Part shown: positions 1-64,000 of the stretch, one piece after another
Layout of the letters: each line of letters starts with the position of its first letter
Position numbering within the stretch: the first letter of the stretch is position 1
DNA from: an uncultured delta proteobacterium
GTDB taxonomy: Bacteria > Myxococcota_A > Polyangia > Polyangiales > Polyangiaceae
Reading direction: 5' to 3'
Assembly: GCA_963716725.1 (NCBI GenBank)
Contig: CAVQUB010000003.1
Span: 128,001-192,000, forward strand
DNA: 64,000 nt
Position numbers and translations under genes: made by a program
Notes under the pieces: generated by a model
What the model saw: only the letters and a program-made list of their open reading frames with translations
Databases searched by the model: none
Told to the model about the DNA's origin: nothing

Positions 1-739
1 GACGCGAGACGACGACGCAAACGTGCGCCGCTTGGTCTCGGAAGGCACGCGACCGCGATTGCCCTGGGGCAAGCACTTGCAGGCGTTCCGCGAGGATCCG
101 GGTCCGACGCTGGAGCTGCTCGAGCTCCTGAAGGACGACGAGTCGGAGTACGTGCGCCGCTCAGTCGGCAATCATTTGAACGACATTGGCAAAGACCACC
201 CGGACCTGCTGCTCGACGTGTGCAGGCGCTGGAACCGTGGAGCCTCGCCGGAACGGCGCTGGATCATCGAGCGCGCAACGCGATCATTGGTCAAGGCGGG
301 ACACCCTGGAGTGTTCGCGTTGCTGGGGCACACGACCGATCCGAAGGTGAGGCTCTCGGAACTGACCGTCGTGCCAAAGCGCGTGCGCCTGGGCGGCGCC
401 ATCGAGATCTCGTTCGCGCTCGGGTCGAAGGCCGCGCGCGCCCAGAATCTGGTGGTTGACTACGCGATCTTCCACCAGAAGGCCGACGGCAGCACGAAGC
501 CCAAGGTGTTCAAGCTGAAGAAGCTCACGCTCGCCGCCGGCGGCAGCGCGGAGATTGAGAAACGGCACGCCTTCCGCGCCATCTCCGCCCGCCGCTACCA
601 CGCGGGCGAGCACGCCGTGGAGATCTTGGTGAACGGAAAGGCGCTGGGGCGAGCCGGCTTCGTGCTCACTCTGCCGAGCGCGGAGGCTCGATCTCGACCT
701 GGTACTCGCGCCTCAACCCTGCGCGGGAAGCTCCGCTGA
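1..739 (+). CDS. DNA alkylation repair protein (AlkC/AlkD-like HEAT-repeat glycosylase family), 5'-truncated by window edge
   Basis: Frame is open from base 2 (TRDDDANVRRLVSEGTRPRLPWG); motifs RRLxSEGTRPRLPWG and YVRRSVGNHLNDIGKDHP; C-terminal Ig-like tail. Confidence 0.8.
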   Translation, partial: TRDDDANVRRLVSEGTRPRLPWGKHLQAFREDPGPTLELLELLKDDESEYVRRSVGNHLNDIGKDHPDLLLDVCRRWNRGASPERRWIIERATRSLVKAGHPGVFALLGHTTDPKVRLSELTVVPKRVRLGGAIEISFALGSKAARAQNLVVDYAIFHQKADGSTKPKVFKLKKLTLAAGGSAEIEKRHAFRAISARRYHAGEHAVEILVNGKALGRAGFVLTLPSAEARSRPGTRASTLRGKLR

Positions 740-1921
740 CCAGTCGGCCGGAGCGTCTTCGACGGTCAGCGCGAAAAGCGCGGTGTCGCGGATCGTCCCG
801 GGAGCCTTGGAGACCAAAGTCAGGCGCTCACGCTGGTTCCCGCGCAGCATCTCGAGGGCGCGGTGGTGGCAATAGGGGTTGTTGCCGGTCTTGCCCAGCA
901 GCGTCGAGCTGGTCCACACGCAGCCGCCCTTACAGGTCTCGGCGTAGTAGCAGGAGCGGCAGTAGCCCCAGAGATCGTCGATGGCGAACTTGCGCGTGAT
1001 GTGCAGCTCCGGAGCCGTGTCCCAGATCTCGCGGATGCTCTTGTCGCGCACGTTGCCGCCGACGTAACCCTGTGACGCCATGGCCGAGCAGCCCTTGATG
1101 TCACCGTTGGCCTCGACGCCCAAGGTCCGCACGCCACCTCCACAGCCGCTCGAGAAGCCGTGGCGCGTGCGATCGGCACGCAGCAGGTGCTCGTAGGGCC
1201 CAAAGTAGCCCACGTTGTTGCCGGGCCAGAGCTTGACGCCTCGCTCGTCGGCGCGCTGCCGCGCTGCCGCGATGCGCGGCATGACCTCCAGGATGTCGTA
1301 GGGCTGGAGCCAGAGATCGTCGGCCTCCGTCGCCCGCCCCATCGGCACCATCAGCTGCACCTGCCAGCCATAGGCGCCTCGATCCGCGATTAGATCCAGG
1401 ATGGCGTCGAGCTCGCGGTAGTTCTTGCGGTTGACCTGGGTGTTGCTGCCGACCGCGACGCCACGCTCGCCGAGCAACTCCATGGCCCGGAGCGCGGAGC
1501 GATGGCTGCCCTTCAGACCGCGCAGGTCATCGTGGGTGGCCTCGAGCCCGTCGCAAGACACGCTCACCGCGGTCACGTCGGCGTCCCGCAGCCCGTCCGC
1601 GAGTTCCGGCGTGATGCCGCGCCCGCCCGTCACCATCGTGCACTCCATGCCGCGCGCCCGGATCGCGCGCACCACGGTCAAGAAGTCGTCGCGCAGGTAG
1701 GCCTCGCCGCCGTGCACGGCGATCTCAGCGGTGCCCATGGCGTGCAGCTGCTCGATCACGTCGAGCGACTCTTCGGTCGTCAGCTCGTTGGGGTGCGCCT
1801 TGCCAGCGCGTGTGCCGCAGAAGCGGCAGTGTTGATCGCAACGCAGCGTGGTCTCCCAAACCACGAGCAGGGGGCGGTAGTCGTGGACGACTTGCAGTCG
1901 GCGAGGCTCGGCGGAAGACAC
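713..1921 (-). CDS. Radical SAM/SPASM peptide maturase (resembles GDL-peptide-associated family)
   Basis: CxxxCxxC (CDQHCRFC), PGNNVGYFGPYE, SPASM cysteines (GCGGG..GDIKGC..CRSCYYAETCKGGC..PYC). Confidence 0.85.
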   Translation of the reverse strand: MSSAEPRRLQVVHDYRPLLVVWETTLRCDQHCRFCGTRAGKAHPNELTTEESLDVIEQLHAMGTAEIAVHGGEAYLRDDFLTVVRAIRARGMECTMVTGGRGITPELADGLRDADVTAVSVSCDGLEATHDDLRGLKGSHRSALRAMELLGERGVAVGSNTQVNRKNYRELDAILDLIADRGAYGWQVQLMVPMGRATEADDLWLQPYDILEVMPRIAAARQRADERGVKLWPGNNVGYFGPYEHLLRADRTRHGFSSGCGGGVRTLGVEANGDIKGCSAMASQGYVGGNVRDKSIREIWDTAPELHITRKFAIDDLWGYCRSCYYAETCKGGCVWTSSTLLGKTGNNPYCHHRALEMLRGNQRERLTLVSKAPGTIRDTALFALTVEDAPADWSAELPAQG

Positions 1922-1976
1922 GCCGGAAGCATACTCGCGGGGCGGCGCTCAGCCCATCTCGACGGCATGACCGTCG

Positions 1977-2678
1977 TCAGATGTACTGACCAGAATCCAC
2001 GCGGATCACCTCGCCGGTGATGCAGCGTGCGGCGTCGGACAGCAGAAAAGCCACGGCGTTGGCCACATCCCGCGGCGTGGGCAGCTGAGGCAAGACCGCC
2101 TCGGCTTGGGCCTTGTCGCGGAACTCGGCGGGCAACGCCAGGGTCATCTCGGTCAGCACCATGCCCGGCGCGACGGCGTTCACCGTGACGCCCTTGGCGC
2201 CGAGCTCGCGCGCCGCCGCCTTGGTCAAGCCGATCAGGCCGGCCTTCGCCGCCGAATAGTTGGTCTGGCCGAATTTGCCGCGCAGCCCATTGATGCTCGT
2301 CAGGTTCACGATGCGGCCGTGACCCGCGGCGCGCATCCGCGGCGCCAGCGCGCGCACCATGTTGAAAGCACCCGTCAGGTTCACGTCCAAGACAGACTGC
2401 CATTCGTCGTCACTCATCTTGCCGAGGCTCTTGTCGCGGGTGATGCCGGCGTTGTTCACCAGCAACGTGGTGGTGTCGGGCAAGCCCTCGATGGCCGCCG
2501 CGACGGACGCCGCCTGCGCCACGTTCACCTTGCGGAACTCGGCGCCCGCCAGCGCTTCGCCAGGCTCGAGGTCGAAGACAAACACGCGAGCGCCCTGCTC
2601 GAGCAGAAGTTCGGCGATGCTGCGACCAATCCCCCGCGCTGCGCCCGTGACCACCGCTGAACGGCCCGACATCGTCAT
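1977..2678 (-). CDS. SDR oxidoreductase, 3-oxoacyl-ACP/acetoacetyl-CoA reductase (FabG/PhaB-like)
   Basis: TGAARGIG, NNAGITRD, YSAAK; start placed at MTMSGR rather than the longer ORF. Confidence 0.88.
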   Translation of the reverse strand: MTMSGRSAVVTGAARGIGRSIAELLLEQGARVFVFDLEPGEALAGAEFRKVNVAQAASVAAAIEGLPDTTTLLVNNAGITRDKSLGKMSDDEWQSVLDVNLTGAFNMVRALAPRMRAAGHGRIVNLTSINGLRGKFGQTNYSAAKAGLIGLTKAAARELGAKGVTVNAVAPGMVLTEMTLALPAEFRDKAQAEAVLPQLPTPRDVANAVAFLLSDAARCITGEVIRVDSGQYI

Positions 2679-2715
2679 GCCCCGCACATGCCGCGGCGGA
2701 CGCGGGAAGTCCACC

Positions 2716-3019
2716 CTAGCGCGGCAGCGGACGCAGGTAGCTCGGCCGCGCCGGCTCCCAGCGACCGCGCACCCAAACGTAGCGCACACCATCCCAGTGC
2801 CAGTAGCCGCGCACCCAGACCCAGTTCGATCCGAGGGGGGCCTCGGGGGTGGGAATCGGGTCGCGCCTTGGGCGCGCCGCTGGTGAGCTGCCCAGCGTGA
2901 GGCTCGTCAGCGGGCGGCGGCGGCGTCTCCCGCGCCGCCTCGCTGTTCGTGGCGCGGCGCTCGACCCCGGTCACGCACCCGCTGAGGCCGACTGCCACGA
3001 CGAACGAAAACAGGCGCAC
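2716..3019 (-). pseudogene. Small lipoprotein with YXWGXW/WXXGXW repeats, split by a frameshift (possibly an assembly error)
   Basis: Lipobox (VGLSGC) in one frame; WVWVRGYWHWDGVRYVWVRGRWE...* in an adjacent frame; switch falls in G/C homopolymer runs near 2835-2855. Confidence 0.6.
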
Positions 3020-3074
3020 CCCTCCAGGGTAGTGCATCCTCGACGGCGGCCGAAGTCTGTTACGCTCCGCCGCC

Positions 3075-4208
3075 ATGACCGCGTCGCTCTCGGATGCGCT
3101 CGATCGCCTCCCGGCGGATATTCAGGAGCGCCTGCAACGATACGCCTTCGACCGCCCGCGCTTCTTGGGCCTGGCCCAGCGAGTCGCGGGCGGATCCGCG
3201 GACCAAAACCGCGTCCACGGGCAGGTGGATCCACCATCACCGGGCGACGTGCTCGATCTTCCGCCCGCGGGCTCGGCGGATCGAAAGCGCCTCGAGCAGA
3301 TCGGGCTCGAGGCCTTGGCGCAAGGGCAGTGCGCGCTGGTGGTGCTCGCTGGCGGCATGGCGACGCGCATGGGAGGCGTGGTCAAGGCCTTGGTAGAGGC
3401 GGTGCCGGGACACTCGTTCCTCGACCTCCGGCTCGCGGAGCTCGCGCACATCGAGCGGCTGACAGGACGCGCGCCGCCCTTCTGGTTGATGACCAGCGAC
3501 GGCACCGAAGCGCCAACTCGGGCCGCGCTCGGCGCCCGGCTCGACACGGGTCAGATCGCCACCTTCACTCAGCACCTGTCGCTGCGCCTGGAGCCCGACG
3601 GCAACTTGTTCCTTGATCCCGCCGGCAGGCCCAGCCTGCACTCATCCGGGCACGGTGACCTGCCCGACGCGCTACGCGCGAGCGGGCTGATCGGCCGCTT
3701 CGTCGAGAGCGGCGGCCGAGTCGTCACCATGGCGAACATCGACAACCTCGGCGGCACCCTCGATCCGGTGCTGATCGGCTGGCACCTGGATCACGGAAAG
3801 CCCGTGAGCTGCGAGGTCGTGGACAAAGAGCCGAGCGATCGCGGAGGCATCCCCGTGCGTTGGAACGGCCGAGCGGTGGTGCTCGAGGAGTTCCGCCTTC
3901 CCGAGGGCTTCGATCCGACCACGGTCCCGGTCTTCAACACCAACACCTTCCACTTTTCGGCCCGGGCGCTCCTCGAGCTGGCGATGGATTGGACCTTCTT
4001 CGTCGCGCACAAGAAGGTCGACGCTTCCCCCGTGATCCAGTTCGAGCGCCTGATCGGTGAGGTCACCAGTCACCTCGATACGCGCTTCGTGCGCCTCCCG
4101 CGCGACGGCGCGAACTCTCGTTTCTTGCCAGTCAAAGACAACGACGAGCTCGCTCGTCAACGCTCGGCCATCGAGTTGGTGGCCCGGGCGCGAGGAATGC
4201 TCCCATGA
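3075..4208 (+). CDS. UTP--glucose-1-phosphate uridylyltransferase (UDPGP, eukaryote-type family)
   Basis: LAGGMATRMG..K, SGHGD, NIDNLG, FNTN, RFLPVK. Confidence 0.85.
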   Translation: MTASLSDALDRLPADIQERLQRYAFDRPRFLGLAQRVAGGSADQNRVHGQVDPPSPGDVLDLPPAGSADRKRLEQIGLEALAQGQCALVVLAGGMATRMGGVVKALVEAVPGHSFLDLRLAELAHIERLTGRAPPFWLMTSDGTEAPTRAALGARLDTGQIATFTQHLSLRLEPDGNLFLDPAGRPSLHSSGHGDLPDALRASGLIGRFVESGGRVVTMANIDNLGGTLDPVLIGWHLDHGKPVSCEVVDKEPSDRGGIPVRWNGRAVVLEEFRLPEGFDPTTVPVFNTNTFHFSARALLELAMDWTFFVAHKKVDASPVIQFERLIGEVTSHLDTRFVRLPRDGANSRFLPVKDNDELARQRSAIELVARARGMLP

Positions 4209-6712
4209 GGCTTCGTCCGTTTGGAATACTCAGCTGCCTTTCGCTGGTGTTGGCTGCCGCCGCCGCGCCCGCCCAGGACGTCGTTCAGCGCCCGACTCCC
4301 TTGCCGGCCCTCGGGCGCAGCGTGGCGGGTACCGACGACACGACAGCCTTGGTGCAAAACCCGGCGAACCTCGCGTTTCTGCCGGGCTCCGAGTTTCGGT
4401 GGAGCTCGATCTACCTGGACGAGTCCAACCAGGTGCCGTGGCAAGGCCACGCCTTCGCGCTGGGGTTCCCGCTTCCCTACGTGCCCGTCGCCACGGGCAT
4501 CCGGCTCGATCTCGTCGATCCGCCCTACTCGGCCATCTCGGGACCCTTTGGGCAGTTCAACTACCAGTGGCTGACCTGGGGCGTCGCCGCGGGCTCGGAC
4601 TTCTCGTCGCTCGGGCTCTCACTCCAACGAACCTACTCGGACGCCGCGGTCATGGACGGCCTCTCTTCGTTCACCATCGGCTACAGCGCGCGACCCTTCG
4701 ACCACCTGGCGATGTCGCTGGTCGCCCACGACATCAACAGCCCGACGAACTCCCTCGGTTTCGGCCTCGAGCGGTCCTACGACATCGCGCTCGCGATCCG
4801 CCCCACCGGCTCCCGCGCCCTCGAGGTCGGCCTCGAAGGCAAGTACGTCGATGTTCGCCAGGGGTACTGGACGCCGCGAGCGACACTCGGCATCGACGTG
4901 CCCTATTTGGGGCGCCTTCGTGGCGACTTCTCCATGAGTCGGCCCGAAGAATCTCACCGGCGCGCGTGGCTCGCGTCCGCGAACATGGCCTTCAACGTGA
5001 GCGGAGCTGGGGGCAGCGCCGAGTTTGCCGGTGGCAGCGTGACCGGCACAGGCCTCGGCGAGAAGGGCTCCTACGGCGCCCAGGTCGAGGTCGCGTTCCG
5101 TGGCTTCCGCGAGACCTCGGGCATGGAAGCCCCGCGCTACTCGGTGCGCCTTCGCCTGGAAGAGACGCCCGGGACCCGAGGCCACGTCGCGCTCTTGAAG
5201 CAACTCTGGAGCCTCGCCGAAGAAGACAAGGTCGATGCAGTGGTGCTCGAGCTCCGCAGCTCTCCCGCATCCTCCATGGCCCACGTGCAAGAGCTCCGAG
5301 ACGCCGTGCAGCTCCTGCGCGCGAACGGCAAACGCGTGCTGTGTCACCTCGAAGACGCGGGCGGCTCCGAGCTGTACCTGTGCGCGGCCGCCAACAAGAC
5401 CCTGATGAACCCGGCCGGCGGCTTGCGCTTCGCGGGCCTGAAGTCCCAGGCAATGTACTTTGCGTCGCTGCTCGGCAAGCTGGGCATCCGGGCCGATTTC
5501 GTGCGCATCGGGCAGCACAAGAGCGCCCCCGAGCGGCTCACCCGCGACTCGGCCACCGAGGTCTCGCGAGCAGACAAGATCGATCTCTTGCAGCAGCACG
5601 AACGGCAGCTCGTCGAGGGCGTCTCGCAGGGACGGCGCATCGCCGTGGCTGATCTGCGCAAGCGCATCGCCGGGGGTCCGTACATCGCATCCGAGGCCTA
5701 TACCCACGGCTTGATCGACGGTTATGCCTTCGACGACGAGGTCGGCAGCGCCGTGGACAAGCTCGTGGGGCGCCCGACTGTCCTGATCGACGACGAACGC
5801 GCACCGAGGGCGCCAGCTCGCTTCGGCGTGGGCCGGCGCGTCGCCCTCGTCTACGTCGACGGCGACATGGTCGACGGCAAGAGCAAGACCGTCCCGCTCG
5901 TCGGCATGAAGCTCGCCGGCTCGTACACCATCGCCAAGACCCTGAAAGAGTCACGCGAGAACCCGATGATCGGCGCGGTGGTGCTGCGCATCGAGTCGCC
6001 CGGCGGCTCGGCCATGGCCAGCGACGTGATTTGGCGCGAAGTTCAGCTCACCGCCAAGGTCAAACCGGTGGTCGTCAGCATGGGCGCTTCGGCCGCCAGC
6101 GGCGGCTACTACATCGCTTCGCCCGCGACGCGAATCTTCGCCAACCCGCTCAGCATCACGGGCAGCATCGGCATCTTCTACGGCAAGGCCGACGTGGCCG
6201 AGCTCTTGAAGAAGATCGGCGTCAGCGTCGAGACCTACAAGACGGCTCCGCGCGCCGACGTCGAGAGCATCTACCGCCCCTTCACCGACAGCGAGAAGGC
6301 CGAGCTCCAGAAGAAGGTCGGGCAGTTCTACGACGTGTTTCTGACCCGCGTCTCTCAAGGCCGAAAGCTCGCCAAGCAGGACGTCGACAAGGTGGGTCAA
6401 GGGCGCGTCTGGACCGGTGAGCAGGCGCTGAACCGAAAGCTGGTGGACGAGCTCGGCGGCCTGCGCCAAGCGCTGGCCCACGCGCGAAAGCTCGCCGGTC
6501 TGCCCGACCACGCGCAAATCCTCGAGCTTCCGCCGCCGGACCAGTCGCTGGTGGGCAAGCTGCTCGGGCTCGAGGGCGTGGGCGCCCGCGCCGGCGCCGA
6601 AGCCATCTTGCCAGGAGAGATCGTGGATCTCGCGCGGGCCCTTGCGCCCTTCACGGTGCACGCGCCGGACAAGCCCCTCGCACGCATGGAGTTCTTGCCG
6701 GTGAAGCCGTGA
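4205..6712 (+). CDS. sppA: Signal peptide peptidase SppA (S49) with N-terminal beta-barrel-like extension
   Basis: RIESPGGSA, SMGASAASGGYY, TGSIG, GRVWTG, HKSA; N-terminal NPANLA motif and alternating beta-strand pattern. Confidence 0.9.
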   Translation: MRLRPFGILSCLSLVLAAAAAPAQDVVQRPTPLPALGRSVAGTDDTTALVQNPANLAFLPGSEFRWSSIYLDESNQVPWQGHAFALGFPLPYVPVATGIRLDLVDPPYSAISGPFGQFNYQWLTWGVAAGSDFSSLGLSLQRTYSDAAVMDGLSSFTIGYSARPFDHLAMSLVAHDINSPTNSLGFGLERSYDIALAIRPTGSRALEVGLEGKYVDVRQGYWTPRATLGIDVPYLGRLRGDFSMSRPEESHRRAWLASANMAFNVSGAGGSAEFAGGSVTGTGLGEKGSYGAQVEVAFRGFRETSGMEAPRYSVRLRLEETPGTRGHVALLKQLWSLAEEDKVDAVVLELRSSPASSMAHVQELRDAVQLLRANGKRVLCHLEDAGGSELYLCAAANKTLMNPAGGLRFAGLKSQAMYFASLLGKLGIRADFVRIGQHKSAPERLTRDSATEVSRADKIDLLQQHERQLVEGVSQGRRIAVADLRKRIAGGPYIASEAYTHGLIDGYAFDDEVGSAVDKLVGRPTVLIDDERAPRAPARFGVGRRVALVYVDGDMVDGKSKTVPLVGMKLAGSYTIAKTLKESRENPMIGAVVLRIESPGGSAMASDVIWREVQLTAKVKPVVVSMGASAASGGYYIASPATRIFANPLSITGSIGIFYGKADVAELLKKIGVSVETYKTAPRADVESIYRPFTDSEKAELQKKVGQFYDVFLTRVSQGRKLAKQDVDKVGQGRVWTGEQALNRKLVDELGGLRQALAHARKLAGLPDHAQILELPPPDQSLVGKLLGLEGVGARAGAEAILPGEIVDLARALAPFTVHAPDKPLARMEFLPVKP

Positions 6713-7644
6713 CCGCGCTGCTCGAGATCGCCGCCGCGCGCATCGATCAAGATGGCGTTCCCTTGATCGAGGGCCTGTCGCTCACCGCGATGGGCTCGAC
6801 GCTGGGGCTGGTCGGAGATTTCCACGGGCTCTTCTCGCTCTTGGGCGGCACCGCGGATCTGGTCACCGGTCAGGTGTCGGTGTTGGGACACGAAGCGGAG
6901 CGCGCGGTCGCTGCGGGCGTCGTCGGGGTGGCCCGCGCCGAGTTCGCGCTGCCCGAGACGTGGAACCTCGACCGGTATTTGATCGAAGGCGCACGCCTCG
7001 GCGGCGTGAGTCGACGCGAGGCGTCCCAGGCGGTGGGCGCGCTGCTCGGGCGGCTCGCTCTGACTCACCTCGCGACGCGTCGCCTGAGCACGTTGACGCT
7101 CGGGGAGCAGCGCAGCGTGGGCATCGCGCTCGCGCTCCTCGACTCCCCCGCGGTCTTGGCGGTCGAAGATCCCACGCTGAGCCTCGACGATCGCGGCGTG
7201 GAGCTCATTTGCGGCGTCATCGGACGCGCGCGCGAAGGACGCCACCTGCTGGTTTCGTCCAGGGCTTTGCCACGATCGGGCCCCGAGCATGCGCTCTTCG
7301 AGGGCGCGGACGAGGTGATCGTGCTGACGGCCGGCGCCCTGGTGGGGCGAGGTCCGCTCTCTTTCTTCGAAGCGCCAGGCCATCGCTATCTGGTATCGGT
7401 GCTGCGCGGCGGTGGGCCGCTGGTAGAACGCCTGGAGAGCGCCGGACTCGAGGTGGCCATCGCGAACCCCAACGGCCAGTTCGTTCCCGTCACTGGCGGC
7501 GCCGGGAGCGACACCGCCGAAGCCGCGCGCCTCGTCGTCAGCGTGCCGGAGGCCGGCACCACGGACGCCATCGTCGAAGCAGCGCTGGAGGTCGGGGCGC
7601 CCATCGTCGAGCTCTTGCCCTTGCCCTCGCTGCGCTCTGCTTGA
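6709..7644 (+). CDS. Degenerate ABC ATPase-like protein
   Basis: Signature-like LTLGEQRSVGIALAL and Walker-B-like LAVEDPT; no Walker A. Confidence 0.6.
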   Translation: MTALLEIAAARIDQDGVPLIEGLSLTAMGSTLGLVGDFHGLFSLLGGTADLVTGQVSVLGHEAERAVAAGVVGVARAEFALPETWNLDRYLIEGARLGGVSRREASQAVGALLGRLALTHLATRRLSTLTLGEQRSVGIALALLDSPAVLAVEDPTLSLDDRGVELICGVIGRAREGRHLLVSSRALPRSGPEHALFEGADEVIVLTAGALVGRGPLSFFEAPGHRYLVSVLRGGGPLVERLESAGLEVAIANPNGQFVPVTGGAGSDTAEAARLVVSVPEAGTTDAIVEAALEVGAPIVELLPLPSLRSA

Positions 7645-7680
7645 CGCTGACGGCTCGTCCGCTTCATCGTACGCGCCTGC

Positions 7681-8770
7681 ATGACCAAGGAACGCGCCGC
7701 CCTCACCCGCGCTCGGCGCGTGGTCGTGAAGATCGGATCCCGGGCCCTGGCCGCCGACAAGGACGCGCCGCGGGCCCTCGCCGCCGAGATTGCCGACCTG
7801 CGCGCCACGGATCGCGCGGTGCTCTTGGTGTCGAGCGGCGCTATCGCCATCGGCTGCAAGCGCCTCGGCTATCGCACGCGTCCGCGCGAGATGGCCAAGC
7901 TGCAGGCGGCCGCCGCCGCCGGGCAGAGCGTGCTCATGCGCAGCTACGACGAGGCTTTTGGTGAGCGCGGGCTGACGGTGGCCCAGGTGCTGCTGACGCA
8001 CGCAGATCTGTCCGATCGCGTGCGCTTGAACAACGCTCGGGATGCCCTCGCCGCGCTCTTGGACGCCGGCGCCATCCCCATCATCAACGAGAACGATACG
8101 GTCGCGACCGACGAGATCCGCTTCGGCGACAACGACCAGCTCGCGTCGATGGTCGTGCCCTTGGTCGGCGCCGATCTGCTCGTGCTCCTGACCGACGTGG
8201 AAGGCGTGCTCGATCCCCGAGGCCGGCGCATCTCGACGCTGACGGCGGAGTCGTCCATCGGGAGCGTCTCGAGCTCAGGCGAACCGGTCGGCGCAGGCGG
8301 CATGGCCAGCAAGCTGGACGCCGCTGACAAGGCGCGCCGGTCCGGGGCCTCGGTGGTCATCGCCTCAGCCAAGCACCCGCGCGTGCTCGACGAGATCCTG
8401 CGCGGCAAAGACGTCGGCACCCTCTTCCCCTGCATCGGAGAGCCGCTCCGGGCGCGCAAGCACTGGATCTTCTACACACTCCGCCCCCGCGGGACGCTGA
8501 TCTTGGACGACGGCGCGGTGCGAGCCCTGGCCGGGGGCAGGAGCAGCCTGCTGCCGGTGGGCGTGTTGGGAGTGCGGGGTGATTTCCATCCCGGCGACGC
8601 GGTCCGCCTGGTGGACACGCAAGGTGCCGAGGTAGGTAGAGGTCTCACGCGGCTCGGGTCCCCAGGAAATGACGCGCGCCGCCGGCTTGAAGGGCAAGGA
8701 CCTGGAGCTGGCGGCGGGTGCGGGCGACCTGGTGGTCGTGCACAAGGACGACCTGGTGATCGCGCGCTGA
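7681..8770 (+). CDS. proB: Glutamate 5-kinase with PUA domain; +1 frameshift at about 8660
   Basis: VVKIGS, INENDTV, FGDNDQLA, GGMASKL; deleting one C in the 8660-8663 run restores ...VVHKDDLVIAR* ending at 8770. Confidence 0.92.
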
Positions 8771-8869
8771 AGAACGCTTTGGGCGACCCAAGACGTATGA
8801 GTCTCGATGGGTCAGAATGCGAGCGGGAACTTTCGGGAGAGCCCGTTGTCGGCAACGGATTCAGGGTCG

Positions 8870-9388
8870 ATGCATCACGTTCGTTGGACCGCTCTTGCTC
8901 TGGTCGGCCTTGGCGGGCTGTGGGCGGCGGTATCTTCACCGGTCCCGGCGGCCCCTGCCCTGGTCGGTCGACAGCTCGGCCCAGAGGTCGTAGCGCTCGA
9001 GGCCGAGGTGAGCGCTCGACCCGAGAACGCCTCCGCGCTCGCGGATCTCGTGGATCACTACCTGGATCGGGGAGCACCTGGAGCGGCGTTTGCGGCGCTG
9101 AGCCGCGCCCCCGCCTCGGTGAGGGACCTCCCGAGCATCGCCGATGGCCGCGCCCGTACCCTGTGGCAGCTCGGATCCGCGGAGGCCGCACTCGACGCGC
9201 AGCGACGGATGCTGGACACCTGCACCGTGGTGACCTGTTCGACGGTGCTGCTCGCGCGCGCCCAGCGACGCGAACGGTTGTTCTCCGAGCTGGTTCGTCA
9301 GGGCATCGACGATCCGAAAGACGACCCGGCCCGCACTCGGCACGCCTATCGAATATCGATGCGTGAGGTCACCTTGGACCTCCGATGA
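8870..9388 (+). CDS. Hypothetical exported TPR-like protein
   Basis: Hydrophobic N-terminus and helical repeat pattern; overlaps next start (ATGA); alternative start at 8807. Confidence 0.6.
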   Translation: MHHVRWTALALVGLGGLWAAVSSPVPAAPALVGRQLGPEVVALEAEVSARPENASALADLVDHYLDRGAPGAAFAALSRAPASVRDLPSIADGRARTLWQLGSAEAALDAQRRMLDTCTVVTCSTVLLARAQRRERLFSELVRQGIDDPKDDPARTRHAYRISMREVTLDLR

Positions 9389-10227
9389 TCAAGAGCGTCG
9401 CCATCACCGCCGCCGTCCTCGCCTTCACCGCTGCGGGCTGCGCGAATATGCGCTCGTTCCGCGTGAAGCCGGATCAGACGCCCCGACCCGCCGCGGGCCC
9501 CGATGACGACGCTCGCCTCGAGCCCCCGGAGCTGCCCTTCGCGTTGGCGCGCGATGACGACTTCGTGGTCCGGGTGGTGGTCGCGAGCACCAGCTGTTCG
9601 GGGACGCTGATCGACGAAGACCAGGTCCTCACCGCCCACCACTGCGTGGCGCAGCGCGACAAGTACGGCGATTTCACCGACAAGAACGCGCGTCCGCGGG
9701 ACATCAGGGTGGAGCTCGGCGGCGACGATCTGCCCTGGGGCGAGGTCGGCGTGCGGGCCGTGGTGACTCCGCCTTGTGGCCACGCTGCGGGCGAGGGCGA
9801 CATCGCCGTCCTGATCCTGGAGCGAAAGCTGATCGGCGTTGCCACCGTGAAGCCTCGCCTCGACGCGAGCCCCGCGCTGGGTGAGCACGTGAAGCCCGTC
9901 GGGTTCGGGCGCTGCGCTTTGTCGACGGAGGCCATCTCGCGCCGACACCGTTCAGGCGGGCGAATCGACCGCCTACTCGATTCGCGCTTCCGGCTCGATG
10001 CCAGCATTTGTCCCGGCGACTCGGGGGGCCCGATCCTCGCGGAGGGCTCCGGAGAGGTCGTGGGGGTGATTTCCGCGGCGGTGATCGATGGCAGCGAGGC
10101 CACGCGGGGGCGAGCCGAGTTCACGCGACTCGACCGCTGGCGATCGGTCTTTGCTTCAGCAAAGGCCATCGCGGACGGGCAGAGCGCCTCGGAGCTGCCC
10201 CCCATCGGCGGTTGTCCCCCGGGCTGA
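9385..10227 (+). CDS. Trypsin-like (S1) serine protease lipoprotein
   Basis: Lipobox AAGC; LTAHHC, GDIAVL, GDSGGP catalytic triad. Confidence 0.9.
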   Translation: MIKSVAITAAVLAFTAAGCANMRSFRVKPDQTPRPAAGPDDDARLEPPELPFALARDDDFVVRVVVASTSCSGTLIDEDQVLTAHHCVAQRDKYGDFTDKNARPRDIRVELGGDDLPWGEVGVRAVVTPPCGHAAGEGDIAVLILERKLIGVATVKPRLDASPALGEHVKPVGFGRCALSTEAISRRHRSGGRIDRLLDSRFRLDASICPGDSGGPILAEGSGEVVGVISAAVIDGSEATRGRAEFTRLDRWRSVFASAKAIADGQSASELPPIGGCPPG

Positions 10228-10278
10228 GCGCGCACCAAATGTGCCATCGCCCGGTCCATCGGCTACGATTGGGTCGCA

Positions 10279-10923
10279 ATGCAGAAGCTCCTGAGGTTTC
10301 TGCTCTGGACCGCTCTCATCGTCGGCGTGTTGGTCGGAATCGCCCGAGCGACCGCCATACGCTGGTGGCGAATTCCCGAGGGTGACCCGTATCTCGAAGC
10401 GTCCATCGCTCCGACCTTGCGCGGGGGTGATCTGATCATCCTCTGGCGACTCACGCCGCCCAAGTTCGGCGACCTGGTGCTGTGCCCCGAACCCGGCACT
10501 CCAGAGCGCATGGTCGTCGGTCGGATCATCGGCGATCCGGGGGACAAGGTCCGGATCGAGGGCGCTCGCGTGGTCGTGAACGGCCGCGCTGCGGAGACCG
10601 AGCACGCCTGCAAGCCCCGCACCTTCAAGGTCTTTCACCCCAGCACGGGCGCGGAGATCGAGCAGAACTGCGACGTCGAGGCGGTCGCAGGCGTGTCGCA
10701 CATGCGCGGCGCGACGGGCGGGCACGGCGTGCAGGCCTCGCCTGTCGATCAGTCCGTCGAGGCCGGCAAATACTTCCTGGTCAGCGACAACCGGCTCTTG
10801 CCCTATGATTCCCGTGATTTTGGCCTGGTCGATCTGGCAACCTGCAAGGAAACGGTGGCATTCCGCCTGGTCAGCCGAGCAGGTTACCTGGACTCCGACG
10901 CGCGCTTCAGCGTGATCCGCTAG
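10279..10923 (+). CDS. Signal peptidase I (S26)-like protein, catalytic Lys apparently missing
   Basis: ASIAPTL (box B), VVGRIIGDPGD (box D), SDNR..YDSR (box E). Confidence 0.75.
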   Translation: MQKLLRFLLWTALIVGVLVGIARATAIRWWRIPEGDPYLEASIAPTLRGGDLIILWRLTPPKFGDLVLCPEPGTPERMVVGRIIGDPGDKVRIEGARVVVNGRAAETEHACKPRTFKVFHPSTGAEIEQNCDVEAVAGVSHMRGATGGHGVQASPVDQSVEAGKYFLVSDNRLLPYDSRDFGLVDLATCKETVAFRLVSRAGYLDSDARFSVIR

Positions 10924-10962
10924 CCTTTGGCCCCGGGTTTTTCTAGCGTGGGGGCAGTTGGA

Positions 10963-12045
10963 ATGGGTGAGCCCGCTCTCGAGCTCGGAATCGTCTGTGG
11001 GCACTGCGACGCATGCAGTCCCCTCGGGACGAATATCTGCGCGGGTTGCGGCCAAATTTTGCGGCTTTTTCTCGACGGAGCAGAGATCCCGATCCGGGTG
11101 CCCAGCATCGCGCCGCCTGGGGCGGTGTTCGACGACGACACGACCGTCTCCTTCGATACGCGAGAAGTCCGTTCCCAGACGGCAGAAATTGATCGAGTCT
11201 CGGTTGACGTTGGCCGCGCCCCAGTGGGGAGAGCGGAGGAGGAACGGATGGATCAAGCAAGGAACTACGTCTGTGAATCGTGCATGAGCCCGGTGCCAAG
11301 TGGGCACAAGTTTTGCGGGCGCTGTGGAACGCCGGTTCCGGACCACATCCTGAACATCCAAGCCAACTTCTTCAGCGACATGCAGGACCCCGAGAAGGCC
11401 CGCGTCGTCGTGATCCGCGGCCAAGACCGGCACGGTGGAGAACAAGAGGGTCTGTCCTATCACCTGAAGGCCGACCAACACCTGGCAGGGCACGGGCTCG
11501 ACCTGGATTTCTCCGACGACCCTTACGTCTCGCCCAAGCACGCCAACTTCTTCTACCGCAGCGGCGCCTTGGTGATTCGCGACGAGGGCTCGCTCAACGG
11601 CGTGTTCTTCCGGATCCGCGGCGGAGTCGAGGTCGCGCCGGGCGACACCTTCATGGTCGGCGAGCAGTTGTTCCGCCTGGACCCGACGCCCAAGGCCTCC
11701 GACGGCAACGACTCGGAGGGCACGTTCTTCTACTCGTCACCCAAGTATCCGAGCGCGTTTCGGCTCAACCAGCTGCTCGAAGGCGGCGCCGTCGGCATGA
11801 CGGTGTGCGCTCGGGGAAATACCCTGAATATCGGTCGCGAAGACGGCGACCTCAACTTCCCCGGCGACGTGTTCATGTCGGCCAAGCACTGCACCGTCGA
11901 GGAGAAGGACGGGAAGTTCATGCTGACGGATCACGGGAGCCGCAACGGCACGTACATCCGACTCAAGAGCGAGAAGCCGCTCGCCCACGGCGACTACCTC
12001 TTCTTGGGCAAGAAGCTGGTACGCGTCGAGATGAACAGCAACTGA
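10963..12045 (+). CDS. Zinc-ribbon plus tandem FHA domain protein
   Basis: CxxC pairs; FHA motifs SPKH/SLNG and GR..SAKH..SRNGT; start uncertain. Confidence 0.8.
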   Translation: MGEPALELGIVCGHCDACSPLGTNICAGCGQILRLFLDGAEIPIRVPSIAPPGAVFDDDTTVSFDTREVRSQTAEIDRVSVDVGRAPVGRAEEERMDQARNYVCESCMSPVPSGHKFCGRCGTPVPDHILNIQANFFSDMQDPEKARVVVIRGQDRHGGEQEGLSYHLKADQHLAGHGLDLDFSDDPYVSPKHANFFYRSGALVIRDEGSLNGVFFRIRGGVEVAPGDTFMVGEQLFRLDPTPKASDGNDSEGTFFYSSPKYPSAFRLNQLLEGGAVGMTVCARGNTLNIGREDGDLNFPGDVFMSAKHCTVEEKDGKFMLTDHGSRNGTYIRLKSEKPLAHGDYLFLGKKLVRVEMNSN

Positions 12046-12049
12046 CCTG

Positions 12050-13492
12050 CTAGCGGCGGCGGCGACGGCGGCGACGCTTGGGGCCGAGCTCGGAGGAGTC
12101 CGCGGGTGGTGCGCCCGTGGGCTCTTGCCGCGCATGGCCGAGAGCGGTGCGATGGATCTGGTACACCTCTTCGGCCAGAGCGAAGAGCGGCGTCTTTGCG
12201 AAGCGACCCGTGCGACCGGACTCGAGACGCGGATAGATGGCCACGATCCGCCGCACCGCGTCCGCGATCCGACGCGGAACGTTGAGTCGATCGATGATCG
12301 GCTCGAGGAAGTCGGAGGCGGCCTCGACTCGGTCCTTCTCGCCGCGGGTGATCTCCTGCATCGGCTCGAGCAAGAGCAAGGTCCAGAGCACGACGTCGTC
12401 GAAGGCGCCGCCCCGCTCGCGGGTTTGGTGGTCGAGCTCGCGCAAGATGCGCCACACGATGCCGTCGTCCTCTTCACAATCCGAGAGGTAAGCCGACAGC
12501 TCGGGCAAGAGCACGTCGAGCACGCCCGTCTCCCACGCCAACCAGAACGATCGCTGGGAAGCGCCCTCGCGAAGCAGGCGCAGCAGCTCTTCGAAAAGCC
12601 GCGGGCGCGCGGCCATGGCCAAAGATCCGCGGCACTGCACGATGGCGTCGTACACGTCGGGAGTGATGCCCAGGTCGAGTCGCGCGCTGAACTTGATCGC
12701 CCGCAAGATGCGCACTGGATCTTCTTGGAAGCGCACCACCGGATCACCGATGGTGTGCACCACGCGGCCTTCGATGTGGGGCATGCCCCCGACCCAGTCG
12801 ATGACCTCGCGATTCTCGACGTCGTAAAACAGCGCGTTGATGGTGAAGTCACGCCGCGCGGCGTCTTCGTGGGCGTCACCGAAGACGTTGTCGTTGCGGA
12901 TCAGGAGGTCTTCGCCCTCACGCTCGTTGGCTTCGGGCGCGCGCCGGAAGGTCGCGGTCTCGATGACCTTGCCGCCGGCAAAGAGCACGTGGACCAGGCG
13001 GAAGCGTCGGCCGATGATCCGGGAGTTGCGGAACAACGTGCGCACGTCGTCGGGACGGGCGCTGGTCGCGATGTCGAAGTCCTTGGGGCTGCGATCGAGC
13101 AGCAGATCGCGGACTCCGCCGCCGACGACGTAGGCCTCGTAGCCGTGGCGAAGCAGGCGCCGCACGACCTTGACGGCGTCGGGGTCCAAGCGGCGATCGC
13201 CGAGGTCGACGGAGTGACGCGTCGGTGCGACGCCCGACGGCTCCACTTCGGGCGCCGGGGGGGCAGGAGGCACACGCGCTCCGTCGCGAGGCTTTGAAGC
13301 CGAACGACGGCTCACGTTGCCGGAGGCGGCTTCGGCGACGGAACGTTTGCTCTTCGCTTCATCGGCGTGCCGAAGAGGACGATCATCAGCGGCCAGTGAC
13401 AGGCTCCTCGATTCTGGGACGAAACGGCCCAGCGCGTTAGGCGTGTAGCAGGCTCCGCCCGGCAAAGCCAGCCCAGGGGGCGGTACGGTCAT
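12050..13492 (-). CDS. pcnB: Poly(A) polymerase I
   Basis: VGGGVRDLL..PKDFD, PAP signature IIGRRFRLVHV, RRDFTINA, EDPVRILR; true start uncertain, probably downstream of 13492. Confidence 0.9.
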   Translation of the reverse strand: MTVPPPGLALPGGACYTPNALGRFVPESRSLSLAADDRPLRHADEAKSKRSVAEAASGNVSRRSASKPRDGARVPPAPPAPEVEPSGVAPTRHSVDLGDRRLDPDAVKVVRRLLRHGYEAYVVGGGVRDLLLDRSPKDFDIATSARPDDVRTLFRNSRIIGRRFRLVHVLFAGGKVIETATFRRAPEANEREGEDLLIRNDNVFGDAHEDAARRDFTINALFYDVENREVIDWVGGMPHIEGRVVHTIGDPVVRFQEDPVRILRAIKFSARLDLGITPDVYDAIVQCRGSLAMAARPRLFEELLRLLREGASQRSFWLAWETGVLDVLLPELSAYLSDCEEDDGIVWRILRELDHQTRERGGAFDDVVLWTLLLLEPMQEITRGEKDRVEAASDFLEPIIDRLNVPRRIADAVRRIVAIYPRLESGRTGRFAKTPLFALAEEVYQIHRTALGHARQEPTGAPPADSSELGPKRRRRRRRR

Positions 13493-15405
13493 TCTGGGCC
13501 GCTGCGGCGCGCCCCGCGGACCGCGCGGGTGGCGGCGGACCGACGCGGCAGGGAGGTGGCCCCCAGGCGGACGATGGCAGCTCGCAGCGCCGGGTCGTCG
13601 ACGACACCGACCACGCCTCGGTGGGGCGGCCAGCTCGGCCCGCCGATGGAGGCCGGCGCGCGGACGTCGGGCCCCTGCCACGGGCCGATGCTGCCGGCGA
13701 TGGCTCGCTCCCGCTCGACGACCCTCGGCAGGTCGAGGGCGAGCGTTGGAGTGAGCCCCACTCCTTGCAGCGCCGCTCCGTCCGGAAGCGCGAACAGCAT
13801 GGTCGTGAGTCGCAGCACACCCGCCCCCGCCGGGTCATCGAAGTACTCTTGCACGCAACCCTTGCCGAAGGTCCGCGAACCCAGCACGGGCCCGCGGCGA
13901 TAGGCCTGCACGGCGCCGGCAATCATCTCCGCTGCGCTCGCAGTGTAGCCATCCACGAGCGCGGCGACCGGACCGCTCCACACATGACCTTCGGCGGGCG
14001 GCGGCGCGTGCTGCAGTTCGATCACCCCGTCGCGGCGCTTCAAGGGAAAGACCGGCGCCCCGGGCAAGAAGACCCCGATGGCGCGCACGGCGCCGTCCAT
14101 CGACCCGCCGCCGTTGCCGCGCAGGTCGAGCACGACACCGACGGGCGGCCGCTCGCTTGCGGCCAACTCGGCGACCACGCGCTCGAGGTCTTCGCCGAGC
14201 TCGTCGGGAACGTCAGGCAGCGTGACGATCGCGACCTCGGAAGCGCCGTAGGCCGCTCGACGAAGGCCGAGTCCTGGATCCATGACGGCTTCGTCTTCGG
14301 GTTGGTCGAGCGGAACGTCAAAAGCCCTCGACGTCCGATCTCCGCGCCGTAGCACCACGACACTGCGGGTGGTCTCACCGCCAATCGACTCGAGGTGCGC
14401 GAGCTGCTCCGCTTGTTCGACGCTGAGCCCTGCGGTGGCGACGCCGCCGACCGCCAGCACGAGGTCACCCTCGACGAGGGGGGGCATCGGGTCGTCGACC
14501 ACTCGCACGCCGAGGGCGGTTCGGACCATTTTTCCCCAGAGTCGCGGCTCCCCGTCCAGGGCGGGATCGGTCGCGTAGAGCGCCCACTCTTCGTCGAGCG
14601 GCGCCCACTGTCCGTGGGGATCCACCGCGGGCACGTAGGCCCGGAGCGCAGCCGCGAGCACTGCGTGGGACCAAGCTTCGACGGATTGATCGGGGGCGAG
14701 GCGCGCCACCGCCGCTTCGACCGCGCCCGCGACGCCGCCAAACTCGGCTTCGAAGTCGCCGATGCGCGCCCCCAAGTCCCGAGCCAAGAGCTTGGCGGGG
14801 CGCGTCACGGGATCGTCTTGGAACACGGACTCCGCGGCGCGGAGAAACGCTCTCTCGCCCCGCGCTCGCGGAGCGCTGTGCCGCGCCCGATCGAGCTCAG
14901 CCCGAACCTCGAGCACCCAGTCGCGAGCCACGCGGCCAACCTCCTCCGACGCCCCACAGGGCGTCTCGGATCGCGAATCGGTCTCGAGCTCCACCACGAT
15001 GCGCGCTGCGCTGCGCCGGAGCGCGCGCTTGACGGGGCTGTCGGGCGCTGCTGACCAGAGCCCGTGAGGGTCGAGCCACTCGGTGACTCCCACCATGATC
15101 TGCTCGGGTGAGGGCGAGAGCGGCGGCGCGGCGAGCTTGGCGCGGATCTGCGCCACGATACGGCGAGCCTCTCGGCACCGGACCATCGTTGCGCCACCGG
15201 TGGGCAACTCGAGAGGGCGCGTGGAGCAGGACGCGGGATCGTCGCCTGGGTCCGCCTCGAGCACCACCGGCGGGACGACCTGCGGTGGCGTGGCGGGCGC
15301 CGTCACTGGTCCGAGCGCGGGCCCGCCGGACGACGCTCCGATCACCAGCGGCGTCGCGAAAGCGAGCGCAAGGGCCAGGGCGGCGCGGGGACGCATCGGG
15401 GTCAC
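13489..15405 (-). CDS. S41 carboxyl-terminal protease
   Basis: DLRGNGGG, TASAAE, TFGKG; PDZ-like region; signal peptide. Confidence 0.85.
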   Translation of the reverse strand: MTPMRPRAALALALAFATPLVIGASSGGPALGPVTAPATPPQVVPPVVLEADPGDDPASCSTRPLELPTGGATMVRCREARRIVAQIRAKLAAPPLSPSPEQIMVGVTEWLDPHGLWSAAPDSPVKRALRRSAARIVVELETDSRSETPCGASEEVGRVARDWVLEVRAELDRARHSAPRARGERAFLRAAESVFQDDPVTRPAKLLARDLGARIGDFEAEFGGVAGAVEAAVARLAPDQSVEAWSHAVLAAALRAYVPAVDPHGQWAPLDEEWALYATDPALDGEPRLWGKMVRTALGVRVVDDPMPPLVEGDLVLAVGGVATAGLSVEQAEQLAHLESIGGETTRSVVVLRRGDRTSRAFDVPLDQPEDEAVMDPGLGLRRAAYGASEVAIVTLPDVPDELGEDLERVVAELAASERPPVGVVLDLRGNGGGSMDGAVRAIGVFLPGAPVFPLKRRDGVIELQHAPPPAEGHVWSGPVAALVDGYTASAAEMIAGAVQAYRRGPVLGSRTFGKGCVQEYFDDPAGAGVLRLTTMLFALPDGAALQGVGLTPTLALDLPRVVERERAIAGSIGPWQGPDVRAPASIGGPSWPPHRGVVGVVDDPALRAAIVRLGATSLPRRSAATRAVRGARRSGPE

Positions 15406-15496
15406 GAGATGCTAGCCTGCCCCTGGAGCCGGGACCATTCGCCGGATTTCGCCCGATCGGGCCGGCGGTTCCGGCTCCCGCCCCTCCTCGGCTAAG

Positions 15497-15994
15497 GTGC
15501 TTTCCGTGTTCGACGCGTTGGTGCTCCTCGGCTGTCGCATCGGCCCGAGGGGTGCGCTAACCGACACCGCTCGTCGCCGGGTGGATCGTGCCGCTCTCGC
15601 CTTCGCGGGCGGGCTCGCTCCACGCGTCATCGTCAGCGGCGGACGGCGTTGGGATCGTCGGGCCGAAGCCGAGGTGTTGGCGAAGGCCCTGGTCACGAGC
15701 GGCGTCCCGGAGCACGCACTGCTCTTGGAACTCTTGAGCTTCTCCACTTGCGAGAACGCCCGCTACAGCGTCGCCATCGCGCGGGACCTCGGCCTCGAAC
15801 GGATCGGCGTGGTCACCTGCGACTGGCACATGCGGCGCGCCCTCGCCGCGTTCGCGCGCGCGGGCATGAATGCCGAGGCGGTCGCGGCGGCCACCCCCGC
15901 TTCGCCGATCTCCGAGCGCGTGGTCCGGACGGGCCGTGAGCGGGTGAGCTTCTGGCTAGATACCTTCGCGACCTGGGGAGCGGCGACTCCGTGA
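15497..15994 (+). CDS. YdcF/DUF218 (ElyC-like) protein
   Basis: VSGG..EAE, STCENA, VT.DWHMRRA. Confidence 0.85.
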   Translation: MLSVFDALVLLGCRIGPRGALTDTARRRVDRAALAFAGGLAPRVIVSGGRRWDRRAEAEVLAKALVTSGVPEHALLLELLSFSTCENARYSVAIARDLGLERIGVVTCDWHMRRALAAFARAGMNAEAVAAATPASPISERVVRTGRERVSFWLDTFATWGAATP

Positions 15995-18183
15995 ACTCGC
16001 GTTGGCGTCTCGTCCCGCTCGTCGCCCTCGTAGCAGCGACTGCCTGCAAGAAGACCCCAACTGCGCCCGGGACCGATGCCGCGGTAGCGCCGAGCCAGAG
16101 CGCGGCTTCGGGTCCCGGCAGCGCCGCCGATCTCGTGCGCATCACCTCCGCCGAACAGCGCCGCACGACCTCCGAGATCAAGCCCGAGGACCTCGCGAGT
16201 CGCGACTCGAAGCTGCGAAGGCGGGCAGCGCGTGCTCTGTCGCGCATCGCGGATCCCGCAGCCCTCGAGCTGCTGAAGAAGTCCCTGGCGGACGAAGACG
16301 CCGAGGTCGTGGCCTGGTCCGCCTACGGTCTGGGCTACGGCTGCAAGGGAAATGAAGCCGCGACGGTGCGCGCGCTGGTCGGGCGGGCCGCCACGCTCTC
16401 GATCACGAAGATCGACCGCAGCGGCCCCTTGGATTGGGGCGCATCCTTTGCCGACGCGCTCGGTCGCTGTGGCAACGCCGAAGCAGAGGCCACGTTGCGC
16501 GCGTGGCTCGACATCGATGACAAGAGCGAAGCCGCTGCGCTCGCGCTCGGACGCATGGCGTCTCGTCGCAAGCGCTTGGACGACGCATCCATCGTCGCGT
16601 TGCTCGACGCCGCAAGCCGGCCCGACAAACCGGTCGCCTCCGCTCTCCTCGCCTTCACCCGAATAGACGCGGGCAGCGACATGATCAAGGCCCGCTTGTT
16701 CAACGTGGCCAACGACGCGCTGTCGGACTCGGCCGGGGCTCGCCGCTCCTTCGCGGTGCGTGCACTCGGGCGGGTGGGAGACGCGGCCGTGCCCGCGCTC
16801 TCGAAGGTGCTTCGGGAGCCCTCCTTCACCGTCACCGAGCGCTCCGACGCCGCACGGGAGCTGGCGCGGATCGGAGAAGCGGGGCAAGTCGAGCTGCGCA
16901 AGAGCCTCGCCGCTTTCGTACCGAAGCCAGAGACGCGCGCGACCTTGAAGGGCGCCGAGCTCGCGCCGCTTCGGGTTATCCTCGACTCGCTGGCGCTGCC
17001 GATTCGCGACGCCAAGCCCGCTCTGGATGAAATCGCGAGCATCGAGCTTCCCAAAGCCGACCCGGCTTTCGCGAGGCGGCTCATCGGCTTGCGCTGTCGC
17101 GCCGCCTCGCTGCTGGCGGGGGAGGGCATCGCCCAGCCGAAACTCGTGGCTTGTGACCCGGATCCGGAGGGGGTCGCGGGGCGCCTCGCGCTCTTGGAGG
17201 TGCTAGCGCGCGGCAAGCTGACGGGCACACGGTTCACCCGCTTCAAAGAGCTGGTCGAGAGCAAGGCCCCGCTCGTCCGCCAGGCCGCGCTGGAGCAGCT
17301 GGGCTCGCATCCGGAAGTCGCGGAGCCGGAGTCCATCTTGGCAAAAGCGCTGCGGGCCCCGGATGCCGGGACCGTCGCCACTGCAGCCCAGGTCATCGCG
17401 AGCTACCCGGATCGCGCCGCCGAAAGACGCACCCGAACGACCGCGACCGAGGCGGTCGATGGCGCCGCTCCAGCGCCGGAACCCATCAAGCCGCACGCCT
17501 CAATCGTGGACGCGCTCACGACAGCCTTCACATTGCAGCGTGCGCCGGACTCTACCGAGGTCTGGACCGCGCTCACCGACGCCGCCGGCGCCCTGCAGAT
17601 CCTGAGCTTCAAACCCAAGCTCGACGCTTTCTGCAAGAGCCCGAACCCGGCGCTGCGCCAGCACGCGGAGAAAGCACTCCGGGTGATGGGCGAGCAGAAG
17701 CGCGAGTGCAAAGCCGAAGGCCCGGCTCCTCGTCCGTCGGAGCTCGATCACCTCGTCAGCGACAAGGTCACGCTCGTCTTCGAGACCGACTCGGGTGAAG
17801 TGAAGTTGAGCTTGGACCCGGCGCTCGCTCCGGTCGCGGTCACTCGCTTCGTCGATCTCGCTCGCTCCGGTTTTTTCGAGAAGGTCCGCATCCACCGCGT
17901 GGTGCCCGGCTTCGTGGTTCAGCTCGGCGATCCCGGTGGCGACGGCTACGGCGGCGCCGGCAAGGCGCCCCTGGCCTGCGAGACCAGCCCCATCAGCTTC
18001 GATCCGCTCAGCGTGGGCGTCGCTTTGGCGGGGCGCGACACGGGCTCCAGCCAGCTCTTCGTCACCCTGGCGGCCTTCCCGCATTTGGACGGGGACTACG
18101 CGCTGATCGGACGCGCAGAGCCGGGCTGGGAGCGCATCGCGCAGGGTGACGTCGTGCAGAGAGTGCGCGTTCTTCCGCCCTGA
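15991..18183 (+). CDS. HEAT-repeat lipoprotein with C-terminal cyclophilin-type PPIase
   Basis: Lipobox ATAC; HEAT repeats; HRVVPGFVVQLGDP, DTGSSQLF, PHLDGDY. Confidence 0.85.
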   Translation: MNSRWRLVPLVALVAATACKKTPTAPGTDAAVAPSQSAASGPGSAADLVRITSAEQRRTTSEIKPEDLASRDSKLRRRAARALSRIADPAALELLKKSLADEDAEVVAWSAYGLGYGCKGNEAATVRALVGRAATLSITKIDRSGPLDWGASFADALGRCGNAEAEATLRAWLDIDDKSEAAALALGRMASRRKRLDDASIVALLDAASRPDKPVASALLAFTRIDAGSDMIKARLFNVANDALSDSAGARRSFAVRALGRVGDAAVPALSKVLREPSFTVTERSDAARELARIGEAGQVELRKSLAAFVPKPETRATLKGAELAPLRVILDSLALPIRDAKPALDEIASIELPKADPAFARRLIGLRCRAASLLAGEGIAQPKLVACDPDPEGVAGRLALLEVLARGKLTGTRFTRFKELVESKAPLVRQAALEQLGSHPEVAEPESILAKALRAPDAGTVATAAQVIASYPDRAAERRTRTTATEAVDGAAPAPEPIKPHASIVDALTTAFTLQRAPDSTEVWTALTDAAGALQILSFKPKLDAFCKSPNPALRQHAEKALRVMGEQKRECKAEGPAPRPSELDHLVSDKVTLVFETDSGEVKLSLDPALAPVAVTRFVDLARSGFFEKVRIHRVVPGFVVQLGDPGGDGYGGAGKAPLACETSPISFDPLSVGVALAGRDTGSSQLFVTLAAFPHLDGDYALIGRAEPGWERIAQGDVVQRVRVLPP

Positions 18184-18998
18184 TGGTACGCTCCGCGACC
18201 GTGCTGCTCGCCGTCGACATCGGAAACACCAACATCGTCTTCGGTCTGTACTCGGGCCGCGAGCTGGTTCAGACCTTTCGCTTTGCGACGGTGCACACCC
18301 GGACCGCCGACGAGTACGGCGTGCTCTTGCACCAACTGCTCTCGCTGCGGACGGCGGACCCTCGCAAGGTCGACGCCTCGATCATGGCCAGTGTCGTGCC
18401 GCCGCTCACCGACGTGATGTCCGAAGCAATTCGTCACGCAGTGGGCCAGGTGCCCTTGGTGGTCGGGCCGGGGACCAAGACCGGGATCAGCATCGTCTAC
18501 GATCACCCGCGGGACGTCGGAGCGGACCGGATCGTGAACGCGGTGGCGGCCTTCGAGCGCTTCAAGAGCGGCGCTATCATCGTGGATTTCGGCACGGCCA
18601 CCACCTTCGACTGCGTATCGCCGAAGGCGGAATACCTCGGTGGCGTGATCGTGCCCGGGGTCCGGGTCAGCCTCGACGCGCTGCTGGGCAAGGCAGCCAA
18701 GCTGTCGCGCATCGAGATCGCCGAGCCTCCGCAGGTGGTCGGTCAGAACACCACGCACGCGTTGCAGTCGGGCATCGTGTACGGCTACGCCTCACTGGTC
18801 GATGGCCTGGTGCGCAAGCTGAAGGCCGAGCTCGGGTTTCCTTGCCATGTGCTGGCGACGGGCGGTCTGGCGCCGCTGATCGTGAAGCACTGCGAGATGG
18901 TCGAGGGCATCGACGATCACTTGACGCTGGAAGGGCTTCGTATCTTGCACGAGCGCAACGGCAAGGCCGAAGCTCAGCGTGGCCAGGCTGCGCAGTAG
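18183..18998 (+). CDS. coaX: Type III pantothenate kinase
   Basis: DIGNTN, VGADRIVN, DFGTATT, ATGG. Confidence 0.95.
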   Translation: MVRSATVLLAVDIGNTNIVFGLYSGRELVQTFRFATVHTRTADEYGVLLHQLLSLRTADPRKVDASIMASVVPPLTDVMSEAIRHAVGQVPLVVGPGTKTGISIVYDHPRDVGADRIVNAVAAFERFKSGAIIVDFGTATTFDCVSPKAEYLGGVIVPGVRVSLDALLGKAAKLSRIEIAEPPQVVGQNTTHALQSGIVYGYASLVDGLVRKLKAELGFPCHVLATGGLAPLIVKHCEMVEGIDDHLTLEGLRILHERNGKAEAQRGQAAQ

Positions 18999-20016
18999 GC
19001 CTGGTCGCTGGGCGTCATGTCTCGAATCGCTCGCGTTCGGTCTGCTCTTCGCAGCGCTGGTGGTGACCGTGATTGCGGCGGTGCGCTTCGGCGTCGAGCC
19101 CATCGACCTCGGCAGAGCCTTGCGCGAGCCCGAGAGCCTCGACGCGACCATCTTGTGGTCCGCGCGGTTGCCACGCGTGCTCTTGGCGTGCCTGGCCGGA
19201 GGCGCGCTCTCGGTGACCGGGGTGGCGTTTCAGGCCCTGCTCCGCAACCCGCTCGCCGACCCCTACGTGCTCGGAGTCTCGGGCGGAGCTGCCGCCGGCG
19301 CGACGCTGGCCCTGGTCGCGGGAACGAGCGCGTTTTCCATCGTGGGTGCCGCGGTGGTCCCAGCGGCAGCGCTGGCGGGCGGGCTCATCGCCACCTTCTT
19401 GGTCTACGGCATTGCGCGCGCCGGAGGCGAAGTGAGCGGCACGACCATCGTGCTCGCAGGAGTAATCGTCAACGCGATCGCCGCCAGCGTGATCACCTTC
19501 GTGAAGACGTTGGTGTCCGCCGCCAAGGCGCAAGAGCTCTTGTTCTGGCTGATGGGTTTTCTGGACGTGCCCTCGACGCCGCAGCTCATTGCCTGCGCGG
19601 TCTGGGTGACCGTCGGACTCGTGCCCATCGTGCTCGACTCCGGAAGGCTCAACCTGCTCGCGTTGGGCCGTGAGCCTGCCTCACACCTGGGCGTGGACGT
19701 GCCGCGCCTCGAACGTCGGGTGTTCTTCGCCGCCTCGGCCATCGCAGGCGCGGTGGTGAGCCTGACCGGACTGATCGGCTTCGTCGGACTGGTGGTGCCG
19801 CACGCGGTCCGGCGCATGCTGGGCCCGGACCACCGAGTGCTCGTCCCGGCCTCGCTGCTGCTCGGCGCGACCACGCTGGCCGCCTGTGATCTGGTCACCC
19901 GCGCGCTGTTCCGCTGGCTCGAGACCGAACCCCCGGTCGGCGCGGTGACCGCGCTGATCGGCGGTCCGCTCTTCCTGGTGATCCTGTACCGAAGCCGGAG
20001 CCGCGCCTTCGACTGA
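18979..20016 (+). CDS. FecCD/BtuC-family ABC transporter permease
   Basis: RLPR, RNPLADPYVLGVSGGA, GLIGFVGLVVPH; start uncertain. Confidence 0.9.
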   Translation: MARLRSRPGRWASCLESLAFGLLFAALVVTVIAAVRFGVEPIDLGRALREPESLDATILWSARLPRVLLACLAGGALSVTGVAFQALLRNPLADPYVLGVSGGAAAGATLALVAGTSAFSIVGAAVVPAAALAGGLIATFLVYGIARAGGEVSGTTIVLAGVIVNAIAASVITFVKTLVSAAKAQELLFWLMGFLDVPSTPQLIACAVWVTVGLVPIVLDSGRLNLLALGREPASHLGVDVPRLERRVFFAASAIAGAVVSLTGLIGFVGLVVPHAVRRMLGPDHRVLVPASLLLGATTLAACDLVTRALFRWLETEPPVGAVTALIGGPLFLVILYRSRSRAFD

Positions 20017-20117
20017 GCAGGTAGTGCCCTTCGCAGTGCGAAGCGGCCAACCGCGCACTGGTTGAGCCAGTTCATCGAGCCACGCGCCTTTCGTAGCGAA
20101 TACCGGCGGCACGATCC

Positions 20118-20681
20118 GTGCACTGGTTCAACCACATGACTCATCTCGTGCGGCTCTCCGGCGCCCGGCACCTCCTGATCTGCCTTCCGGTGCCGGCGGT
20201 GCCCCTGGCCCGGCTCACGCCCGCCGAGCGCGCCGTGGTCGAAGGCGTCCTCGCCGGCAAGTCGAACGCGGAGCTGGCCCGAGAGCGCTCGACCTGCACG
20301 CGCACCGTCGCCAACCAGCTCTCGGCCGCGTACCACAAGCTCGGGGTGCGTACTCGCGCGGAACTCGCCCGGAAGCTCTCGGCACCCAGCGGACACCCGA
20401 ACGCCGCGGTGCTCGAGCTGCTCACCGGGGGCTGGATCCTGACAGAGCGGGTGGACGCCGGCGATCGAGGTTGGGCCATCGCGAGGCCGCGGTCCACGCC
20501 GCTGACGACCGCCGAGATCGACGCGCTGCGCGCGCGCGCACTGGGCGCGTCGCTGGCCAAGATCGCCGCGGCGCTGGGCGTGAGCGAGCCCACGGCGTGC
20601 CGACGGGTCAAGAGCGGCATGCAGAAGCTCGGCGTTGGTTCCGTCGCAGAGCTGGCGCGGGTGTTGGCGGAGTGTGCGTGA
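20118..20681 (+). CDS. Regulator with two LuxR-type HTH domains
   Basis: LTPAE..G.SNAELA..RTVANQLSAAYHKLGV and LTTAE..G.S..IA..LGVSE.T..KLGV. Confidence 0.8.
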   Translation: MHWFNHMTHLVRLSGARHLLICLPVPAVPLARLTPAERAVVEGVLAGKSNAELARERSTCTRTVANQLSAAYHKLGVRTRAELARKLSAPSGHPNAAVLELLTGGWILTERVDAGDRGWAIARPRSTPLTTAEIDALRARALGASLAKIAAALGVSEPTACRRVKSGMQKLGVGSVAELARVLAECA

Positions 20682-20696
20682 ATCAGGTCGTCAGAC

Positions 20697-22181
20697 TCAG
20701 GGCTTCACTTCGTCGGCGCCGAGGTCGGGCGCGCCCTGATCGTGCGCTTGACCGTCCATGTCCACGCCGGCAGAAGGTCCGCTCACACCCTTGTCGATGG
20801 CGTTGGTCGCGCCAGCGGTCAGGTGGAAGTCCTTGCCCGCGCTGGCGAAGTAACCGAGGGGGGTGCTCTGCAGGTTGTGATCCACCGTGCCCTTGGCGCC
20901 GTCGCGCATCGTGATCTTGCTCACCAGGTTGTTCTGAATGACCGCGAAAGTCTCGGCGAAGCGATAGTCGATGGAGCTGAAGAACTTGGTAGCCCCGCTG
21001 CCATGCACCACCGTGTTGTGCACGACCAGCGGCTGCTTGGCGATGGCAAGCTCGATGCCCGTGTCGTAGAAGGCGTGGTTCGCCCAGATCACGTTGTTGC
21101 GGATGATGCCGTCGTAGTGCGCGAGCTTGACGCCGCCGTTCGGGTTGTCGGGGTACGCGCGCTCGCCTATCCCACCGCCGAGACCAAAGCCCACACCGCG
21201 CGCGCAGTCGACGATGGTGTTGTTCTCGACCAAGGTGTCTCGGCTGCCCTTCCAAAAGTGAATGGCGTGTTCGGCGAGGCCGCCAGCGTCGCAATAGATG
21301 CCTTCGAAGCGGTTGTTGCGCACGACCCACTTCCAGCCCGCGTGCACGTCGATGCCGCCGGTGTAGCAGCCGCCGCAACACTTCTCGACCTTCGGCCGAC
21401 CGGCAGCGGTCATCACGAACTCGGAGCACTCGACCCGGCCCTCGTCGATATAGCCGGGAGTGCTGCCGTTCGGGTTCACCTTGATGAACTGTTCGCCGTT
21501 GTCCACCAGCCGCGCGCCGTACACCACCAGGTTCTTCACGTCTTGGTTGGCGCCGGGCGGGTAGGCGTGAATCGCGTGGTCGACGGCCTGCGTCAGCGTC
21601 ACGTGCGCCACGGTCACGTTGCTCGCGCTCACCGCGATCAGCTCGTTCACGGCGTACTTGCCGTCGATGGTCACCTTGGTCGCGTCGTTCGACGCCGAGC
21701 GCAGCGCAACACCCGCCTTCGCGAGCTGCAAGGTCGAGGTGATGGGGTAGTTTCCGTCTGCGAGCAGGATGGTCGAGCCCGCCGCCGCGTTCTTCACGAT
21801 CGTGTGCAGATTGCCCGCGTCGGTGGGCTTGGCATTGACCACCGCGCCGGTCGCGGCCGGAAGCGCCGGGCAGGCGAGGCCCGCGCCTCCCGTGCCGCCG
21901 GTGCCCGTGCCGCCGGTGCCCGCGCCGCCGGTGCCCGCGCCGCCGGTGCCCGCGCCGCCGGTGCCCGCGCCGCCGGTGCCCGCGCCGCCGGTGCCCGCGC
22001 CGCCGGTGCCCGTGCCGCCGGTGCTCGCGCCGCCGGTGCCCGCGCCACCGGTGCCGCCACCCGCGGCGCCGCCGGTCGCGGTGCCGCCCGATCCGCCGGT
22101 GCCCGGCTTCGAGCCCGAGTCGTCATCGGAACCACAAGCCACGAACCCAAAGACCAACACGCCCAGAGCCACGAGCCGCAT
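20697..22181 (-). CDS. Secreted lipoprotein with Gly/Thr linker and right-handed beta-helix domain
   Basis: Lipobox VAC; (GTGGA)n; xxNN beta-helix pattern; C-terminal PDLGADE. Confidence 0.8.
   Translation of the reverse strand: MRLVALGVLVFGFVACGSDDDSGSKPGTGGSGGTATGGAAGGGTGGAGTGGASTGGTGTGGAGTGGAGTGGAGTGGAGTGGAGTGGAGTGGTGTGGTGGAGLACPALPAATGAVVNAKPTDAGNLHTIVKNAAAGSTILLADGNYPITSTLQLAKAGVALRSASNDATKVTIDGKYAVNELIAVSASNVTVAHVTLTQAVDHAIHAYPPGANQDVKNLVVYGARLVDNGEQFIKVNPNGSTPGYIDEGRVECSEFVMTAAGRPKVEKCCGGCYTGGIDVHAGWKWVVRNNRFEGIYCDAGGLAEHAIHFWKGSRDTLVENNTIVDCARGVGFGLGGGIGERAYPDNPNGGVKLAHYDGIIRNNVIWANHAFYDTGIELAIAKQPLVVHNTVVHGSGATKFFSSIDYRFAETFAVIQNNLVSKITMRDGAKGTVDHNLQSTPLGYFASAGKDFHLTAGATNAIDKGVSGPSAGVDMDGQAHDQGAPDLGADEVKP
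21887..22105 (-). repeat. 15-bp coding tandem repeat (GCCGCCGGTGCCCGC) encoding GTGGA linker
   Basis: Visible tandem repeats. Confidence 0.9.
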
Positions 22182-22479
22182 GGGACGAGGGTAAAGGAGT
22201 TCGTCGGCCCCGGCACCGTTATCCGTCGGCGCGCTCTTTTCATTGCCGTCGCGATCTCATCGGCGCCCAATCGACCCCGGCCCAAGCCCAGACACGAGCT
22301 GTCGCTCGGCCCCGCAGCGGCGGCTCACTATGCCGCGACGGACCGGCGGCGACGCGCTTTTCAAACCCCCGCTAGGCCAGCGTGAAGCTCGTCTCGCCGG
22401 ATCCGGCCAGGCGCTGGCGAAGAGCGACGGCGCAGCAGCACGCGCGCCGTCGCGACGAACCCTGGCGTTCCCGACCCAC

Positions 22480-22528
22480 AAAAAACCCGTCCCCCCCGTT
22501 CGCGCGCGAGCGCGAATTTGGGGGGGAC
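22480..22528 (-). terminator. Probable intrinsic terminator after the 22560-23231 gene
   Basis: Long stem (GTCCCCCCC..TTCGCGC / GCGCGAA..GGGGGGGAC) followed on the minus strand by GGGTTTTTT. Confidence 0.65.
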
Positions 22529-22559
22529 CGACGCCGCTTCGCGGCGGCGAGGGGGGGCA

Positions 22560-23231
22560 TCACTTCTCGTAGAGTTGAGCGGCGGCGATGCCCGATCCGC
22601 CTGCGACTTCGAGCACCAGCTTGACCGGGACGGCCATGGGGAAGGCGTTCTTGTAGCAGTTCGGTTTCTTGCCGAGCACGGCCTGGGCGCCGGTGTCCTG
22701 ATCGTTCGCGAGGATCATCGCCGAACCCGGGAGGGGCGTCACGGCGACGAACTTCACGTTGACCTCGCTCACCGGCGCTAGACCCGAAGCGACGACCGTG
22801 TAGCACTTGCCAGGCTGAAGCTGGACCTGCGACTCGAGGAACTGGCCCTGCTGGAAGTTACCCGCGAGGGCCGATCCGACCGGCTTGCTGCCGGCGACCG
22901 CGTTCTGCGTCGCGAGCTGGTTCAAAACCTGCGTCGCCGCGCCTGCGAGCATCGGATCGACGGGCTGCGCCTGGCCGCCGCCTGCCGGCGGCGCTGTGGG
23001 CGCAGCGGTGGGCTGCGCCGTGGGTTGAGCGCCCGGCTGCTGCTGCGGGTAGGCGCCCGGCTGCTGCTGCGGGTAGGCGCCCGGCTGCTGCTGATAGCCG
23101 CCCGGCTGCTGCTGGCCGTACGGCTGCTGCTGGTAACCCGCCGTCTGGGCTTCGTCGTCCTTCTTCTTGCAACCCACCATGCCGCTGAGAACGACCACGC
23201 CAACAACACTAAGGATGAACCCGTTTCGCAT
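22560..23231 (-). CDS. Lipoprotein with Gln/Pro repeats and a C-terminal beta-sandwich-like domain
   Basis: GAGGAG RBS, MRNGFILS..MVGC lipobox, (QQQPGAYP)n 24-bp repeats. Confidence 0.8.
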   Translation of the reverse strand: MRNGFILSVVGVVVLSGMVGCKKKDDEAQTAGYQQQPYGQQQPGGYQQQPGAYPQQQPGAYPQQQPGAQPTAQPTAAPTAPPAGGGQAQPVDPMLAGAATQVLNQLATQNAVAGSKPVGSALAGNFQQGQFLESQVQLQPGKCYTVVASGLAPVSEVNVKFVAVTPLPGSAMILANDQDTGAQAVLGKKPNCYKNAFPMAVPVKLVLEVAGGSGIAAAQLYEK

Positions 23232-23293
23232 GACAACTCCTCGCTCGCGCCTCTCGTACGGTTTCCGCACGCGCGGCGACCTAGGGCCGCGGA

Positions 23294-23323
23294 AGGCTAC
23301 AATTAGACGGGCCGCGGGGTAAA
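23294..23323 (-). promoter_or_regulatory. Candidate sigma70-type promoter (TTTACC-N18-TAGCCT) for the 22560-23231 lipoprotein
   Basis: Motif resemblance only. Confidence 0.3.
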
Positions 23324-23344
23324 GCTCGTCACGCGGCGGGCTAA

Positions 23345-23377
23345 TTTCTGGGAAAAGCCTGCAAAATCAAGGAAGAA
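23345..23377 (-). other. Chromosomal protospacer identical to CRISPR spacer 15
   Basis: Reverse complement of TTTCTGGGAAAAGCCTGCAAAATCAAGGAAGAA equals the spacer at 59427-59459, 33/33. Confidence 0.97.
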
Positions 23378-25676
23378 CCACGGCGCCGGGGTTCCGATCG
23401 ACGCCCCCGCTGTGCTCCGTTTGCGGAGCGCCAGGCAGACTCGCTTGCGCGTGGAGGCTCCAGGTGGCTCCCGCGGCGGCGGCCGGTGCCCCCTTTGGCA
23501 GCGTGTAGGTTTGCGTGCCGCCGGCGTCCACGAAGATGCCGTAGGTCGGCATCTCGTCGCGAGTGGTGAAGGGCCCGGCGTGCCCGAGCGACGCGCAACC
23601 GTAGGTGTTGGCCCCGGCCGGCGTGTACGTGTCGTCGCCACCGATGTTGATCAGGCCGCCCGCGCCCTGTGAGTTGCCGCAGCCCAGCGAGAGCCCGGGC
23701 GCGGTGTAGTCGTCGTTGCCGCCGGCATCGACCTGCAGCGCACCGGAGAAGTCATGACCCACGCCGATGCTCGTCGCGCGGACGGGGAAGTCTTTGTTGT
23801 ACAGGTCGTCGCCGGCGTGATCGAAGTGAAAGCCCAGCGCAAAGTGCGCGCTCGCGCCTTGCACGTACCAGAGCCCCTTGTAGGTGTCGTTGCCGGATTT
23901 GTCGGAGAGCACACCGAAGCCCAGCCAGTAGCCCGATCCCTGCCCGAAGACGCTGACCGTGTACTCGTCTTTGCCGGCGCGGTCGTAGAGCACGCCGTGC
24001 CCGCCGCCCATGTAGAGCTTGCTCTTGTCGTCGCGCCGACCGAAGCCCGCGCCCTGACACATGCTGGTATTGCCTTGACCCGGCAGTTGCGCCGACGGGT
24101 AGAGCGGATCGCCGCCGATGGCCGGATCACCCGGATCCGCAAACCAGTGATCGTCGCCGCCGCCGTCGATGGCCACGCCGACCCCGCGCACGTAGCCGAA
24201 GCCCTGGGACGCGTAGAACGTGCGGTACTCGTCGCTGCCCGCCCGATCGATCAGCGCGCCGATGCCCCACATCGCCGAGCCTTGGCTGGTGCTCTCGGCC
24301 ACGTAGCGATCGTCGCCGCCGTCGTCGAAGAGCACGCCCACGCCCATCGCGCCGGCGCCTTGAGAGAGGGTCAGGGAGGCGTATTCGTCGTCCTGCCCGC
24401 CGAGATCCCAGAGCAGACCGACGCCGAGCACCCCGCTGCCCTGACGCCCGACCCGCGACAGCGTCTGACCCGTGGCGCCGGCGAGCCCGTAGCGACCCGC
24501 GGAGTCCGACGGCGGTCGCGTCGCCTTGTCCAGCGAATCGGCGGAGATCTCGTAACCGTAGCGATCCTTGCCGCCCAGATCGACGAAGACCCCGACCGGG
24601 ACTTCGCGCCGACCGACTCCGATCGGGACTTCGTAGGTGTCATCACCACCGAGCTCGAGCACGAACGCGCCGCGCTCGGCGAGGTGCCCCGCCGCGTAGG
24701 TGTCGGATCCGGGACCTCCGATCACGACGGCACCAATCGGCGTGTCGACGGCCAGTGCCGGCAGCGCGCGGTTCGCGAACTTGGACAGGCTCGCCGCCTC
24801 CACGGCCCGCGCCACCAGGGCGGCCGCAGCCGCGAGGCGCTTCTCGTCGACCTTCTTCAAATAGCCGACGCTGGTCGTGTCCACCAGGAACGGCGCCGTG
24901 GGCAGGATCACGAAGCCGTGCACGCGCTCGAGGAAGTCGAGCTCTTCGCTGACGTCGGTGCCGAACGACGCGCGCACCTCGCTCGCGGCATAGGCGATGG
25001 TCGCAAGCACTGGCACCAGCGCCTGTTGCAGATCGAGCGGCACGCCCTGGGTCACGGCCGCCAGATCCGAAGCGTTGCCCGCGCCCAGCTTCGACAGCGC
25101 TGCCGCCAGCGGCGCCGCATCGGCGCTCACCAGATCCCAACCGTCGAGCTTGGCGCAAACGTCGATGTCGTGGCCCTTGCGCACCGAGGCCGCGAGCACG
25201 ACGCTCGACACGGTCTGATCGCCGTCGAGCGCGGCATCGAAGAAGCTCTCGGTCTCTTGCACGAAGCTCGGCGCGCGCAGGATCGCGGAGTGCAGCGGGC
25301 GAAAGCTCGGGAGCTGATAGCCGTCGTCGGCAAAGATCGGCTTCCAGATCGCCATCGTCGCGTCCGAAAACCCGTAGCCGCAGCGGTCGATGCCGGCTTT
25401 GCCCAGCGCGTCGTCGAGGGCGTCGGGAGCCGATGGTTTCTTCACCGGGCAGCTCGCGTCGCCGGGCGGCGGCGCCGCGGCAGGTGACTTCACGCAAATC
25501 GGGCTGAGCGGTTGGGACACGTCGCCCGCCTCACCGGCGACTCCCCCGGTGCCGCCGCCGACGGAGCCCCCGGCGCCGCCGGAGCCCGCCGGCTCGCCGC
25601 CGTCGTCGCCCCCGCACGCGGCAAACACTCCGCCCGAGAGCAGCGCCAGAACACCCAACCCCGAGAGCAGACGCAT
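23367..25676 (-). CDS. Large lipoprotein with repeated D-x-x-G-x-D-x-Y...QG motifs, function unknown
   Basis: Lipobox FAAC; multiple GxDxY / SQGxG..GxG repeats. Confidence 0.75.
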   Translation of the reverse strand: MRLLSGLGVLALLSGGVFAACGGDDGGEPAGSGGAGGSVGGGTGGVAGEAGDVSQPLSPICVKSPAAAPPPGDASCPVKKPSAPDALDDALGKAGIDRCGYGFSDATMAIWKPIFADDGYQLPSFRPLHSAILRAPSFVQETESFFDAALDGDQTVSSVVLAASVRKGHDIDVCAKLDGWDLVSADAAPLAAALSKLGAGNASDLAAVTQGVPLDLQQALVPVLATIAYAASEVRASFGTDVSEELDFLERVHGFVILPTAPFLVDTTSVGYLKKVDEKRLAAAAALVARAVEAASLSKFANRALPALAVDTPIGAVVIGGPGSDTYAAGHLAERGAFVLELGGDDTYEVPIGVGRREVPVGVFVDLGGKDRYGYEISADSLDKATRPPSDSAGRYGLAGATGQTLSRVGRQGSGVLGVGLLWDLGGQDDEYASLTLSQGAGAMGVGVLFDDGGDDRYVAESTSQGSAMWGIGALIDRAGSDEYRTFYASQGFGYVRGVGVAIDGGGDDHWFADPGDPAIGGDPLYPSAQLPGQGNTSMCQGAGFGRRDDKSKLYMGGGHGVLYDRAGKDEYTVSVFGQGSGYWLGFGVLSDKSGNDTYKGLWYVQGASAHFALGFHFDHAGDDLYNKDFPVRATSIGVGHDFSGALQVDAGGNDDYTAPGLSLGCGNSQGAGGLINIGGDDTYTPAGANTYGCASLGHAGPFTTRDEMPTYGIFVDAGGTQTYTLPKGAPAAAAGATWSLHAQASLPGAPQTEHSGGVDRNPGAVVLP

Positions 25677-25729
25677 CAGGCGCCGAGCTTAGCGTGGAAC
25701 CCGACCGCATGCAGCGCTAGCGTTGGCGC

Positions 25730-26533
25730 GTGCGATTCGCGCTCATCACCGATCAACACTTTGGGCCCAAGGCGTTCTTCGGCGGCAAGCTCCGCAAACT
25801 GAGCCACGAGGCCGCGGATCTGACGCGCAGCTTCGTGGAGCGCATGAACCAGGTCGAGAGACCCGAGCTGGTCGTGAACCTGGGCGACGTGGTCGAGGAC
25901 GAGAGTCGGGACCACGACCTCGAGCGCTACGCGGAGTTCGTGGGCATCCTCTCGGAGCTGGACGCGCCAGTGCTGCACGTCGCGGGCAACCACGATCAGG
26001 TCAACCTGAGCGACGACGATCTCCGCTCGCTCTGGGGACACGCAGGGCCGCTGCACTACAGCCGCGATCTGGGCGGAGTGCATTTCGTCGTGTTGAACAC
26101 CCTCGAGACCAAGGACGTCTGCGTGCGACTGCCAGCCCAGCAGATCGAGTGGCTCGCCCGCGATCTCCAGGCCGCGACCGCGCCTGTCGTGGTGCTGATG
26201 CACCACCCGGCCAGCGAGCAGGACTTGAGCGGCAATCGCTGGTTCGAGAAGGCCCCGCACATCTGCCGTGTGGCCGAGCGCCGCGAGCTCCGGCGCGTGC
26301 TGGAAGAGAGCGGGAAGGTCGCGGCCGTGTTCAACGGCCACGCACACTGGAATCACGTCGACCTGATCCGCGGCATCCCCTACCTGACCCTGCAGAGCCT
26401 GATCGAAAACCTCGACGACGACGCGCCCGGGCGCCCGGCGTCCGCCTTCGCGGTGGTGGACCTCGACGACAAGCGGCTCTGCGTTCGCGTCGACGGCGCG
26501 GAGGCGGCGCGCTACCAATTCGAACGCGGCTGA
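25730..26533 (+). CDS. Calcineurin-like metallophosphoesterase
   Basis: DQH, GD, GNHD, HH, GHAH. Confidence 0.9.
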   Translation: MRFALITDQHFGPKAFFGGKLRKLSHEAADLTRSFVERMNQVERPELVVNLGDVVEDESRDHDLERYAEFVGILSELDAPVLHVAGNHDQVNLSDDDLRSLWGHAGPLHYSRDLGGVHFVVLNTLETKDVCVRLPAQQIEWLARDLQAATAPVVVLMHHPASEQDLSGNRWFEKAPHICRVAERRELRRVLEESGKVAAVFNGHAHWNHVDLIRGIPYLTLQSLIENLDDDAPGRPASAFAVVDLDDKRLCVRVDGAEAARYQFERG

Positions 26534-27880
26534 TCAGCCGGCTCGCTTCGCCTTCTTCTTCTTCTTTTCGGGCGGCGGCGGCGCCGGTTCTTCGTCCGGC
26601 TCGAGCTCGTCCGAATCGTCGGCGTCGGGCTCGGCGCCCGGCCCCAAGCTCATCGCCGCCTCCGGGTGCTTCTTCGCGGCTTCGTCCAGCGTGTACCAGA
26701 CGACGCCGGCGGCCACGCCTGTACAGACGCCGATCCACTGCGAGGTGGAGAGCTGGGTCGACGATGCCTGCGCGAAGCTCTCGGGTCGTAGCGTGAAGTA
26801 GAGCGCCGCCGGGGGCACGATGGCCAGCGCGTCGGTGACGTAGCGCAGCTTCGGTGGCTTGATGCTCCTAGAAGGTCCGTACACCCAGGCCGCGGCGAAG
26901 ATCAGCAGCGCAGCGGGCAAGAACACATGCGTGCTGACGTGTGGCCCGAGCTCCCCGCGCTCGAGGTCGTCCCGCAGGATCTCGACCAGGAAGCGCAGGT
27001 AGCCGTAGCCGAGCGTGAAGGCGAGGAAGACCTGGCCGCGAAAGTGGCGGTGTTTGCGGACCCAGAACACCAAGCCGAAGAGCAGCGCACCGGCCAGCAT
27101 TTCGTAGAGCTGCGTGGGGTGTACCGGGAGCGACACGTCGGCGTCGGGCGACAAGCCGCGCTGGTTCACGTGCTGGATCCAGGCAGGAGATCCCGAGCCC
27201 TCGAGCAACGTGCCCTCGGTCCAGCGCGGGAAGCTGCCGAGCTTCTTCAGCCAGGCGGGAGCGCCGTCCGACAAGGGCGTGCCAAAGTCGCAACCAAACA
27301 GGTAGCAACCGATGCGCGTGATCACGAGACCGACCGCGAGGCTGGGAACCGCCACGTCGGCCCAGGGCAAGAGGCGAATCTTCTGGCTGCGCAGGTAGAC
27401 GAACGATCCGATGAACCCGCCCAGGAATCCGCCGTAGGCCACGAGCCCGCCCCGACGAAACGCAAACAGATCCTGAAAGCGATCGAACTCTTGAGGGTTC
27501 GTTACGAAGTAGAGCAGACGCGCGCCGATCAACGCGCTGGCCGCCGTGACGAAGTAGCAGTTCGCCATCTTGTCTTTGGGCAGGCCATCGCGCTCGGCCA
27601 GGCCCAGCGTCAGAAACCAGCCCACGACGATGGATACGCAGAGCATGGCGCCGTAGCTGTAGATGGGCAGCGGCGCCAGCGTCGTGACCTGACCCCGGTA
27701 GGTGAAGGCGCTGAGCCCAGCCGCGGCCGCGAGCACGATGCCGATCACCAGCAGATCGCCAGCGCGCTTCTTGTAGCCAAAGAGGCCGAGCATCGCGCCG
27801 AACGCGGCCAGCGCCAGGAGCGCCGGGAAGAGCGGGATAGTCCAGGCGGGCAACGGCAGCCGAAACAGGACGGGGTGCAT
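26534..27880 (-). CDS. lgt: Prolipoprotein diacylglyceryl transferase
   Basis: MHPVLF, YSYG, GARL, GLVAYGG, RIGC..GCDFG, HPTQLYE, RFLVE..R. Confidence 0.9.
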   Translation of the reverse strand: MHPVLFRLPLPAWTIPLFPALLALAAFGAMLGLFGYKKRAGDLLVIGIVLAAAAGLSAFTYRGQVTTLAPLPIYSYGAMLCVSIVVGWFLTLGLAERDGLPKDKMANCYFVTAASALIGARLLYFVTNPQEFDRFQDLFAFRRGGLVAYGGFLGGFIGSFVYLRSQKIRLLPWADVAVPSLAVGLVITRIGCYLFGCDFGTPLSDGAPAWLKKLGSFPRWTEGTLLEGSGSPAWIQHVNQRGLSPDADVSLPVHPTQLYEMLAGALLFGLVFWVRKHRHFRGQVFLAFTLGYGYLRFLVEILRDDLERGELGPHVSTHVFLPAALLIFAAAWVYGPSRSIKPPKLRYVTDALAIVPPAALYFTLRPESFAQASSTQLSTSQWIGVCTGVAAGVVWYTLDEAAKKHPEAAMSLGPGAEPDADDSDELEPDEEPAPPPPEKKKKKAKRAG

Positions 27881-27952
27881 CGCGCCGCTCCCATACCGCG
27901 CAAAACGTCGCGCTACAAAGGCGCTGCGAATGGCCGCATGGAGCATGCTAAC

Positions 27953-29002
27953 ATGCGGGCCGTGACGCGCTTCGTTCCGCACTTCGCGCTGGCCGCGCTG
28001 GCCCTTGGCTGCGTGCCGACTGATGACCCACCTGCGCCCGCTCAGACCGGGGTCGCGGCGCTGCCCGCACCTCCGCCGCCCCCGCCCGCGAGCGCGGTAC
28101 CCAGAGGCCGGCTCGATCCAGGTCGACCTTTGGCGTCAGCGAACCCCTTCGTGCCCTCGGGCGATGCCGGCGCGGCGAAGCGCCTCCCGAGGAGGGGCGA
28201 CCAGCGGCGCTTGACCGCTCCTGGCCTCGAGGTCGAGCGGGCGCCAGCGGCCCTGGCGAAATCGCCAAACTTGCTGCCCGAGCTTGCACCCCCTCCGTCG
28301 CCCGCCCTGGCGCAGCCACCGGTCGAACCTGCGGCGCCGGCCGCCGCGGCCGAGCCAGCCGCCGTTCCGGCCGCCGCGGCGAAGGCGCCAGCGGGGCCGC
28401 CCGACAGCCCGATCGTCGGTGTGTACTACGACAGCTTCGATCGCGCCGAGCTCGGTCCGGAATGGAACGCGACCAGCTCCGAATGGCGCATCGTGGCCGG
28501 TCGCCTGTGCGGGCAGCGGGCTCGCAACCACCCGGCGTGGCTCCGACGAAAGCTGCCCGTCAACGCGCGCATCGAGTTCGATGCGACCTCGACCTCGCCG
28601 GACGGCGATCTGAAGGTCGAAATCTGGGGCGACGGCAAGAGCTTCGCCAAGGGCACGTCGTACACCGATGCCACCAGCTACCTGGCGATCTTCGGCGGCT
28701 GGAAGAACCAGTTTCACGTGCTCGCGCGCATCGACGAGCACGCGCCAGGGCGCCCCGAGGTCAAGGTGACCGCCGGCGGCGACCTCAAGGCGCGTCCCGT
28801 GGTCGCCAACACCGCCTACCACTTCAAGCTCGAACGCCTCGACGGCAAGACCGTGCGTTGGTTCGTCGACGACATCGAAGTCCTGTCCTTCGAAGATCCG
28901 AAGCCGATGAAGGGTGAAGGACACGAGCACCTGGGCTTCAACGACTGGGAAGTTCAGGTCTGCTTCGACAACCTCCAAATCACAGCGCTCACAGGAGCCT
29001 GA
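27953..29002 (+). CDS. Lipoprotein with Pro/Ala linker and lectin-like (ConA-type) beta-sandwich domain
   Basis: Lipobox ALGC; YYDSFDR..W, FGGWKN, FDNLQIT. Confidence 0.65.
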   Translation: MRAVTRFVPHFALAALALGCVPTDDPPAPAQTGVAALPAPPPPPPASAVPRGRLDPGRPLASANPFVPSGDAGAAKRLPRRGDQRRLTAPGLEVERAPAALAKSPNLLPELAPPPSPALAQPPVEPAAPAAAAEPAAVPAAAAKAPAGPPDSPIVGVYYDSFDRAELGPEWNATSSEWRIVAGRLCGQRARNHPAWLRRKLPVNARIEFDATSTSPDGDLKVEIWGDGKSFAKGTSYTDATSYLAIFGGWKNQFHVLARIDEHAPGRPEVKVTAGGDLKARPVVANTAYHFKLERLDGKTVRWFVDDIEVLSFEDPKPMKGEGHEHLGFNDWEVQVCFDNLQITALTGA

Positions 29003-30256
29003 GTGGCGGAAGATCCCGAGCTCGATCTGGACGAAGAGCTCGCCGAGCTCGATATCCGGCTCGAGCGGCTGCGTGCGCTCTACGAACAGTACTTCATCGG
29101 CATCGAGAAGCTCGAGCCGTCGATCCCTCGCAAGGACGTCGAGCGTCGGATCTGGACGCTGCGGCGCGTGAAGTTTCGGAACACCGCCAAGCGCTTCAAG
29201 TTCAACGTCATCACCCAACGCTTCAACACCTTTCAGCAGTACTGGTCGCGCATCTGCCGCGAGATCGAGAACGGCACGTACAGGCGCCACCTGCTGAAGG
29301 CGGAGAAGGCGCTCGGGCAGCCGCTCACCATCGCCGCCAAGCGCCGCAAGGGTGACTTTGCGCGGAAGGAGGTCGTCGAAGAGCCGCCGGACGAGCCGAC
29401 GCCACCGCCCGTCGACAACATCGACCAGATGCTGGGGATCCGAACGGCTCAGGCCCCGGTGAAGCCGGCGCGCGCGCAAAACCCAGCAGCGGCCGAAGCG
29501 CGGCCCGCCCGCTTCGTGCGCGAGCGGCTCGACCTCGACATCGACGATTTGATCGGCGGCGGCGCAGCCCCGATCTCGAAGCGCTCCCAGGCGCCGGTCG
29601 GGCCCGGCCGGCCCGCTGGCGTCGCACCGCCACCGGCTTCCGGCCCGGTCTCCCGTCCCAGCGCCAGCCGGCTTCCCCCGCCCCCGTCGGTGGGACCAAT
29701 GGCGGGCGCCCGCCCGCGCCTGCCCAAGGACGTCGCGCTGCCCCCACAGTCCTCAGCCCCCGGCGTCGCCCGGCCCCCGGCGTCCAGCGCCCCGGCCGAT
29801 CGGCGCGGTCCCCCGCCGATGCCAAGCCGCGTGAAGCCACCGATCCCGGCGCGCGCGCCGGGCCAGGCCGTCGGCGGAGCGCGACCGCCACCGACCGCGG
29901 GCCCCGGGTCCACGCGTCGGCCGGCCCAAGCTCGACCTTCCGCGCCTCCACCCAAGCCAGCGCCGCCAGCCGCGCCCAATCGTCCACCGGCGGTCACCCC
30001 CGCACCGGTCGCCAGGCCCCCCGCTGCCGCAGCGCCGCCCGGGACCATCAGCGACACGCGACTGCGCGAGCTGCACGGTCGCCTCGTTGACGCAAAGCGT
30101 CAGACCAAGGAAGGCACCTCGGTCTCGGTGGATGGGCTCGGTCGGCAGCTGCGCGCAGCCGAAGACAAGCTGCGAAAGCAGCACGGGAACCGCAAGATCG
30201 ACTTCGACGTCGTCATCAAAGACGGCAAGGCCGTCGTGAAGCCGATCGTGAGGTGA
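29003..30256 (+). CDS. Myxobacterial protein with MXAN_5187-like C-terminal domain and Pro-rich linker
   Basis: LYEQYFIGIEK.EP N-terminus; DFDVVIKDGKAVVKP C-terminus. Confidence 0.7.
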   Translation: MAEDPELDLDEELAELDIRLERLRALYEQYFIGIEKLEPSIPRKDVERRIWTLRRVKFRNTAKRFKFNVITQRFNTFQQYWSRICREIENGTYRRHLLKAEKALGQPLTIAAKRRKGDFARKEVVEEPPDEPTPPPVDNIDQMLGIRTAQAPVKPARAQNPAAAEARPARFVRERLDLDIDDLIGGGAAPISKRSQAPVGPGRPAGVAPPPASGPVSRPSASRLPPPPSVGPMAGARPRLPKDVALPPQSSAPGVARPPASSAPADRRGPPPMPSRVKPPIPARAPGQAVGGARPPPTAGPGSTRRPAQARPSAPPPKPAPPAAPNRPPAVTPAPVARPPAAAAPPGTISDTRLRELHGRLVDAKRQTKEGTSVSVDGLGRQLRAAEDKLRKQHGNRKIDFDVVIKDGKAVVKPIVR

Positions 30257-30263
30257 TCTCGGC

Positions 30264-30536
30264 TCAGCGGGCCAGACGCTGGCGGTCGGAGGGCGGGACC
30301 GACGGGCGTCGCGTCTCGACCAGCACGTCGTCCTCGCAAAATAGGATAGCGCAGGCGCTACGGCCGGCTTCCTGGAGGCGACCGCAGAGCTCCGCGAGCT
30401 CTTCGTCGGAGTCGACGACGTCGCCCTCGACGGGCTGAAGGGTCGCGTGGTCGTAGCGGCAGTTGTCGAGCGCTACCCAAAGGCCTTTGAGCTGCTCCGA
30501 GCGACAGAGCTCGGGCCAGGTCATTCTGATTTTCAT
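30264..30536 (-). CDS. Small hypothetical protein
   Basis: Globular composition (GLWVALD..VVDSD); codon usage consistent with neighbours. Confidence 0.6.
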   Translation of the reverse strand: MKIRMTWPELCRSEQLKGLWVALDNCRYDHATLQPVEGDVVDSDEELAELCGRLQEAGRSACAILFCEDDVLVETRRPSVPPSDRQRLAR

Positions 30537-30691
30537 CGCACTGATTGCTTTGCTTGGTTCGGACAGAGCCCCCAGCTCGAGTCAGAAGCGATGAGCAAAT
30601 CTAGACCCGCTTCTTCGAGGTCGTCAAGCTGGCGGTGTCGCAAAACGTATACACCTGGGCCTGTGCTCGACGCATTTCGTAGCAGATTTAG

Positions 30692-32425
30692 CTATTTGCA
30701 GCTCGACCCGTTGAGGGAGTTGCCCAGCGCCGGGCTGTCGGCGCCCATCGCCCGGGCCGACGCGATGATCGCCTTGGCCTGCGGACACTTGCCGTTGAGC
30801 GCGGCTGACCGCGCCGCGGACGGGGCCTTGTTTCGCGCCGTCTGCGAGCATTGCGCCTTCTTTCCCGCGTCGGTGCACTTCGAGTACGCCGCCGACGCCC
30901 CGGGGATGTTCCCGCCCTGGGCCGCGCTGATGCAGCTGTCGCAGGCCTTGGCCGGGTCGATGCCGGGCTTCTGCGTGGAGGTCGGCTGGGACGTGGTGGT
31001 CGGTTTGGTCGTGGGATCCGGCGGGGTGTCGGCCGAGGCCGTCGTGGGCGCGGTCGGGTCGCCGCCGGCCACGGTCGTCCCGGTTGCGGGACCCACGGGT
31101 CCGACCGTCGCCGCCCCCGTTGAACTGCCGAAGGGATTGGTGAGCGGCTGGTCCGTGCCGTCGTCCTTGTTCATGCTCTTCACCGCGACCACGACGATCG
31201 CAAGCAGCAAGATCCCTCCAACGCCGACGAGCGCGAAGATGAGCCCCTTGCCGCCACCACCCCCGCCTCGGGCCTGGGCGGGCGCGGGCGGAACGTGCAC
31301 GGGCATGGCAGGCGCTGGCCTGGGTGCGGCCATCGGCGCCGGCGCCATCGGCTGAGGCGGAGACATGGGCGCCGGGGCGACCGCGCCGAAGTCGGGAACG
31401 GCCGCCATGGCAGCCGTGCCTTGAACCTGTAGCTGCTCGCGCGGCGGATCTTCGGACACGGTGATGCCGCCCCCGTGGGACAGCTCCGAGAAGAACTCCT
31501 TCGCGGTCTCTTGCCGTTCTTCGCGGTCCTTCGACAGCGCCCGCAAGATGGCCTTGCGCATGTGGTCCGAAATAGCGGTCGACGGCGCCGTGACCTCGAA
31601 GGGCAGCGGCTGCGCGGTCATGTGCTGGGTCGCCCACTGCCACGGGGTGTCCGCCTCGAAGGGCAGCTTCCCGGTGAGCATCTCGTAGGTCAGCACGCCC
31701 AGCGAGTAGATGTCGCTCCGCGCGTCCAGGGCCTTTCCGGTGAACTGCTCGGGGCTCATGTACGGCGGCGTGCCGAGCACCATGCCCTGCTGGGTCAGCT
31801 TCTGTTCCTTCTGGGAGTCCGCCGACTCGCTCCGGGCGGCGATGCCGAAGTCGAGCACCTTCACGAAATCCACCTCGCCAGCGCGATCGGTGAGGATCAG
31901 GTTCTCGGGCTTCAAGTCGCGGTGGATGATGCCCTGCTTGTGCGCCTCGTCGAGCGCGCCGCAGACCTGCTTCATGATCTTGAGCACGCGCTCGGGGATC
32001 ATCGGCCCACCGTTCTCGATGATCTCGTTCAGGGGACTGCCCTTCACGAACTCCATCGCAATGTAGAGGGTGCCGTCGGCGGTCGCCCCGAAGTCGAAGA
32101 ACTTGATGGTGTTCGGGTGCTCGAGCTGGGCCACCGTGCCGCACTCGCGGTGGAATCGCGCAAGCACGGAGGGGTCCTTCGAGAGGTGCTGGTGCAGGGT
32201 CTTGATGGCGACCTGGCGGATGGTCGATCCCATCTGCTGCTCGCCCACGTAGACGATGCCCATGCCGCCTTCGCCGAGCACGCCGGTCACCCGGTAGCGC
32301 CCGCCGATGACCTGGCCGATCAGCTGATCCTCGGCCCCCTCGTCGTGGGTCGGGAGCAGCCCCCCGCATTTGGCGCAAAACCGCGCACCATCGATGTTCG
32401 CGTGGCCGCAGCTCTCGCAATTCAT
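30692..32425 (-). CDS. Membrane Ser/Thr protein kinase with N-terminal zinc ribbon
   Basis: GEGGMG, VAIK, HRDLKPEN, DFG, GTPPYMSPEQ, one transmembrane helix. Confidence 0.95.
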   Translation of the reverse strand: MNCESCGHANIDGARFCAKCGGLLPTHDEGAEDQLIGQVIGGRYRVTGVLGEGGMGIVYVGEQQMGSTIRQVAIKTLHQHLSKDPSVLARFHRECGTVAQLEHPNTIKFFDFGATADGTLYIAMEFVKGSPLNEIIENGGPMIPERVLKIMKQVCGALDEAHKQGIIHRDLKPENLILTDRAGEVDFVKVLDFGIAARSESADSQKEQKLTQQGMVLGTPPYMSPEQFTGKALDARSDIYSLGVLTYEMLTGKLPFEADTPWQWATQHMTAQPLPFEVTAPSTAISDHMRKAILRALSKDREERQETAKEFFSELSHGGGITVSEDPPREQLQVQGTAAMAAVPDFGAVAPAPMSPPQPMAPAPMAAPRPAPAMPVHVPPAPAQARGGGGGGKGLIFALVGVGGILLLAIVVVAVKSMNKDDGTDQPLTNPFGSSTGAATVGPVGPATGTTVAGGDPTAPTTASADTPPDPTTKPTTTSQPTSTQKPGIDPAKACDSCISAAQGGNIPGASAAYSKCTDAGKKAQCSQTARNKAPSAARSAALNGKCPQAKAIIASARAMGADSPALGNSLNGSSCK

Positions 32426-32473
32426 GGCGTGTGAGCGTCGCACGAAGCGGGCCCCGGACGCCACAATCAGAGA

Positions 32474-33163
32474 TCAGTCGGCGATAGCGCCGTCCCCAGC
32501 CGGGTTCGGGGCCGCGTTCGCGTCGGCGAGCGCACCAGCGTCGCGGGGCAGCTCGGCGATGTGAGGGCCCAGCGGGGCGTCTGGCGGCCACGGCAGGTCC
32601 TCTCGGCTGCCCAGGGCGCGATCGACGAGCAGTGCGCGGGTGGCACGGGCGCTGGCCGGGACCAGCACTTCGAGCGACGCCACCACTCCGTCTGCGAAGT
32701 TGGGCGGCTCGTGGAGCGGGTGCGCCTTCTTCTTCCTGGGGTCTTCGGCGGCGACCAAGGGGAAGTCGAAGCGCACGCGTTCGATCAACTCACGGCCCAA
32801 CCACAGCTCGATGGCAAAGCGGCCCATCTTGCGGACCGCGGGAACCGGGTGCTTGAAGCGAACTGCGCGCACACTCGCGACGCGCACCCGCCCTTTTTCA
32901 TAGATGACCTGGTACTGGAAGTGGCGGGCCTCCTTCAGCGCTTCGGGATCCGGAAGTGAACCCGGGCCGGGGTCCCGCGACGCTGCTCCGATCAGCTGAC
33001 GTGCGTCGCTCGCGCCGTCCGTGACGCCCGCATCTTGGTCGCTGCCTTCGGCGATGCGAGTGGGCATCGACAGCGCGGGGCCTTGGGCGGATCCCTCGAA
33101 GCGCGCGCCGGAACAGGCGACCGCGACCGCGCCCGCGACGCCGACGACTCGGAGCATTCGCAT
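32474..33163 (-). CDS. Hypothetical lipoprotein
   Basis: Lipobox AVAC; sits in a minus-strand gene run. Confidence 0.6.
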   Translation of the reverse strand: MRMLRVVGVAGAVAVACSGARFEGSAQGPALSMPTRIAEGSDQDAGVTDGASDARQLIGAASRDPGPGSLPDPEALKEARHFQYQVIYEKGRVRVASVRAVRFKHPVPAVRKMGRFAIELWLGRELIERVRFDFPLVAAEDPRKKKAHPLHEPPNFADGVVASLEVLVPASARATRALLVDRALGSREDLPWPPDAPLGPHIAELPRDAGALADANAAPNPAGDGAIAD

Positions 33164-33208
33164 CGCGCGCAGCCATAGCGCATCGGCACGCGCCGCGCGA
33201 CGGCAACC

Positions 33209-34078
33209 TCAACCCATGCTCGCCGCCCGCTCGAGATCATCCGCGGCGCCGCCCAGGGCGCACCAGACCTCGACCATGTCCGAGGCCGCCGGCGCCAGCA
33301 GCGTCCCCCACGGAAGCGCGACCCGAGCGGCATGCAGCATGATGCGCGGCACAGCGATCACTCCGCCGTCCGCGCGGGTCACCCGACGCGTTCCCCCGTG
33401 GGCGCGGTCGCCGAGCAGCGGCCGAAAGTGATGGCGAAGCTGGTGCTTCCGACCGGTCACGGGATCGAGGGCCAGGAGCACCGGGCTCAGCGTCCCGCCC
33501 CCGGAGTGCCGGTGGGGGCCCGCCTTCGCGACGACCGCGAAGCTCGTCTCGGCGCTTCGGCCGTCCACCGGCATGGCGATGGTCCCCCGCGCCGCCGGAG
33601 GCGCGCACTCTGCGATGGCGACGTAGCGTCGCGCGATGGAGCCCGCTTCGCGCAGCGCGGCCCCGCGCTGTCGGGCCTCGCGACCCTCGGCGAGAAGCAC
33701 CAACCCGCTCACGCCCACGTCGAGCCGTGACACGGCGTGGACCTGCGGCACGGAGATCAACTCGGCGACTTGTCGCGTCAGGCTCTGGTGCCCGGCCCGA
33801 TCGGGCTCGGTGGGCAAGAGCGCGGGCTTGTACGCGACGACGAAACCTGCGTCGCGGGCCACGATCCACGCCCGGTCGTCGCCCTTCCGGGCAGCGTGGA
33901 CCTCGACGCGTTCTCCGACCGCGAGCATCAGGTTCGCGTCGTCCGCGCGGGCGCGGCTGACCCACACCCGACCCTCGGCGAGGGCGGAGGCCGCTTCTAC
34001 GCCCAGCGCTTCGATCACGGCCCCGAGAGTGCGGGGGCCGTCTCGCTGCACCTGCCACACGCGGAGGTCGCGGCTCAT
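33209..34078 (-). CDS. RluA-family RNA pseudouridine synthase
   Basis: YKPA, SRLDVGVSG, TGRKHQLR, LGD, MLHA. Confidence 0.85.
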   Translation of the reverse strand: MSRDLRVWQVQRDGPRTLGAVIEALGVEAASALAEGRVWVSRARADDANLMLAVGERVEVHAARKGDDRAWIVARDAGFVVAYKPALLPTEPDRAGHQSLTRQVAELISVPQVHAVSRLDVGVSGLVLLAEGREARQRGAALREAGSIARRYVAIAECAPPAARGTIAMPVDGRSAETSFAVVAKAGPHRHSGGGTLSPVLLALDPVTGRKHQLRHHFRPLLGDRAHGGTRRVTRADGGVIAVPRIMLHAARVALPWGTLLAPAASDMVEVWCALGGAADDLERAASMG

Positions 34079-36678
34079 GCGTCCAAACGCTCGACCTCGC
34101 CGCGATCGCCGTCGACCCGAACCCGCTCGCCGTCCCGCAGCGTGGTGCTGGCCCCGAGCACGCCGAAGACCGCCGGCATTCCGATCTCGCGCGCCATCAC
34201 CGCTGCGTGCGAGAGCGAGCTGCCAACATCGGCCACCATGGCAGCGCTCCAGAAGAAGAGCGGAGCCAGGCCGACGTCTGGGGTTCGCACGACCACGACG
34301 TCCCCCGGCTCGACACGCTCGGCGCCGCGCGCCTCGGCATCCACGAGCCGCACGCGTCCGGTGACCACGCCCCCGCTGGCCCGCGCGCCGGTGGAGCGAC
34401 GCGAGTCGAAGGGCAGCGGCGCCACCCGGGGCGGTGTGCCGATGAAGGTGTCGGGAGGATCCGCATGCTCGAGCCCGCGCCGGTGGGCGGCGATTCGCAT
34501 GCGAACCATCGGCCCGAGATCGGCGCGAGTGCGCCCGGTGGCGCTGAGTAACTCCTGGTGGCTCAAGTAAAACGCGCCGCCCGGCGAGAGTTCGGCATCG
34601 AGGCGGCGCAGTCGGCGATCGACGTCGAGGGTGACGCTTCGAGTCATGGCGATGGTGCGCGCCATCCACACCCGCATGCGTTCGCGCAGGCGGGACAGCG
34701 AACGAGCGCGCCCGACGAGCGCGCGGATCAGCGCCATTTCCAACACGCCCGCCCGCGACTCGATGGTCGCGAGCTCCTGATCCGCGGCGACACGCACTCG
34801 ACTCAGCACGAGCTCGGGATCGCCGGGCGCCGCCACCAGCCCCGCTCGCAGCATGCGAAACACGGGCCGCGGATCCTCGCCGAACCTCGGGCACATGGCT
34901 TCGACCTCGCCGAGCCCGCGATCGCCAAACGCCTCGAGCCAACCCGACAACGCCCGGCGACCGGCGCCCTCCGGGAGGTCGGCCAGCGACGCGGCTTCCG
35001 CCAGCGCCGCCGCGCCTGCTGCGTCGGTTCGGAACAGCTCCGTGACGTGCGCCAGCGCCACCGCCGGACGCGCGCTCTCGAGCTCGGCGAGGCCGCTCGT
35101 GAGTGAGTAGGCGAGCCTCGACGCGGCGTCGGGTACGAGCCTCGACAGCGCGGCCTGCAGCGCGAGGTGTGAGGCCAGCGCGACGACCGAGCACGAGAGC
35201 AACATGCGCCCGGTGGCTTCGAGAAAGCCATGGGACTCCCGCAGGGTCGTGACCAGCGAATCGTCGGGCAAGATCGCGAGATCCATCTCCGCCAACCAAC
35301 GTCGGTGCTGATCGGCATCGCGCTCGAACTTGAGGTGCGCGTCGGAGAGTCGGCGTTCTTGCAGCGCCAATCGCGCGGCTGCCACCGAGAGCGCGGGCAG
35401 GGAGCCGCCCCGACGGCGCACGACGAGCGCTCGCGCGACCTCCGCCTTGTCTGCCCCGCGCAACAGCTCGATCACCACCGCAGGCTCGATGCCCGGGACT
35501 CCGGAGAGCGCGGGCACCATGGCAGACACGTTCAAGTAGTGTCGCCCGTGGACGTTGGCGACCAGCGTCTCCTCGCGATCGAGCTCCGCGCCGAGATCTG
35601 CGAGGGTCGATCGCAGACTTGACTCGACGAAGTCCTCGACCAACGACCCCGAGAGCGGAGTGGGCACGCCTGGCAACAGGTCCGCGAGCCCCGTCCGCGA
35701 CCACACCGTGTCGTGCCGGCCGTTCTGAGGGAAGCCCGCTCCGCCGGATGAGCGCGCCGCAACCACGCGCGGCGAATCGTCTTCGAAGAACGCGAGTTCG
35801 ATCTCTTCGACGCGCGAAGGGTCGAGCTTCTTCCACACGGCGCTGCACTCGCGCATCGCGGCGTCCGAGAGCGCAGGCAGGTCCGGAGCGTCCGACGCAA
35901 CGATGACTGAGCCGCCTTCGTTGACCACGAGCGCGCGGGGTTTGTACGCCACGCGTCGGGCCAGCGCGCTGCCATCCGCAGCGACTCGCACGAAGTCCCG
36001 CGCCTTCGCTCCGTCCTGCGCGGGCAATCCGAGGCCATGCTCGGCCGCGACCAAGAACGACGCGTCGCCGGCCGAGCCCTGCCGCTCTCGGCTGAGCAAC
36101 ACCGCGCTGGCACGTACCGGGCGCAGGCGTTGGATGATCACCGCCATCGCGACGTCGCGCAGCTTCAGGTCACGCAGGCGTGTCAGGACGTCTTCTTCAA
36201 CCGCCGCCGACCAGACCCAGGCGATGGCGCGCTCCAGCGCCGGCGCGTCCCGGAGCCCGTGGCAAACCCGGTCGAGCCCGGCGACGGCCGCGACGCTCGG
36301 GTCGGAGAGCGTCGCGCTCGACCGCACCGACAGCCCCCAGTCCTCCGGCTCGAGCCCCGCGCAGAGCGCGCTCAACTCCTCGCGCAACGCCTCCGAGAGC
36401 GGCGTGTCGAGCAAGCGCTCGCGGGCCCGCGCGGCCTTCTCGCGACCGCTGGGTTTGTGGATCCCGCGCAGCAGCGACGCCGGGTCATGCCCGGGCGGCA
36501 GATCTGCGGCGACGGCGTCACGGAACGCGACCGCGTCGACGAGCCAGCTCTCGATCACCGGCAGCCCGTGACGCTGCGCCTCCACCAGGGCCGCGCCCGC
36601 CGCGCCAAAGTCGGCGACGCGCCCGCCGCCGACCGCGGCTTCGAGCAACGTGTACATCCGACTTGCGGGGCGGCTCAT
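34075..36678 (-). CDS. PEP-utilizing enzyme (PPDK-N plus His-swivel; rifampin phosphotransferase-like architecture)
   Basis: VRSSA, MAVIIQ, SHAAVMAREIGMPAV, VRVDG..G. Confidence 0.8.
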   Translation of the reverse strand: MSRPASRMYTLLEAAVGGGRVADFGAAGAALVEAQRHGLPVIESWLVDAVAFRDAVAADLPPGHDPASLLRGIHKPSGREKAARARERLLDTPLSEALREELSALCAGLEPEDWGLSVRSSATLSDPSVAAVAGLDRVCHGLRDAPALERAIAWVWSAAVEEDVLTRLRDLKLRDVAMAVIIQRLRPVRASAVLLSRERQGSAGDASFLVAAEHGLGLPAQDGAKARDFVRVAADGSALARRVAYKPRALVVNEGGSVIVASDAPDLPALSDAAMRECSAVWKKLDPSRVEEIELAFFEDDSPRVVAARSSGGAGFPQNGRHDTVWSRTGLADLLPGVPTPLSGSLVEDFVESSLRSTLADLGAELDREETLVANVHGRHYLNVSAMVPALSGVPGIEPAVVIELLRGADKAEVARALVVRRRGGSLPALSVAAARLALQERRLSDAHLKFERDADQHRRWLAEMDLAILPDDSLVTTLRESHGFLEATGRMLLSCSVVALASHLALQAALSRLVPDAASRLAYSLTSGLAELESARPAVALAHVTELFRTDAAGAAALAEAASLADLPEGAGRRALSGWLEAFGDRGLGEVEAMCPRFGEDPRPVFRMLRAGLVAAPGDPELVLSRVRVAADQELATIESRAGVLEMALIRALVGRARSLSRLRERMRVWMARTIAMTRSVTLDVDRRLRRLDAELSPGGAFYLSHQELLSATGRTRADLGPMVRMRIAAHRRGLEHADPPDTFIGTPPRVAPLPFDSRRSTGARASGGVVTGRVRLVDAEARGAERVEPGDVVVVRTPDVGLAPLFFWSAAMVADVGSSLSHAAVMAREIGMPAVFGVLGASTTLRDGERVRVDGDRGEVERLDA

Positions 36679-36696
36679 GGCCCGATCGGCAATACC

Positions 36697-37047
36697 TCAG
36701 CCTTGGGTCGGCAGCGAGCCCGTGCTTCGACGCACCAGCTCCGTCAACACGGGATCAGTGCGGAGCTGCTCGCGCAGCGTGCTCTTCACGAACTCGAGCT
36801 GAGCGCCGCTGAGGCGGCCTTCGAAGTGCGCGGTGGCGTTCTCGACTTTGGAGTCCAGGTATTGGTCGACGTTGATTTCACCCCGCTCGAGCCGCGCGAG
36901 CGCGTCCGAGCCTTGGGCCTGTTCGACGCCGGCGGCGCGCTCGACCTTGAACCCTTCGTCGACCGGCGCCGCTCCGCCTGGAGAAACGCCCCCCGCCGGT
37001 CCGAGACCGCCGGGGGAAGGAGGCTTGCCAATTGAGTCGATGCCCAT
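36697..37047 (-). CDS. Hypothetical protein
   Basis: Low-complexity N-terminus, helical C-terminus; co-oriented with the 37057 gene. Confidence 0.65.
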   Translation of the reverse strand: MGIDSIGKPPSPGGLGPAGGVSPGGAAPVDEGFKVERAAGVEQAQGSDALARLERGEINVDQYLDSKVENATAHFEGRLSGAQLEFVKSTLREQLRTDPVLTELVRRSTGSLPTQG

Positions 37048-37056
37048 GGGATGCGC

Positions 37057-37515
37057 CTAACGAATGTTGCCGATGGCGTTCTTGACCGTGTCGTGCCGAC
37101 TCTTGAGCACGTTCGAGAGCGTGGTGTACGCGCGGCTCTCCGCGCTGATGCGCTCCTGAAGACCGAGATAGTACAGGTTCATGTCGGCGTTCTTCGTCAG
37201 CATATCGTCCATGCTGCCGCCCGACGACCCTTCGACGCCGCCGCCGCCTGCCGCGGAGGCCGCGGTGCCGGCTGAACCCTCGGGCCGAGTGGCGTCGTAG
37301 CCGGGTCCGACCCCTGGTCCCGAGCGGAACGCGGCGGCCAGGACCGGTCCCCCAGGCAGGCGCCGGACCGCAGCCTCGGCGCCGCCCACGACGGCGCTGG
37401 CGCCGGCTTCCATGACCTGTTTGAAGGGACGAGCGGGCGCGGGCGTGACGCGCGCGGCGCTCGGACTCGAAGAAACTGCGGTGGCGGGGCCGCCGTGGTC
37501 GACGCGGGTGCTCAT
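37057..37515 (-). CDS. Hypothetical protein with helical-hairpin C-terminus (secretion-substrate or needle-like)
   Basis: Strong AAGGAG RBS; ends YLGLQERISAESRAYTTLSNVLKSRHDTVKNAIGNIR. Confidence 0.7.
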   Translation of the reverse strand: MSTRVDHGGPATAVSSSPSAARVTPAPARPFKQVMEAGASAVVGGAEAAVRRLPGGPVLAAAFRSGPGVGPGYDATRPEGSAGTAASAAGGGGVEGSSGGSMDDMLTKNADMNLYYLGLQERISAESRAYTTLSNVLKSRHDTVKNAIGNIR

Positions 37516-37584
37516 GAATGTACTCCTTGAAAACGAGTTCGAGCACTCCTTCGGCCACCGGGTCCCGGAGGTTGCGACTTTTTT

Positions 37585-38277
37585 TCAGAAGCTGCCGACA
37601 AGGCCGAGCCCGCGCGCGCGACCGATGCTCATGGGGATGACCCGGAGGGACGTCTGCTTGCGCACCAGGACCTGCCTTTTTGCCGTCATTCCCACGGCAA
37701 ACACGATGCCCCCGGCCGCCTGCATCAGGCCGTCCATCACCAAGACGGTCGAGATCAGGACGTCTCCGGCGCACTCCAAGTCGGGGTCGTCTTGTGGGTC
37801 ACGCCGCTCGCAGGCGTCGTCGCGGGTGGCCAGGGTGAGAAAGGGGCCGAGGCCAGGCACCACGAGCCAGTAGCTCTTGTTCTCGAAGCCGGAGGCAGCG
37901 GCGATGTGCAGGCCCAGCACGTAGGGCACACCCAGCACGATGGCGCCGGAAATGACCGCGCCCTTGCGCACCCGCTCCTCGAGCTCGTACCCGGGTGGAA
38001 TGGGCTTCTCGGGATCGTAGGGCATCTCGGCCGGGAGCGGCCGCGCGACGGGCGCGTACCAGTAGGGATAGGGCTGCGGCTGAGGCGGGTAAGCGTAAGG
38101 GTAGGGCTGCGGCTGAGGCGGGTAAGCGTAGGGGTACGGTTGCGGCTGAGGGTACGGGACCGGCGCCGGGGGTGGACCTGCGGGCGCGGCTGTCGGGGCG
38201 GGCGCGGGCGTTTGCGCCAACGCGGCCGGCGCGAAGGTGAGCGCGAGCGTGAGCGCGAGCGCAAACCGACCTGTCAT
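37585..38277 (-). CDS. Exported or membrane protein with Pro/Tyr repeats
   Basis: Signal peptide; (PPQPQPYPYAY) 33-bp repeats; hydrophobic segments; C-terminal GSF. Confidence 0.65.
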   Translation of the reverse strand: MTGRFALALTLALTFAPAALAQTPAPAPTAAPAGPPPAPVPYPQPQPYPYAYPPQPQPYPYAYPPQPQPYPYWYAPVARPLPAEMPYDPEKPIPPGYELEERVRKGAVISGAIVLGVPYVLGLHIAAASGFENKSYWLVVPGLGPFLTLATRDDACERRDPQDDPDLECAGDVLISTVLVMDGLMQAAGGIVFAVGMTAKRQVLVRKQTSLRVIPMSIGRARGLGLVGSF

Positions 38278-38289
38278 CCGCGCACGATA

Positions 38290-39276
38290 TCAGATCCCGA
38301 ACCACTCGGCCGGATCCAGCGCTTCGGTGCTCTTGCGGAGTTCGAAGTAGAGCAGCGCGCCTTGTCCCATGTCGCCGACCGATCCGAGTCGCGCGCCGGT
38401 CGTCACATCGTCGCCGACCTTGACCGCGATCTCGGCGAGGTTCGCGCTGACACTGTAGTAGCGCTCGCCGTGATCGAGGATCACCGTCTTGCCGTAGCCC
38501 GAGTAGTCGTCAGCGAAGGCGACCCTCCCTGGGTACACCGAGCGCACCGGCGTGCCGCGGGGTGCGCGCATCTCGATGCCGGGCCCGTCGCTGCCCGGGC
38601 GTCGCGCGCTCTTCAGCTCCGCGCGCCCCGGGATCGGGAAGGGCAGTCGTCCCTTCATGCTGCCAAAGCCGCTGGCCAGATCCGCAGGATCGGCGGGGCC
38701 GACGCCGGCACCGGCGCCGTACACCGCCGTCGGCGCCCCAACCCCGTTGGACTCGAAGGCGCGCTGGAAAGCCAAGGCTCGATCTTGAGCCTCGAGCAGC
38801 GCGTCCCGAGCCGACGCGAGCGCGCGCTGCTGCACCTCGAGCGGACCGCGTTTGACCTTCAGCTTTTCGAGTTGCTTGCCGATGGCAATGCGGCGCTCCG
38901 CGATGCGACGCTCGCTCTCGAGGTCACGCCCGAGCGCTCGGCGCGTGCGTTCGACCTTGGCCGCATGGTCCACCAAGGCCTCGAAGCCGCTGCCGACCGG
39001 CAATAGCCCCGCCCGCGCCATGCGCACGTAGGCGCGACCCCGCGCGATGGTGCGCACGTGTGCCCCCTCGGACTCCCTGCCGAGTTGGCCCAGCTCCTTC
39101 TTGAGCTCGCGCTCGTGGCGGTCGATCTCGTCGATGGCGCGGTCCACCTCGCTCACCGGGCTTGGCAACGAGGCCACCGGCGCTGGTGGCGGCGTGTCGT
39201 CGGTGGGATCGACACCGGGCAGCGCCGCGGCGATCGACGCTCCGAAAAGGATGATGCTGAGGGCGGCTCGCTTCAC
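38290..39276 (-). CDS. envC: Murein hydrolase activator, coiled coil plus degenerate M23 domain
   Basis: YGKTVILDHG, LYFELR, DPAEW; downstream of ftsEX. Confidence 0.8.
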   Translation of the reverse strand: MKRAALSIILFGASIAAALPGVDPTDDTPPPAPVASLPSPVSEVDRAIDEIDRHERELKKELGQLGRESEGAHVRTIARGRAYVRMARAGLLPVGSGFEALVDHAAKVERTRRALGRDLESERRIAERRIAIGKQLEKLKVKRGPLEVQQRALASARDALLEAQDRALAFQRAFESNGVGAPTAVYGAGAGVGPADPADLASGFGSMKGRLPFPIPGRAELKSARRPGSDGPGIEMRAPRGTPVRSVYPGRVAFADDYSGYGKTVILDHGERYYSVSANLAEIAVKVGDDVTTGARLGSVGDMGQGALLYFELRKSTEALDPAEWFGI

Positions 39277-39277
39277 T

Positions 39278-40147
39278 TCACACCAAGAGCAGCCGGCGCA
39301 GGCTGCCGTAGGCCGCAGCAGCCCCCAGCAGGCCGCCGAGCGCGATCATGCCCAGGCACACGAACCAGGGCAGAAAGGTCGGCGCCATGCCGAACATGAT
39401 CCCGAGTTCGCTGTCGAAGTTTCCACGCACGATGGCGTAGAGCACGCCCAAGAGCGCCAACGCGAGCACCGCGCCGATGCCGCCTTGGGCGGCGCCCTCG
39501 AGCACGAAAGGGCGCCTCACGTAGGAGTCGGTCGCGCCCACCAGCTTGAGGATCTCGACCTCGATCCGACGGCGCTGCAGCGCCAGGCGGATCGTCGACG
39601 AGACCACGCTCACCACGGCTCCGAGCACCACCAGCGCCAACACGATGGACGCCGTCACTCCGCCTCGCAGCAGGGTGCCCAGGCGTTCGCTCCACGACTG
39701 ATAGGTCTCGACCGACTCGACGGCGGGCAAGGCCTGGAGCTGCGACGCGAGCTTGCCCAAGCGCTCGACCGCGGCCTCGTCGGCCACGCGAACCTCGAGC
39801 GACGCCGGGAAGGCCTCCGGAGGCAGCGCGCCGAGCACGTCGTCGTTCTTCTGAGCGGTGACCTCGCGCCGCGCATCGTCACTGGTGACGTGCCGGACAT
39901 CGGTAACGCCCGGGGTCTGGCGCAGCGCCTTCTGGATCTGCTCGATTTGTTCGGCAGTGGCGTCGGCCCTCAAGAACACGCTGGCACGACCCGTCGCGGC
40001 CCAGCGCGCCCGAACGCCGTGCACATTGACCACCACCAACATGGCGGAGGCCAAGCACACGAAGGCCACGGCCACGCTGAAGATACTGAGCAGATGCAGA
40101 CGCCAGTCGTTGCGAGTGCCTCTCCAAGCTCGTTCGATGGGGGTCAT
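39278..40147 (-). CDS. ftsX: Cell division permease
   Basis: RRIEVEILKLVGATDSYVRRPFVLEG. Confidence 0.9.
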   Translation of the reverse strand: MTPIERAWRGTRNDWRLHLLSIFSVAVAFVCLASAMLVVVNVHGVRARWAATGRASVFLRADATAEQIEQIQKALRQTPGVTDVRHVTSDDARREVTAQKNDDVLGALPPEAFPASLEVRVADEAAVERLGKLASQLQALPAVESVETYQSWSERLGTLLRGGVTASIVLALVVLGAVVSVVSSTIRLALQRRRIEVEILKLVGATDSYVRRPFVLEGAAQGGIGAVLALALLGVLYAIVRGNFDSELGIMFGMAPTFLPWFVCLGMIALGGLLGAAAAYGSLRRLLLV

Positions 40148-40151
40148 CCCG

Positions 40152-40940
40152 TCAGGCCACCTTTCGGCCGAAGCCCTCTGCAGCGTCGTCGAGCCCACCG
40201 GGCACGTCGATGGCCTTGCCCTCGTCGAGCACCACCACGCGTCGTGGTCGAACGTCGAGCAGCGTGCGATCGTGGGTGGCGAAGAGCACGGTCACGCCGG
40301 TCTCGTTGATGTCCTCGAAGAGCCCGAGGATGTCGATGGCCAGCTGGGGATCGAGATTGCCCGTAGGCTCGTCTGCCAGGACGAGCGCCGGTTCGCCCAC
40401 GATGGCGCGAGCGACGGCGACGCGCTGTTGCTCGCCACCGGAGAGCGTCGCGGCCCGGTCGGAGCCGCGTCCACCGAGGCCCACCCGCTCGAGCGCCTCA
40501 CCGACCCGCTGACGAATGATGCGGGGAGCGACGCCGAGCACCTCGAGGGGCAGCGCAACATTTTCCAACACGGTCCAGTTGGGCACGAGCTTGAAGTCCT
40601 GGAAGACCACGCCGATGTTGCGACGGAGGAAGGGAACCGAGTCGCCGGCCAGGCGCCCGACCTCGCGACCGAGAAAGAGGATTCGTCCGGAATCGACCTG
40701 CTCGGCGGCGTGCAGCATGCGCAGCAGCGTGCTCTTTCCGGCCCCGGACGGGCCCGTGATGAACACGAACTCGCCGCGCTGGATGTCCAGCGAGAGCCCC
40801 CGGAGCACCGGCGCGTCCACGCGGTAAGCCTTGTGAACGTCCTCGAACACCAATATCGGGCGCCGGGCGGCCAACGGGTCGAACCGGGTCGCGCCGCGCA
40901 ACGCGGGCTTGAAGGCGCGGGTCTTGGCCCCACTGTCCAT
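40152..40940 (-). CDS. ftsE: Cell division ATP-binding protein
   Basis: GPSGAGKST, VVFQDFKL, LSGGEQQRV, ADEPTGNLD. Confidence 0.93.
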   Translation of the reverse strand: MDSGAKTRAFKPALRGATRFDPLAARRPILVFEDVHKAYRVDAPVLRGLSLDIQRGEFVFITGPSGAGKSTLLRMLHAAEQVDSGRILFLGREVGRLAGDSVPFLRRNIGVVFQDFKLVPNWTVLENVALPLEVLGVAPRIIRQRVGEALERVGLGGRGSDRAATLSGGEQQRVAVARAIVGEPALVLADEPTGNLDPQLAIDILGLFEDINETGVTVLFATHDRTLLDVRPRRVVVLDEGKAIDVPGGLDDAAEGFGRKVA

Positions 40941-41000
40941 GGTCCCGGGGTTACCAGGGCAACGATTTCAGTAACAACTTTTCTGCGGCACCATGCGCGG

Positions 41001-41897
41001 ATGCAGATCGCGTTTTTCGGGCTCCCGCTCGCTGCGTTGCTGCTCGAGGCGGACGGGCACAGGGTCGATCTGGCGGTGATTGCCCCCTTCGAGGCCGTCG
41101 GACGGCGACGATTGGCCGCGCGCACCCTTTTGCTCGACGCGGGGGAGCTCGGAGATGAGCTGGACCGAGCGGTGGACGCGGCCCTGGCCCGGTTGCAGCC
41201 CGACCTGGTCGTGAGCTGGTTCTGGTCGCGGAAGCTCCCGGGTCGCTGGCTCGAGCGAGGCAGGCTCGGGGCCATCGGGGTCCATCCCTCACTGCTGCCA
41301 CGCCATCGCGGTCCCAACCCGTTCTTCTGGGCCATCGACGCCGACGACGCCGAGACGGGCGTCAGCGTCCATCGGCTCACCGAGAACTACGACGACGGTC
41401 AGGTGCTGGCGACGCGCAGGCTGAAGATCGGTGGTCGCGACGCCTGGCAGCTCGCTCGCGCCCTCGATCGACCCAGTCTCTCGGCGCTCCGCAGCGTGGT
41501 GGCGGATCTCGCCGCGGGCCGCGTCGTTCACGAAGCGGCTCAGGACGAGCACCTGGCCACCTGGGCACCCGAGCCTGACGCGGAGCGCTCCAAGGTCGAC
41601 TTCGGCTGGCCGACGGAACGCGTCCTGCGGCGCATTCGCGCGCTCTCGCCGGTGCCCGGGGTGGCGCTCGAGGTCTGCGGCCGGACCTTCTTTCTTACGC
41701 GCGCCGAGGCCACCTCCGCCTATCCCGGCGCGCTGCTGCCGGGCGAGGCTGCCGCGGTCGGGACCCCCCCAACCGACGTGGTGTTTCGCACGAGCGACGG
41801 GGCAATTCGGGTGCTTCGCGCCGTTCTTCCGGCGGGAGATCCACTCGAGCGCGAAGCCCTCGCGCAACTCGTCGCTTCCCGTACTCGCGCAGTGTAG
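41001..41897 (+). CDS. Formyltransferase (Fmt-like)
   Basis: HPSLLPRHRGPNP, TGVSVH..DDG; Fmt C-terminal domain. Confidence 0.8.
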   Translation: MQIAFFGLPLAALLLEADGHRVDLAVIAPFEAVGRRRLAARTLLLDAGELGDELDRAVDAALARLQPDLVVSWFWSRKLPGRWLERGRLGAIGVHPSLLPRHRGPNPFFWAIDADDAETGVSVHRLTENYDDGQVLATRRLKIGGRDAWQLARALDRPSLSALRSVVADLAAGRVVHEAAQDEHLATWAPEPDAERSKVDFGWPTERVLRRIRALSPVPGVALEVCGRTFFLTRAEATSAYPGALLPGEAAAVGTPPTDVVFRTSDGAIRVLRAVLPAGDPLEREALAQLVASRTRAV

Positions 41898-41922
41898 ACT
41901 GGCCGCCGCTCGGAGGAAGTGA

Positions 41923-43167
41923 ATGACCGATCCCGTGAGTGCAGCGAGAACCGCTCGGGAGAGCCTGGCACGAGGCCTCTCGGTATTGCAGAGCCCTGGA
42001 GTTCCGGCGGCCGTAATGGATGTCGCCGAACCCATCGCGCAAGCCATGGGCGCGCTGCACCAAATCGAAGCCTCGGGAGGCAACGCCCTTGCCGAGCACG
42101 CCTCCGTTGCGCTCGATGCTGCACGGCGTGGGTTGTCGATGCTCCAGGGTGCGTCCGGACAACACCCCGCGGTCGAACAAGCCATGGAGGCGGTGGCAGG
42201 ATCACTCGGTACGATCCACGCGCTGACGCAACCGCGCGAGCCCCCGGCGACGGTGCCCGCGGTGCCCGCCGCGCTGGCCGGCACGCTCGTGATGCCGCCG
42301 GGACAAGGCGCTGCGCCCGCGCCCCAGGCCGCGTATCCGCACGCCGCGCCCCAGGCCGCGTATCCGCAAGCCGCACCCCAGGCCGCGTATCCGCAAGCCG
42401 CACCCCAGGCCGCGTATCCCCAGGCCGCACCTCAGGCCGCGTATCCCCAGGCCGCGCATGCGCAAGCCGCACCCCAGGCCGCGTATCCCCAGGCCGCGTA
42501 CCAGCAGACCGCACCCCAGGCCGCGCATCCGCAAGCCGCGTATCCGCAAGCCGCGTATCCGCAGGCCGCACCCCAGGCCGCGCCCCAACATCAGTCGTCG
42601 CCCCACGCCGCACCACACCCCGGGCAGCCCCAACCGGCCGCGCAACAGTTCGCTGGTGGTGGGGGCTACGGAGCGCCGCCCGCCGCCGCTGCTGGTGCAC
42701 CGTGGGCGCCGCCGCCGCAGCAACCGCCGCAGGCCGCGTGGCCCCAGCAAGCAGCGCCGGCCGCCCCCGCGGGCTCGTCGCCGGTCGCGGCCGGAGCGCA
42801 GGCCGCCGCGATCCAAGCGCCGCCGAACGTTCCGCGGCTCGAGGCCGATCTCGGCGCCCACAGCCCGTCGAATTTCTACAAGGGCTTGAGCGGAAACGAC
42901 GTCATCGACTCGGGCGGCCTCTTCGTCGCCACCTACAAGATCCCGAACATCGGCAGCAACGTCGTGATCAAGGTCGCGCTGCCCGGCGGCTACGAGTTCG
43001 AAGCGCTGGGCGTGGTCCAGTGGATCCGCGAGGCGCCGGACTCCACCGCGGGCATCGAAGCGCCCCCGGGCTTCGGTGCAAAGTTCACGCAGATCTCGCC
43101 TGAAGGTCGCCAGCTCGTGTACCGCTACGTGCGCAATCGCGAGCCGCTCTTCCACGACGACCTGTGA
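41923..43167 (+). CDS. Protein with Gln/Ala/Pro repeats and a C-terminal PilZ-like (TIGR02266-type) domain
   Basis: SNFY.G..GGLFVAT, V.WIRE, GFG.KF, REPLFHD. Confidence 0.75.
   Translation: MTDPVSAARTARESLARGLSVLQSPGVPAAVMDVAEPIAQAMGALHQIEASGGNALAEHASVALDAARRGLSMLQGASGQHPAVEQAMEAVAGSLGTIHALTQPREPPATVPAVPAALAGTLVMPPGQGAAPAPQAAYPHAAPQAAYPQAAPQAAYPQAAPQAAYPQAAPQAAYPQAAHAQAAPQAAYPQAAYQQTAPQAAHPQAAYPQAAYPQAAPQAAPQHQSSPHAAPHPGQPQPAAQQFAGGGGYGAPPAAAAGAPWAPPPQQPPQAAWPQQAAPAAPAGSSPVAAGAQAAAIQAPPNVPRLEADLGAHSPSNFYKGLSGNDVIDSGGLFVATYKIPNIGSNVVIKVALPGGYEFEALGVVQWIREAPDSTAGIEAPPGFGAKFTQISPEGRQLVYRYVRNREPLFHDDL
42319..42590 (+). repeat. About 27-bp coding repeats (PQAAYPQAA)
   Basis: CCCCAGGCCGCGTATCCGCAAGCCGCA units. 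Confidence 0.85.
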
Positions 43168-43195
43168 CCGTCGCTGGCCCGGGGCCATCCGCGCC

Positions 43196-46159
43196 ATGAC
43201 CGCTCGTCGATCCCGCGGGCTCGCCGTCGCGTTCGCGTCCGCGGTGGTGCTCGCCGCGCCAGGCGCAGTGGCCGGGGATCCCTATCTGGATTGGTACACG
43301 ATCCCGACGCCGCACTTTCGCGTCTCGTATCACAGCGGTCTGGCCCAGCCGGCGCAACGCGTCGCTTCGATGCTCGAGGCCGTGCACGCGCGGCTCACGC
43401 CGCAGCTGGGCCGAACCTCGACCGAGGTCACCGAGGTCGTGCTCACGGACATCACCGATAGCGCCAACGGCTCCGCGACGGCACTTCCGTACAATGCGAT
43501 TCGGCTCTTCGCCTCCGCTCCGGACGACATGTCACCGCTGAGCGAGTACGACGACTGGATGGCGGAGCTCGTCACCCACGAGCACACGCACATCCTGCAC
43601 CTCGACAACATCTCGGGCATCCCAGCCCTGGTCAACGCGGTGCTCGGCAAGACCATGGCGCCCAATCAGGTTCAGCCCCGCTGGGTGCTCGAGGGGCTCG
43701 GCGTCGCCCTCGAGAGCGAGCACACCGGCGGTGGTCGCCTGCGCTCGACGCACTTCGACATGATCTTGCGGGGCGACGTGCTCGGGGGCCGCCTGGCGCG
43801 CCTCGATCAGATGAGCCACCCGGCCCGGCGCTGGCCCACGGGCAACCTCTGGTACCTGTACGGCGGCGCGTTCATCGGCTGGATCGCCAGCGTCTACGGG
43901 CCCGACACCTACGGTTCGGTGGCGACGGACTACGGGCAGAATCCGATCCCCTGGGGCATCAACCGATCGATCCGCCGCGCCACCGGCCGCACCTACACCG
44001 AGCTCTTCGAGGGCTGGAGACTCCACCTCGAGAAGAAGTACGCGCGGCAGGCCGCCGAAGTGAAGCAGCGAGGGTTGCGCGAAGGCACGCGCCTCACGCA
44101 TCGCGGGCGCATTGCGGGCGCACCGCGCTGGGTGCCGGCTTGTGCGCGCAAGGGCCAGCGCGAGGAACTCGTGTACTTCGTGGACGACGGCCACTCACCC
44201 GTCGGCTTCTGGCGCTTGCCTCTCGACGCCCGCGATCGGGCCGACGAGGGCGACGCCGAGCTCGTGACGCGGGCCTCGGGCAACCACGTGAGCTTCGAGC
44301 CGGGCTGCGGATTTGTCTTCGACACCGTCGCCCCGAGCCGTCGCCGCTACTACTTTGGTGACCTGTTTCGGCAGGCCAAGGGCACACGTTCCGAGCGCGG
44401 CCTGCGTGGCTCGCGTGAGCGGCTCACCACTGGACGCCGAGCGCGAGAGCCCGATGTCAGCCCCGACGGCCGCCGCGTCGTGTACGTCACGCAGCGCGCC
44501 GGCACCACGACCCTGCGGATAGCGGACCTGAGCGCCGACGGAGGCCTCGTGAACGAGCGCACCTTGGTGCCCAGCGCGGCCAACGAGCAGGCGTTTTCGC
44601 CCCGCTTCTCCCACGACGGCAAGCGCGTGGCGTACAGCAGTTGGACGCGAGGCGGCTATCGCGACGTCCGCGTGGTGGACGTCGCGAGCGGGCGCTTCTG
44701 GCAGGTGACGCGGGACGTGGCCCTCGATCAACAGCCCAGCTGGTCGGCGGACGATCGCTACCTGTTCTTCACCTCGGATCGCACGGGCATCGCCAACGTC
44801 TACGCCTACGACATGGCGACGGCGCGGCTCCGGCAGGTCAGCAACGTGATCACCGGCGCATACATGCCGGCCCCCTCGCCGGACGGCAAGACCCTAGCCT
44901 ACGTCGGCTACAGCGCCGACGGCTTCGACTTGTTCTCGATGCCCCTCGACGCGTCGAGTTGGCTCGATCCGGTCGACCCGCCCCGCTACCGCGCTTCTCC
45001 CCATCCCGATCCGCCGCTCGAGCGTTGGCGCGTCGAGCCTTACAACCCGCTGCCCACGCTGCGACCCCGCGCCTACGAGGTCGAGCTGGGCCCGGGCTCC
45101 TTCGGCGAGACGCTCAAGGTGACCACCACGGGCTTCGACGTGGTCGGACACCACGCCTTCGCGGCCACGCTGCTCACTCCCTTCGAGCGCGGCGAGCCGA
45201 GCGGCTCCATCGCCTACGCCTATCGACGTCTGCCGATGGACTTCACGCTGTCGGCGTTCAGGTCGGCGGCGCCCCGGCGTGGATACCAGTATGGCGATCG
45301 GCAGCCGCTCTTCACCGAGACCTTCACCGGTGTGTCCACCGGGATCTCCTACGTCGAGCCGGGCGAGTGGGACGCGCAATCCATCTCGCTCTCGTACACG
45401 GTGGGCGAGTTCGACGCGAAGCTCCCGGTGGGCACCGCCGCGGATCCCTACTCGACGGTGACCCGGGACCCGCACCGCGGATTTTTGGGCATGGTGAGCC
45501 TGGGCTGGGGGTACTCGAACGCCGACGGATCGCTGTACGGCGTCGGACCCGAGCGTGGCTTCAGCATCGCTGCGAACCTCGACGTCGCGGCGCGTGAAAC
45601 CGGAAGTGACGACACGCTGACCGCGGTCTTTGCCCGCGCCAGCGGGTACCTGCCCATGCCCTACGCCGATCATCACACCCTGGCCGTTGCCGCCTCGGGC
45701 GCCGCGGCGGTCGGCACTTATCCCCGGCGTGGGCTGTACTACACCGGCGGCTTCGTCACCGACTTGCCCCTGCTCGACGCTTACACGGACGGCATTCGCC
45801 AGGGCAGCTTCGTACTCCGCGGCTACGAACCGGTGGCCTTCATCGGCTCCCAGTACAACCTGGTCAACACCGAGTATCGCTTCCCGATCCTCTACGCGGA
45901 CCGCGGCATCTCGACCTTGCCAGTCTTCTTGCGCACGCTCTCGGGCACCGTCTTTGCCGACTACGGCGGCGCCTACGACGAGCTCGACTTGGAGGACCCC
46001 TTCGGTCAGTTCCACCTCGGCGTCGGGGCCGAGCTCTGGGTCGATCTGGTGCTCGGCTATCACGCCCGGGGCACCCTGCGACTGGGGTACGCCCGCGGTT
46101 TTGGCGAGCGCGCCATCACCGGGGGACAGACCTACGCGGTGATCGCGTCGGCGTTCTGA
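43196..46159 (+). CDS. Outer-membrane protein: HExxH metallopeptidase-like domain, TolB/PD40 propeller and Omp85-like barrel
   Basis: HEHTH..EG; SPDG repeats; LRGY, EYRFP, C-terminal F. Confidence 0.75.
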   Translation: MTARRSRGLAVAFASAVVLAAPGAVAGDPYLDWYTIPTPHFRVSYHSGLAQPAQRVASMLEAVHARLTPQLGRTSTEVTEVVLTDITDSANGSATALPYNAIRLFASAPDDMSPLSEYDDWMAELVTHEHTHILHLDNISGIPALVNAVLGKTMAPNQVQPRWVLEGLGVALESEHTGGGRLRSTHFDMILRGDVLGGRLARLDQMSHPARRWPTGNLWYLYGGAFIGWIASVYGPDTYGSVATDYGQNPIPWGINRSIRRATGRTYTELFEGWRLHLEKKYARQAAEVKQRGLREGTRLTHRGRIAGAPRWVPACARKGQREELVYFVDDGHSPVGFWRLPLDARDRADEGDAELVTRASGNHVSFEPGCGFVFDTVAPSRRRYYFGDLFRQAKGTRSERGLRGSRERLTTGRRAREPDVSPDGRRVVYVTQRAGTTTLRIADLSADGGLVNERTLVPSAANEQAFSPRFSHDGKRVAYSSWTRGGYRDVRVVDVASGRFWQVTRDVALDQQPSWSADDRYLFFTSDRTGIANVYAYDMATARLRQVSNVITGAYMPAPSPDGKTLAYVGYSADGFDLFSMPLDASSWLDPVDPPRYRASPHPDPPLERWRVEPYNPLPTLRPRAYEVELGPGSFGETLKVTTTGFDVVGHHAFAATLLTPFERGEPSGSIAYAYRRLPMDFTLSAFRSAAPRRGYQYGDRQPLFTETFTGVSTGISYVEPGEWDAQSISLSYTVGEFDAKLPVGTAADPYSTVTRDPHRGFLGMVSLGWGYSNADGSLYGVGPERGFSIAANLDVAARETGSDDTLTAVFARASGYLPMPYADHHTLAVAASGAAAVGTYPRRGLYYTGGFVTDLPLLDAYTDGIRQGSFVLRGYEPVAFIGSQYNLVNTEYRFPILYADRGISTLPVFLRTLSGTVFADYGGAYDELDLEDPFGQFHLGVGAELWVDLVLGYHARGTLRLGYARGFGERAITGGQTYAVIASAF

Positions 46160-46210
46160 TGGCGCCCCGGTAGTTGGCCCTGGCCTTCACGGGCTGATAC
46201 GAGCCGGCTC

Positions 46211-46684
46211 ATGGCTACCAAAGTCCCGTTGCTCCTCGCGGGTCTGCTCGTCCTCGGCGGCTGCCTCGCGCCGCCGTCTCAGTCGCAGCGGGTCACCGAC
46301 TCGGCGCGCGAGCTCAACCTGGCGACTCGCTTCGGGCGCATGGACGTCGCGCTGGGGCTCGCCGCCAAGGGCGCCCAACAGAGCTTTCTCGATCGGCGCA
46401 CCGAGTGGGGAAAGAACGTGCGCATCGTCGACATCGAGCTGGCCGGGATGGCGATGAAAGACGAGCTGAACGCTACCATTCAGGTGGACGTGGCCTGGGT
46501 CCGCGTCAACGACGACACGCTGCGCACGACGCGGCTCGTGCAGCTCTGGCGGGACGACGGCGGCTGGCGGCTGGTCCGAGAAACGCGCGCAGCTGGCGAC
46601 CTTGGTCTGTTCGGCGAGCCCCTACCACCGGTAGAGCACAGCGCTCCGCGCGACGTTCAGTTCGCGACCAAGGTCATCCGCTGA
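46211..46684 (+). CDS. Hypothetical lipoprotein
   Basis: Lipobox LGGC. Confidence 0.65.
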   Translation: MATKVPLLLAGLLVLGGCLAPPSQSQRVTDSARELNLATRFGRMDVALGLAAKGAQQSFLDRRTEWGKNVRIVDIELAGMAMKDELNATIQVDVAWVRVNDDTLRTTRLVQLWRDDGGWRLVRETRAAGDLGLFGEPLPPVEHSAPRDVQFATKVIR

Positions 46685-46692
46685 GCCCGAGC

Positions 46693-46842
46693 TCAGCTCG
46701 CGGCCTTCTTCTTCTTGGTCGCCGGGCTCGCGGCTCGGCTGGCCTTGGTCGCCGCGGCCTTGCGCTTGACGCGGGCCTTCTTCGCAGCTTGCGACTTCTT
46801 GCGGCGCATCTTCATGGTCTGGCGGCTATCGAAACGTCCCAC
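46693..46842 (-). CDS. Small very basic protein (49 aa)
   Basis: GAGAGGA RBS then GTG; MGRFDSRQTMKMRRKKSQAAKKARVKRK...; AAG-rich codons. Confidence 0.6.
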   Translation of the reverse strand: MGRFDSRQTMKMRRKKSQAAKKARVKRKAAATKASRAASPATKKKKAAS

Positions 46843-46993
46843 TTTTGAGTCCTCTCGTGATCTAAGTCGCCCGCGGGTGACGCGGGCCCGGCTCGAATAC
46901 ACCAGGCGCCCCACCAGGCGCTAGTCCCCCCTGCTCATGGACCTACGCAACCGCGCGGCCCGCGCGCGGCAGGGAGGTGAGCAGGCGACGCGC

Positions 46994-47245
46994 TCAGCCG
47001 CTCGAAGCGTCTTCCAGCGCGCGCTCTCGGTCGCGGACTTCGAGGCGATACCGGCTGTTGACCGTCTCGATGTAGAAAACGTCCTTCGCTGCCAAGCGCA
47101 GCACGCGCTTGACCGGCGTCGTGACGTATTCGTGCATTCCGTCCGAAAACTCGATGACCACGACCGACCCCTTGCGAGGAGCTCGGACGAGCCGACCAGT
47201 GACGGCCCGGGAGCCACGACCCAGCTTCCGGAGCACGACTTGCAC
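46994..47245 (-). CDS. Small hypothetical beta-rich protein
   Basis: VQVVLRKLG..HEYVTTPVKRVL..ETVNSRYRLEV; start uncertain. Confidence 0.55.
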   Translation of the reverse strand: MQVVLRKLGRGSRAVTGRLVRAPRKGSVVVIEFSDGMHEYVTTPVKRVLRLAAKDVFYIETVNSRYRLEVRDRERALEDASSG

Positions 47246-47303
47246 GAGACACACTCTAGCAACGGATCGGCGGCCGGTCCAACCCCCGCGGATGTACAGG
47301 GCT

Positions 47304-48539
47304 TCAGGGAGCGGTGACGCCCTTGGCCCGCTTCTTCGCGAAGTAGGCGCGCAGGACGTTGCGGGCCAGCTCGGGTCCCTTGATCTGCCAGGTGGGTGTG
47401 TTGACCACAAGGGCCGCGATGGCCACCTCGGGCTTGTCCGCCGGGGCAAATCCGACGAACCAGGTGTAGAAGCGGCCGTTCTTCTGCCGCATCAGGGTCC
47501 CGGTCTTGCCGGCGACGACAATGTCCGGGAGGTACGCCTTGCCGCGCTTGTCGTGGAAGCTCTTGTAGGCCGATCCGTTGGCGACGGTCTCGGTCATCAT
47601 CGCGGTGAGCTCGGCCGCTGTTTCGGGCTTGACCGCGCGCCGCAGCGTCGCTGGGCCCCGGGTCTCGCTCCAGATCTTTTCGTTCTCTTTGTACACCGCC
47701 TCCACGATGCGCGGCTCGAGGGCGACCCCGCGATTGGCCACCGTCTGGGCGATGAGCGCCGCCGCGAGGGGTGACAGCGTGGTGTGCCAGAACCCCGCCG
47801 ACGCCCGGGCAAACTCCAGCGGGTCGACGGGAATGTCGATCTGTGGCGCCTCGTTCTGCACCGCAAAGGGGATCGGCGCGCCGAAACCAAAGGCGCCGCC
47901 CATGGCGGTCACGTCGTCGGGCGTGAGGTTCTTTTGCGCGAGGCGACCGAAGACCACGTTCAAGCTCCGCCCCATCGCCATCGCCAAGGTGGCGCACCAT
48001 TTGTCGCGGCGCGCGTCTTCCTGCAGTTCGTCGGCTTCGATGCGGCTCTTGCCACCGTGGTAGCACTGCTCGGTCTTGGCGTTCAGCCCGCCCTTCTCCA
48101 CCAGCGCCGCGCCGGTGATGACCTTGAACACGCTGGCCGCCGGCGCCTCCGCCCGCAGGTTCACGTCGAACTTTGCGCCCTCGTTCACGTAGGTCGCCCA
48201 GGTCAATATCTTCCCGGTGGACGGCTCGATCACGACGACCCCGCCCTCGGGCACCTTGTAGCGCTTGAGCTCAGCCATGGCCGCGCGTTGCAGCACGGGA
48301 TCCACGGTCAGCTCGGCGATCTTGCCGTCGCGCAGCGGCGTGGTGACGCGTCGCGGGCGCACGTCCATGCGCATCAGGTCGAGGCCGGCCAGGTGCTCGG
48401 TGGGGATCACCACCCCCGGAGCCCGCGGCTCCGCCTTGCGCAGGGCTCCAACGCCGACATTTCCCTGCACCACGGGCACGAGCGCGATCACGATGCCCGT
48501 TGCGGCACCAATGCCGACCCATCGCCTCCAGGTGCGCAT
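47304..48539 (-). CDS. Penicillin-binding protein, transpeptidase domain
   Basis: SVFK (SxxK), SLN (SxN), KTG. Confidence 0.9.
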   Translation of the reverse strand: MRTWRRWVGIGAATGIVIALVPVVQGNVGVGALRKAEPRAPGVVIPTEHLAGLDLMRMDVRPRRVTTPLRDGKIAELTVDPVLQRAAMAELKRYKVPEGGVVVIEPSTGKILTWATYVNEGAKFDVNLRAEAPAASVFKVITGAALVEKGGLNAKTEQCYHGGKSRIEADELQEDARRDKWCATLAMAMGRSLNVVFGRLAQKNLTPDDVTAMGGAFGFGAPIPFAVQNEAPQIDIPVDPLEFARASAGFWHTTLSPLAAALIAQTVANRGVALEPRIVEAVYKENEKIWSETRGPATLRRAVKPETAAELTAMMTETVANGSAYKSFHDKRGKAYLPDIVVAGKTGTLMRQKNGRFYTWFVGFAPADKPEVAIAALVVNTPTWQIKGPELARNVLRAYFAKKRAKGVTAP

Positions 48540-49022
48540 CCCCCGGAGTTAGCGGGCGGGGGGGTGAATGGCCAAAAAAGAGGGGGGTGCTGACGCATGC
48601 ACAAACCCGCAACGGCACTCGATGTGGATGCCCCCGCCTCGTCCGGCCTCGGCCGCTGCGCGGCCTCGGGCGGCCGTTCCCCCCCTTGCGTCCGACTCGC
48701 TTCGCTCGTGCGGCCGCGGGGGGGAGGCACCGCGCGCCCGGGCTCGCGAGGGCGAGGGTGCAGGGCGTAGGGCGCAAGGCGAGTGCGGGGGCGAGGGGCG
48801 AGCGCGAGGGGCGAGGGGCGATCCCGGCGGGACAGCTTGCTCGGCCCCCCCATCATGTCGCCGTGCTCGCCTGCGTCCAGGCCGCGGCCGCGGCTGCGTC
48901 CCCAAGGGGATTCCCTTCGGTCGCCGCCTGTGCTCGGACGCTCCGCGCCCTCGCAGCCTGGACCCAGGCTGCGCTCGGCGACCTCTCCTTGGCCGTCGGC
49001 TGCGCCGACAAGGAGAATCATC

Positions 49023-49219
49023 ATGCTGCGAATCTACCCGCTCATTCTCGAAGTCTTGCGTGAGCTCCGTTCTGTCATCGCTCAGATCGAGCGCCGCGAC
49101 TCCGACCTCACTCGCCAGCTCCGGCTTCCGCTCTGGGCTATGTCGCTTCGCTAGATCCAGCCCTCGTTGCCAAGCTCAATCGAATCACAGGCACCCTGGT
49201 CCGTTTGGTCGGCAGCTAG
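49023..49219 (+). pseudogene. Four-helix-bundle (23S IVS/bAvd-like) gene with internal deletion and frameshift
   Basis: AGGAGA RBS; N-terminal MLRIYPLILEVLRELRSVIAQIERRDSDLTRQLR joined out of frame to C-terminal ALGYVASLDPALVAKLNRITGTLVRLVGS*. Confidence 0.7.
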
Positions 49220-49433
49220 CCGCTGGCGCTCGAGCAGTGGGGCGGCAGCGGCCCCGCGAGACGCGCGGTAGCCTTGAGTCCGGGGGTGCTCGCGCTACGC
49301 CTCGCTTTGCCACTGCGGGTGCCGGCCGCAACCTGCGACCGATTACGACGCAGGCGCGCGCTTTGCTGGGACAAAGAACTTCCGCCCATGGAGAACTTTT
49401 CTCCCGCAGCGCGGTGAGGCCGGGGCACAATGG

Positions 49434-52151
49434 GTGCGATCGGTCGGGGTGAGTGCAGTGCGGGGATCGCCAACAACATTCTGGGGCAAGCTCGAGAAGG
49501 CCGAAGGCGGCGAGGTCCTCGCGTGGCATCCCCTGCTCGCGCACAGCGCCGACGTGGCGGCGTGTGCAGAGGCGTTGCTGCAACGAACGCTGCTGCGCCA
49601 GCGTCTCGCGACACTCGGTGGACGCAGCGACCTCGACGACGTGGACATCGCGCGGCTGGCAGCGCTCGCTGCCCTGCACGACATCGGCAAGTTCAACCTG
49701 GGCTTTCAGAGAAAGAGCACGCAGGACCAGCACGACACCGCCGGGCACGTCAAAGAGGTTCTGGCGCTGTTCGGATCCGACTTTCGCGAGCGAGATCGGC
49801 TCTTCGAGGCCCTGCCCACCGACCCCATGGCTCGGTGGTGCGACTCCGAGGGAGCCTTCGAGTTGCTGGTCGCGGCGATCGGGCACCACGGAAAACCCGT
49901 CGCGTGCGACGCGCAGGCACCGGTTCCCGCCCTATGGCAGAGGTCGTTGCCGCTGGATCCCTTCGAGGGGGTCGCCTCGCTGACAGCGAGCGTTCGGTGC
50001 TGGTTTCCGCCGGCGTTCGAAACGTCGCGCTCGGGCCTTCCGGACACACCCGCGTTTCAGCATGCCTTCGCGGGGCTGGTCATGCTGGCGGATTGGCTCG
50101 GATCGGATCGCCAGGTCTTTCCGTTCGCGGACGACTTGAGCGATCGAGTGGAGTTTGCACGCAGCCAAGCAGCGAAGGCGCTGGCTCAGATTGGCCTCGA
50201 CACTCACGCAAGCCGCGCGTCACTCGGGCCGGAAGCGCCCGGATTCGGCGCAGTGAGTGGGTACACACCGCGTGCGGCGCAGACCGCGACGCTGGAGCTG
50301 CCCACAGAACCCAACGGAACCCTGACGGTGTTGGAGTCCGAAACGGGCTCCGGCAAGACAGAAGCTGCGCTGGTTCGCTTTGCGCGAATGTTCCACGCAG
50401 GCCTGGTCGATGGGATGACCTTCGCGCTCCCGACGCGCACGGCGGCGACGCAGCTGCATGGTCGCATCCGCGCCGCCATCCGCCGCGCCTTTCCAGACGA
50501 GGCCGTGCGCCCCCCGGTCGTTCTTGCGGTGCCCGGATACCTTCAGGTCGATGACATGGTGGGCCGACGACTCCCAAGGTTCGAGGTGCTATGGAATGAC
50601 GAGGCCAAGGAGCGAGACCGACATCGCGGCTGGGCTGCCGAACATCCGAAACGGTACCTCGCAGGCGCAATCGTCGTGGGCACCGTCGACCAGGTCCTGC
50701 TCTCGTCCCTGCGAGTCGGTCACGCCCATCTTCGAGCGACCGCGCTGCTGCGCCATCTGCTTGTCGTCGACGAAGTTCACGCTTCCGACGCGTACATGAA
50801 CCGCATCCTCGAGGAGGTGCTGCGGTTCCACATCGCTGCTGGTGGCCACGCATTTCTGATGTCCGCGACGCTGGGCTCGCACGTGCGGCGACGGTTGGAG
50901 CACGCGGCCCTGGGAGCGAAATCGTCCGACACGGACGAGCGTGACGGTTCGCTTGAAACCGCCCTCGCAACTCCCTACCCGGTCCTTCACCACGGGAACC
51001 GCCACCAGCCCAGCCGCGCGAGTGCCGTGACGACACCCGGACCTTCAAGAACCGTCAACGTGACGCTGGAGAGCCTCGCGGACTGTCCAGACGCCATCGT
51101 CGCCCGCGCGCTGGCCGCTGCCCGCGACGGAGCGCGGGTCATCGTCCTCCGGAACACGGTCAGCGACGCCGTAGCGACCCAGCTCGCGCTGGAGGAGCAG
51201 ATCGGGGCCGGCGACGGGGCGCTCCGTCTTGTGGCAAACGGCGTGCACTGCCTCCACCACGCCCGGTTCTCGAAGCCCGACCGCGAGCTGCTCGATCAGG
51301 CCATCGAATCGCGGTTCGGCAAGAGCGCACCCGTTCGCGGTGGCGCGATTGCGATCACGACTCAGACCGTCCAGCAGAGCCTCGACCTAGATGCCGATTT
51401 CATGCTCACTGATCTCGCCCCGATGGACGTTCTCTTGCAGCGCTTCGGACGCCTCCATCGGCATCGAGAGCGCGACCCCGATCGTCCAACCGCCTTCGGC
51501 GTGGCTCGCGCCGTTGTGATGACCGGGGACGAGCCGCTGGACACTTGCTTGCGCGCCAACGGTGAGGCTCGGGGCAGCCACGGCGCCGGCACCGTGTACT
51601 CGGACCTCGTCGTCCTGGAGGCCACCCGGCAGCGTCTCGCGCAGAGCGGAGAGCTTCGAATCCCGGAGCAGAATCGCGAACTGGTAGAGGTGACGACGCA
51701 CCCGGACGCGCTTCGGGCTCTCGTGAGCGCCCTCGGGGGAAGCTGGCCGGCTCACCACCAGAACGTCTGGGGGCGCCACTTCGCACATGTGGGCCTCGCA
51801 GGGCTGAACCTGGTCGAGAGGGACAAGCGTTTTGGCACGTACTCGTTCGCGCGGACAGAACTGGAGGAGCGCATAGCGTCGCGCCTGGGCGAGAGCACTC
51901 GTCAGGTGGTCTTCAGCGTCGCACCGAAAGGCCCTTTCGGGACGCACGTTCACCAGCTCAACATCCCTGGCTGGCTTGCGCGGGAGGTTCCCCCCGATCC
52001 CGGGCTCGAACCGGCCGGCGTCGTCGAGGGCACCGGACCGAAGGGGCAGGAGCTCCGCTTTTCGTTGGGTGGCGTGCACTTTGTCTACGACCGGTTCGGA
52101 CTGCGGAAAGAAGACGTCGCAACGGTGGAGGATGACATTGCGGACGAATAG
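49434..52151 (+). CDS. cas3: CRISPR-associated HD nuclease/helicase
   Basis: HSADV, LHDIGK, HHG, ADWLGS; ETGSGKT, DEVH, SAT, QRFGRLHRH. Confidence 0.95.
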   Translation: MRSVGVSAVRGSPTTFWGKLEKAEGGEVLAWHPLLAHSADVAACAEALLQRTLLRQRLATLGGRSDLDDVDIARLAALAALHDIGKFNLGFQRKSTQDQHDTAGHVKEVLALFGSDFRERDRLFEALPTDPMARWCDSEGAFELLVAAIGHHGKPVACDAQAPVPALWQRSLPLDPFEGVASLTASVRCWFPPAFETSRSGLPDTPAFQHAFAGLVMLADWLGSDRQVFPFADDLSDRVEFARSQAAKALAQIGLDTHASRASLGPEAPGFGAVSGYTPRAAQTATLELPTEPNGTLTVLESETGSGKTEAALVRFARMFHAGLVDGMTFALPTRTAATQLHGRIRAAIRRAFPDEAVRPPVVLAVPGYLQVDDMVGRRLPRFEVLWNDEAKERDRHRGWAAEHPKRYLAGAIVVGTVDQVLLSSLRVGHAHLRATALLRHLLVVDEVHASDAYMNRILEEVLRFHIAAGGHAFLMSATLGSHVRRRLEHAALGAKSSDTDERDGSLETALATPYPVLHHGNRHQPSRASAVTTPGPSRTVNVTLESLADCPDAIVARALAAARDGARVIVLRNTVSDAVATQLALEEQIGAGDGALRLVANGVHCLHHARFSKPDRELLDQAIESRFGKSAPVRGGAIAITTQTVQQSLDLDADFMLTDLAPMDVLLQRFGRLHRHRERDPDRPTAFGVARAVVMTGDEPLDTCLRANGEARGSHGAGTVYSDLVVLEATRQRLAQSGELRIPEQNRELVEVTTHPDALRALVSALGGSWPAHHQNVWGRHFAHVGLAGLNLVERDKRFGTYSFARTELEERIASRLGESTRQVVFSVAPKGPFGTHVHQLNIPGWLAREVPPDPGLEPAGVVEGTGPKGQELRFSLGGVHFVYDRFGLRKEDVATVEDDIADE

Positions 52152-52195
52152 ATCGCTTTCTTCAAGAGTATCCCCAATGCCCGAAGGAGACCGAA

Positions 52196-53785
52196 GTGGC
52201 CGACGGTAACGATCCTGGGGTGCAGCATTCGCTGCTCGATGAAGCGGTAATTGGCGTCGAAGGGCGAGAAGGCGATCGCACACGGGTCACCTTGCCCGCG
52301 CTGCTCGCTCGACTCTCGCGCGGCGAAGACACGGAGCTCACCGCCATTCAGGCGCATCAGCAGCACGCTTGGCACGCATTCACGGTTCAGCTCGCGGCCA
52401 TCGCCCTGGCCCGCGCGAACGAGACCCTCGAAGCGGCCAAGGACGAGCCGGCTTGGCGGGCGCTCCTTGTCGCGGCTGCGGAGGGGGACGCCTCTGGTCC
52501 GGAGGCCTTCGCGTTGGTCGTGAACGATCTTGCGAAGCCTGCGTTCATGCAGGCGCCGGTCCCGGAGGGTTCACTCGCTCCCCTGAAGAACGAGCACGAA
52601 CGGCCCAGCTCTGAGCTCGAGGTCCTGATCACGTCGAAGAACCACGATGTCAAGATCAACCGATTGGCCCAGCCGAGCGTGGAACACTGGGTCTTCGCGC
52701 TGGTCACGCTCCAGACCATGCAGGGGTTCCTGGGTGCGGGGAACTATGGCATCGCGCGGATGAACGGCGGCTTCGCGAGCCGTCCCTGCGTTTCGTTCGC
52801 GCCCGAGACCCGCGCCTCAGCGAGATTCGTTCGCGACGTCGGCCTCCTGCTCGAAGCCCGCGAGGAACTGCTCGCTCGCGGATTCGCCGGCAAGGGAGGG
52901 CTCGGGCTCGTGTGGTGCGCAGCCTGGGATGGCTCGAGTTCCCTCTCGCTCGCGAAACTCGATCCCTTCTTCATCGAAATCTGTCGGCGCGTTCGGCTGG
53001 TGGCCCCCGCCGGAAAGCTGGTCGCCCATCGCGGCTCGAGCAAAGTCGCTCGCATCGACGGCAGTCAGCTCACGGGCAACACCGGCGACGCTTGGACGCC
53101 GGTTTCGAGGAAGGACGGCAAGGCGCTGACCGTGTCCGAAAGCGGCTTCACCTACGAACGCGTCCAGGATCTCATGTTCGGAGACTGGGCTCCGCCTGTT
53201 GCCGCGGACCCGGACAAAGGAGCCGGGCGCTACTGGGTCGGGCAGGTGCTCGTGCGAGGACAGGGAAAGACCGGCGGTTACCACGAACGCTGGGTGCCCG
53301 TACCCGGCAAGGCCCGGGGCTTCTTGGCCAAGCCCGACGCGCGCGCGACGCTCGGCAAGCGCGCGCAGGAGTGGGTCTCTTTCGCCAAGGTCGCGAGGCT
53401 CAACATCCTCAAGCCGGCGCTGCTGAATTTGCTGCAGGGCGGCCCGGAGAAGCTCAAGTTCGACGACGATCGCGCGGAGCCTTTCCTCGCACACCTGAAC
53501 CAAGCCATCGACGGCGTCTTCTTCCCGATGCTCTTCCAGTTGGCCGCGCAAGAACCGGAACAGGCAAACCTCACGTTCGCTCGAGAGCTGCTCGATCTCG
53601 CGCGGGCCGAACTCGAGCGCGCAACGACCGGAGTCCCGATGAGCTCGGCGCGCAGGCACCGCGCCATCTCGTATGCGTATCGCTCGTTCTGGGGCGCGGC
53701 GCGCAACAGGAAGGACTTCCCTCGGACCAATCTGCCCACCGGATCCACCTCCACCCCCGCTGACTCGGACGGAGACGCCACATGA
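52196..53785 (+). CDS. cas8e: Type I-E large subunit Cse1/CasA
   Basis: Position after cas3; LQTMQGFLGAGNYGIARMNGG, FFIEICRRVRL. Confidence 0.85.
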   Translation: MADGNDPGVQHSLLDEAVIGVEGREGDRTRVTLPALLARLSRGEDTELTAIQAHQQHAWHAFTVQLAAIALARANETLEAAKDEPAWRALLVAAAEGDASGPEAFALVVNDLAKPAFMQAPVPEGSLAPLKNEHERPSSELEVLITSKNHDVKINRLAQPSVEHWVFALVTLQTMQGFLGAGNYGIARMNGGFASRPCVSFAPETRASARFVRDVGLLLEAREELLARGFAGKGGLGLVWCAAWDGSSSLSLAKLDPFFIEICRRVRLVAPAGKLVAHRGSSKVARIDGSQLTGNTGDAWTPVSRKDGKALTVSESGFTYERVQDLMFGDWAPPVAADPDKGAGRYWVGQVLVRGQGKTGGYHERWVPVPGKARGFLAKPDARATLGKRAQEWVSFAKVARLNILKPALLNLLQGGPEKLKFDDDRAEPFLAHLNQAIDGVFFPMLFQLAAQEPEQANLTFARELLDLARAELERATTGVPMSSARRHRAISYAYRSFWGAARNRKDFPRTNLPTGSTSTPADSDGDAT

Positions 53786-54351
53786 CTGAACCTGATCAAA
53801 AGGAAGCCCCAGAGACGGACGCAACGAGCGGCGGCGCACCGACGGAGTCGCGCGCGGACGTTCGCAGCAGGGTGTTGGGCGCCCTTCGGCACACGTTGGA
53901 ACGTGCGGACCCCGGCGTGCTCGCACGATTGCGACGCGCCGACCCTCGCTCCCCTCCGCCCGACTTCTTCCGCGTGTCGGTGGACGTGCTCGACGAAATC
54001 CTGCCCGGCAGAGGGCCCATTCGCGACGAGCAAGAGACACGTTGGGCGGTGATCGTCCAAGCGATGGCGATGGCTCTGGGCACCAACGCAAAGAGCGGAG
54101 GCCTGCTCGGCGGCGCCCCGTTCGGCAAGGCGTTGGCCACCGCGGGAGTCGCAGAGATGCGCATGCTGCGCCTCTTGGAGGCTGAGGCCGACCAGCTCCC
54201 GGCCCTAACCCGTCAACTGGTCTCGCAGCTGGTCAGCCGCGGCGAACCCTTCAGCGTCGGCGATCTGGCCGCGCTGGTCCTGGACCGCGATCCCGAGCGT
54301 GCTCGGCGCGAGATTGCCCGCAACTTCTACCGTCACCTCGAGAGCAACTGA
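53782..54351 (+). CDS. cas11: Type I-E small subunit Cse2/CasB
   Basis: LARLRRA, E.RMLRLL, IARNFY; position in operon. Confidence 0.85.
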   Translation: MTEPDQKEAPETDATSGGAPTESRADVRSRVLGALRHTLERADPGVLARLRRADPRSPPPDFFRVSVDVLDEILPGRGPIRDEQETRWAVIVQAMAMALGTNAKSGGLLGGAPFGKALATAGVAEMRMLRLLEAEADQLPALTRQLVSQLVSRGEPFSVGDLAALVLDRDPERARREIARNFYRHLESN

Positions 54352-54363
54352 TCGGAGACCCCC

Positions 54364-55656
54364 ATGAGCCAATCGAGCCAGAAACCCCTCTTCATTCAAA
54401 TCCACACCCTCACTTCCTACCCCGGAAGCCTGTTGAACCGAGACGACCAGGGTTTCGCGAAACGCCTCCCCTTTGGCGGGGCGACGCGTACTCGGATTTC
54501 GTCGCAATGCCTCAAGCGTCATTGGCGGACGTTCCGCGGCGAGCACTCGTTGGCCTCGCTTCACGACGCGAAGGACCCGGTTGAGCTCTCCATCCGGTCA
54601 CGTCACACCTTTGATCGCTTCGTCGTCCAGCCGCTGATCGCCGATGGGGTGTCGGCTGAACTGGCGCGCGCGGCGACCGAAGCGGTTATGACAGCGGTGC
54701 TCGGCGAGAGCGCCAAGGCGAAGAAGGCCAAGGACGACGCCAAGAGCGAGGACGGAGCCGCGAAGCCCGCGAAGAAGGGGAAGGCGAACAAGGACGACGG
54801 GGAAGCTGCAGATGCAAAGCTGATGACCGGTCAAATCACGGTGCTCGGCCGTCCGGAGATCGACTTCTTCCTCGCCGAAGCCCGCGCCCTGGCCAGTGAC
54901 GCGGGGTCGGCCGACAAGATAGAGGACGCGAAGAAGCGACGCTTCACCAAGGACTGGGGCAAGAATCTGGACGGGCTGAAGCGAGCGGCAGGGCTGGATG
55001 CCGCGCTGTTCGGCCGGATGGTCACCAGCAGCAAGCTGGCGCGCGCCGACGCCGCGATCCACGTCGCCCACGCCTTCACCGTGCACAGCGAACACGCCGA
55101 GACCGACTACTTCGCCGCCATCGACGACCTGCTCGGCACGGGCGACGACGCGGACCAACTGGGGAGCGGGCACATCGGCAACACCGAGCTCACCAGCGGG
55201 CTCTTCTACGGATACGTGGTCGTGGACGTCGCGCAGCTCGTCTCCAACCTCGAGGGGTGCGCGCAGCGCGACTGGGCCGCCGCGGACCGCCGGCTAGCGG
55301 CCGAGGTCGTCCACAATCTCGTGCACCTCGTCTCGCGGGTGTCGCCGGGCGCCAAGGTCGGATCGACGGCACCGCACGCATTCGCCCACCTCGCCTTGGC
55401 CGAGGCCGGCTCGAGCCAGCCGCGAACATTGGCCAACGCATTCTTGAAGCCGGTCGCGGACCGGCCGGATTTGCTGGCGAACGCCTACGCAGCTCTCTCG
55501 CGCTACGCGCAAGAGGTCGACTCTGTGTACGCGCTGGACAATCGCCGCGCGCTGGCCGGGATTGGCGCAACGGACGATCTCAGGGCGCTCGGCACGCCTG
55601 TGTCCATCGACGCCGTGGCGAAGTTTGCTGCCGGAGCGATCATGGAGCATTCCTGA
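54364..55656 (+). CDS. cas7: Type I-E backbone subunit Cse4/CasC
   Basis: LLNRDDQG.AK, RISSQCLKR, ALFGRM, DYFAAIDDL. Confidence 0.95.
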   Translation: MSQSSQKPLFIQIHTLTSYPGSLLNRDDQGFAKRLPFGGATRTRISSQCLKRHWRTFRGEHSLASLHDAKDPVELSIRSRHTFDRFVVQPLIADGVSAELARAATEAVMTAVLGESAKAKKAKDDAKSEDGAAKPAKKGKANKDDGEAADAKLMTGQITVLGRPEIDFFLAEARALASDAGSADKIEDAKKRRFTKDWGKNLDGLKRAAGLDAALFGRMVTSSKLARADAAIHVAHAFTVHSEHAETDYFAAIDDLLGTGDDADQLGSGHIGNTELTSGLFYGYVVVDVAQLVSNLEGCAQRDWAAADRRLAAEVVHNLVHLVSRVSPGAKVGSTAPHAFAHLALAEAGSSQPRTLANAFLKPVADRPDLLANAYAALSRYAQEVDSVYALDNRRALAGIGATDDLRALGTPVSIDAVAKFAAGAIMEHS

Positions 55657-56405
55657 TGGAGATCGCGTTTCTGCGATTCGACGCCCCGCTCATGAGCTTC
55701 GGCTCGGTGGCCGTCGATCAAGCGAACAAGACCGACCTCTACCCGTACCGTGCGATGCTGGTTGGCCTTCTCGCGAATGCGCTTGGCCACACCCGAGACG
55801 AGGTTGAGAAGCACGAGGCGCTCCAGTCAGGGCTGCGATACGCTGCCCGCCGGGACCGATCGGGCACGACGCTGGTGGATTTCCAGACAGTCGACTTCCG
55901 GAGTGACGGCCCGATGGCTTCGGAGCTGGGCTGGACGGCCGAGGGCGAGCTGGAGGAGCGAGCTGGTGGTGCCGCGAGCGAAGGAACGCACATCCGATAT
56001 CGCCACTATGTCGCCGACAGCATCGTCACCGTGGCGTTCGCGCTCAGTGGCGAGAAGGGGCTCCAAACCGATCAGGTAGTCGATGCGCTCAGACGACCCG
56101 CGCGCCCGCTGTTCTTGGGGAGAAAGTGCTGCATCCCTTCCGCGCCTGTGTTTCTCGAGCTCGGGGCCGCGGGATCGTTGCGCGAGGCACTGAGCGACCT
56201 GCCCCGAGTGGACCGCCGCGGGGAAGACGGCGCACTCCCTGCCATTTGGCCGGCGTCAGAAGAAGCTGACCCGGACCGCCCGCTCTGGCCGCGCGTCGAA
56301 GATCGCGACTGGAGGAACGCGATCCACGTTGGTCGCCGAATGTACGTCGAGGGACATGTAGACCCGCCGTACCCCTCCACGTCGGACAGGCAGGCAGCGC
56401 CATGA
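55656..56405 (+). CDS. cas5: Type I-E CasD
   Basis: APLMSFG, GLLANALG, DFQTV, LFLGRKCC. Confidence 0.93.
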   Translation: MEIAFLRFDAPLMSFGSVAVDQANKTDLYPYRAMLVGLLANALGHTRDEVEKHEALQSGLRYAARRDRSGTTLVDFQTVDFRSDGPMASELGWTAEGELEERAGGAASEGTHIRYRHYVADSIVTVAFALSGEKGLQTDQVVDALRRPARPLFLGRKCCIPSAPVFLELGAAGSLREALSDLPRVDRRGEDGALPAIWPASEEADPDRPLWPRVEDRDWRNAIHVGRRMYVEGHVDPPYPSTSDRQAAP

Positions 56406-57166
56406 TGCAGGATCTTCACCTCGTCCGGATGAACATCGACAGCCAGGCGTTGTACCGGTTCGCGCGGCGCTCGCGCTTGCCCGCCCGGGATTTCGACGAG
56501 GGATATGCCGTGCACGCACTGCTGGCGGCCTTGTTCGACAGCGAGACGAACCCCGACGCGCGCGTCGCGCCAAAGCCCTTCCGCTTGGTCGATCCCGCCA
56601 GACGCATGATCGAAGTGCTTGGGTACGCGAGCCTCGATCACCGAGCGCTCGGCGAACGCGCAAAGTCGTTTGCCGACCCGCTCGCCTGGGATGTCTGCAA
56701 CGTGGATGAAATCGCATCGCGACCCGTGCCGCAGTTTCAAGTGGGTAGCGAACTGGGATTTTCCGTTCGCGTCTGCCCGGTGCGCCGCGTGGCCAAGCGG
56801 GGCAACCAGCAGAAGGAGCGCGCTGAGGTCGACGCCTTCTTGGCAAAGGTCTGGGAGATCGATGACCCGGAGGTCATGGTCGATCGCGAATCCGTGTACC
56901 TCGAATGGCTTCGGTCAGAGGTACAGAAGGACGGCGCGGCACTGCTCCGTAACGCCGAACTGACTAGCTTTCAGCTGGGCCGACAGCACCGGCGAACGCA
57001 GGGGCAAGATCGACGCGGAGCACGCCTGTCCCATCCCGAGGCCTGCTTCGAGGGGTCTCTCGAGGTCCGCGATCCTGCGTCATTCGCGGCGCGACTTGGC
57101 CGAGGGCTGGGCCGACACCGCTCCTTCGGTTTCGGCATGCTCCTGCTCAAACCTGCGAGGAGCTAG
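56402..57166 (+). CDS. cas6e: Type I-E crRNA endoribonuclease Cse3/CasE
   Basis: YAVH, C-terminal GLGRHRSFGFGMLL. Confidence 0.92.
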   Translation: MMQDLHLVRMNIDSQALYRFARRSRLPARDFDEGYAVHALLAALFDSETNPDARVAPKPFRLVDPARRMIEVLGYASLDHRALGERAKSFADPLAWDVCNVDEIASRPVPQFQVGSELGFSVRVCPVRRVAKRGNQQKERAEVDAFLAKVWEIDDPEVMVDRESVYLEWLRSEVQKDGAALLRNAELTSFQLGRQHRRTQGQDRRGARLSHPEACFEGSLEVRDPASFAARLGRGLGRHRSFGFGMLLLKPARS

Positions 57167-57169
57167 CGG

Positions 57170-58132
57170 GTGAAGTCCCGTCGCCAGATGCCCAGCGACA
57201 CCGCGACCGCGGAAGGTGGCGAGGGCGCCGGCAAGGAAATGCGCGGCCGCCTGGGGCTGGAAACCGCCCGCATTCCACAGCAGGACCGGCATGGTTTGCT
57301 TTGGCTTGGGCGCGGCCAACTCTACGTGCACGACGGAACCCTACGCTTCAAATGCGCCGGCTTCGGCGATCTCGAACCGGGCGACTACTCGATCCCATTC
57401 CAACTCCTGACCTGCATCGTGCTGCAACCGGGGACGTCGCTCACCCACGATGTGCTCCGACTCTGCGCGGCGCATGGCACAGGGATCGTCGCGGTCGGAG
57501 AGGGAGGTGTTCGGTACTTCGCGAGCTCGCCCTTCGGGCCGAACGAATCGGCGCGAGCGCGGCGGCAAGCGCTGTTGTGGGCAAACCAGGCCGACCGGCT
57601 GACAGTTGCGCGGCGCATGTATGCATGGCGGCTCGGTGAGGTCTTTCCCAGTGCCGACATAGCCGTGCTCCGCGGGATGGAGGGCTCGCGGATGAAGGAG
57701 ACCTACAAGCGCCTCGCAAACCAGTTCCAGGTTCCGTGGGCGGGTCGCAGATACGATCGCGACAAACCCGAGGCTACTGACCTGTCCAACCAGGCGATCA
57801 ACCACACCGTCACCGCCGTCGAAGCGACGGCGATGGTCGCAGTCGCCGTGACCGGCGCCGTGCCGCAACTTGGATTCATTCATGAGGATGCCGGACACGC
57901 ATTCACCTTGGACGTCACCGACCTGTTTCGGGACACCGTCACGTTGCCGGTGGCCTTCACGGCGGCAAGACAGGCTGCCCAGCGGCCTGGCGAACCGGTA
58001 GAACGAATCGCCAGGCGCCTTGCCGCGAAGACGCTGCGAGAGAACAAGATCGTCCTTCGAATGATCGACCGAATCAAAGAGATGCTCGACTCGGACGGTG
58101 GAGAATTCAGCGCCGACGGGGATCGAACTTGA
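57170..58132 (+). CDS. cas1: Type I-E integrase
   Basis: LRGMEG, LGFIH, D..D; start may be 57188 or 57239. Confidence 0.95.
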   Translation: MKSRRQMPSDTATAEGGEGAGKEMRGRLGLETARIPQQDRHGLLWLGRGQLYVHDGTLRFKCAGFGDLEPGDYSIPFQLLTCIVLQPGTSLTHDVLRLCAAHGTGIVAVGEGGVRYFASSPFGPNESARARRQALLWANQADRLTVARRMYAWRLGEVFPSADIAVLRGMEGSRMKETYKRLANQFQVPWAGRRYDRDKPEATDLSNQAINHTVTAVEATAMVAVAVTGAVPQLGFIHEDAGHAFTLDVTDLFRDTVTLPVAFTAARQAAQRPGEPVERIARRLAAKTLRENKIVLRMIDRIKEMLDSDGGEFSADGDRT

Positions 58133-58154
58133 CCGACCCCGGGAAGGCCGCCGG

Positions 58155-58502
58155 ATGGCGATGACGATCGTCGTCACCCGGAACGCCGAGGGTCGCGTAC
58201 GCGGCTTTCTGGCGTCGACCATGCTCGAGATCGCCGCGGGCGTTTACACCTCCCCCAACATGACGCCGGCCGTTCGCGATCGGGTCTGGGCCGTCCTGGA
58301 AAAGTGGCGCGTCGGGAGCCGCAACGACGGGGCTCTCATGACCTGGCCCGACGCAGCCGCGCCCGGCGGCCAGCAGATTCGCACTCTCGGTGAAGCGCCC
58401 ATCGACCTCGCGGAGACCCCCGCGATCGTGCTCGCGAGGCGGCCTCTCGGCGAGGACGAGATCCGTTCTTTGAAATCCCAAGTTGATGATCTGCCGTTTT
58501 GA
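58155..58502 (+). CDS. cas2: Type I-E Cas2
   Basis: RVRGFLA..MLEIAAGVY..RDRVW. Confidence 0.92.
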   Translation: MAMTIVVTRNAEGRVRGFLASTMLEIAAGVYTSPNMTPAVRDRVWAVLEKWRVGSRNDGALMTWPDAAAPGGQQIRTLGEAPIDLAETPAIVLARRPLGEDEIRSLKSQVDDLPF

Positions 58503-58585
58503 CCGGCGCCGCTGCCGGCGCTGCGCTTGACGGCAGCGGCCAAGGCGGCACAGCCTTGGCACACGCTGGCTCATTTGGTCTCAGA
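58503..58585 (+). promoter_or_regulatory. Probable CRISPR leader (short, GC-rich, two inverted repeats)
   Basis: Lies between cas2 and repeat 1; repeat orientation matches the I-E consensus on the + strand. Confidence 0.6.
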
Positions 58586-61500
58586 GGCTCCTCCGCACGC
58601 GCGGAGGTCTACCCCATCGGACGAGCGCCCGGACTGGCGGCGTGGCTCCTCCGCACGCGCGGAGGTCTACCCGATCCGCCAGCGGCCGCCGACGCCGACG
58701 CGGCTCCTCCGCACGCGCGGAGGTCTACCCTGCGGCGGGACGACCGATCCGCCGCCGGGCTCCTCCGCACGCGCGGAGGTCTACCTCGTGCCTTGACGGA
58801 CCGCACCGCCGCAGGCTCCTCCGCACGCGCGGAGGTCTACCCTGCACCGGCACGGTGCTTTCATCGGGCTAGGCTCCTCCGCACGCGCGGAGGTCTACCC
58901 GTCGGTCGCACGGCCGACGCGGCAGGGCTCCTCCGCACGCGCGGAGGTCTACCCACGTCAGCGCGCCGAGTCGCGCACGGCTCCTCCGCACGCGCGGAGG
59001 TCTACCTGTACCGACGTGATGGCGGGACGGCCAGGCTCCTCCGCACGCGCGGAGGTCTACCCGATCGCGGCACGGGCGCGGCTGGGCGGCTCCTCCGCAC
59101 GCGCGGAGGTCTACCCGACGCGGGACGCCGTCCCAGCGCGACGCGGGCTCCTCCGCACGCGCGGAGGTCTACCTCGACGCGTGGCGCGGTGCGCGTACGC
59201 GCGAGCGCGGCTCCTCCGCACGCGCGGAGGTCTACCTGCCTCCGACGCGCCACGTCGTACTCGCGCGACGCGGGCTCCTCCGCACGCGCGGAGGTCTACC
59301 CGGAGCTGTCGCGCGTCGATGTGCTCGAACTGAAGGCTCCTCCGCACGCGCGGAGGTCTACCCTGCACTCGTGGACCATGCGCGCGAGTCGCGTCGAGGG
59401 CTCCTCCGCACGCGCGGAGGTCTACCTTCTTCCTTGATTTTGCAGGCTTTTCCCAGAAAGGCTCCTCCGCACGCGCGGAGGTCTACCCGGGTGGGAGTGC
59501 TAGCCGCACTCGTCGCGGTAGGCTCCTCCGCACGCGCGGAGGTCTACCCGCTAGCGGTGTGGGTTCGCATCCCGGTGTCGAGGCTCCTCCGCACGCGCGG
59601 AGGTCTACCGTCTTCTGCCACTGGCTTTGCTCCTTGCTCCGTGGCTCCTCCGCACGCGCGGAGGTCTACCCATCGAAAAAAGAGCCTGTGAAGATGCGGT
59701 AGAGGCTCCTCCGCACGCGCGGAGGTCTACCTTCGAGAATCTCCCACCGTACACCATAGACTTGGGCTCCTCCGCACGCGCGGAGGTCTACCTTGCGCAT
59801 ATCCGTCAGCTTCGAATATCCCAGTGGCTCCTCCGCACGCGCGGAGGTCTACCCCGTTCAAGAACGCCATCCGCCGCGACCTCGACGGCTCCTCCGCACG
59901 CGCGGAGGTCTACCTTCTCCCCAGCGAAACGGCAGCGGACCGTAGCCGGCTCCTCCGCACGCGCGGAGGTCTACCTTCCACCAACCGCAGCAAGCAACCC
60001 AAGACCTAGGCTCCTCCGCACGCGCGGAGGTCTACCCCGCTCAAGAACGCCATCCGTCGCGACTGCGGCGGCTCCTCCGCACGCGCGGAGGTCTACCTGT
60101 TCGACACTTCGACGGACGCATCAAAAACATGGCTCCTCCGCACGCGCGGAGGTCTACCCCAGGGCTGGGTCTGGCTCCCCGAATGGCAGGCGGCTCCTCC
60201 GCACGCGCGGAGGTCTACCCTGATGAAGGCTCGCCCCGAGCTCGATGCAACGGGCTCCTCCGCACGCGCGGAGGTCTACCCCTGGCGCCCCCGGTGATCG
60301 TGGTGCCCGCGTCGGCTCCTCCGCACGCGCGGAGGTCTACCTGATGTCCACCGTTGAAACATCGGCGCCGGCAGGGCTCCTCCGCACGCGCGGAGGTCTA
60401 CCCTTCACCGCCAAAGGTGCGAGACTCGAAGCGTGGGCTCCTCCGCACGCGCGGAGGTCTACCTCCTGTCCCCGATCCGAAGCCAAGCGCGGAAGAGGCT
60501 CCTCCGCACGCGCGGAGGTCTACCTTATGACCGGTTCTCTCCCCGAATCACGCTCCAGGCTCCTCCGCACGCGCGGAGGTCTACCCTGCTTGCGAAGGCG
60601 GAAGCCGCTGCGATCAAGGGCTCCTCCGCACGCGCGGAGGTCTACCCGTCAACCAGTGGGCCCGAGGGCAGGTGTTTCAGGCTCCTCCGCACGCGCGGAG
60701 GTCTACCCGCGATGGTGCGCGTTGCTGACCTGTTGCTGGCGGCTCCTCCGCACGCGCGGAGGTCTACCTCAATCGGCTTTCCGCAAAGCGTTCCGGGCGA
60801 AGGCTCCTCCGCACGCGCGGAGGTCTACCCAATGACATGCGATGCTTCACATCGGCGATTCCGGCTCCTCCGCACGCGCGGAGGTCTACCCGCTAAGCGC
60901 GCTTGACACTGCTATCCCTTGCCGGCTCCTCCGCACGCGCGGAGGTCTACCTCCCGAGCGACTGGGACGCGAGAGCGGTGAAAGGGCTCCTCCGCACGCG
61001 CGGAGGTCTACCCAGAGGTGGCCAACGCTACGGGTACACGGTGACGGCTCCTCCGCACGCGCGGAGGTCTACCCTATTACACCACCCGCGAAGCCTTGGA
61101 GCTTGGGGCTCCTCCGCACGCGCGGAGGTCTACCCCTTCCCACAGAGCAAGAGAAACGAAGCCTAGCGGCTCCTCCGCACGCGCGGAGGTCTACCTTGAT
61201 TCCTATTGGCTACTCCGAGAGCGACTGGGGCTCCTCCGCACGCGCGGAGGTCTACCCCTGATCACGAGTCCGCCAGCCAATGGTCAGCAGGCTCCTCCGC
61301 ACGCGCGGAGGTCTACCCGGGGCCGATGGCTTTGCGGGCACCCACATTCAGGCTCCTCCGCACGCGCGGAGGTCTACCTCGAATACTCCGACCGCTATCG
61401 AGTTCCGCCCAGGCTCCTCCGCACGCGCGGAGGTCTACCCTCCACGTCGCTCACGCCCCCGCACTCATCGCAGGCTCCTCCGCACGCGCGGAGGTCTACC

Positions 61501-63999
61501 CGGTCCGCGGTATTCGTCGCCGCCTACGCTTCCGGCTCCTCCGCACGCGCGGAGGTCTACCCCCGTCGTGCAGTTCGCGACCGCTTCTGGCGCTGGCTCC
61601 TCCGCACGCGCGGAGGTCTACCCCCACACCACAAGGCTAGCGCAAGCAAGCGCCAGGCTCCTCCGCACGCGCGGAGGTCTACCTCGACATCCGCTCGATG
61701 ACGCAGACGTGCACGCGGCTCCTCCGCACGCGCGGAGGTCTACCCAGCGGGCTTCGCTCGATGCTGTCGAAGCTGACGGCTCCTCCGCACGCGCGGAGGT
61801 CTACCCGCAGGCGGCACCGTCACGCAGGTCGGCCCGACGGCTCCTCCGCACGCGCGGAGGTCTACCCACCAGCACCACGGACGGCGGCAGCCTGGCCCAG
61901 GCTCCTCCGCACGCGCGGAGGTCTACCCCGGGTCCGCGATGCTTCCAGATACGCCTCTTCGGCTCCTCCGCACGCGCGGAGGTCTACCTGCCTCTACGAC
62001 GGCGCTCGGCTCGCATCCCAGGGCTCCTCCGCACGCGCGGAGGTCTACCTATCACTTTCCCGCTGAGTGCAGTCGCTCTGGGGCTCCTCCGCACGCGCGG
62101 AGGTCTACCCGATGCCGGTGATCGGCAAGCGTCTGGCGCGTTGGCTCCTCCGCACGCGCGGAGGTCTACCTGTCACGCTGCTGCTCAGCAAGCGCGAGCT
62201 TCAGGCTCCTCCGCACGCGCGGAGGTCTACCCCCGCAAGAATCGATCGGTGTGTCGAGCGGCCCGGCTCCTCCGCACGCGCGGAGGTCTACCTCGTGGTG
62301 GACGTGGCCCGTGTAGAAGTGGCGAGGCTCCTCCGCACGCGCGGAGGTCTACCGCCGTGGATCAAGACCGAGATCGACCGCGCGGGGGCTCCTCCGCACG
62401 CGCGGAGGTCTACCCGAATCGGCAGCGGGCAGAATCCTCCAAGCGGCGGCTCCTCCGCACGCGCGGAGGTCTACCCTCGGCGCGTCGAAGAGCGAGGCCG
62501 ACCGGCTGGGCTCCTCCGCACGCGCGGAGGTCTACCTATCACTTTCCCGCTGAGTGCAGTCGCTCTGGGGCTCCTCCGCACGCGCGGAGGTCTACCCGCT
62601 GACGGTGTACGGTCGGATCTCGAACTCGGGGCTCCTCCGCACGCGCGGAGGTCTACCCTCCAGGCGGGCCGCGGGAGCGCCTACACCACGGGCTCCTCCG
62701 CACGCGCGGAGGTCTACCGCCGCGGTGAGGTTCGTGAGCGCCGAGCCGTTGGGCTCCTCCGCACGCGCGGAGGTCTACCCCTTCGTCTCGCTCGGGTGCG
62801 AATCGACGTCTGGGCTCCTCCGCACGCGCGGAGGTCTACCCTGGGGACTCGCAGAGAACGGCGGACAGGCGGTGGCTCCTCCGCACGCGCGGAGGTCTAC
62901 CCCAGTAGTCCCCGTTAGGGTAGACGTACACGTCGGCTCCTCCGCACGCGCGGAGGTCTACCTGGACGTTGACCCATGGCGCGGACCTCTGTCCAGGCTC
63001 CTCCGCACGCGCGGAGGTCTACCTCGGCCTGAATAGCTATCAGACCATCCCGTTCGGGCTCCTCCGCACGCGCGGAGGTCTACCCACCATCCGGTTCTAC
63101 GGGGTCGGAGCGACGACGGCTCCTCCGCACGCGCGGAGGTCTACCCGTCGAGGGCTTCCTGGCTGCGCTCGAGAAGGCGGCTCCTCCGCACGCGCGGAGG
63201 TCTACCTTGATGTGACCGCGGGGACCTACACCTTCTCTGGGCTCCTCCGCACGCGCGGAGGTCTACCCGCAGCGGCGCAGATGAACCGCGGCGTTCCCGA
63301 GGCTCCTCCGCACGCGCGGAGGTCTACCTGTCCATCTCTCGCGCGCACGGCGGGACGAGCGGGCTCCTCCGCACGCGCGGAGGTCTACCTTGCGAAGCCA
63401 TGTGAGCATCGAGATAAAGCACGGCTCCTCCGCACGCGCGGAGGTCTACCGCCGAGGACACGCTTGCCTTGTTCGTGGACCTGGGCTCCTCCGCACGCGC
63501 GGAGGTCTACCCGACTTTTGGCTACTGGACCGCGGGTTCAGCGTGGCTCCTCCGCACGCGCGGAGGTCTACCCGAGTATTTACAGAGCACGTACTACCTC
63601 GCGCAGGCTCCTCCGCACGCGCGGAGGTCTACCTCAGCGAACAGGCTGAGGCGGTCGCGGAGGTCGGGCTCCTCCGCACGCGCGGAGGTCTACCCCTGAA
63701 GGCGGTGTCAGCTCTCGGGCGCAAGGGGGCTCCTCCGCACGCGCGGAGGTCTACCCGTCGTCCCCGCGCTGCCGTCCGTGCGGTGGTAGGCTCCTCCGCA
63801 CGCGCGGAGGTCTACCCCCCTATGGCGCATATGCGTCGGGCTCCGGCGAGGCTCCTCCGCACGCGCGGAGGTCTACCTCGTTGGCAAGTGGGGAAAAAAG
63901 GGCGGGCTGAGGCTCCTCCGCACGCGCGGAGGTCTACCTGGTGGGTAGCCGTTCCCGCTCCGGTCCAAGATGGCTCCTCCGCACGCGCGGAGGTCTACC
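58586..63999 (+). CRISPR. Type I-E array, 28-bp repeat GGCTCCTCCGCACGCGCGGAGGTCTACC, 90 repeats and 89 spacers in window, continues past the edge
   Basis: Repeats look identical by eye, with a CCTCCGC/GCGGAGG hairpin; 61-bp period from 59399 onward. Confidence 0.99.
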
Positions 64000-64000
64000 C

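Follow-up and report, generated by a model that had tools for sequence, protein, structure and literature searches.

A type I-E operon and its CRISPR array

The window analysed here is a stretch of 64,000 nucleotides from G000, a metagenome bin obtained from a mixed population (84% complete, 3.9% contamination). It carries a complete operon in the order cas3-cse1-cse2-cas7-cas5-cas6e-cas1-cas2, followed by a leader and a CRISPR array, and the coordinates of these features are collected in Table 1. All eight type I-E genes were open and lay together in one operon, which places the system in type I-E, and each of the eight matched an NCBIfam type I-E model, seven of them above the curated cut-offs and the eighth, cse1, slightly below its own (Table 1). 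The HD motifs of Cas3 (HSAD, HDIGK, GHHGK and LADW) and its helicase motifs (GSGKT, DEVH, SAT and QRFGRLHR) were all found. Because the family match of cas5e began at residue 138 of the longest open reading frame, the true start of this gene is probably near 55660. Judged from its genes, the type I-E system looks intact, in agreement with a preliminary description of this DNA that had claimed an intact Cas3 and intact Cascade genes. Among six same-genus genomes, five lacked a Cas7e match, and the Cas7e of the sixth (G004) was only 38% identical.

Table 1. Coordinates of the cas operon, the CRISPR array and the chromosomal target, in positions of the window.
Feature	Coordinates	Strand	Basis or remark
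Small lipoprotein-like gene downstream of target	22560..23231	-	ATG 23231 and N-terminus conserved in 7 genomes
Near-invariant block, candidate promoter or regulatory element of the lipoprotein gene	23284..23332	-	Alignment of 7 same-genus genomes
AA 5' of the 33-mer (AA-T), PAM expected for the repeat type	23343..23344	+	PAM catalogue
Chromosomal protospacer, identical to spacer 15 on the minus strand	23345..23377	-	Sequence match
GG flank of crRNA 15 (GG-T), predicted non-PAM	23378..23379	-	PAM catalogue
769-aa gene of no known family	23367..25676	-	Last codons and stop within protospacer
cas3, 905 aa	49434..52151	+	Full set of HD nuclease and helicase motifs; match to chain 4q2c_A, E 1.3e-55
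cse1/cas8e, 529 aa, PAM-reading subunit	52196..53785	+	TIGR02547, 67.5 bits, slightly below cut-off 70.05
cse2, 189 aa	53782..54351	+	NCBIfam
cas7e, 430 aa	54364..55656	+	274.8 bits
cas5e	55257..56405	+	Longest-ORF coordinates; family match from residue 138
cas6e, 254 aa	56402..57166	+	NCBIfam
cas1e, 320 aa	57170..58132	+	NCBIfam; sole cas1 found in assembly
cas2e, 134 aa	58098..58502	+	NCBIfam
Leader, cas2 stop to first repeat	58503..58585	+	End resembles leaders of related arrays
CRISPR array, 28-nt repeat	58586..64000 (within window)	+	89 spacers in window, 111 in all
Spacers 1-14, leader side of spacer 15	58614..59398	+	Odd lengths of 25-36 nt, 75% G+C, CpG-rich
Spacer 15, 33 nt	59427..59459	+	39% G+C, the array minimum; transcribed with array on plus strand

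The array extends beyond the end of the window and comprises 112 repeats and 111 spacers in all (G000:C3:186586-193341), with a degenerate last repeat at its far end (G000:C3:193341). That the leader adjoins cas2 was indicated both by this degenerate repeat at the opposite end and by the conserved leader end (TGGCAC..GGTCTCAG-like), which recurred in the leaders of related arrays. With a 28-nt hairpin repeat, spacers of 32-33 nt in 97 of 111 cases and a leader on the cas2 side, the locus has the build of a type I-E array. Of the 95 spacers that are 33-mers, 53 begin with C, 37 with T, 5 with G and none with A; of the 58 spacers in a related array of genome G140, 54 begin with C, 3 with T and 1 with A. 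Spacers 1-14, which all begin with C or T, may be real or may be an assembly artefact. The bin 59305-59391 had a depth of 0 in sequencing runs X3, X5 and X6, for which low-depth contigs give presence-only data; since missing cover in such contigs proves nothing, the doubt on spacers 1-14 is a hint only.

Spacer 15 matches the chromosome of its own genome

An exact search of the window confirmed that spacer 15 is identical to the minus strand of 23345-23377 at 33 of 33 positions, as the preliminary description had claimed. The window contains two mismatch-free copies of the 33-mer, one in the array and one at the target, and none of 100 shuffled versions of the spacer matched the window when up to three mismatches were permitted. 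Spacer 15 is flanked by two perfect 28-nt repeats and is the 15th spacer counted from the cas2 side. Among the 111 spacers, it alone fully matched the 7.9-Mb, 35-contig assembly outside the array, and the next-best match of any spacer to the assembly reached 25/34 identities. A distance of 36 kb separates spacer and target on one shared 302-kb contig. Spacer 15 is therefore self-targeting in the sense of a full-length match in the same genome outside any array. A search for other self-matches, which had been called for earlier, found none among the remaining 110 spacers in the assembly, and a signature of priming was absent on the same count (0/110). The suggestion that spacer 15 was probably a recent acquisition did not hold, as 14 newer units lie nearer the leader and spacer 15 is thus not the newest. 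These 14 units on the leader side also fit a spacer that has been tolerated for long.

The 769-aa open reading frame ends within the protospacer, which takes in its last codons, its TGA stop (23369-23367) and 22 nt of intergenic DNA, and the ATG at 23231 follows 114 nt further downstream, so that the position described for it, between the end of the 769-aa gene and the lipoprotein start, was borne out. The target region was compared across same-genus genomes by means of BLAST anchors and alignment, and the near-invariant block in the alignment sits 13 nt from the protospacer. This block can be read as a putative promoter with a -35 element GTGACG, a -10 element TCTAAT and a 19-nt spacer, on which reading the protospacer would span roughly -50 to -82, off the core promoter. 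In a consensus scan of 22300-23700, neither a sigma-70 site with a spacing of 16-18 nt nor a terminator site was detected, and 22000-24000 gave no match to an Rfam family.

Housekeeping genes (Lgt, CoaX, signal peptidase, S41 peptidase and FtsEX) were found within about 10 kb of the target and no mobile-element genes were found near it, which agrees with the core-gene setting free of prophage features that had been proposed; no tRNA genes were found in the window. Both target-flanking genes were present in six same-genus genomes at 70-82% identity, and they were syntenic there. With housekeeping neighbours and syntenic flanking genes, spacer 15 does not have the mark of self-targeting directed at a prophage. 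The target stretch itself was not found in those six genomes, and exact scans for the target 33-mer in collections of metagenomes, genomes and viruses were negative. These comparisons showed the target to be native, non-mobile, lineage-specific DNA, and since the stretch is missing from the relatives and the collections, they point to the lineage's own DNA as the source of spacer 15.

Flanks of the protospacer and the expected PAM

The preliminary description had proposed to derive the PAM from protospacers of the other spacers, and this failed because searches of phages, plasmids, viral contigs, metagenomes and relatives' genomes brought up no credible protospacer for any of the other spacers. 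The whole array gave only chance matches or other arrays when compared with INPHARED phages and PLSDB plasmids. Exact scans of IMG/VR with spacer 15, with the pairs 22/25 and 99/105, with 58/66 and with spacers 19, 26, 20 and 21 gave 0 matches each, as did an exact metagenome scan with spacer 15 and one exact scan of a genome collection. A search of 151 family genomes, in which two candidates per genome were scored, yielded no credible protospacer, and neither did a comparison of spacers 15-46 with five same-genus genomes, where the best match was 28/32. For the related G140 array, the sole match to phages was a tRNA-Leu-like spacer, and no credible protospacer was found in five genomes. One 23-nt metagenome match of the core of spacer 22/25 fell in an unrelated low-G+C gene and was rejected as a coincidence. 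Spacer 22 matched a halogenase-like gene of genome G084 at 29/33 with the flank TGG-C (the hyphen marks the edge of the protospacer), a diverged homologue that is probably not the real source, and spacer 63 matched an ATP-synthase-b-like gene at 29/33 with the flank CAA-G, a weak match that was rejected as the true source. The TGG-C flank of the weak spacer 22 match points against an AA PAM.

The PAM was taken from a published repeat-to-PAM catalogue (Vink et al. 2021, PMC8482600) and not from protospacers of this system. The supplementary file of the catalogue holds 268 'TypeIE' rows, among which we counted 62 with 28-nt repeats and AA immediately 5' of the spacer, and the 28-nt type I-E repeats of the present kind are all assigned the PAM AA, directly 5' of a 33-nt spacer. 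In the same file, A stands at -3 and/or -2 for 267 of the 268 type I-E repeats, the exception being one atypical 36-nt repeat; the 16 AAC rows all belong to 29-nt repeats whose last base is C, and the eight AAT rows all end in T. The present repeat resembles the catalogued type I-E repeats in kind, and a search with the repeat core showed the exact 28-nt repeat to be absent from the catalogue. As far as the catalogue entries go, the present system shares with the 28-nt-repeat systems the repeat length, the hairpin and the ...CC end, the 33-nt spacers with the first base as the last PAM base, and the complete cse1-cse2-cas7-cas5-cas6e set; it differs in its uncatalogued repeat and in a motif AAY rather than a strict AAC. 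From this we infer that the PAM of the present system is AA 5' of the 33-nt spacer, with the first base of the spacer as the last base of the PAM. The skew of the first base agrees with AA-Y, and the pyrimidine start of 90 of the 95 33-mers is what favours AAY over AAC.

On the minus strand, the 5' flank of the protospacer reads ..GCGCCGTGG and is followed by the first T of the match, so that the GG-T end given in the preliminary description was found again. GG-T is unlike any type I-E PAM among the rows of the catalogue file (Vink et al. 2021, PMC8482600). On the opposite strand, AA-T stands in exact register with the 33-mer, and it was also retained in the variant target flank of run X6. AA followed by C or T has a frequency of 0.011 per genome position, and in the local sequence it occupies 5 of 209 positions per strand. 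By chance, AA-T would be expected in about 1-2.5% of cases. On the condition that the PAM is AA, spacer 15 bears the signature of a flipped spacer, with the acquisition PAM at the other end and none at the crRNA side, and the exact register of the expected AA at the opposite end points to a flipped insertion. A non-permissive PAM had been put forward as one means of escape, and this part stood in that GG-T differs from the catalogued type I-E PAMs; a flipped insertion with AA-T had not been foreseen. Among 64 PAMs in E. coli, 17 were reported as interfering and 11 as intermediate, and PAM variants without interference were also without priming (Musharova 2019, PMC6568314). Some Cascades tolerate many PAMs, which counts against the inertness of GG-T.

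A probably flipped, possibly inert spacer

The explanation that we favour, and hold to be somewhat probable, is that spacer 15 was acquired by accident from the cell's own chromosome, was inserted flipped and has survived as harmless. Cas1-Cas2 would have captured the fragment 23345-23377 at a proper motif, AA-T on the plus strand, within AT-rich intergenic sequence that provides AA, and the captured fragment would have been integrated into the array in the opposite orientation. crRNA 15 would then pair with the plus strand, and Cas8e would meet GG-T instead of the required AA. Without a licensing PAM there would be no stable R-loop, no recruitment of Cas3 and no priming, and spacer 15 would thus be neutral and be carried along during array growth. 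Type I-E spacers of E. coli are reported to be inserted in both orientations, and those from consensus-motif protospacers mostly in the functional one (Shmakov 2014, PMC4027179). A flip would accordingly be the rarer event, offset here by survivorship, since a correctly oriented insertion from the same site would kill the cell and only the flipped form could be observed.

The flipped E. coli spacers, as reported by Shmakov et al. 2014 (PMC4027179), are of the same subtype and likewise carry the motif on the opposite strand at the distal end and have a crRNA that is non-protective. They were derived from plasmids in the laboratory with the motif AAG, whereas spacer 15 is natural and self-derived with the motif AA-Y, and its flip is deduced from one site and a catalogue-derived PAM.

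Inert self-matching spacers are accidents of a recognised and rather ordinary sort. Self-targeting spacers were put at 0.4% of all spacers and in 18% of CRISPR-bearing genomes (Stern et al. 2010 via Wimmer & Beisel 2020, PMC6990116), and a later survey reported self-targeting in one fifth of CRISPR-bearing genomes (Nobrega et al. 2020, PMC7708048). The same two articles state that about half of the self-targeting spacers hit non-mobile DNA, and they list a missing apparent PAM among the reasons for non-effective self-targeting (PMC6990116, PMC7708048). By their figures more than half of the surveyed self-targets hit prophage, whereas the target of spacer 15 is non-prophage. Spacer 15 resembles the tolerated accidents in its full same-genome match beside an intact cas operon, and differs in being a single spacer with no build-up from priming and in its host, which is uncultured, has a large genome and is known only as a metagenome bin. 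With about one in five CRISPR-bearing genomes self-targeting and an absent PAM being a textbook escape, the case has limited weight alone. Its value is that of a clean natural example, in which the PAM register on the opposite strand would reveal the history of a spacer, from proper capture through inverted insertion to selective survival. Other 'paradoxical' self-targets can be checked on the opposite strand in the same way before an explanation by anti-CRISPRs or regulation is sought.

Alternative explanations

The pair of spacer and target might instead reflect a population mosaic, in which the array with spacer 15 and the exact target belong to different sub-strains, or cells with spacer 15 are a short-lived minority, and no lineage stably tolerates the pair. 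The state of the bin (84% complete, 3.9% contamination) speaks for such a mosaic, and at least three studies include runs that contain the locus. In runs X1 and X6, contigs carried the 33-mer bordered on either side by the flanks of the target, and the array junction (24 nt of repeat and 30 nt of spacer 15) was seen, among the matches listed, only in X3, as a 54-nt contig at a depth of 2.4. The runs also contained regular 33-nt spacers missing from the assembled array, and the stretch from cas2 to the leader was continuous in X1 only, which indicates that strains differ at the leader end. We nevertheless consider a mosaic unlikely, since a single 302-kb contig carries the spacer and, 36 kb away, the target, the target (X1) and the array junction (X3) come from samples of one study, low-depth run contigs show presence only and not absence, and the AA-T register would be left unexplained. 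No read links the target and the junction. Among 32 of the 276 run-contig pieces, the 16 full-length ones (~88 nt) all lay on spacers 17-33, and no RNA runs were among the runs listed as holding the locus. As the leader end of the array varies among co-occurring strains, a metagenome bin can overstate the paradox of self-targeting.

Compared with the harmless flipped spacer favoured above, it also seems quite unlikely that the target is licensed and that interference is off through an anti-CRISPR, an undetected loss-of-function substitution, or transcriptional silencing that affects either the array or the cas operon. Deterioration of cas genes was reported to be rare in self-targeting genomes, with anti-CRISPRs and target mutations named as escapes (Nobrega 2020, PMC7708048), Xanthomonas albilineans is reported as an example (PMC10810201), and 16% of the genome is missing from G000. 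A licensed target would require GG-Y as the PAM, against 267 of the 268 catalogued type I-E repeats, and the continued growth of the array and the fully open operon argue against long-term disuse.

A flipped insertion would in turn be unnecessary if naive adaptation had been blind to the PAM and had inserted the spacer in the orientation seen, with the AA on the opposite strand a coincidence and tolerance due to the non-PAM GG-T. Motif-less protospacers in E. coli are reported to give both orientations at comparable rates (PMC4027179), and, with G as the first base of 5 of the 95 33-mers, acquisition here does not follow the PAM perfectly. We give this reading little credence, as the exact AA-T register would arise by chance in about 1.1% of cases genome-wide and 2.4% locally and recurs in the variant strain of run X6.

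The idea raised in the preliminary description, that Cascade binds without cutting and represses the lipoprotein gene, can be widened to Cascade with crRNA 15 at the 3' end of the 769-aa gene modulating the lipoprotein gene or blocking read-through, and finds some appeal in a protospacer that abuts a block invariant in seven genomes upstream of that gene and in a spacer apparently retained beneath 14 newer units. It fared poorly, and is in our view highly improbable, because the protospacer lies upstream of the conserved block and not on it, off the core promoter on the putative reading, and because the target sequence and the spacer-target pair were found in none of the six same-genus genomes aligned; a spacer search in five of the six found nothing, and, as noted above, five of the six gave no Cas7e match and the sixth a distant one. 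PAM-less sites bind Cascade poorly, as is established for E. coli. It would take a Cas8e that accepts GG-Y for stable binding and not for Cas3 recruitment to make Cascade with crRNA 15, permanently lodged at the end of the 769-aa gene, a natural CRISPRi roadblock or regulator of the small lipoprotein gene, with the spacer kept as useful while 14 later ones were added, and this version appears just as far-fetched. Known Cascade regulators, the CreTA modules, have partial matches and are conserved together with their targets. Spacer 15 is like them in that a type I effector is aimed at a promoter-adjacent chromosomal site, and unlike these partial-match guides in a match that is complete at 33/33, PAM-less and confined to one genome, which is the pattern of an accident.

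A complete type I-E locus with one exact self-match

The 33-mer of spacer 15 was found at two places in the window without a mismatch, once in the CRISPR array and once in the chromosome, as the preliminary description had reported. None of 100 shuffled versions matched in the window when three mismatches were allowed. Within the array, spacer 15 is flanked on both sides by perfect copies of the 28-nt repeat. The window, G000:C3:128001-192000, ends within the array, which in full comprises 112 repeats, of which only the last is degenerate, and 111 spacers. When all spacers were searched against the whole assembly (7.89 Mb in 35 contigs, 68% G+C), only spacer 15 had a full match outside the array, and the runner-up reached 25/34 identities.

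Upstream of the array lies a complete type I-E operon (cas3, cse1, cse2, cas7, cas5, cas6e, cas1 and cas2). Residues 4-752 of Cas3 align to a solved type I-E Cas3 (E 1.3e-55), and its HD motifs (HSAD, HDIGK, GHHGK and LADW) and helicase motifs (GSGKT, DEVH, SAT and QRFGRLHR) are all present, so the earlier statement that Cas3 and the Cascade genes are intact holds. A single cas1 locus was found in the assembly, a metagenome bin that is 84% complete with 3.9% contamination. The type I-E locus is thus intact and its exact self-match real; spacer 15 is, somewhat more likely than not, a flipped, PAM-less and hence inert self-acquisition.

Positions of the features discussed (window coordinates unless prefixed)
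Feature	Position	Strand	Remarks
Spacer 15	59427-59459	+	
Protospacer	23345-23377	-	
AA motif and first base of the 33-mer	23343-23345		GCTAA|T
Invariant block	23284-23332		about 45 nt
Candidate -35 element	23332-23327		GTGACG
Candidate -10 element	23307-23302		TCTAAT
75-nt element (approximate length)	22478-22570	-	
Shared leader end	58540-58585		
Spacers 1-14	58614-59398		leader side of spacer 15; lengths 25-36 nt
Full array	G000:C3:186586-193341		contig C3 of the source assembly
Spacers 22/25	59854-59886; 60037-60069		near-duplicates, same start
Spacers 58/66	62050-62081; 62537-62568		identical, 32 nt
Spacers 99/105	G000:C3:192549-192581; 192915-192947		near-duplicates, same start
3' part of cas2 and leader, continuous	58143-58585		run X1 only, among the contigs listed
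Divergence of a contig	about 58369-58419		run X3; 3' cas2/leader region
End of listed contigs	near 58142 and 58159		runs X5 and X6

Array orientation and the odd leader-side spacers

The leader between cas2 and repeat 1 has an end in common with the leaders of four related arrays (L011, L012, L013 and L015), reading TGGCAC ... GGTCTCAG[A/G] immediately before repeat 1; its TGGCAC resembles the -24 part of the sigma-54 promoter consensus. This shared end, the degenerate repeat at the far end and a repeat whose sense agrees with that of catalogued I-E repeats settled the orientation of the array. Therefore, crRNAs come from the plus strand, and spacer 15 stands 15th counting from the leader and is not the newest, in place of the earlier view that, as the first spacer of regular length, it was probably a recent acquisition.

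Of the 111 spacers, 97 measure 32-33 nt, whereas spacers 1-14 vary in length and are richer than the regular spacers in G+C (75% versus 63%) and in CpG (0.226 versus 0.121 per nt). CGACGCG or its complement occurs eight times in their 421 nt, in 6 of the 14, compared to twice in the 3199 nt of regular spacers; across the genome the rate is 0.0012 per nt. All 14 begin with C or T. In the related arrays, regular 33-nt spacers continue all the way to the leader. Spacers 1-14 may be genuine, from an unusual source or adaptation mode or with a length ruler that has become less strict; alternatively, strains may differ in their leader-end spacers, and their reads may have been merged into an artefactual consensus. 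In the latter case, spacer 15 could be the most recent spacer that the population has in common, which would weaken the argument that it has been long tolerated. Two near-duplicate spacer pairs, 22/25 and 99/105, look as if variants of one element had been sampled twice.

A Cas7e protein query matched two of seven genomes of the genus, the source genome itself and one other (G004, at only 38% identity), and the closest repeats belong to other genera of the family. Thus, this type I-E system is accessory, found in one of the seven genomes, and was probably transferred. In the related array of genome G140 (L011), a spacer at locus position 1896 (-) matches, over 26-29 nt, the tRNA-Leu genes of many phages in their T-arm and 3' end; its target may be a tRNA or attachment site.

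The target lacks the expected PAM in the orientation of the crRNA

Searches of phage, plasmid, viral-contig and metagenome sequences and of relatives' genomes gave no credible protospacers for other spacers of the array. The first base of the 95 spacers of 33 nt was C in 53, T in 37, G in 5 and A in none, and it was C in 54 of 58 spacers of the G140 array. Type I-E systems are known to bring the last PAM base into the array along with the spacer, and the bias reflects this behaviour. The catalogue of Vink et al. 2021 gives AAC, AAG, AAN, AAT, AAA, AC, AG and AWG as type I-E PAMs (PMC8482600). Its supplementary table has 268 type I-E rows; by our count, all 62 with 28-nt repeats have AA immediately 5' of the spacer, 16/16 AAC rows have 29-nt repeats ending in C, and in 8/8 AAT rows the repeat ends in T (PMC8482600). 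The only I-E row there without A at both -3 and -2 is one atypical 36-nt repeat, and the exact repeat of this array is not in the table (PMC8482600), although it shares the 28-nt ...CC type with catalogued I-E repeats. The spacer first bases and the PAMs catalogued for like repeats are strong indirect evidence, from which the PAM expected for this array is AA followed by C or T.

In the orientation of crRNA 15, GG directly precedes the 33-mer (GG|T); the preliminary description gave this flank correctly as ..CGTGG|T. On the opposite strand, AA precedes the same 33-mer in exact register. AA[CT] occurs at 1.1% of positions genome-wide and at 5 of 209 positions per strand in the target stretch.

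The match overlaps the stop codon of a 769-aa ORF, and its distance to the ATG at 23231 had also been given correctly. Housekeeping genes surround the target (Lgt, type III pantothenate kinase, signal peptidase, S41 peptidase, poly(A)/CCA polymerase and FtsEX) with no integrase or phage gene within about 10 kb, which bears out the earlier placement among core genes away from prophage features; the 64-kb window contains no tRNA gene. Both flanking genes are syntenic in six genomes of the same genus, at 70-82% identity. In a seven-way alignment of the genus, the protospacer sits in a variable part of the intergenic region and is absent from all six relatives, and exact scans of metagenome, genome and viral collections gave no further copies. 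Judged by these comparisons, the source must be the own chromosome of this lineage.

Capture at AA-T followed by flipped insertion is the simplest history, in which we infer every step from AA being the PAM onward. Cas1-Cas2 would have taken up a prespacer marked by a proper AA-T motif from AT-rich intergenic DNA of the cell's own chromosome, and the prespacer would then have been integrated in the opposite orientation, so that the guide would meet a non-PAM. A correctly oriented insertion from the same site would be lethal, and only the flipped form would be observable. For E. coli type I-E, opposite-orientation insertion is described as measurable (Shmakov 2014, PMC4027179), and PAM variants without interference are described as also lacking priming (Musharova 2019, PMC6568314). 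A non-PAM without priming fits the lack of further self-derived spacers among the 111. Self-targeting spacers are reported in about one fifth of CRISPR-bearing genomes (PMC7708048, PMC6990116).

Alternative explanations of the self-match

The self-match might instead reflect a population mosaic. Of the sampled words of 50501-60500, 35-75% are present in sequencing runs that come from at least three studies, and k=31 contigs of four runs (X1, X3, X5 and X6) were placed on 58000-60600, where each spacer of the array appeared as a separate piece of about 88 nt. The runs contain several regular 33-nt spacers missing from the assembled array, and among the contigs listed, only X1 joined cas2, leader and first repeat; strains thus differ at the leader end. 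In one 330-nt contig of X1 and in one contig of X6, the 33-mer stood between its chromosomal flanks; the X6 contig has four differences in the far flank but keeps AA|T. For X3, a repeat joined to the first 30 nt of spacer 15, as in the array, was listed at depth 2.4. The array copy is possibly lacking in X1 and X6, whose contigs show presence only, and this weakly suggests that spacer 15 has not become fixed in the population. The sole link of spacer 15 and target in one molecule is the assembled contig. We consider a mosaic unlikely. Blocked interference, in a locus with a complete cas operon, receives slightly less credence, and PAM-independent acquisition in the orientation seen, with GG before the 33-mer, is a little less probable still.

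The proposal that Cascade, guided by spacer 15, regulates the neighbouring lipoprotein gene is highly improbable, since this genome alone has the spacer-target pair, the match is complete and not partial, the site lacks the expected PAM, and the protospacer would lie at about -50 to -82, beyond the core promoter. This promoter reading, with a 19-nt spacer, falls in a block upstream of the gene that is almost invariant in seven genomes of the genus amid variable sequence and lies just downstream of the protospacer, 13 nt from its end. The block is a putative promoter or regulator site; its CGTCTAA resembles ECF-sigma -10 elements. A sigma-70 consensus scan of the region allowing 16-18-nt spacers gave no site, and Rfam gave no match there.

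Just beyond the stop codon of the small lipoprotein gene lies an element of about 75 nt, present in at least 16 copies in this genome, with further copies in relatives. It matched neither tRNAs nor Rfam families. Its fold consists of two G+C-rich hairpins and then a U run (-52.4 kcal/mol, z -3.1), and it looks like a REP-like terminator repeat.
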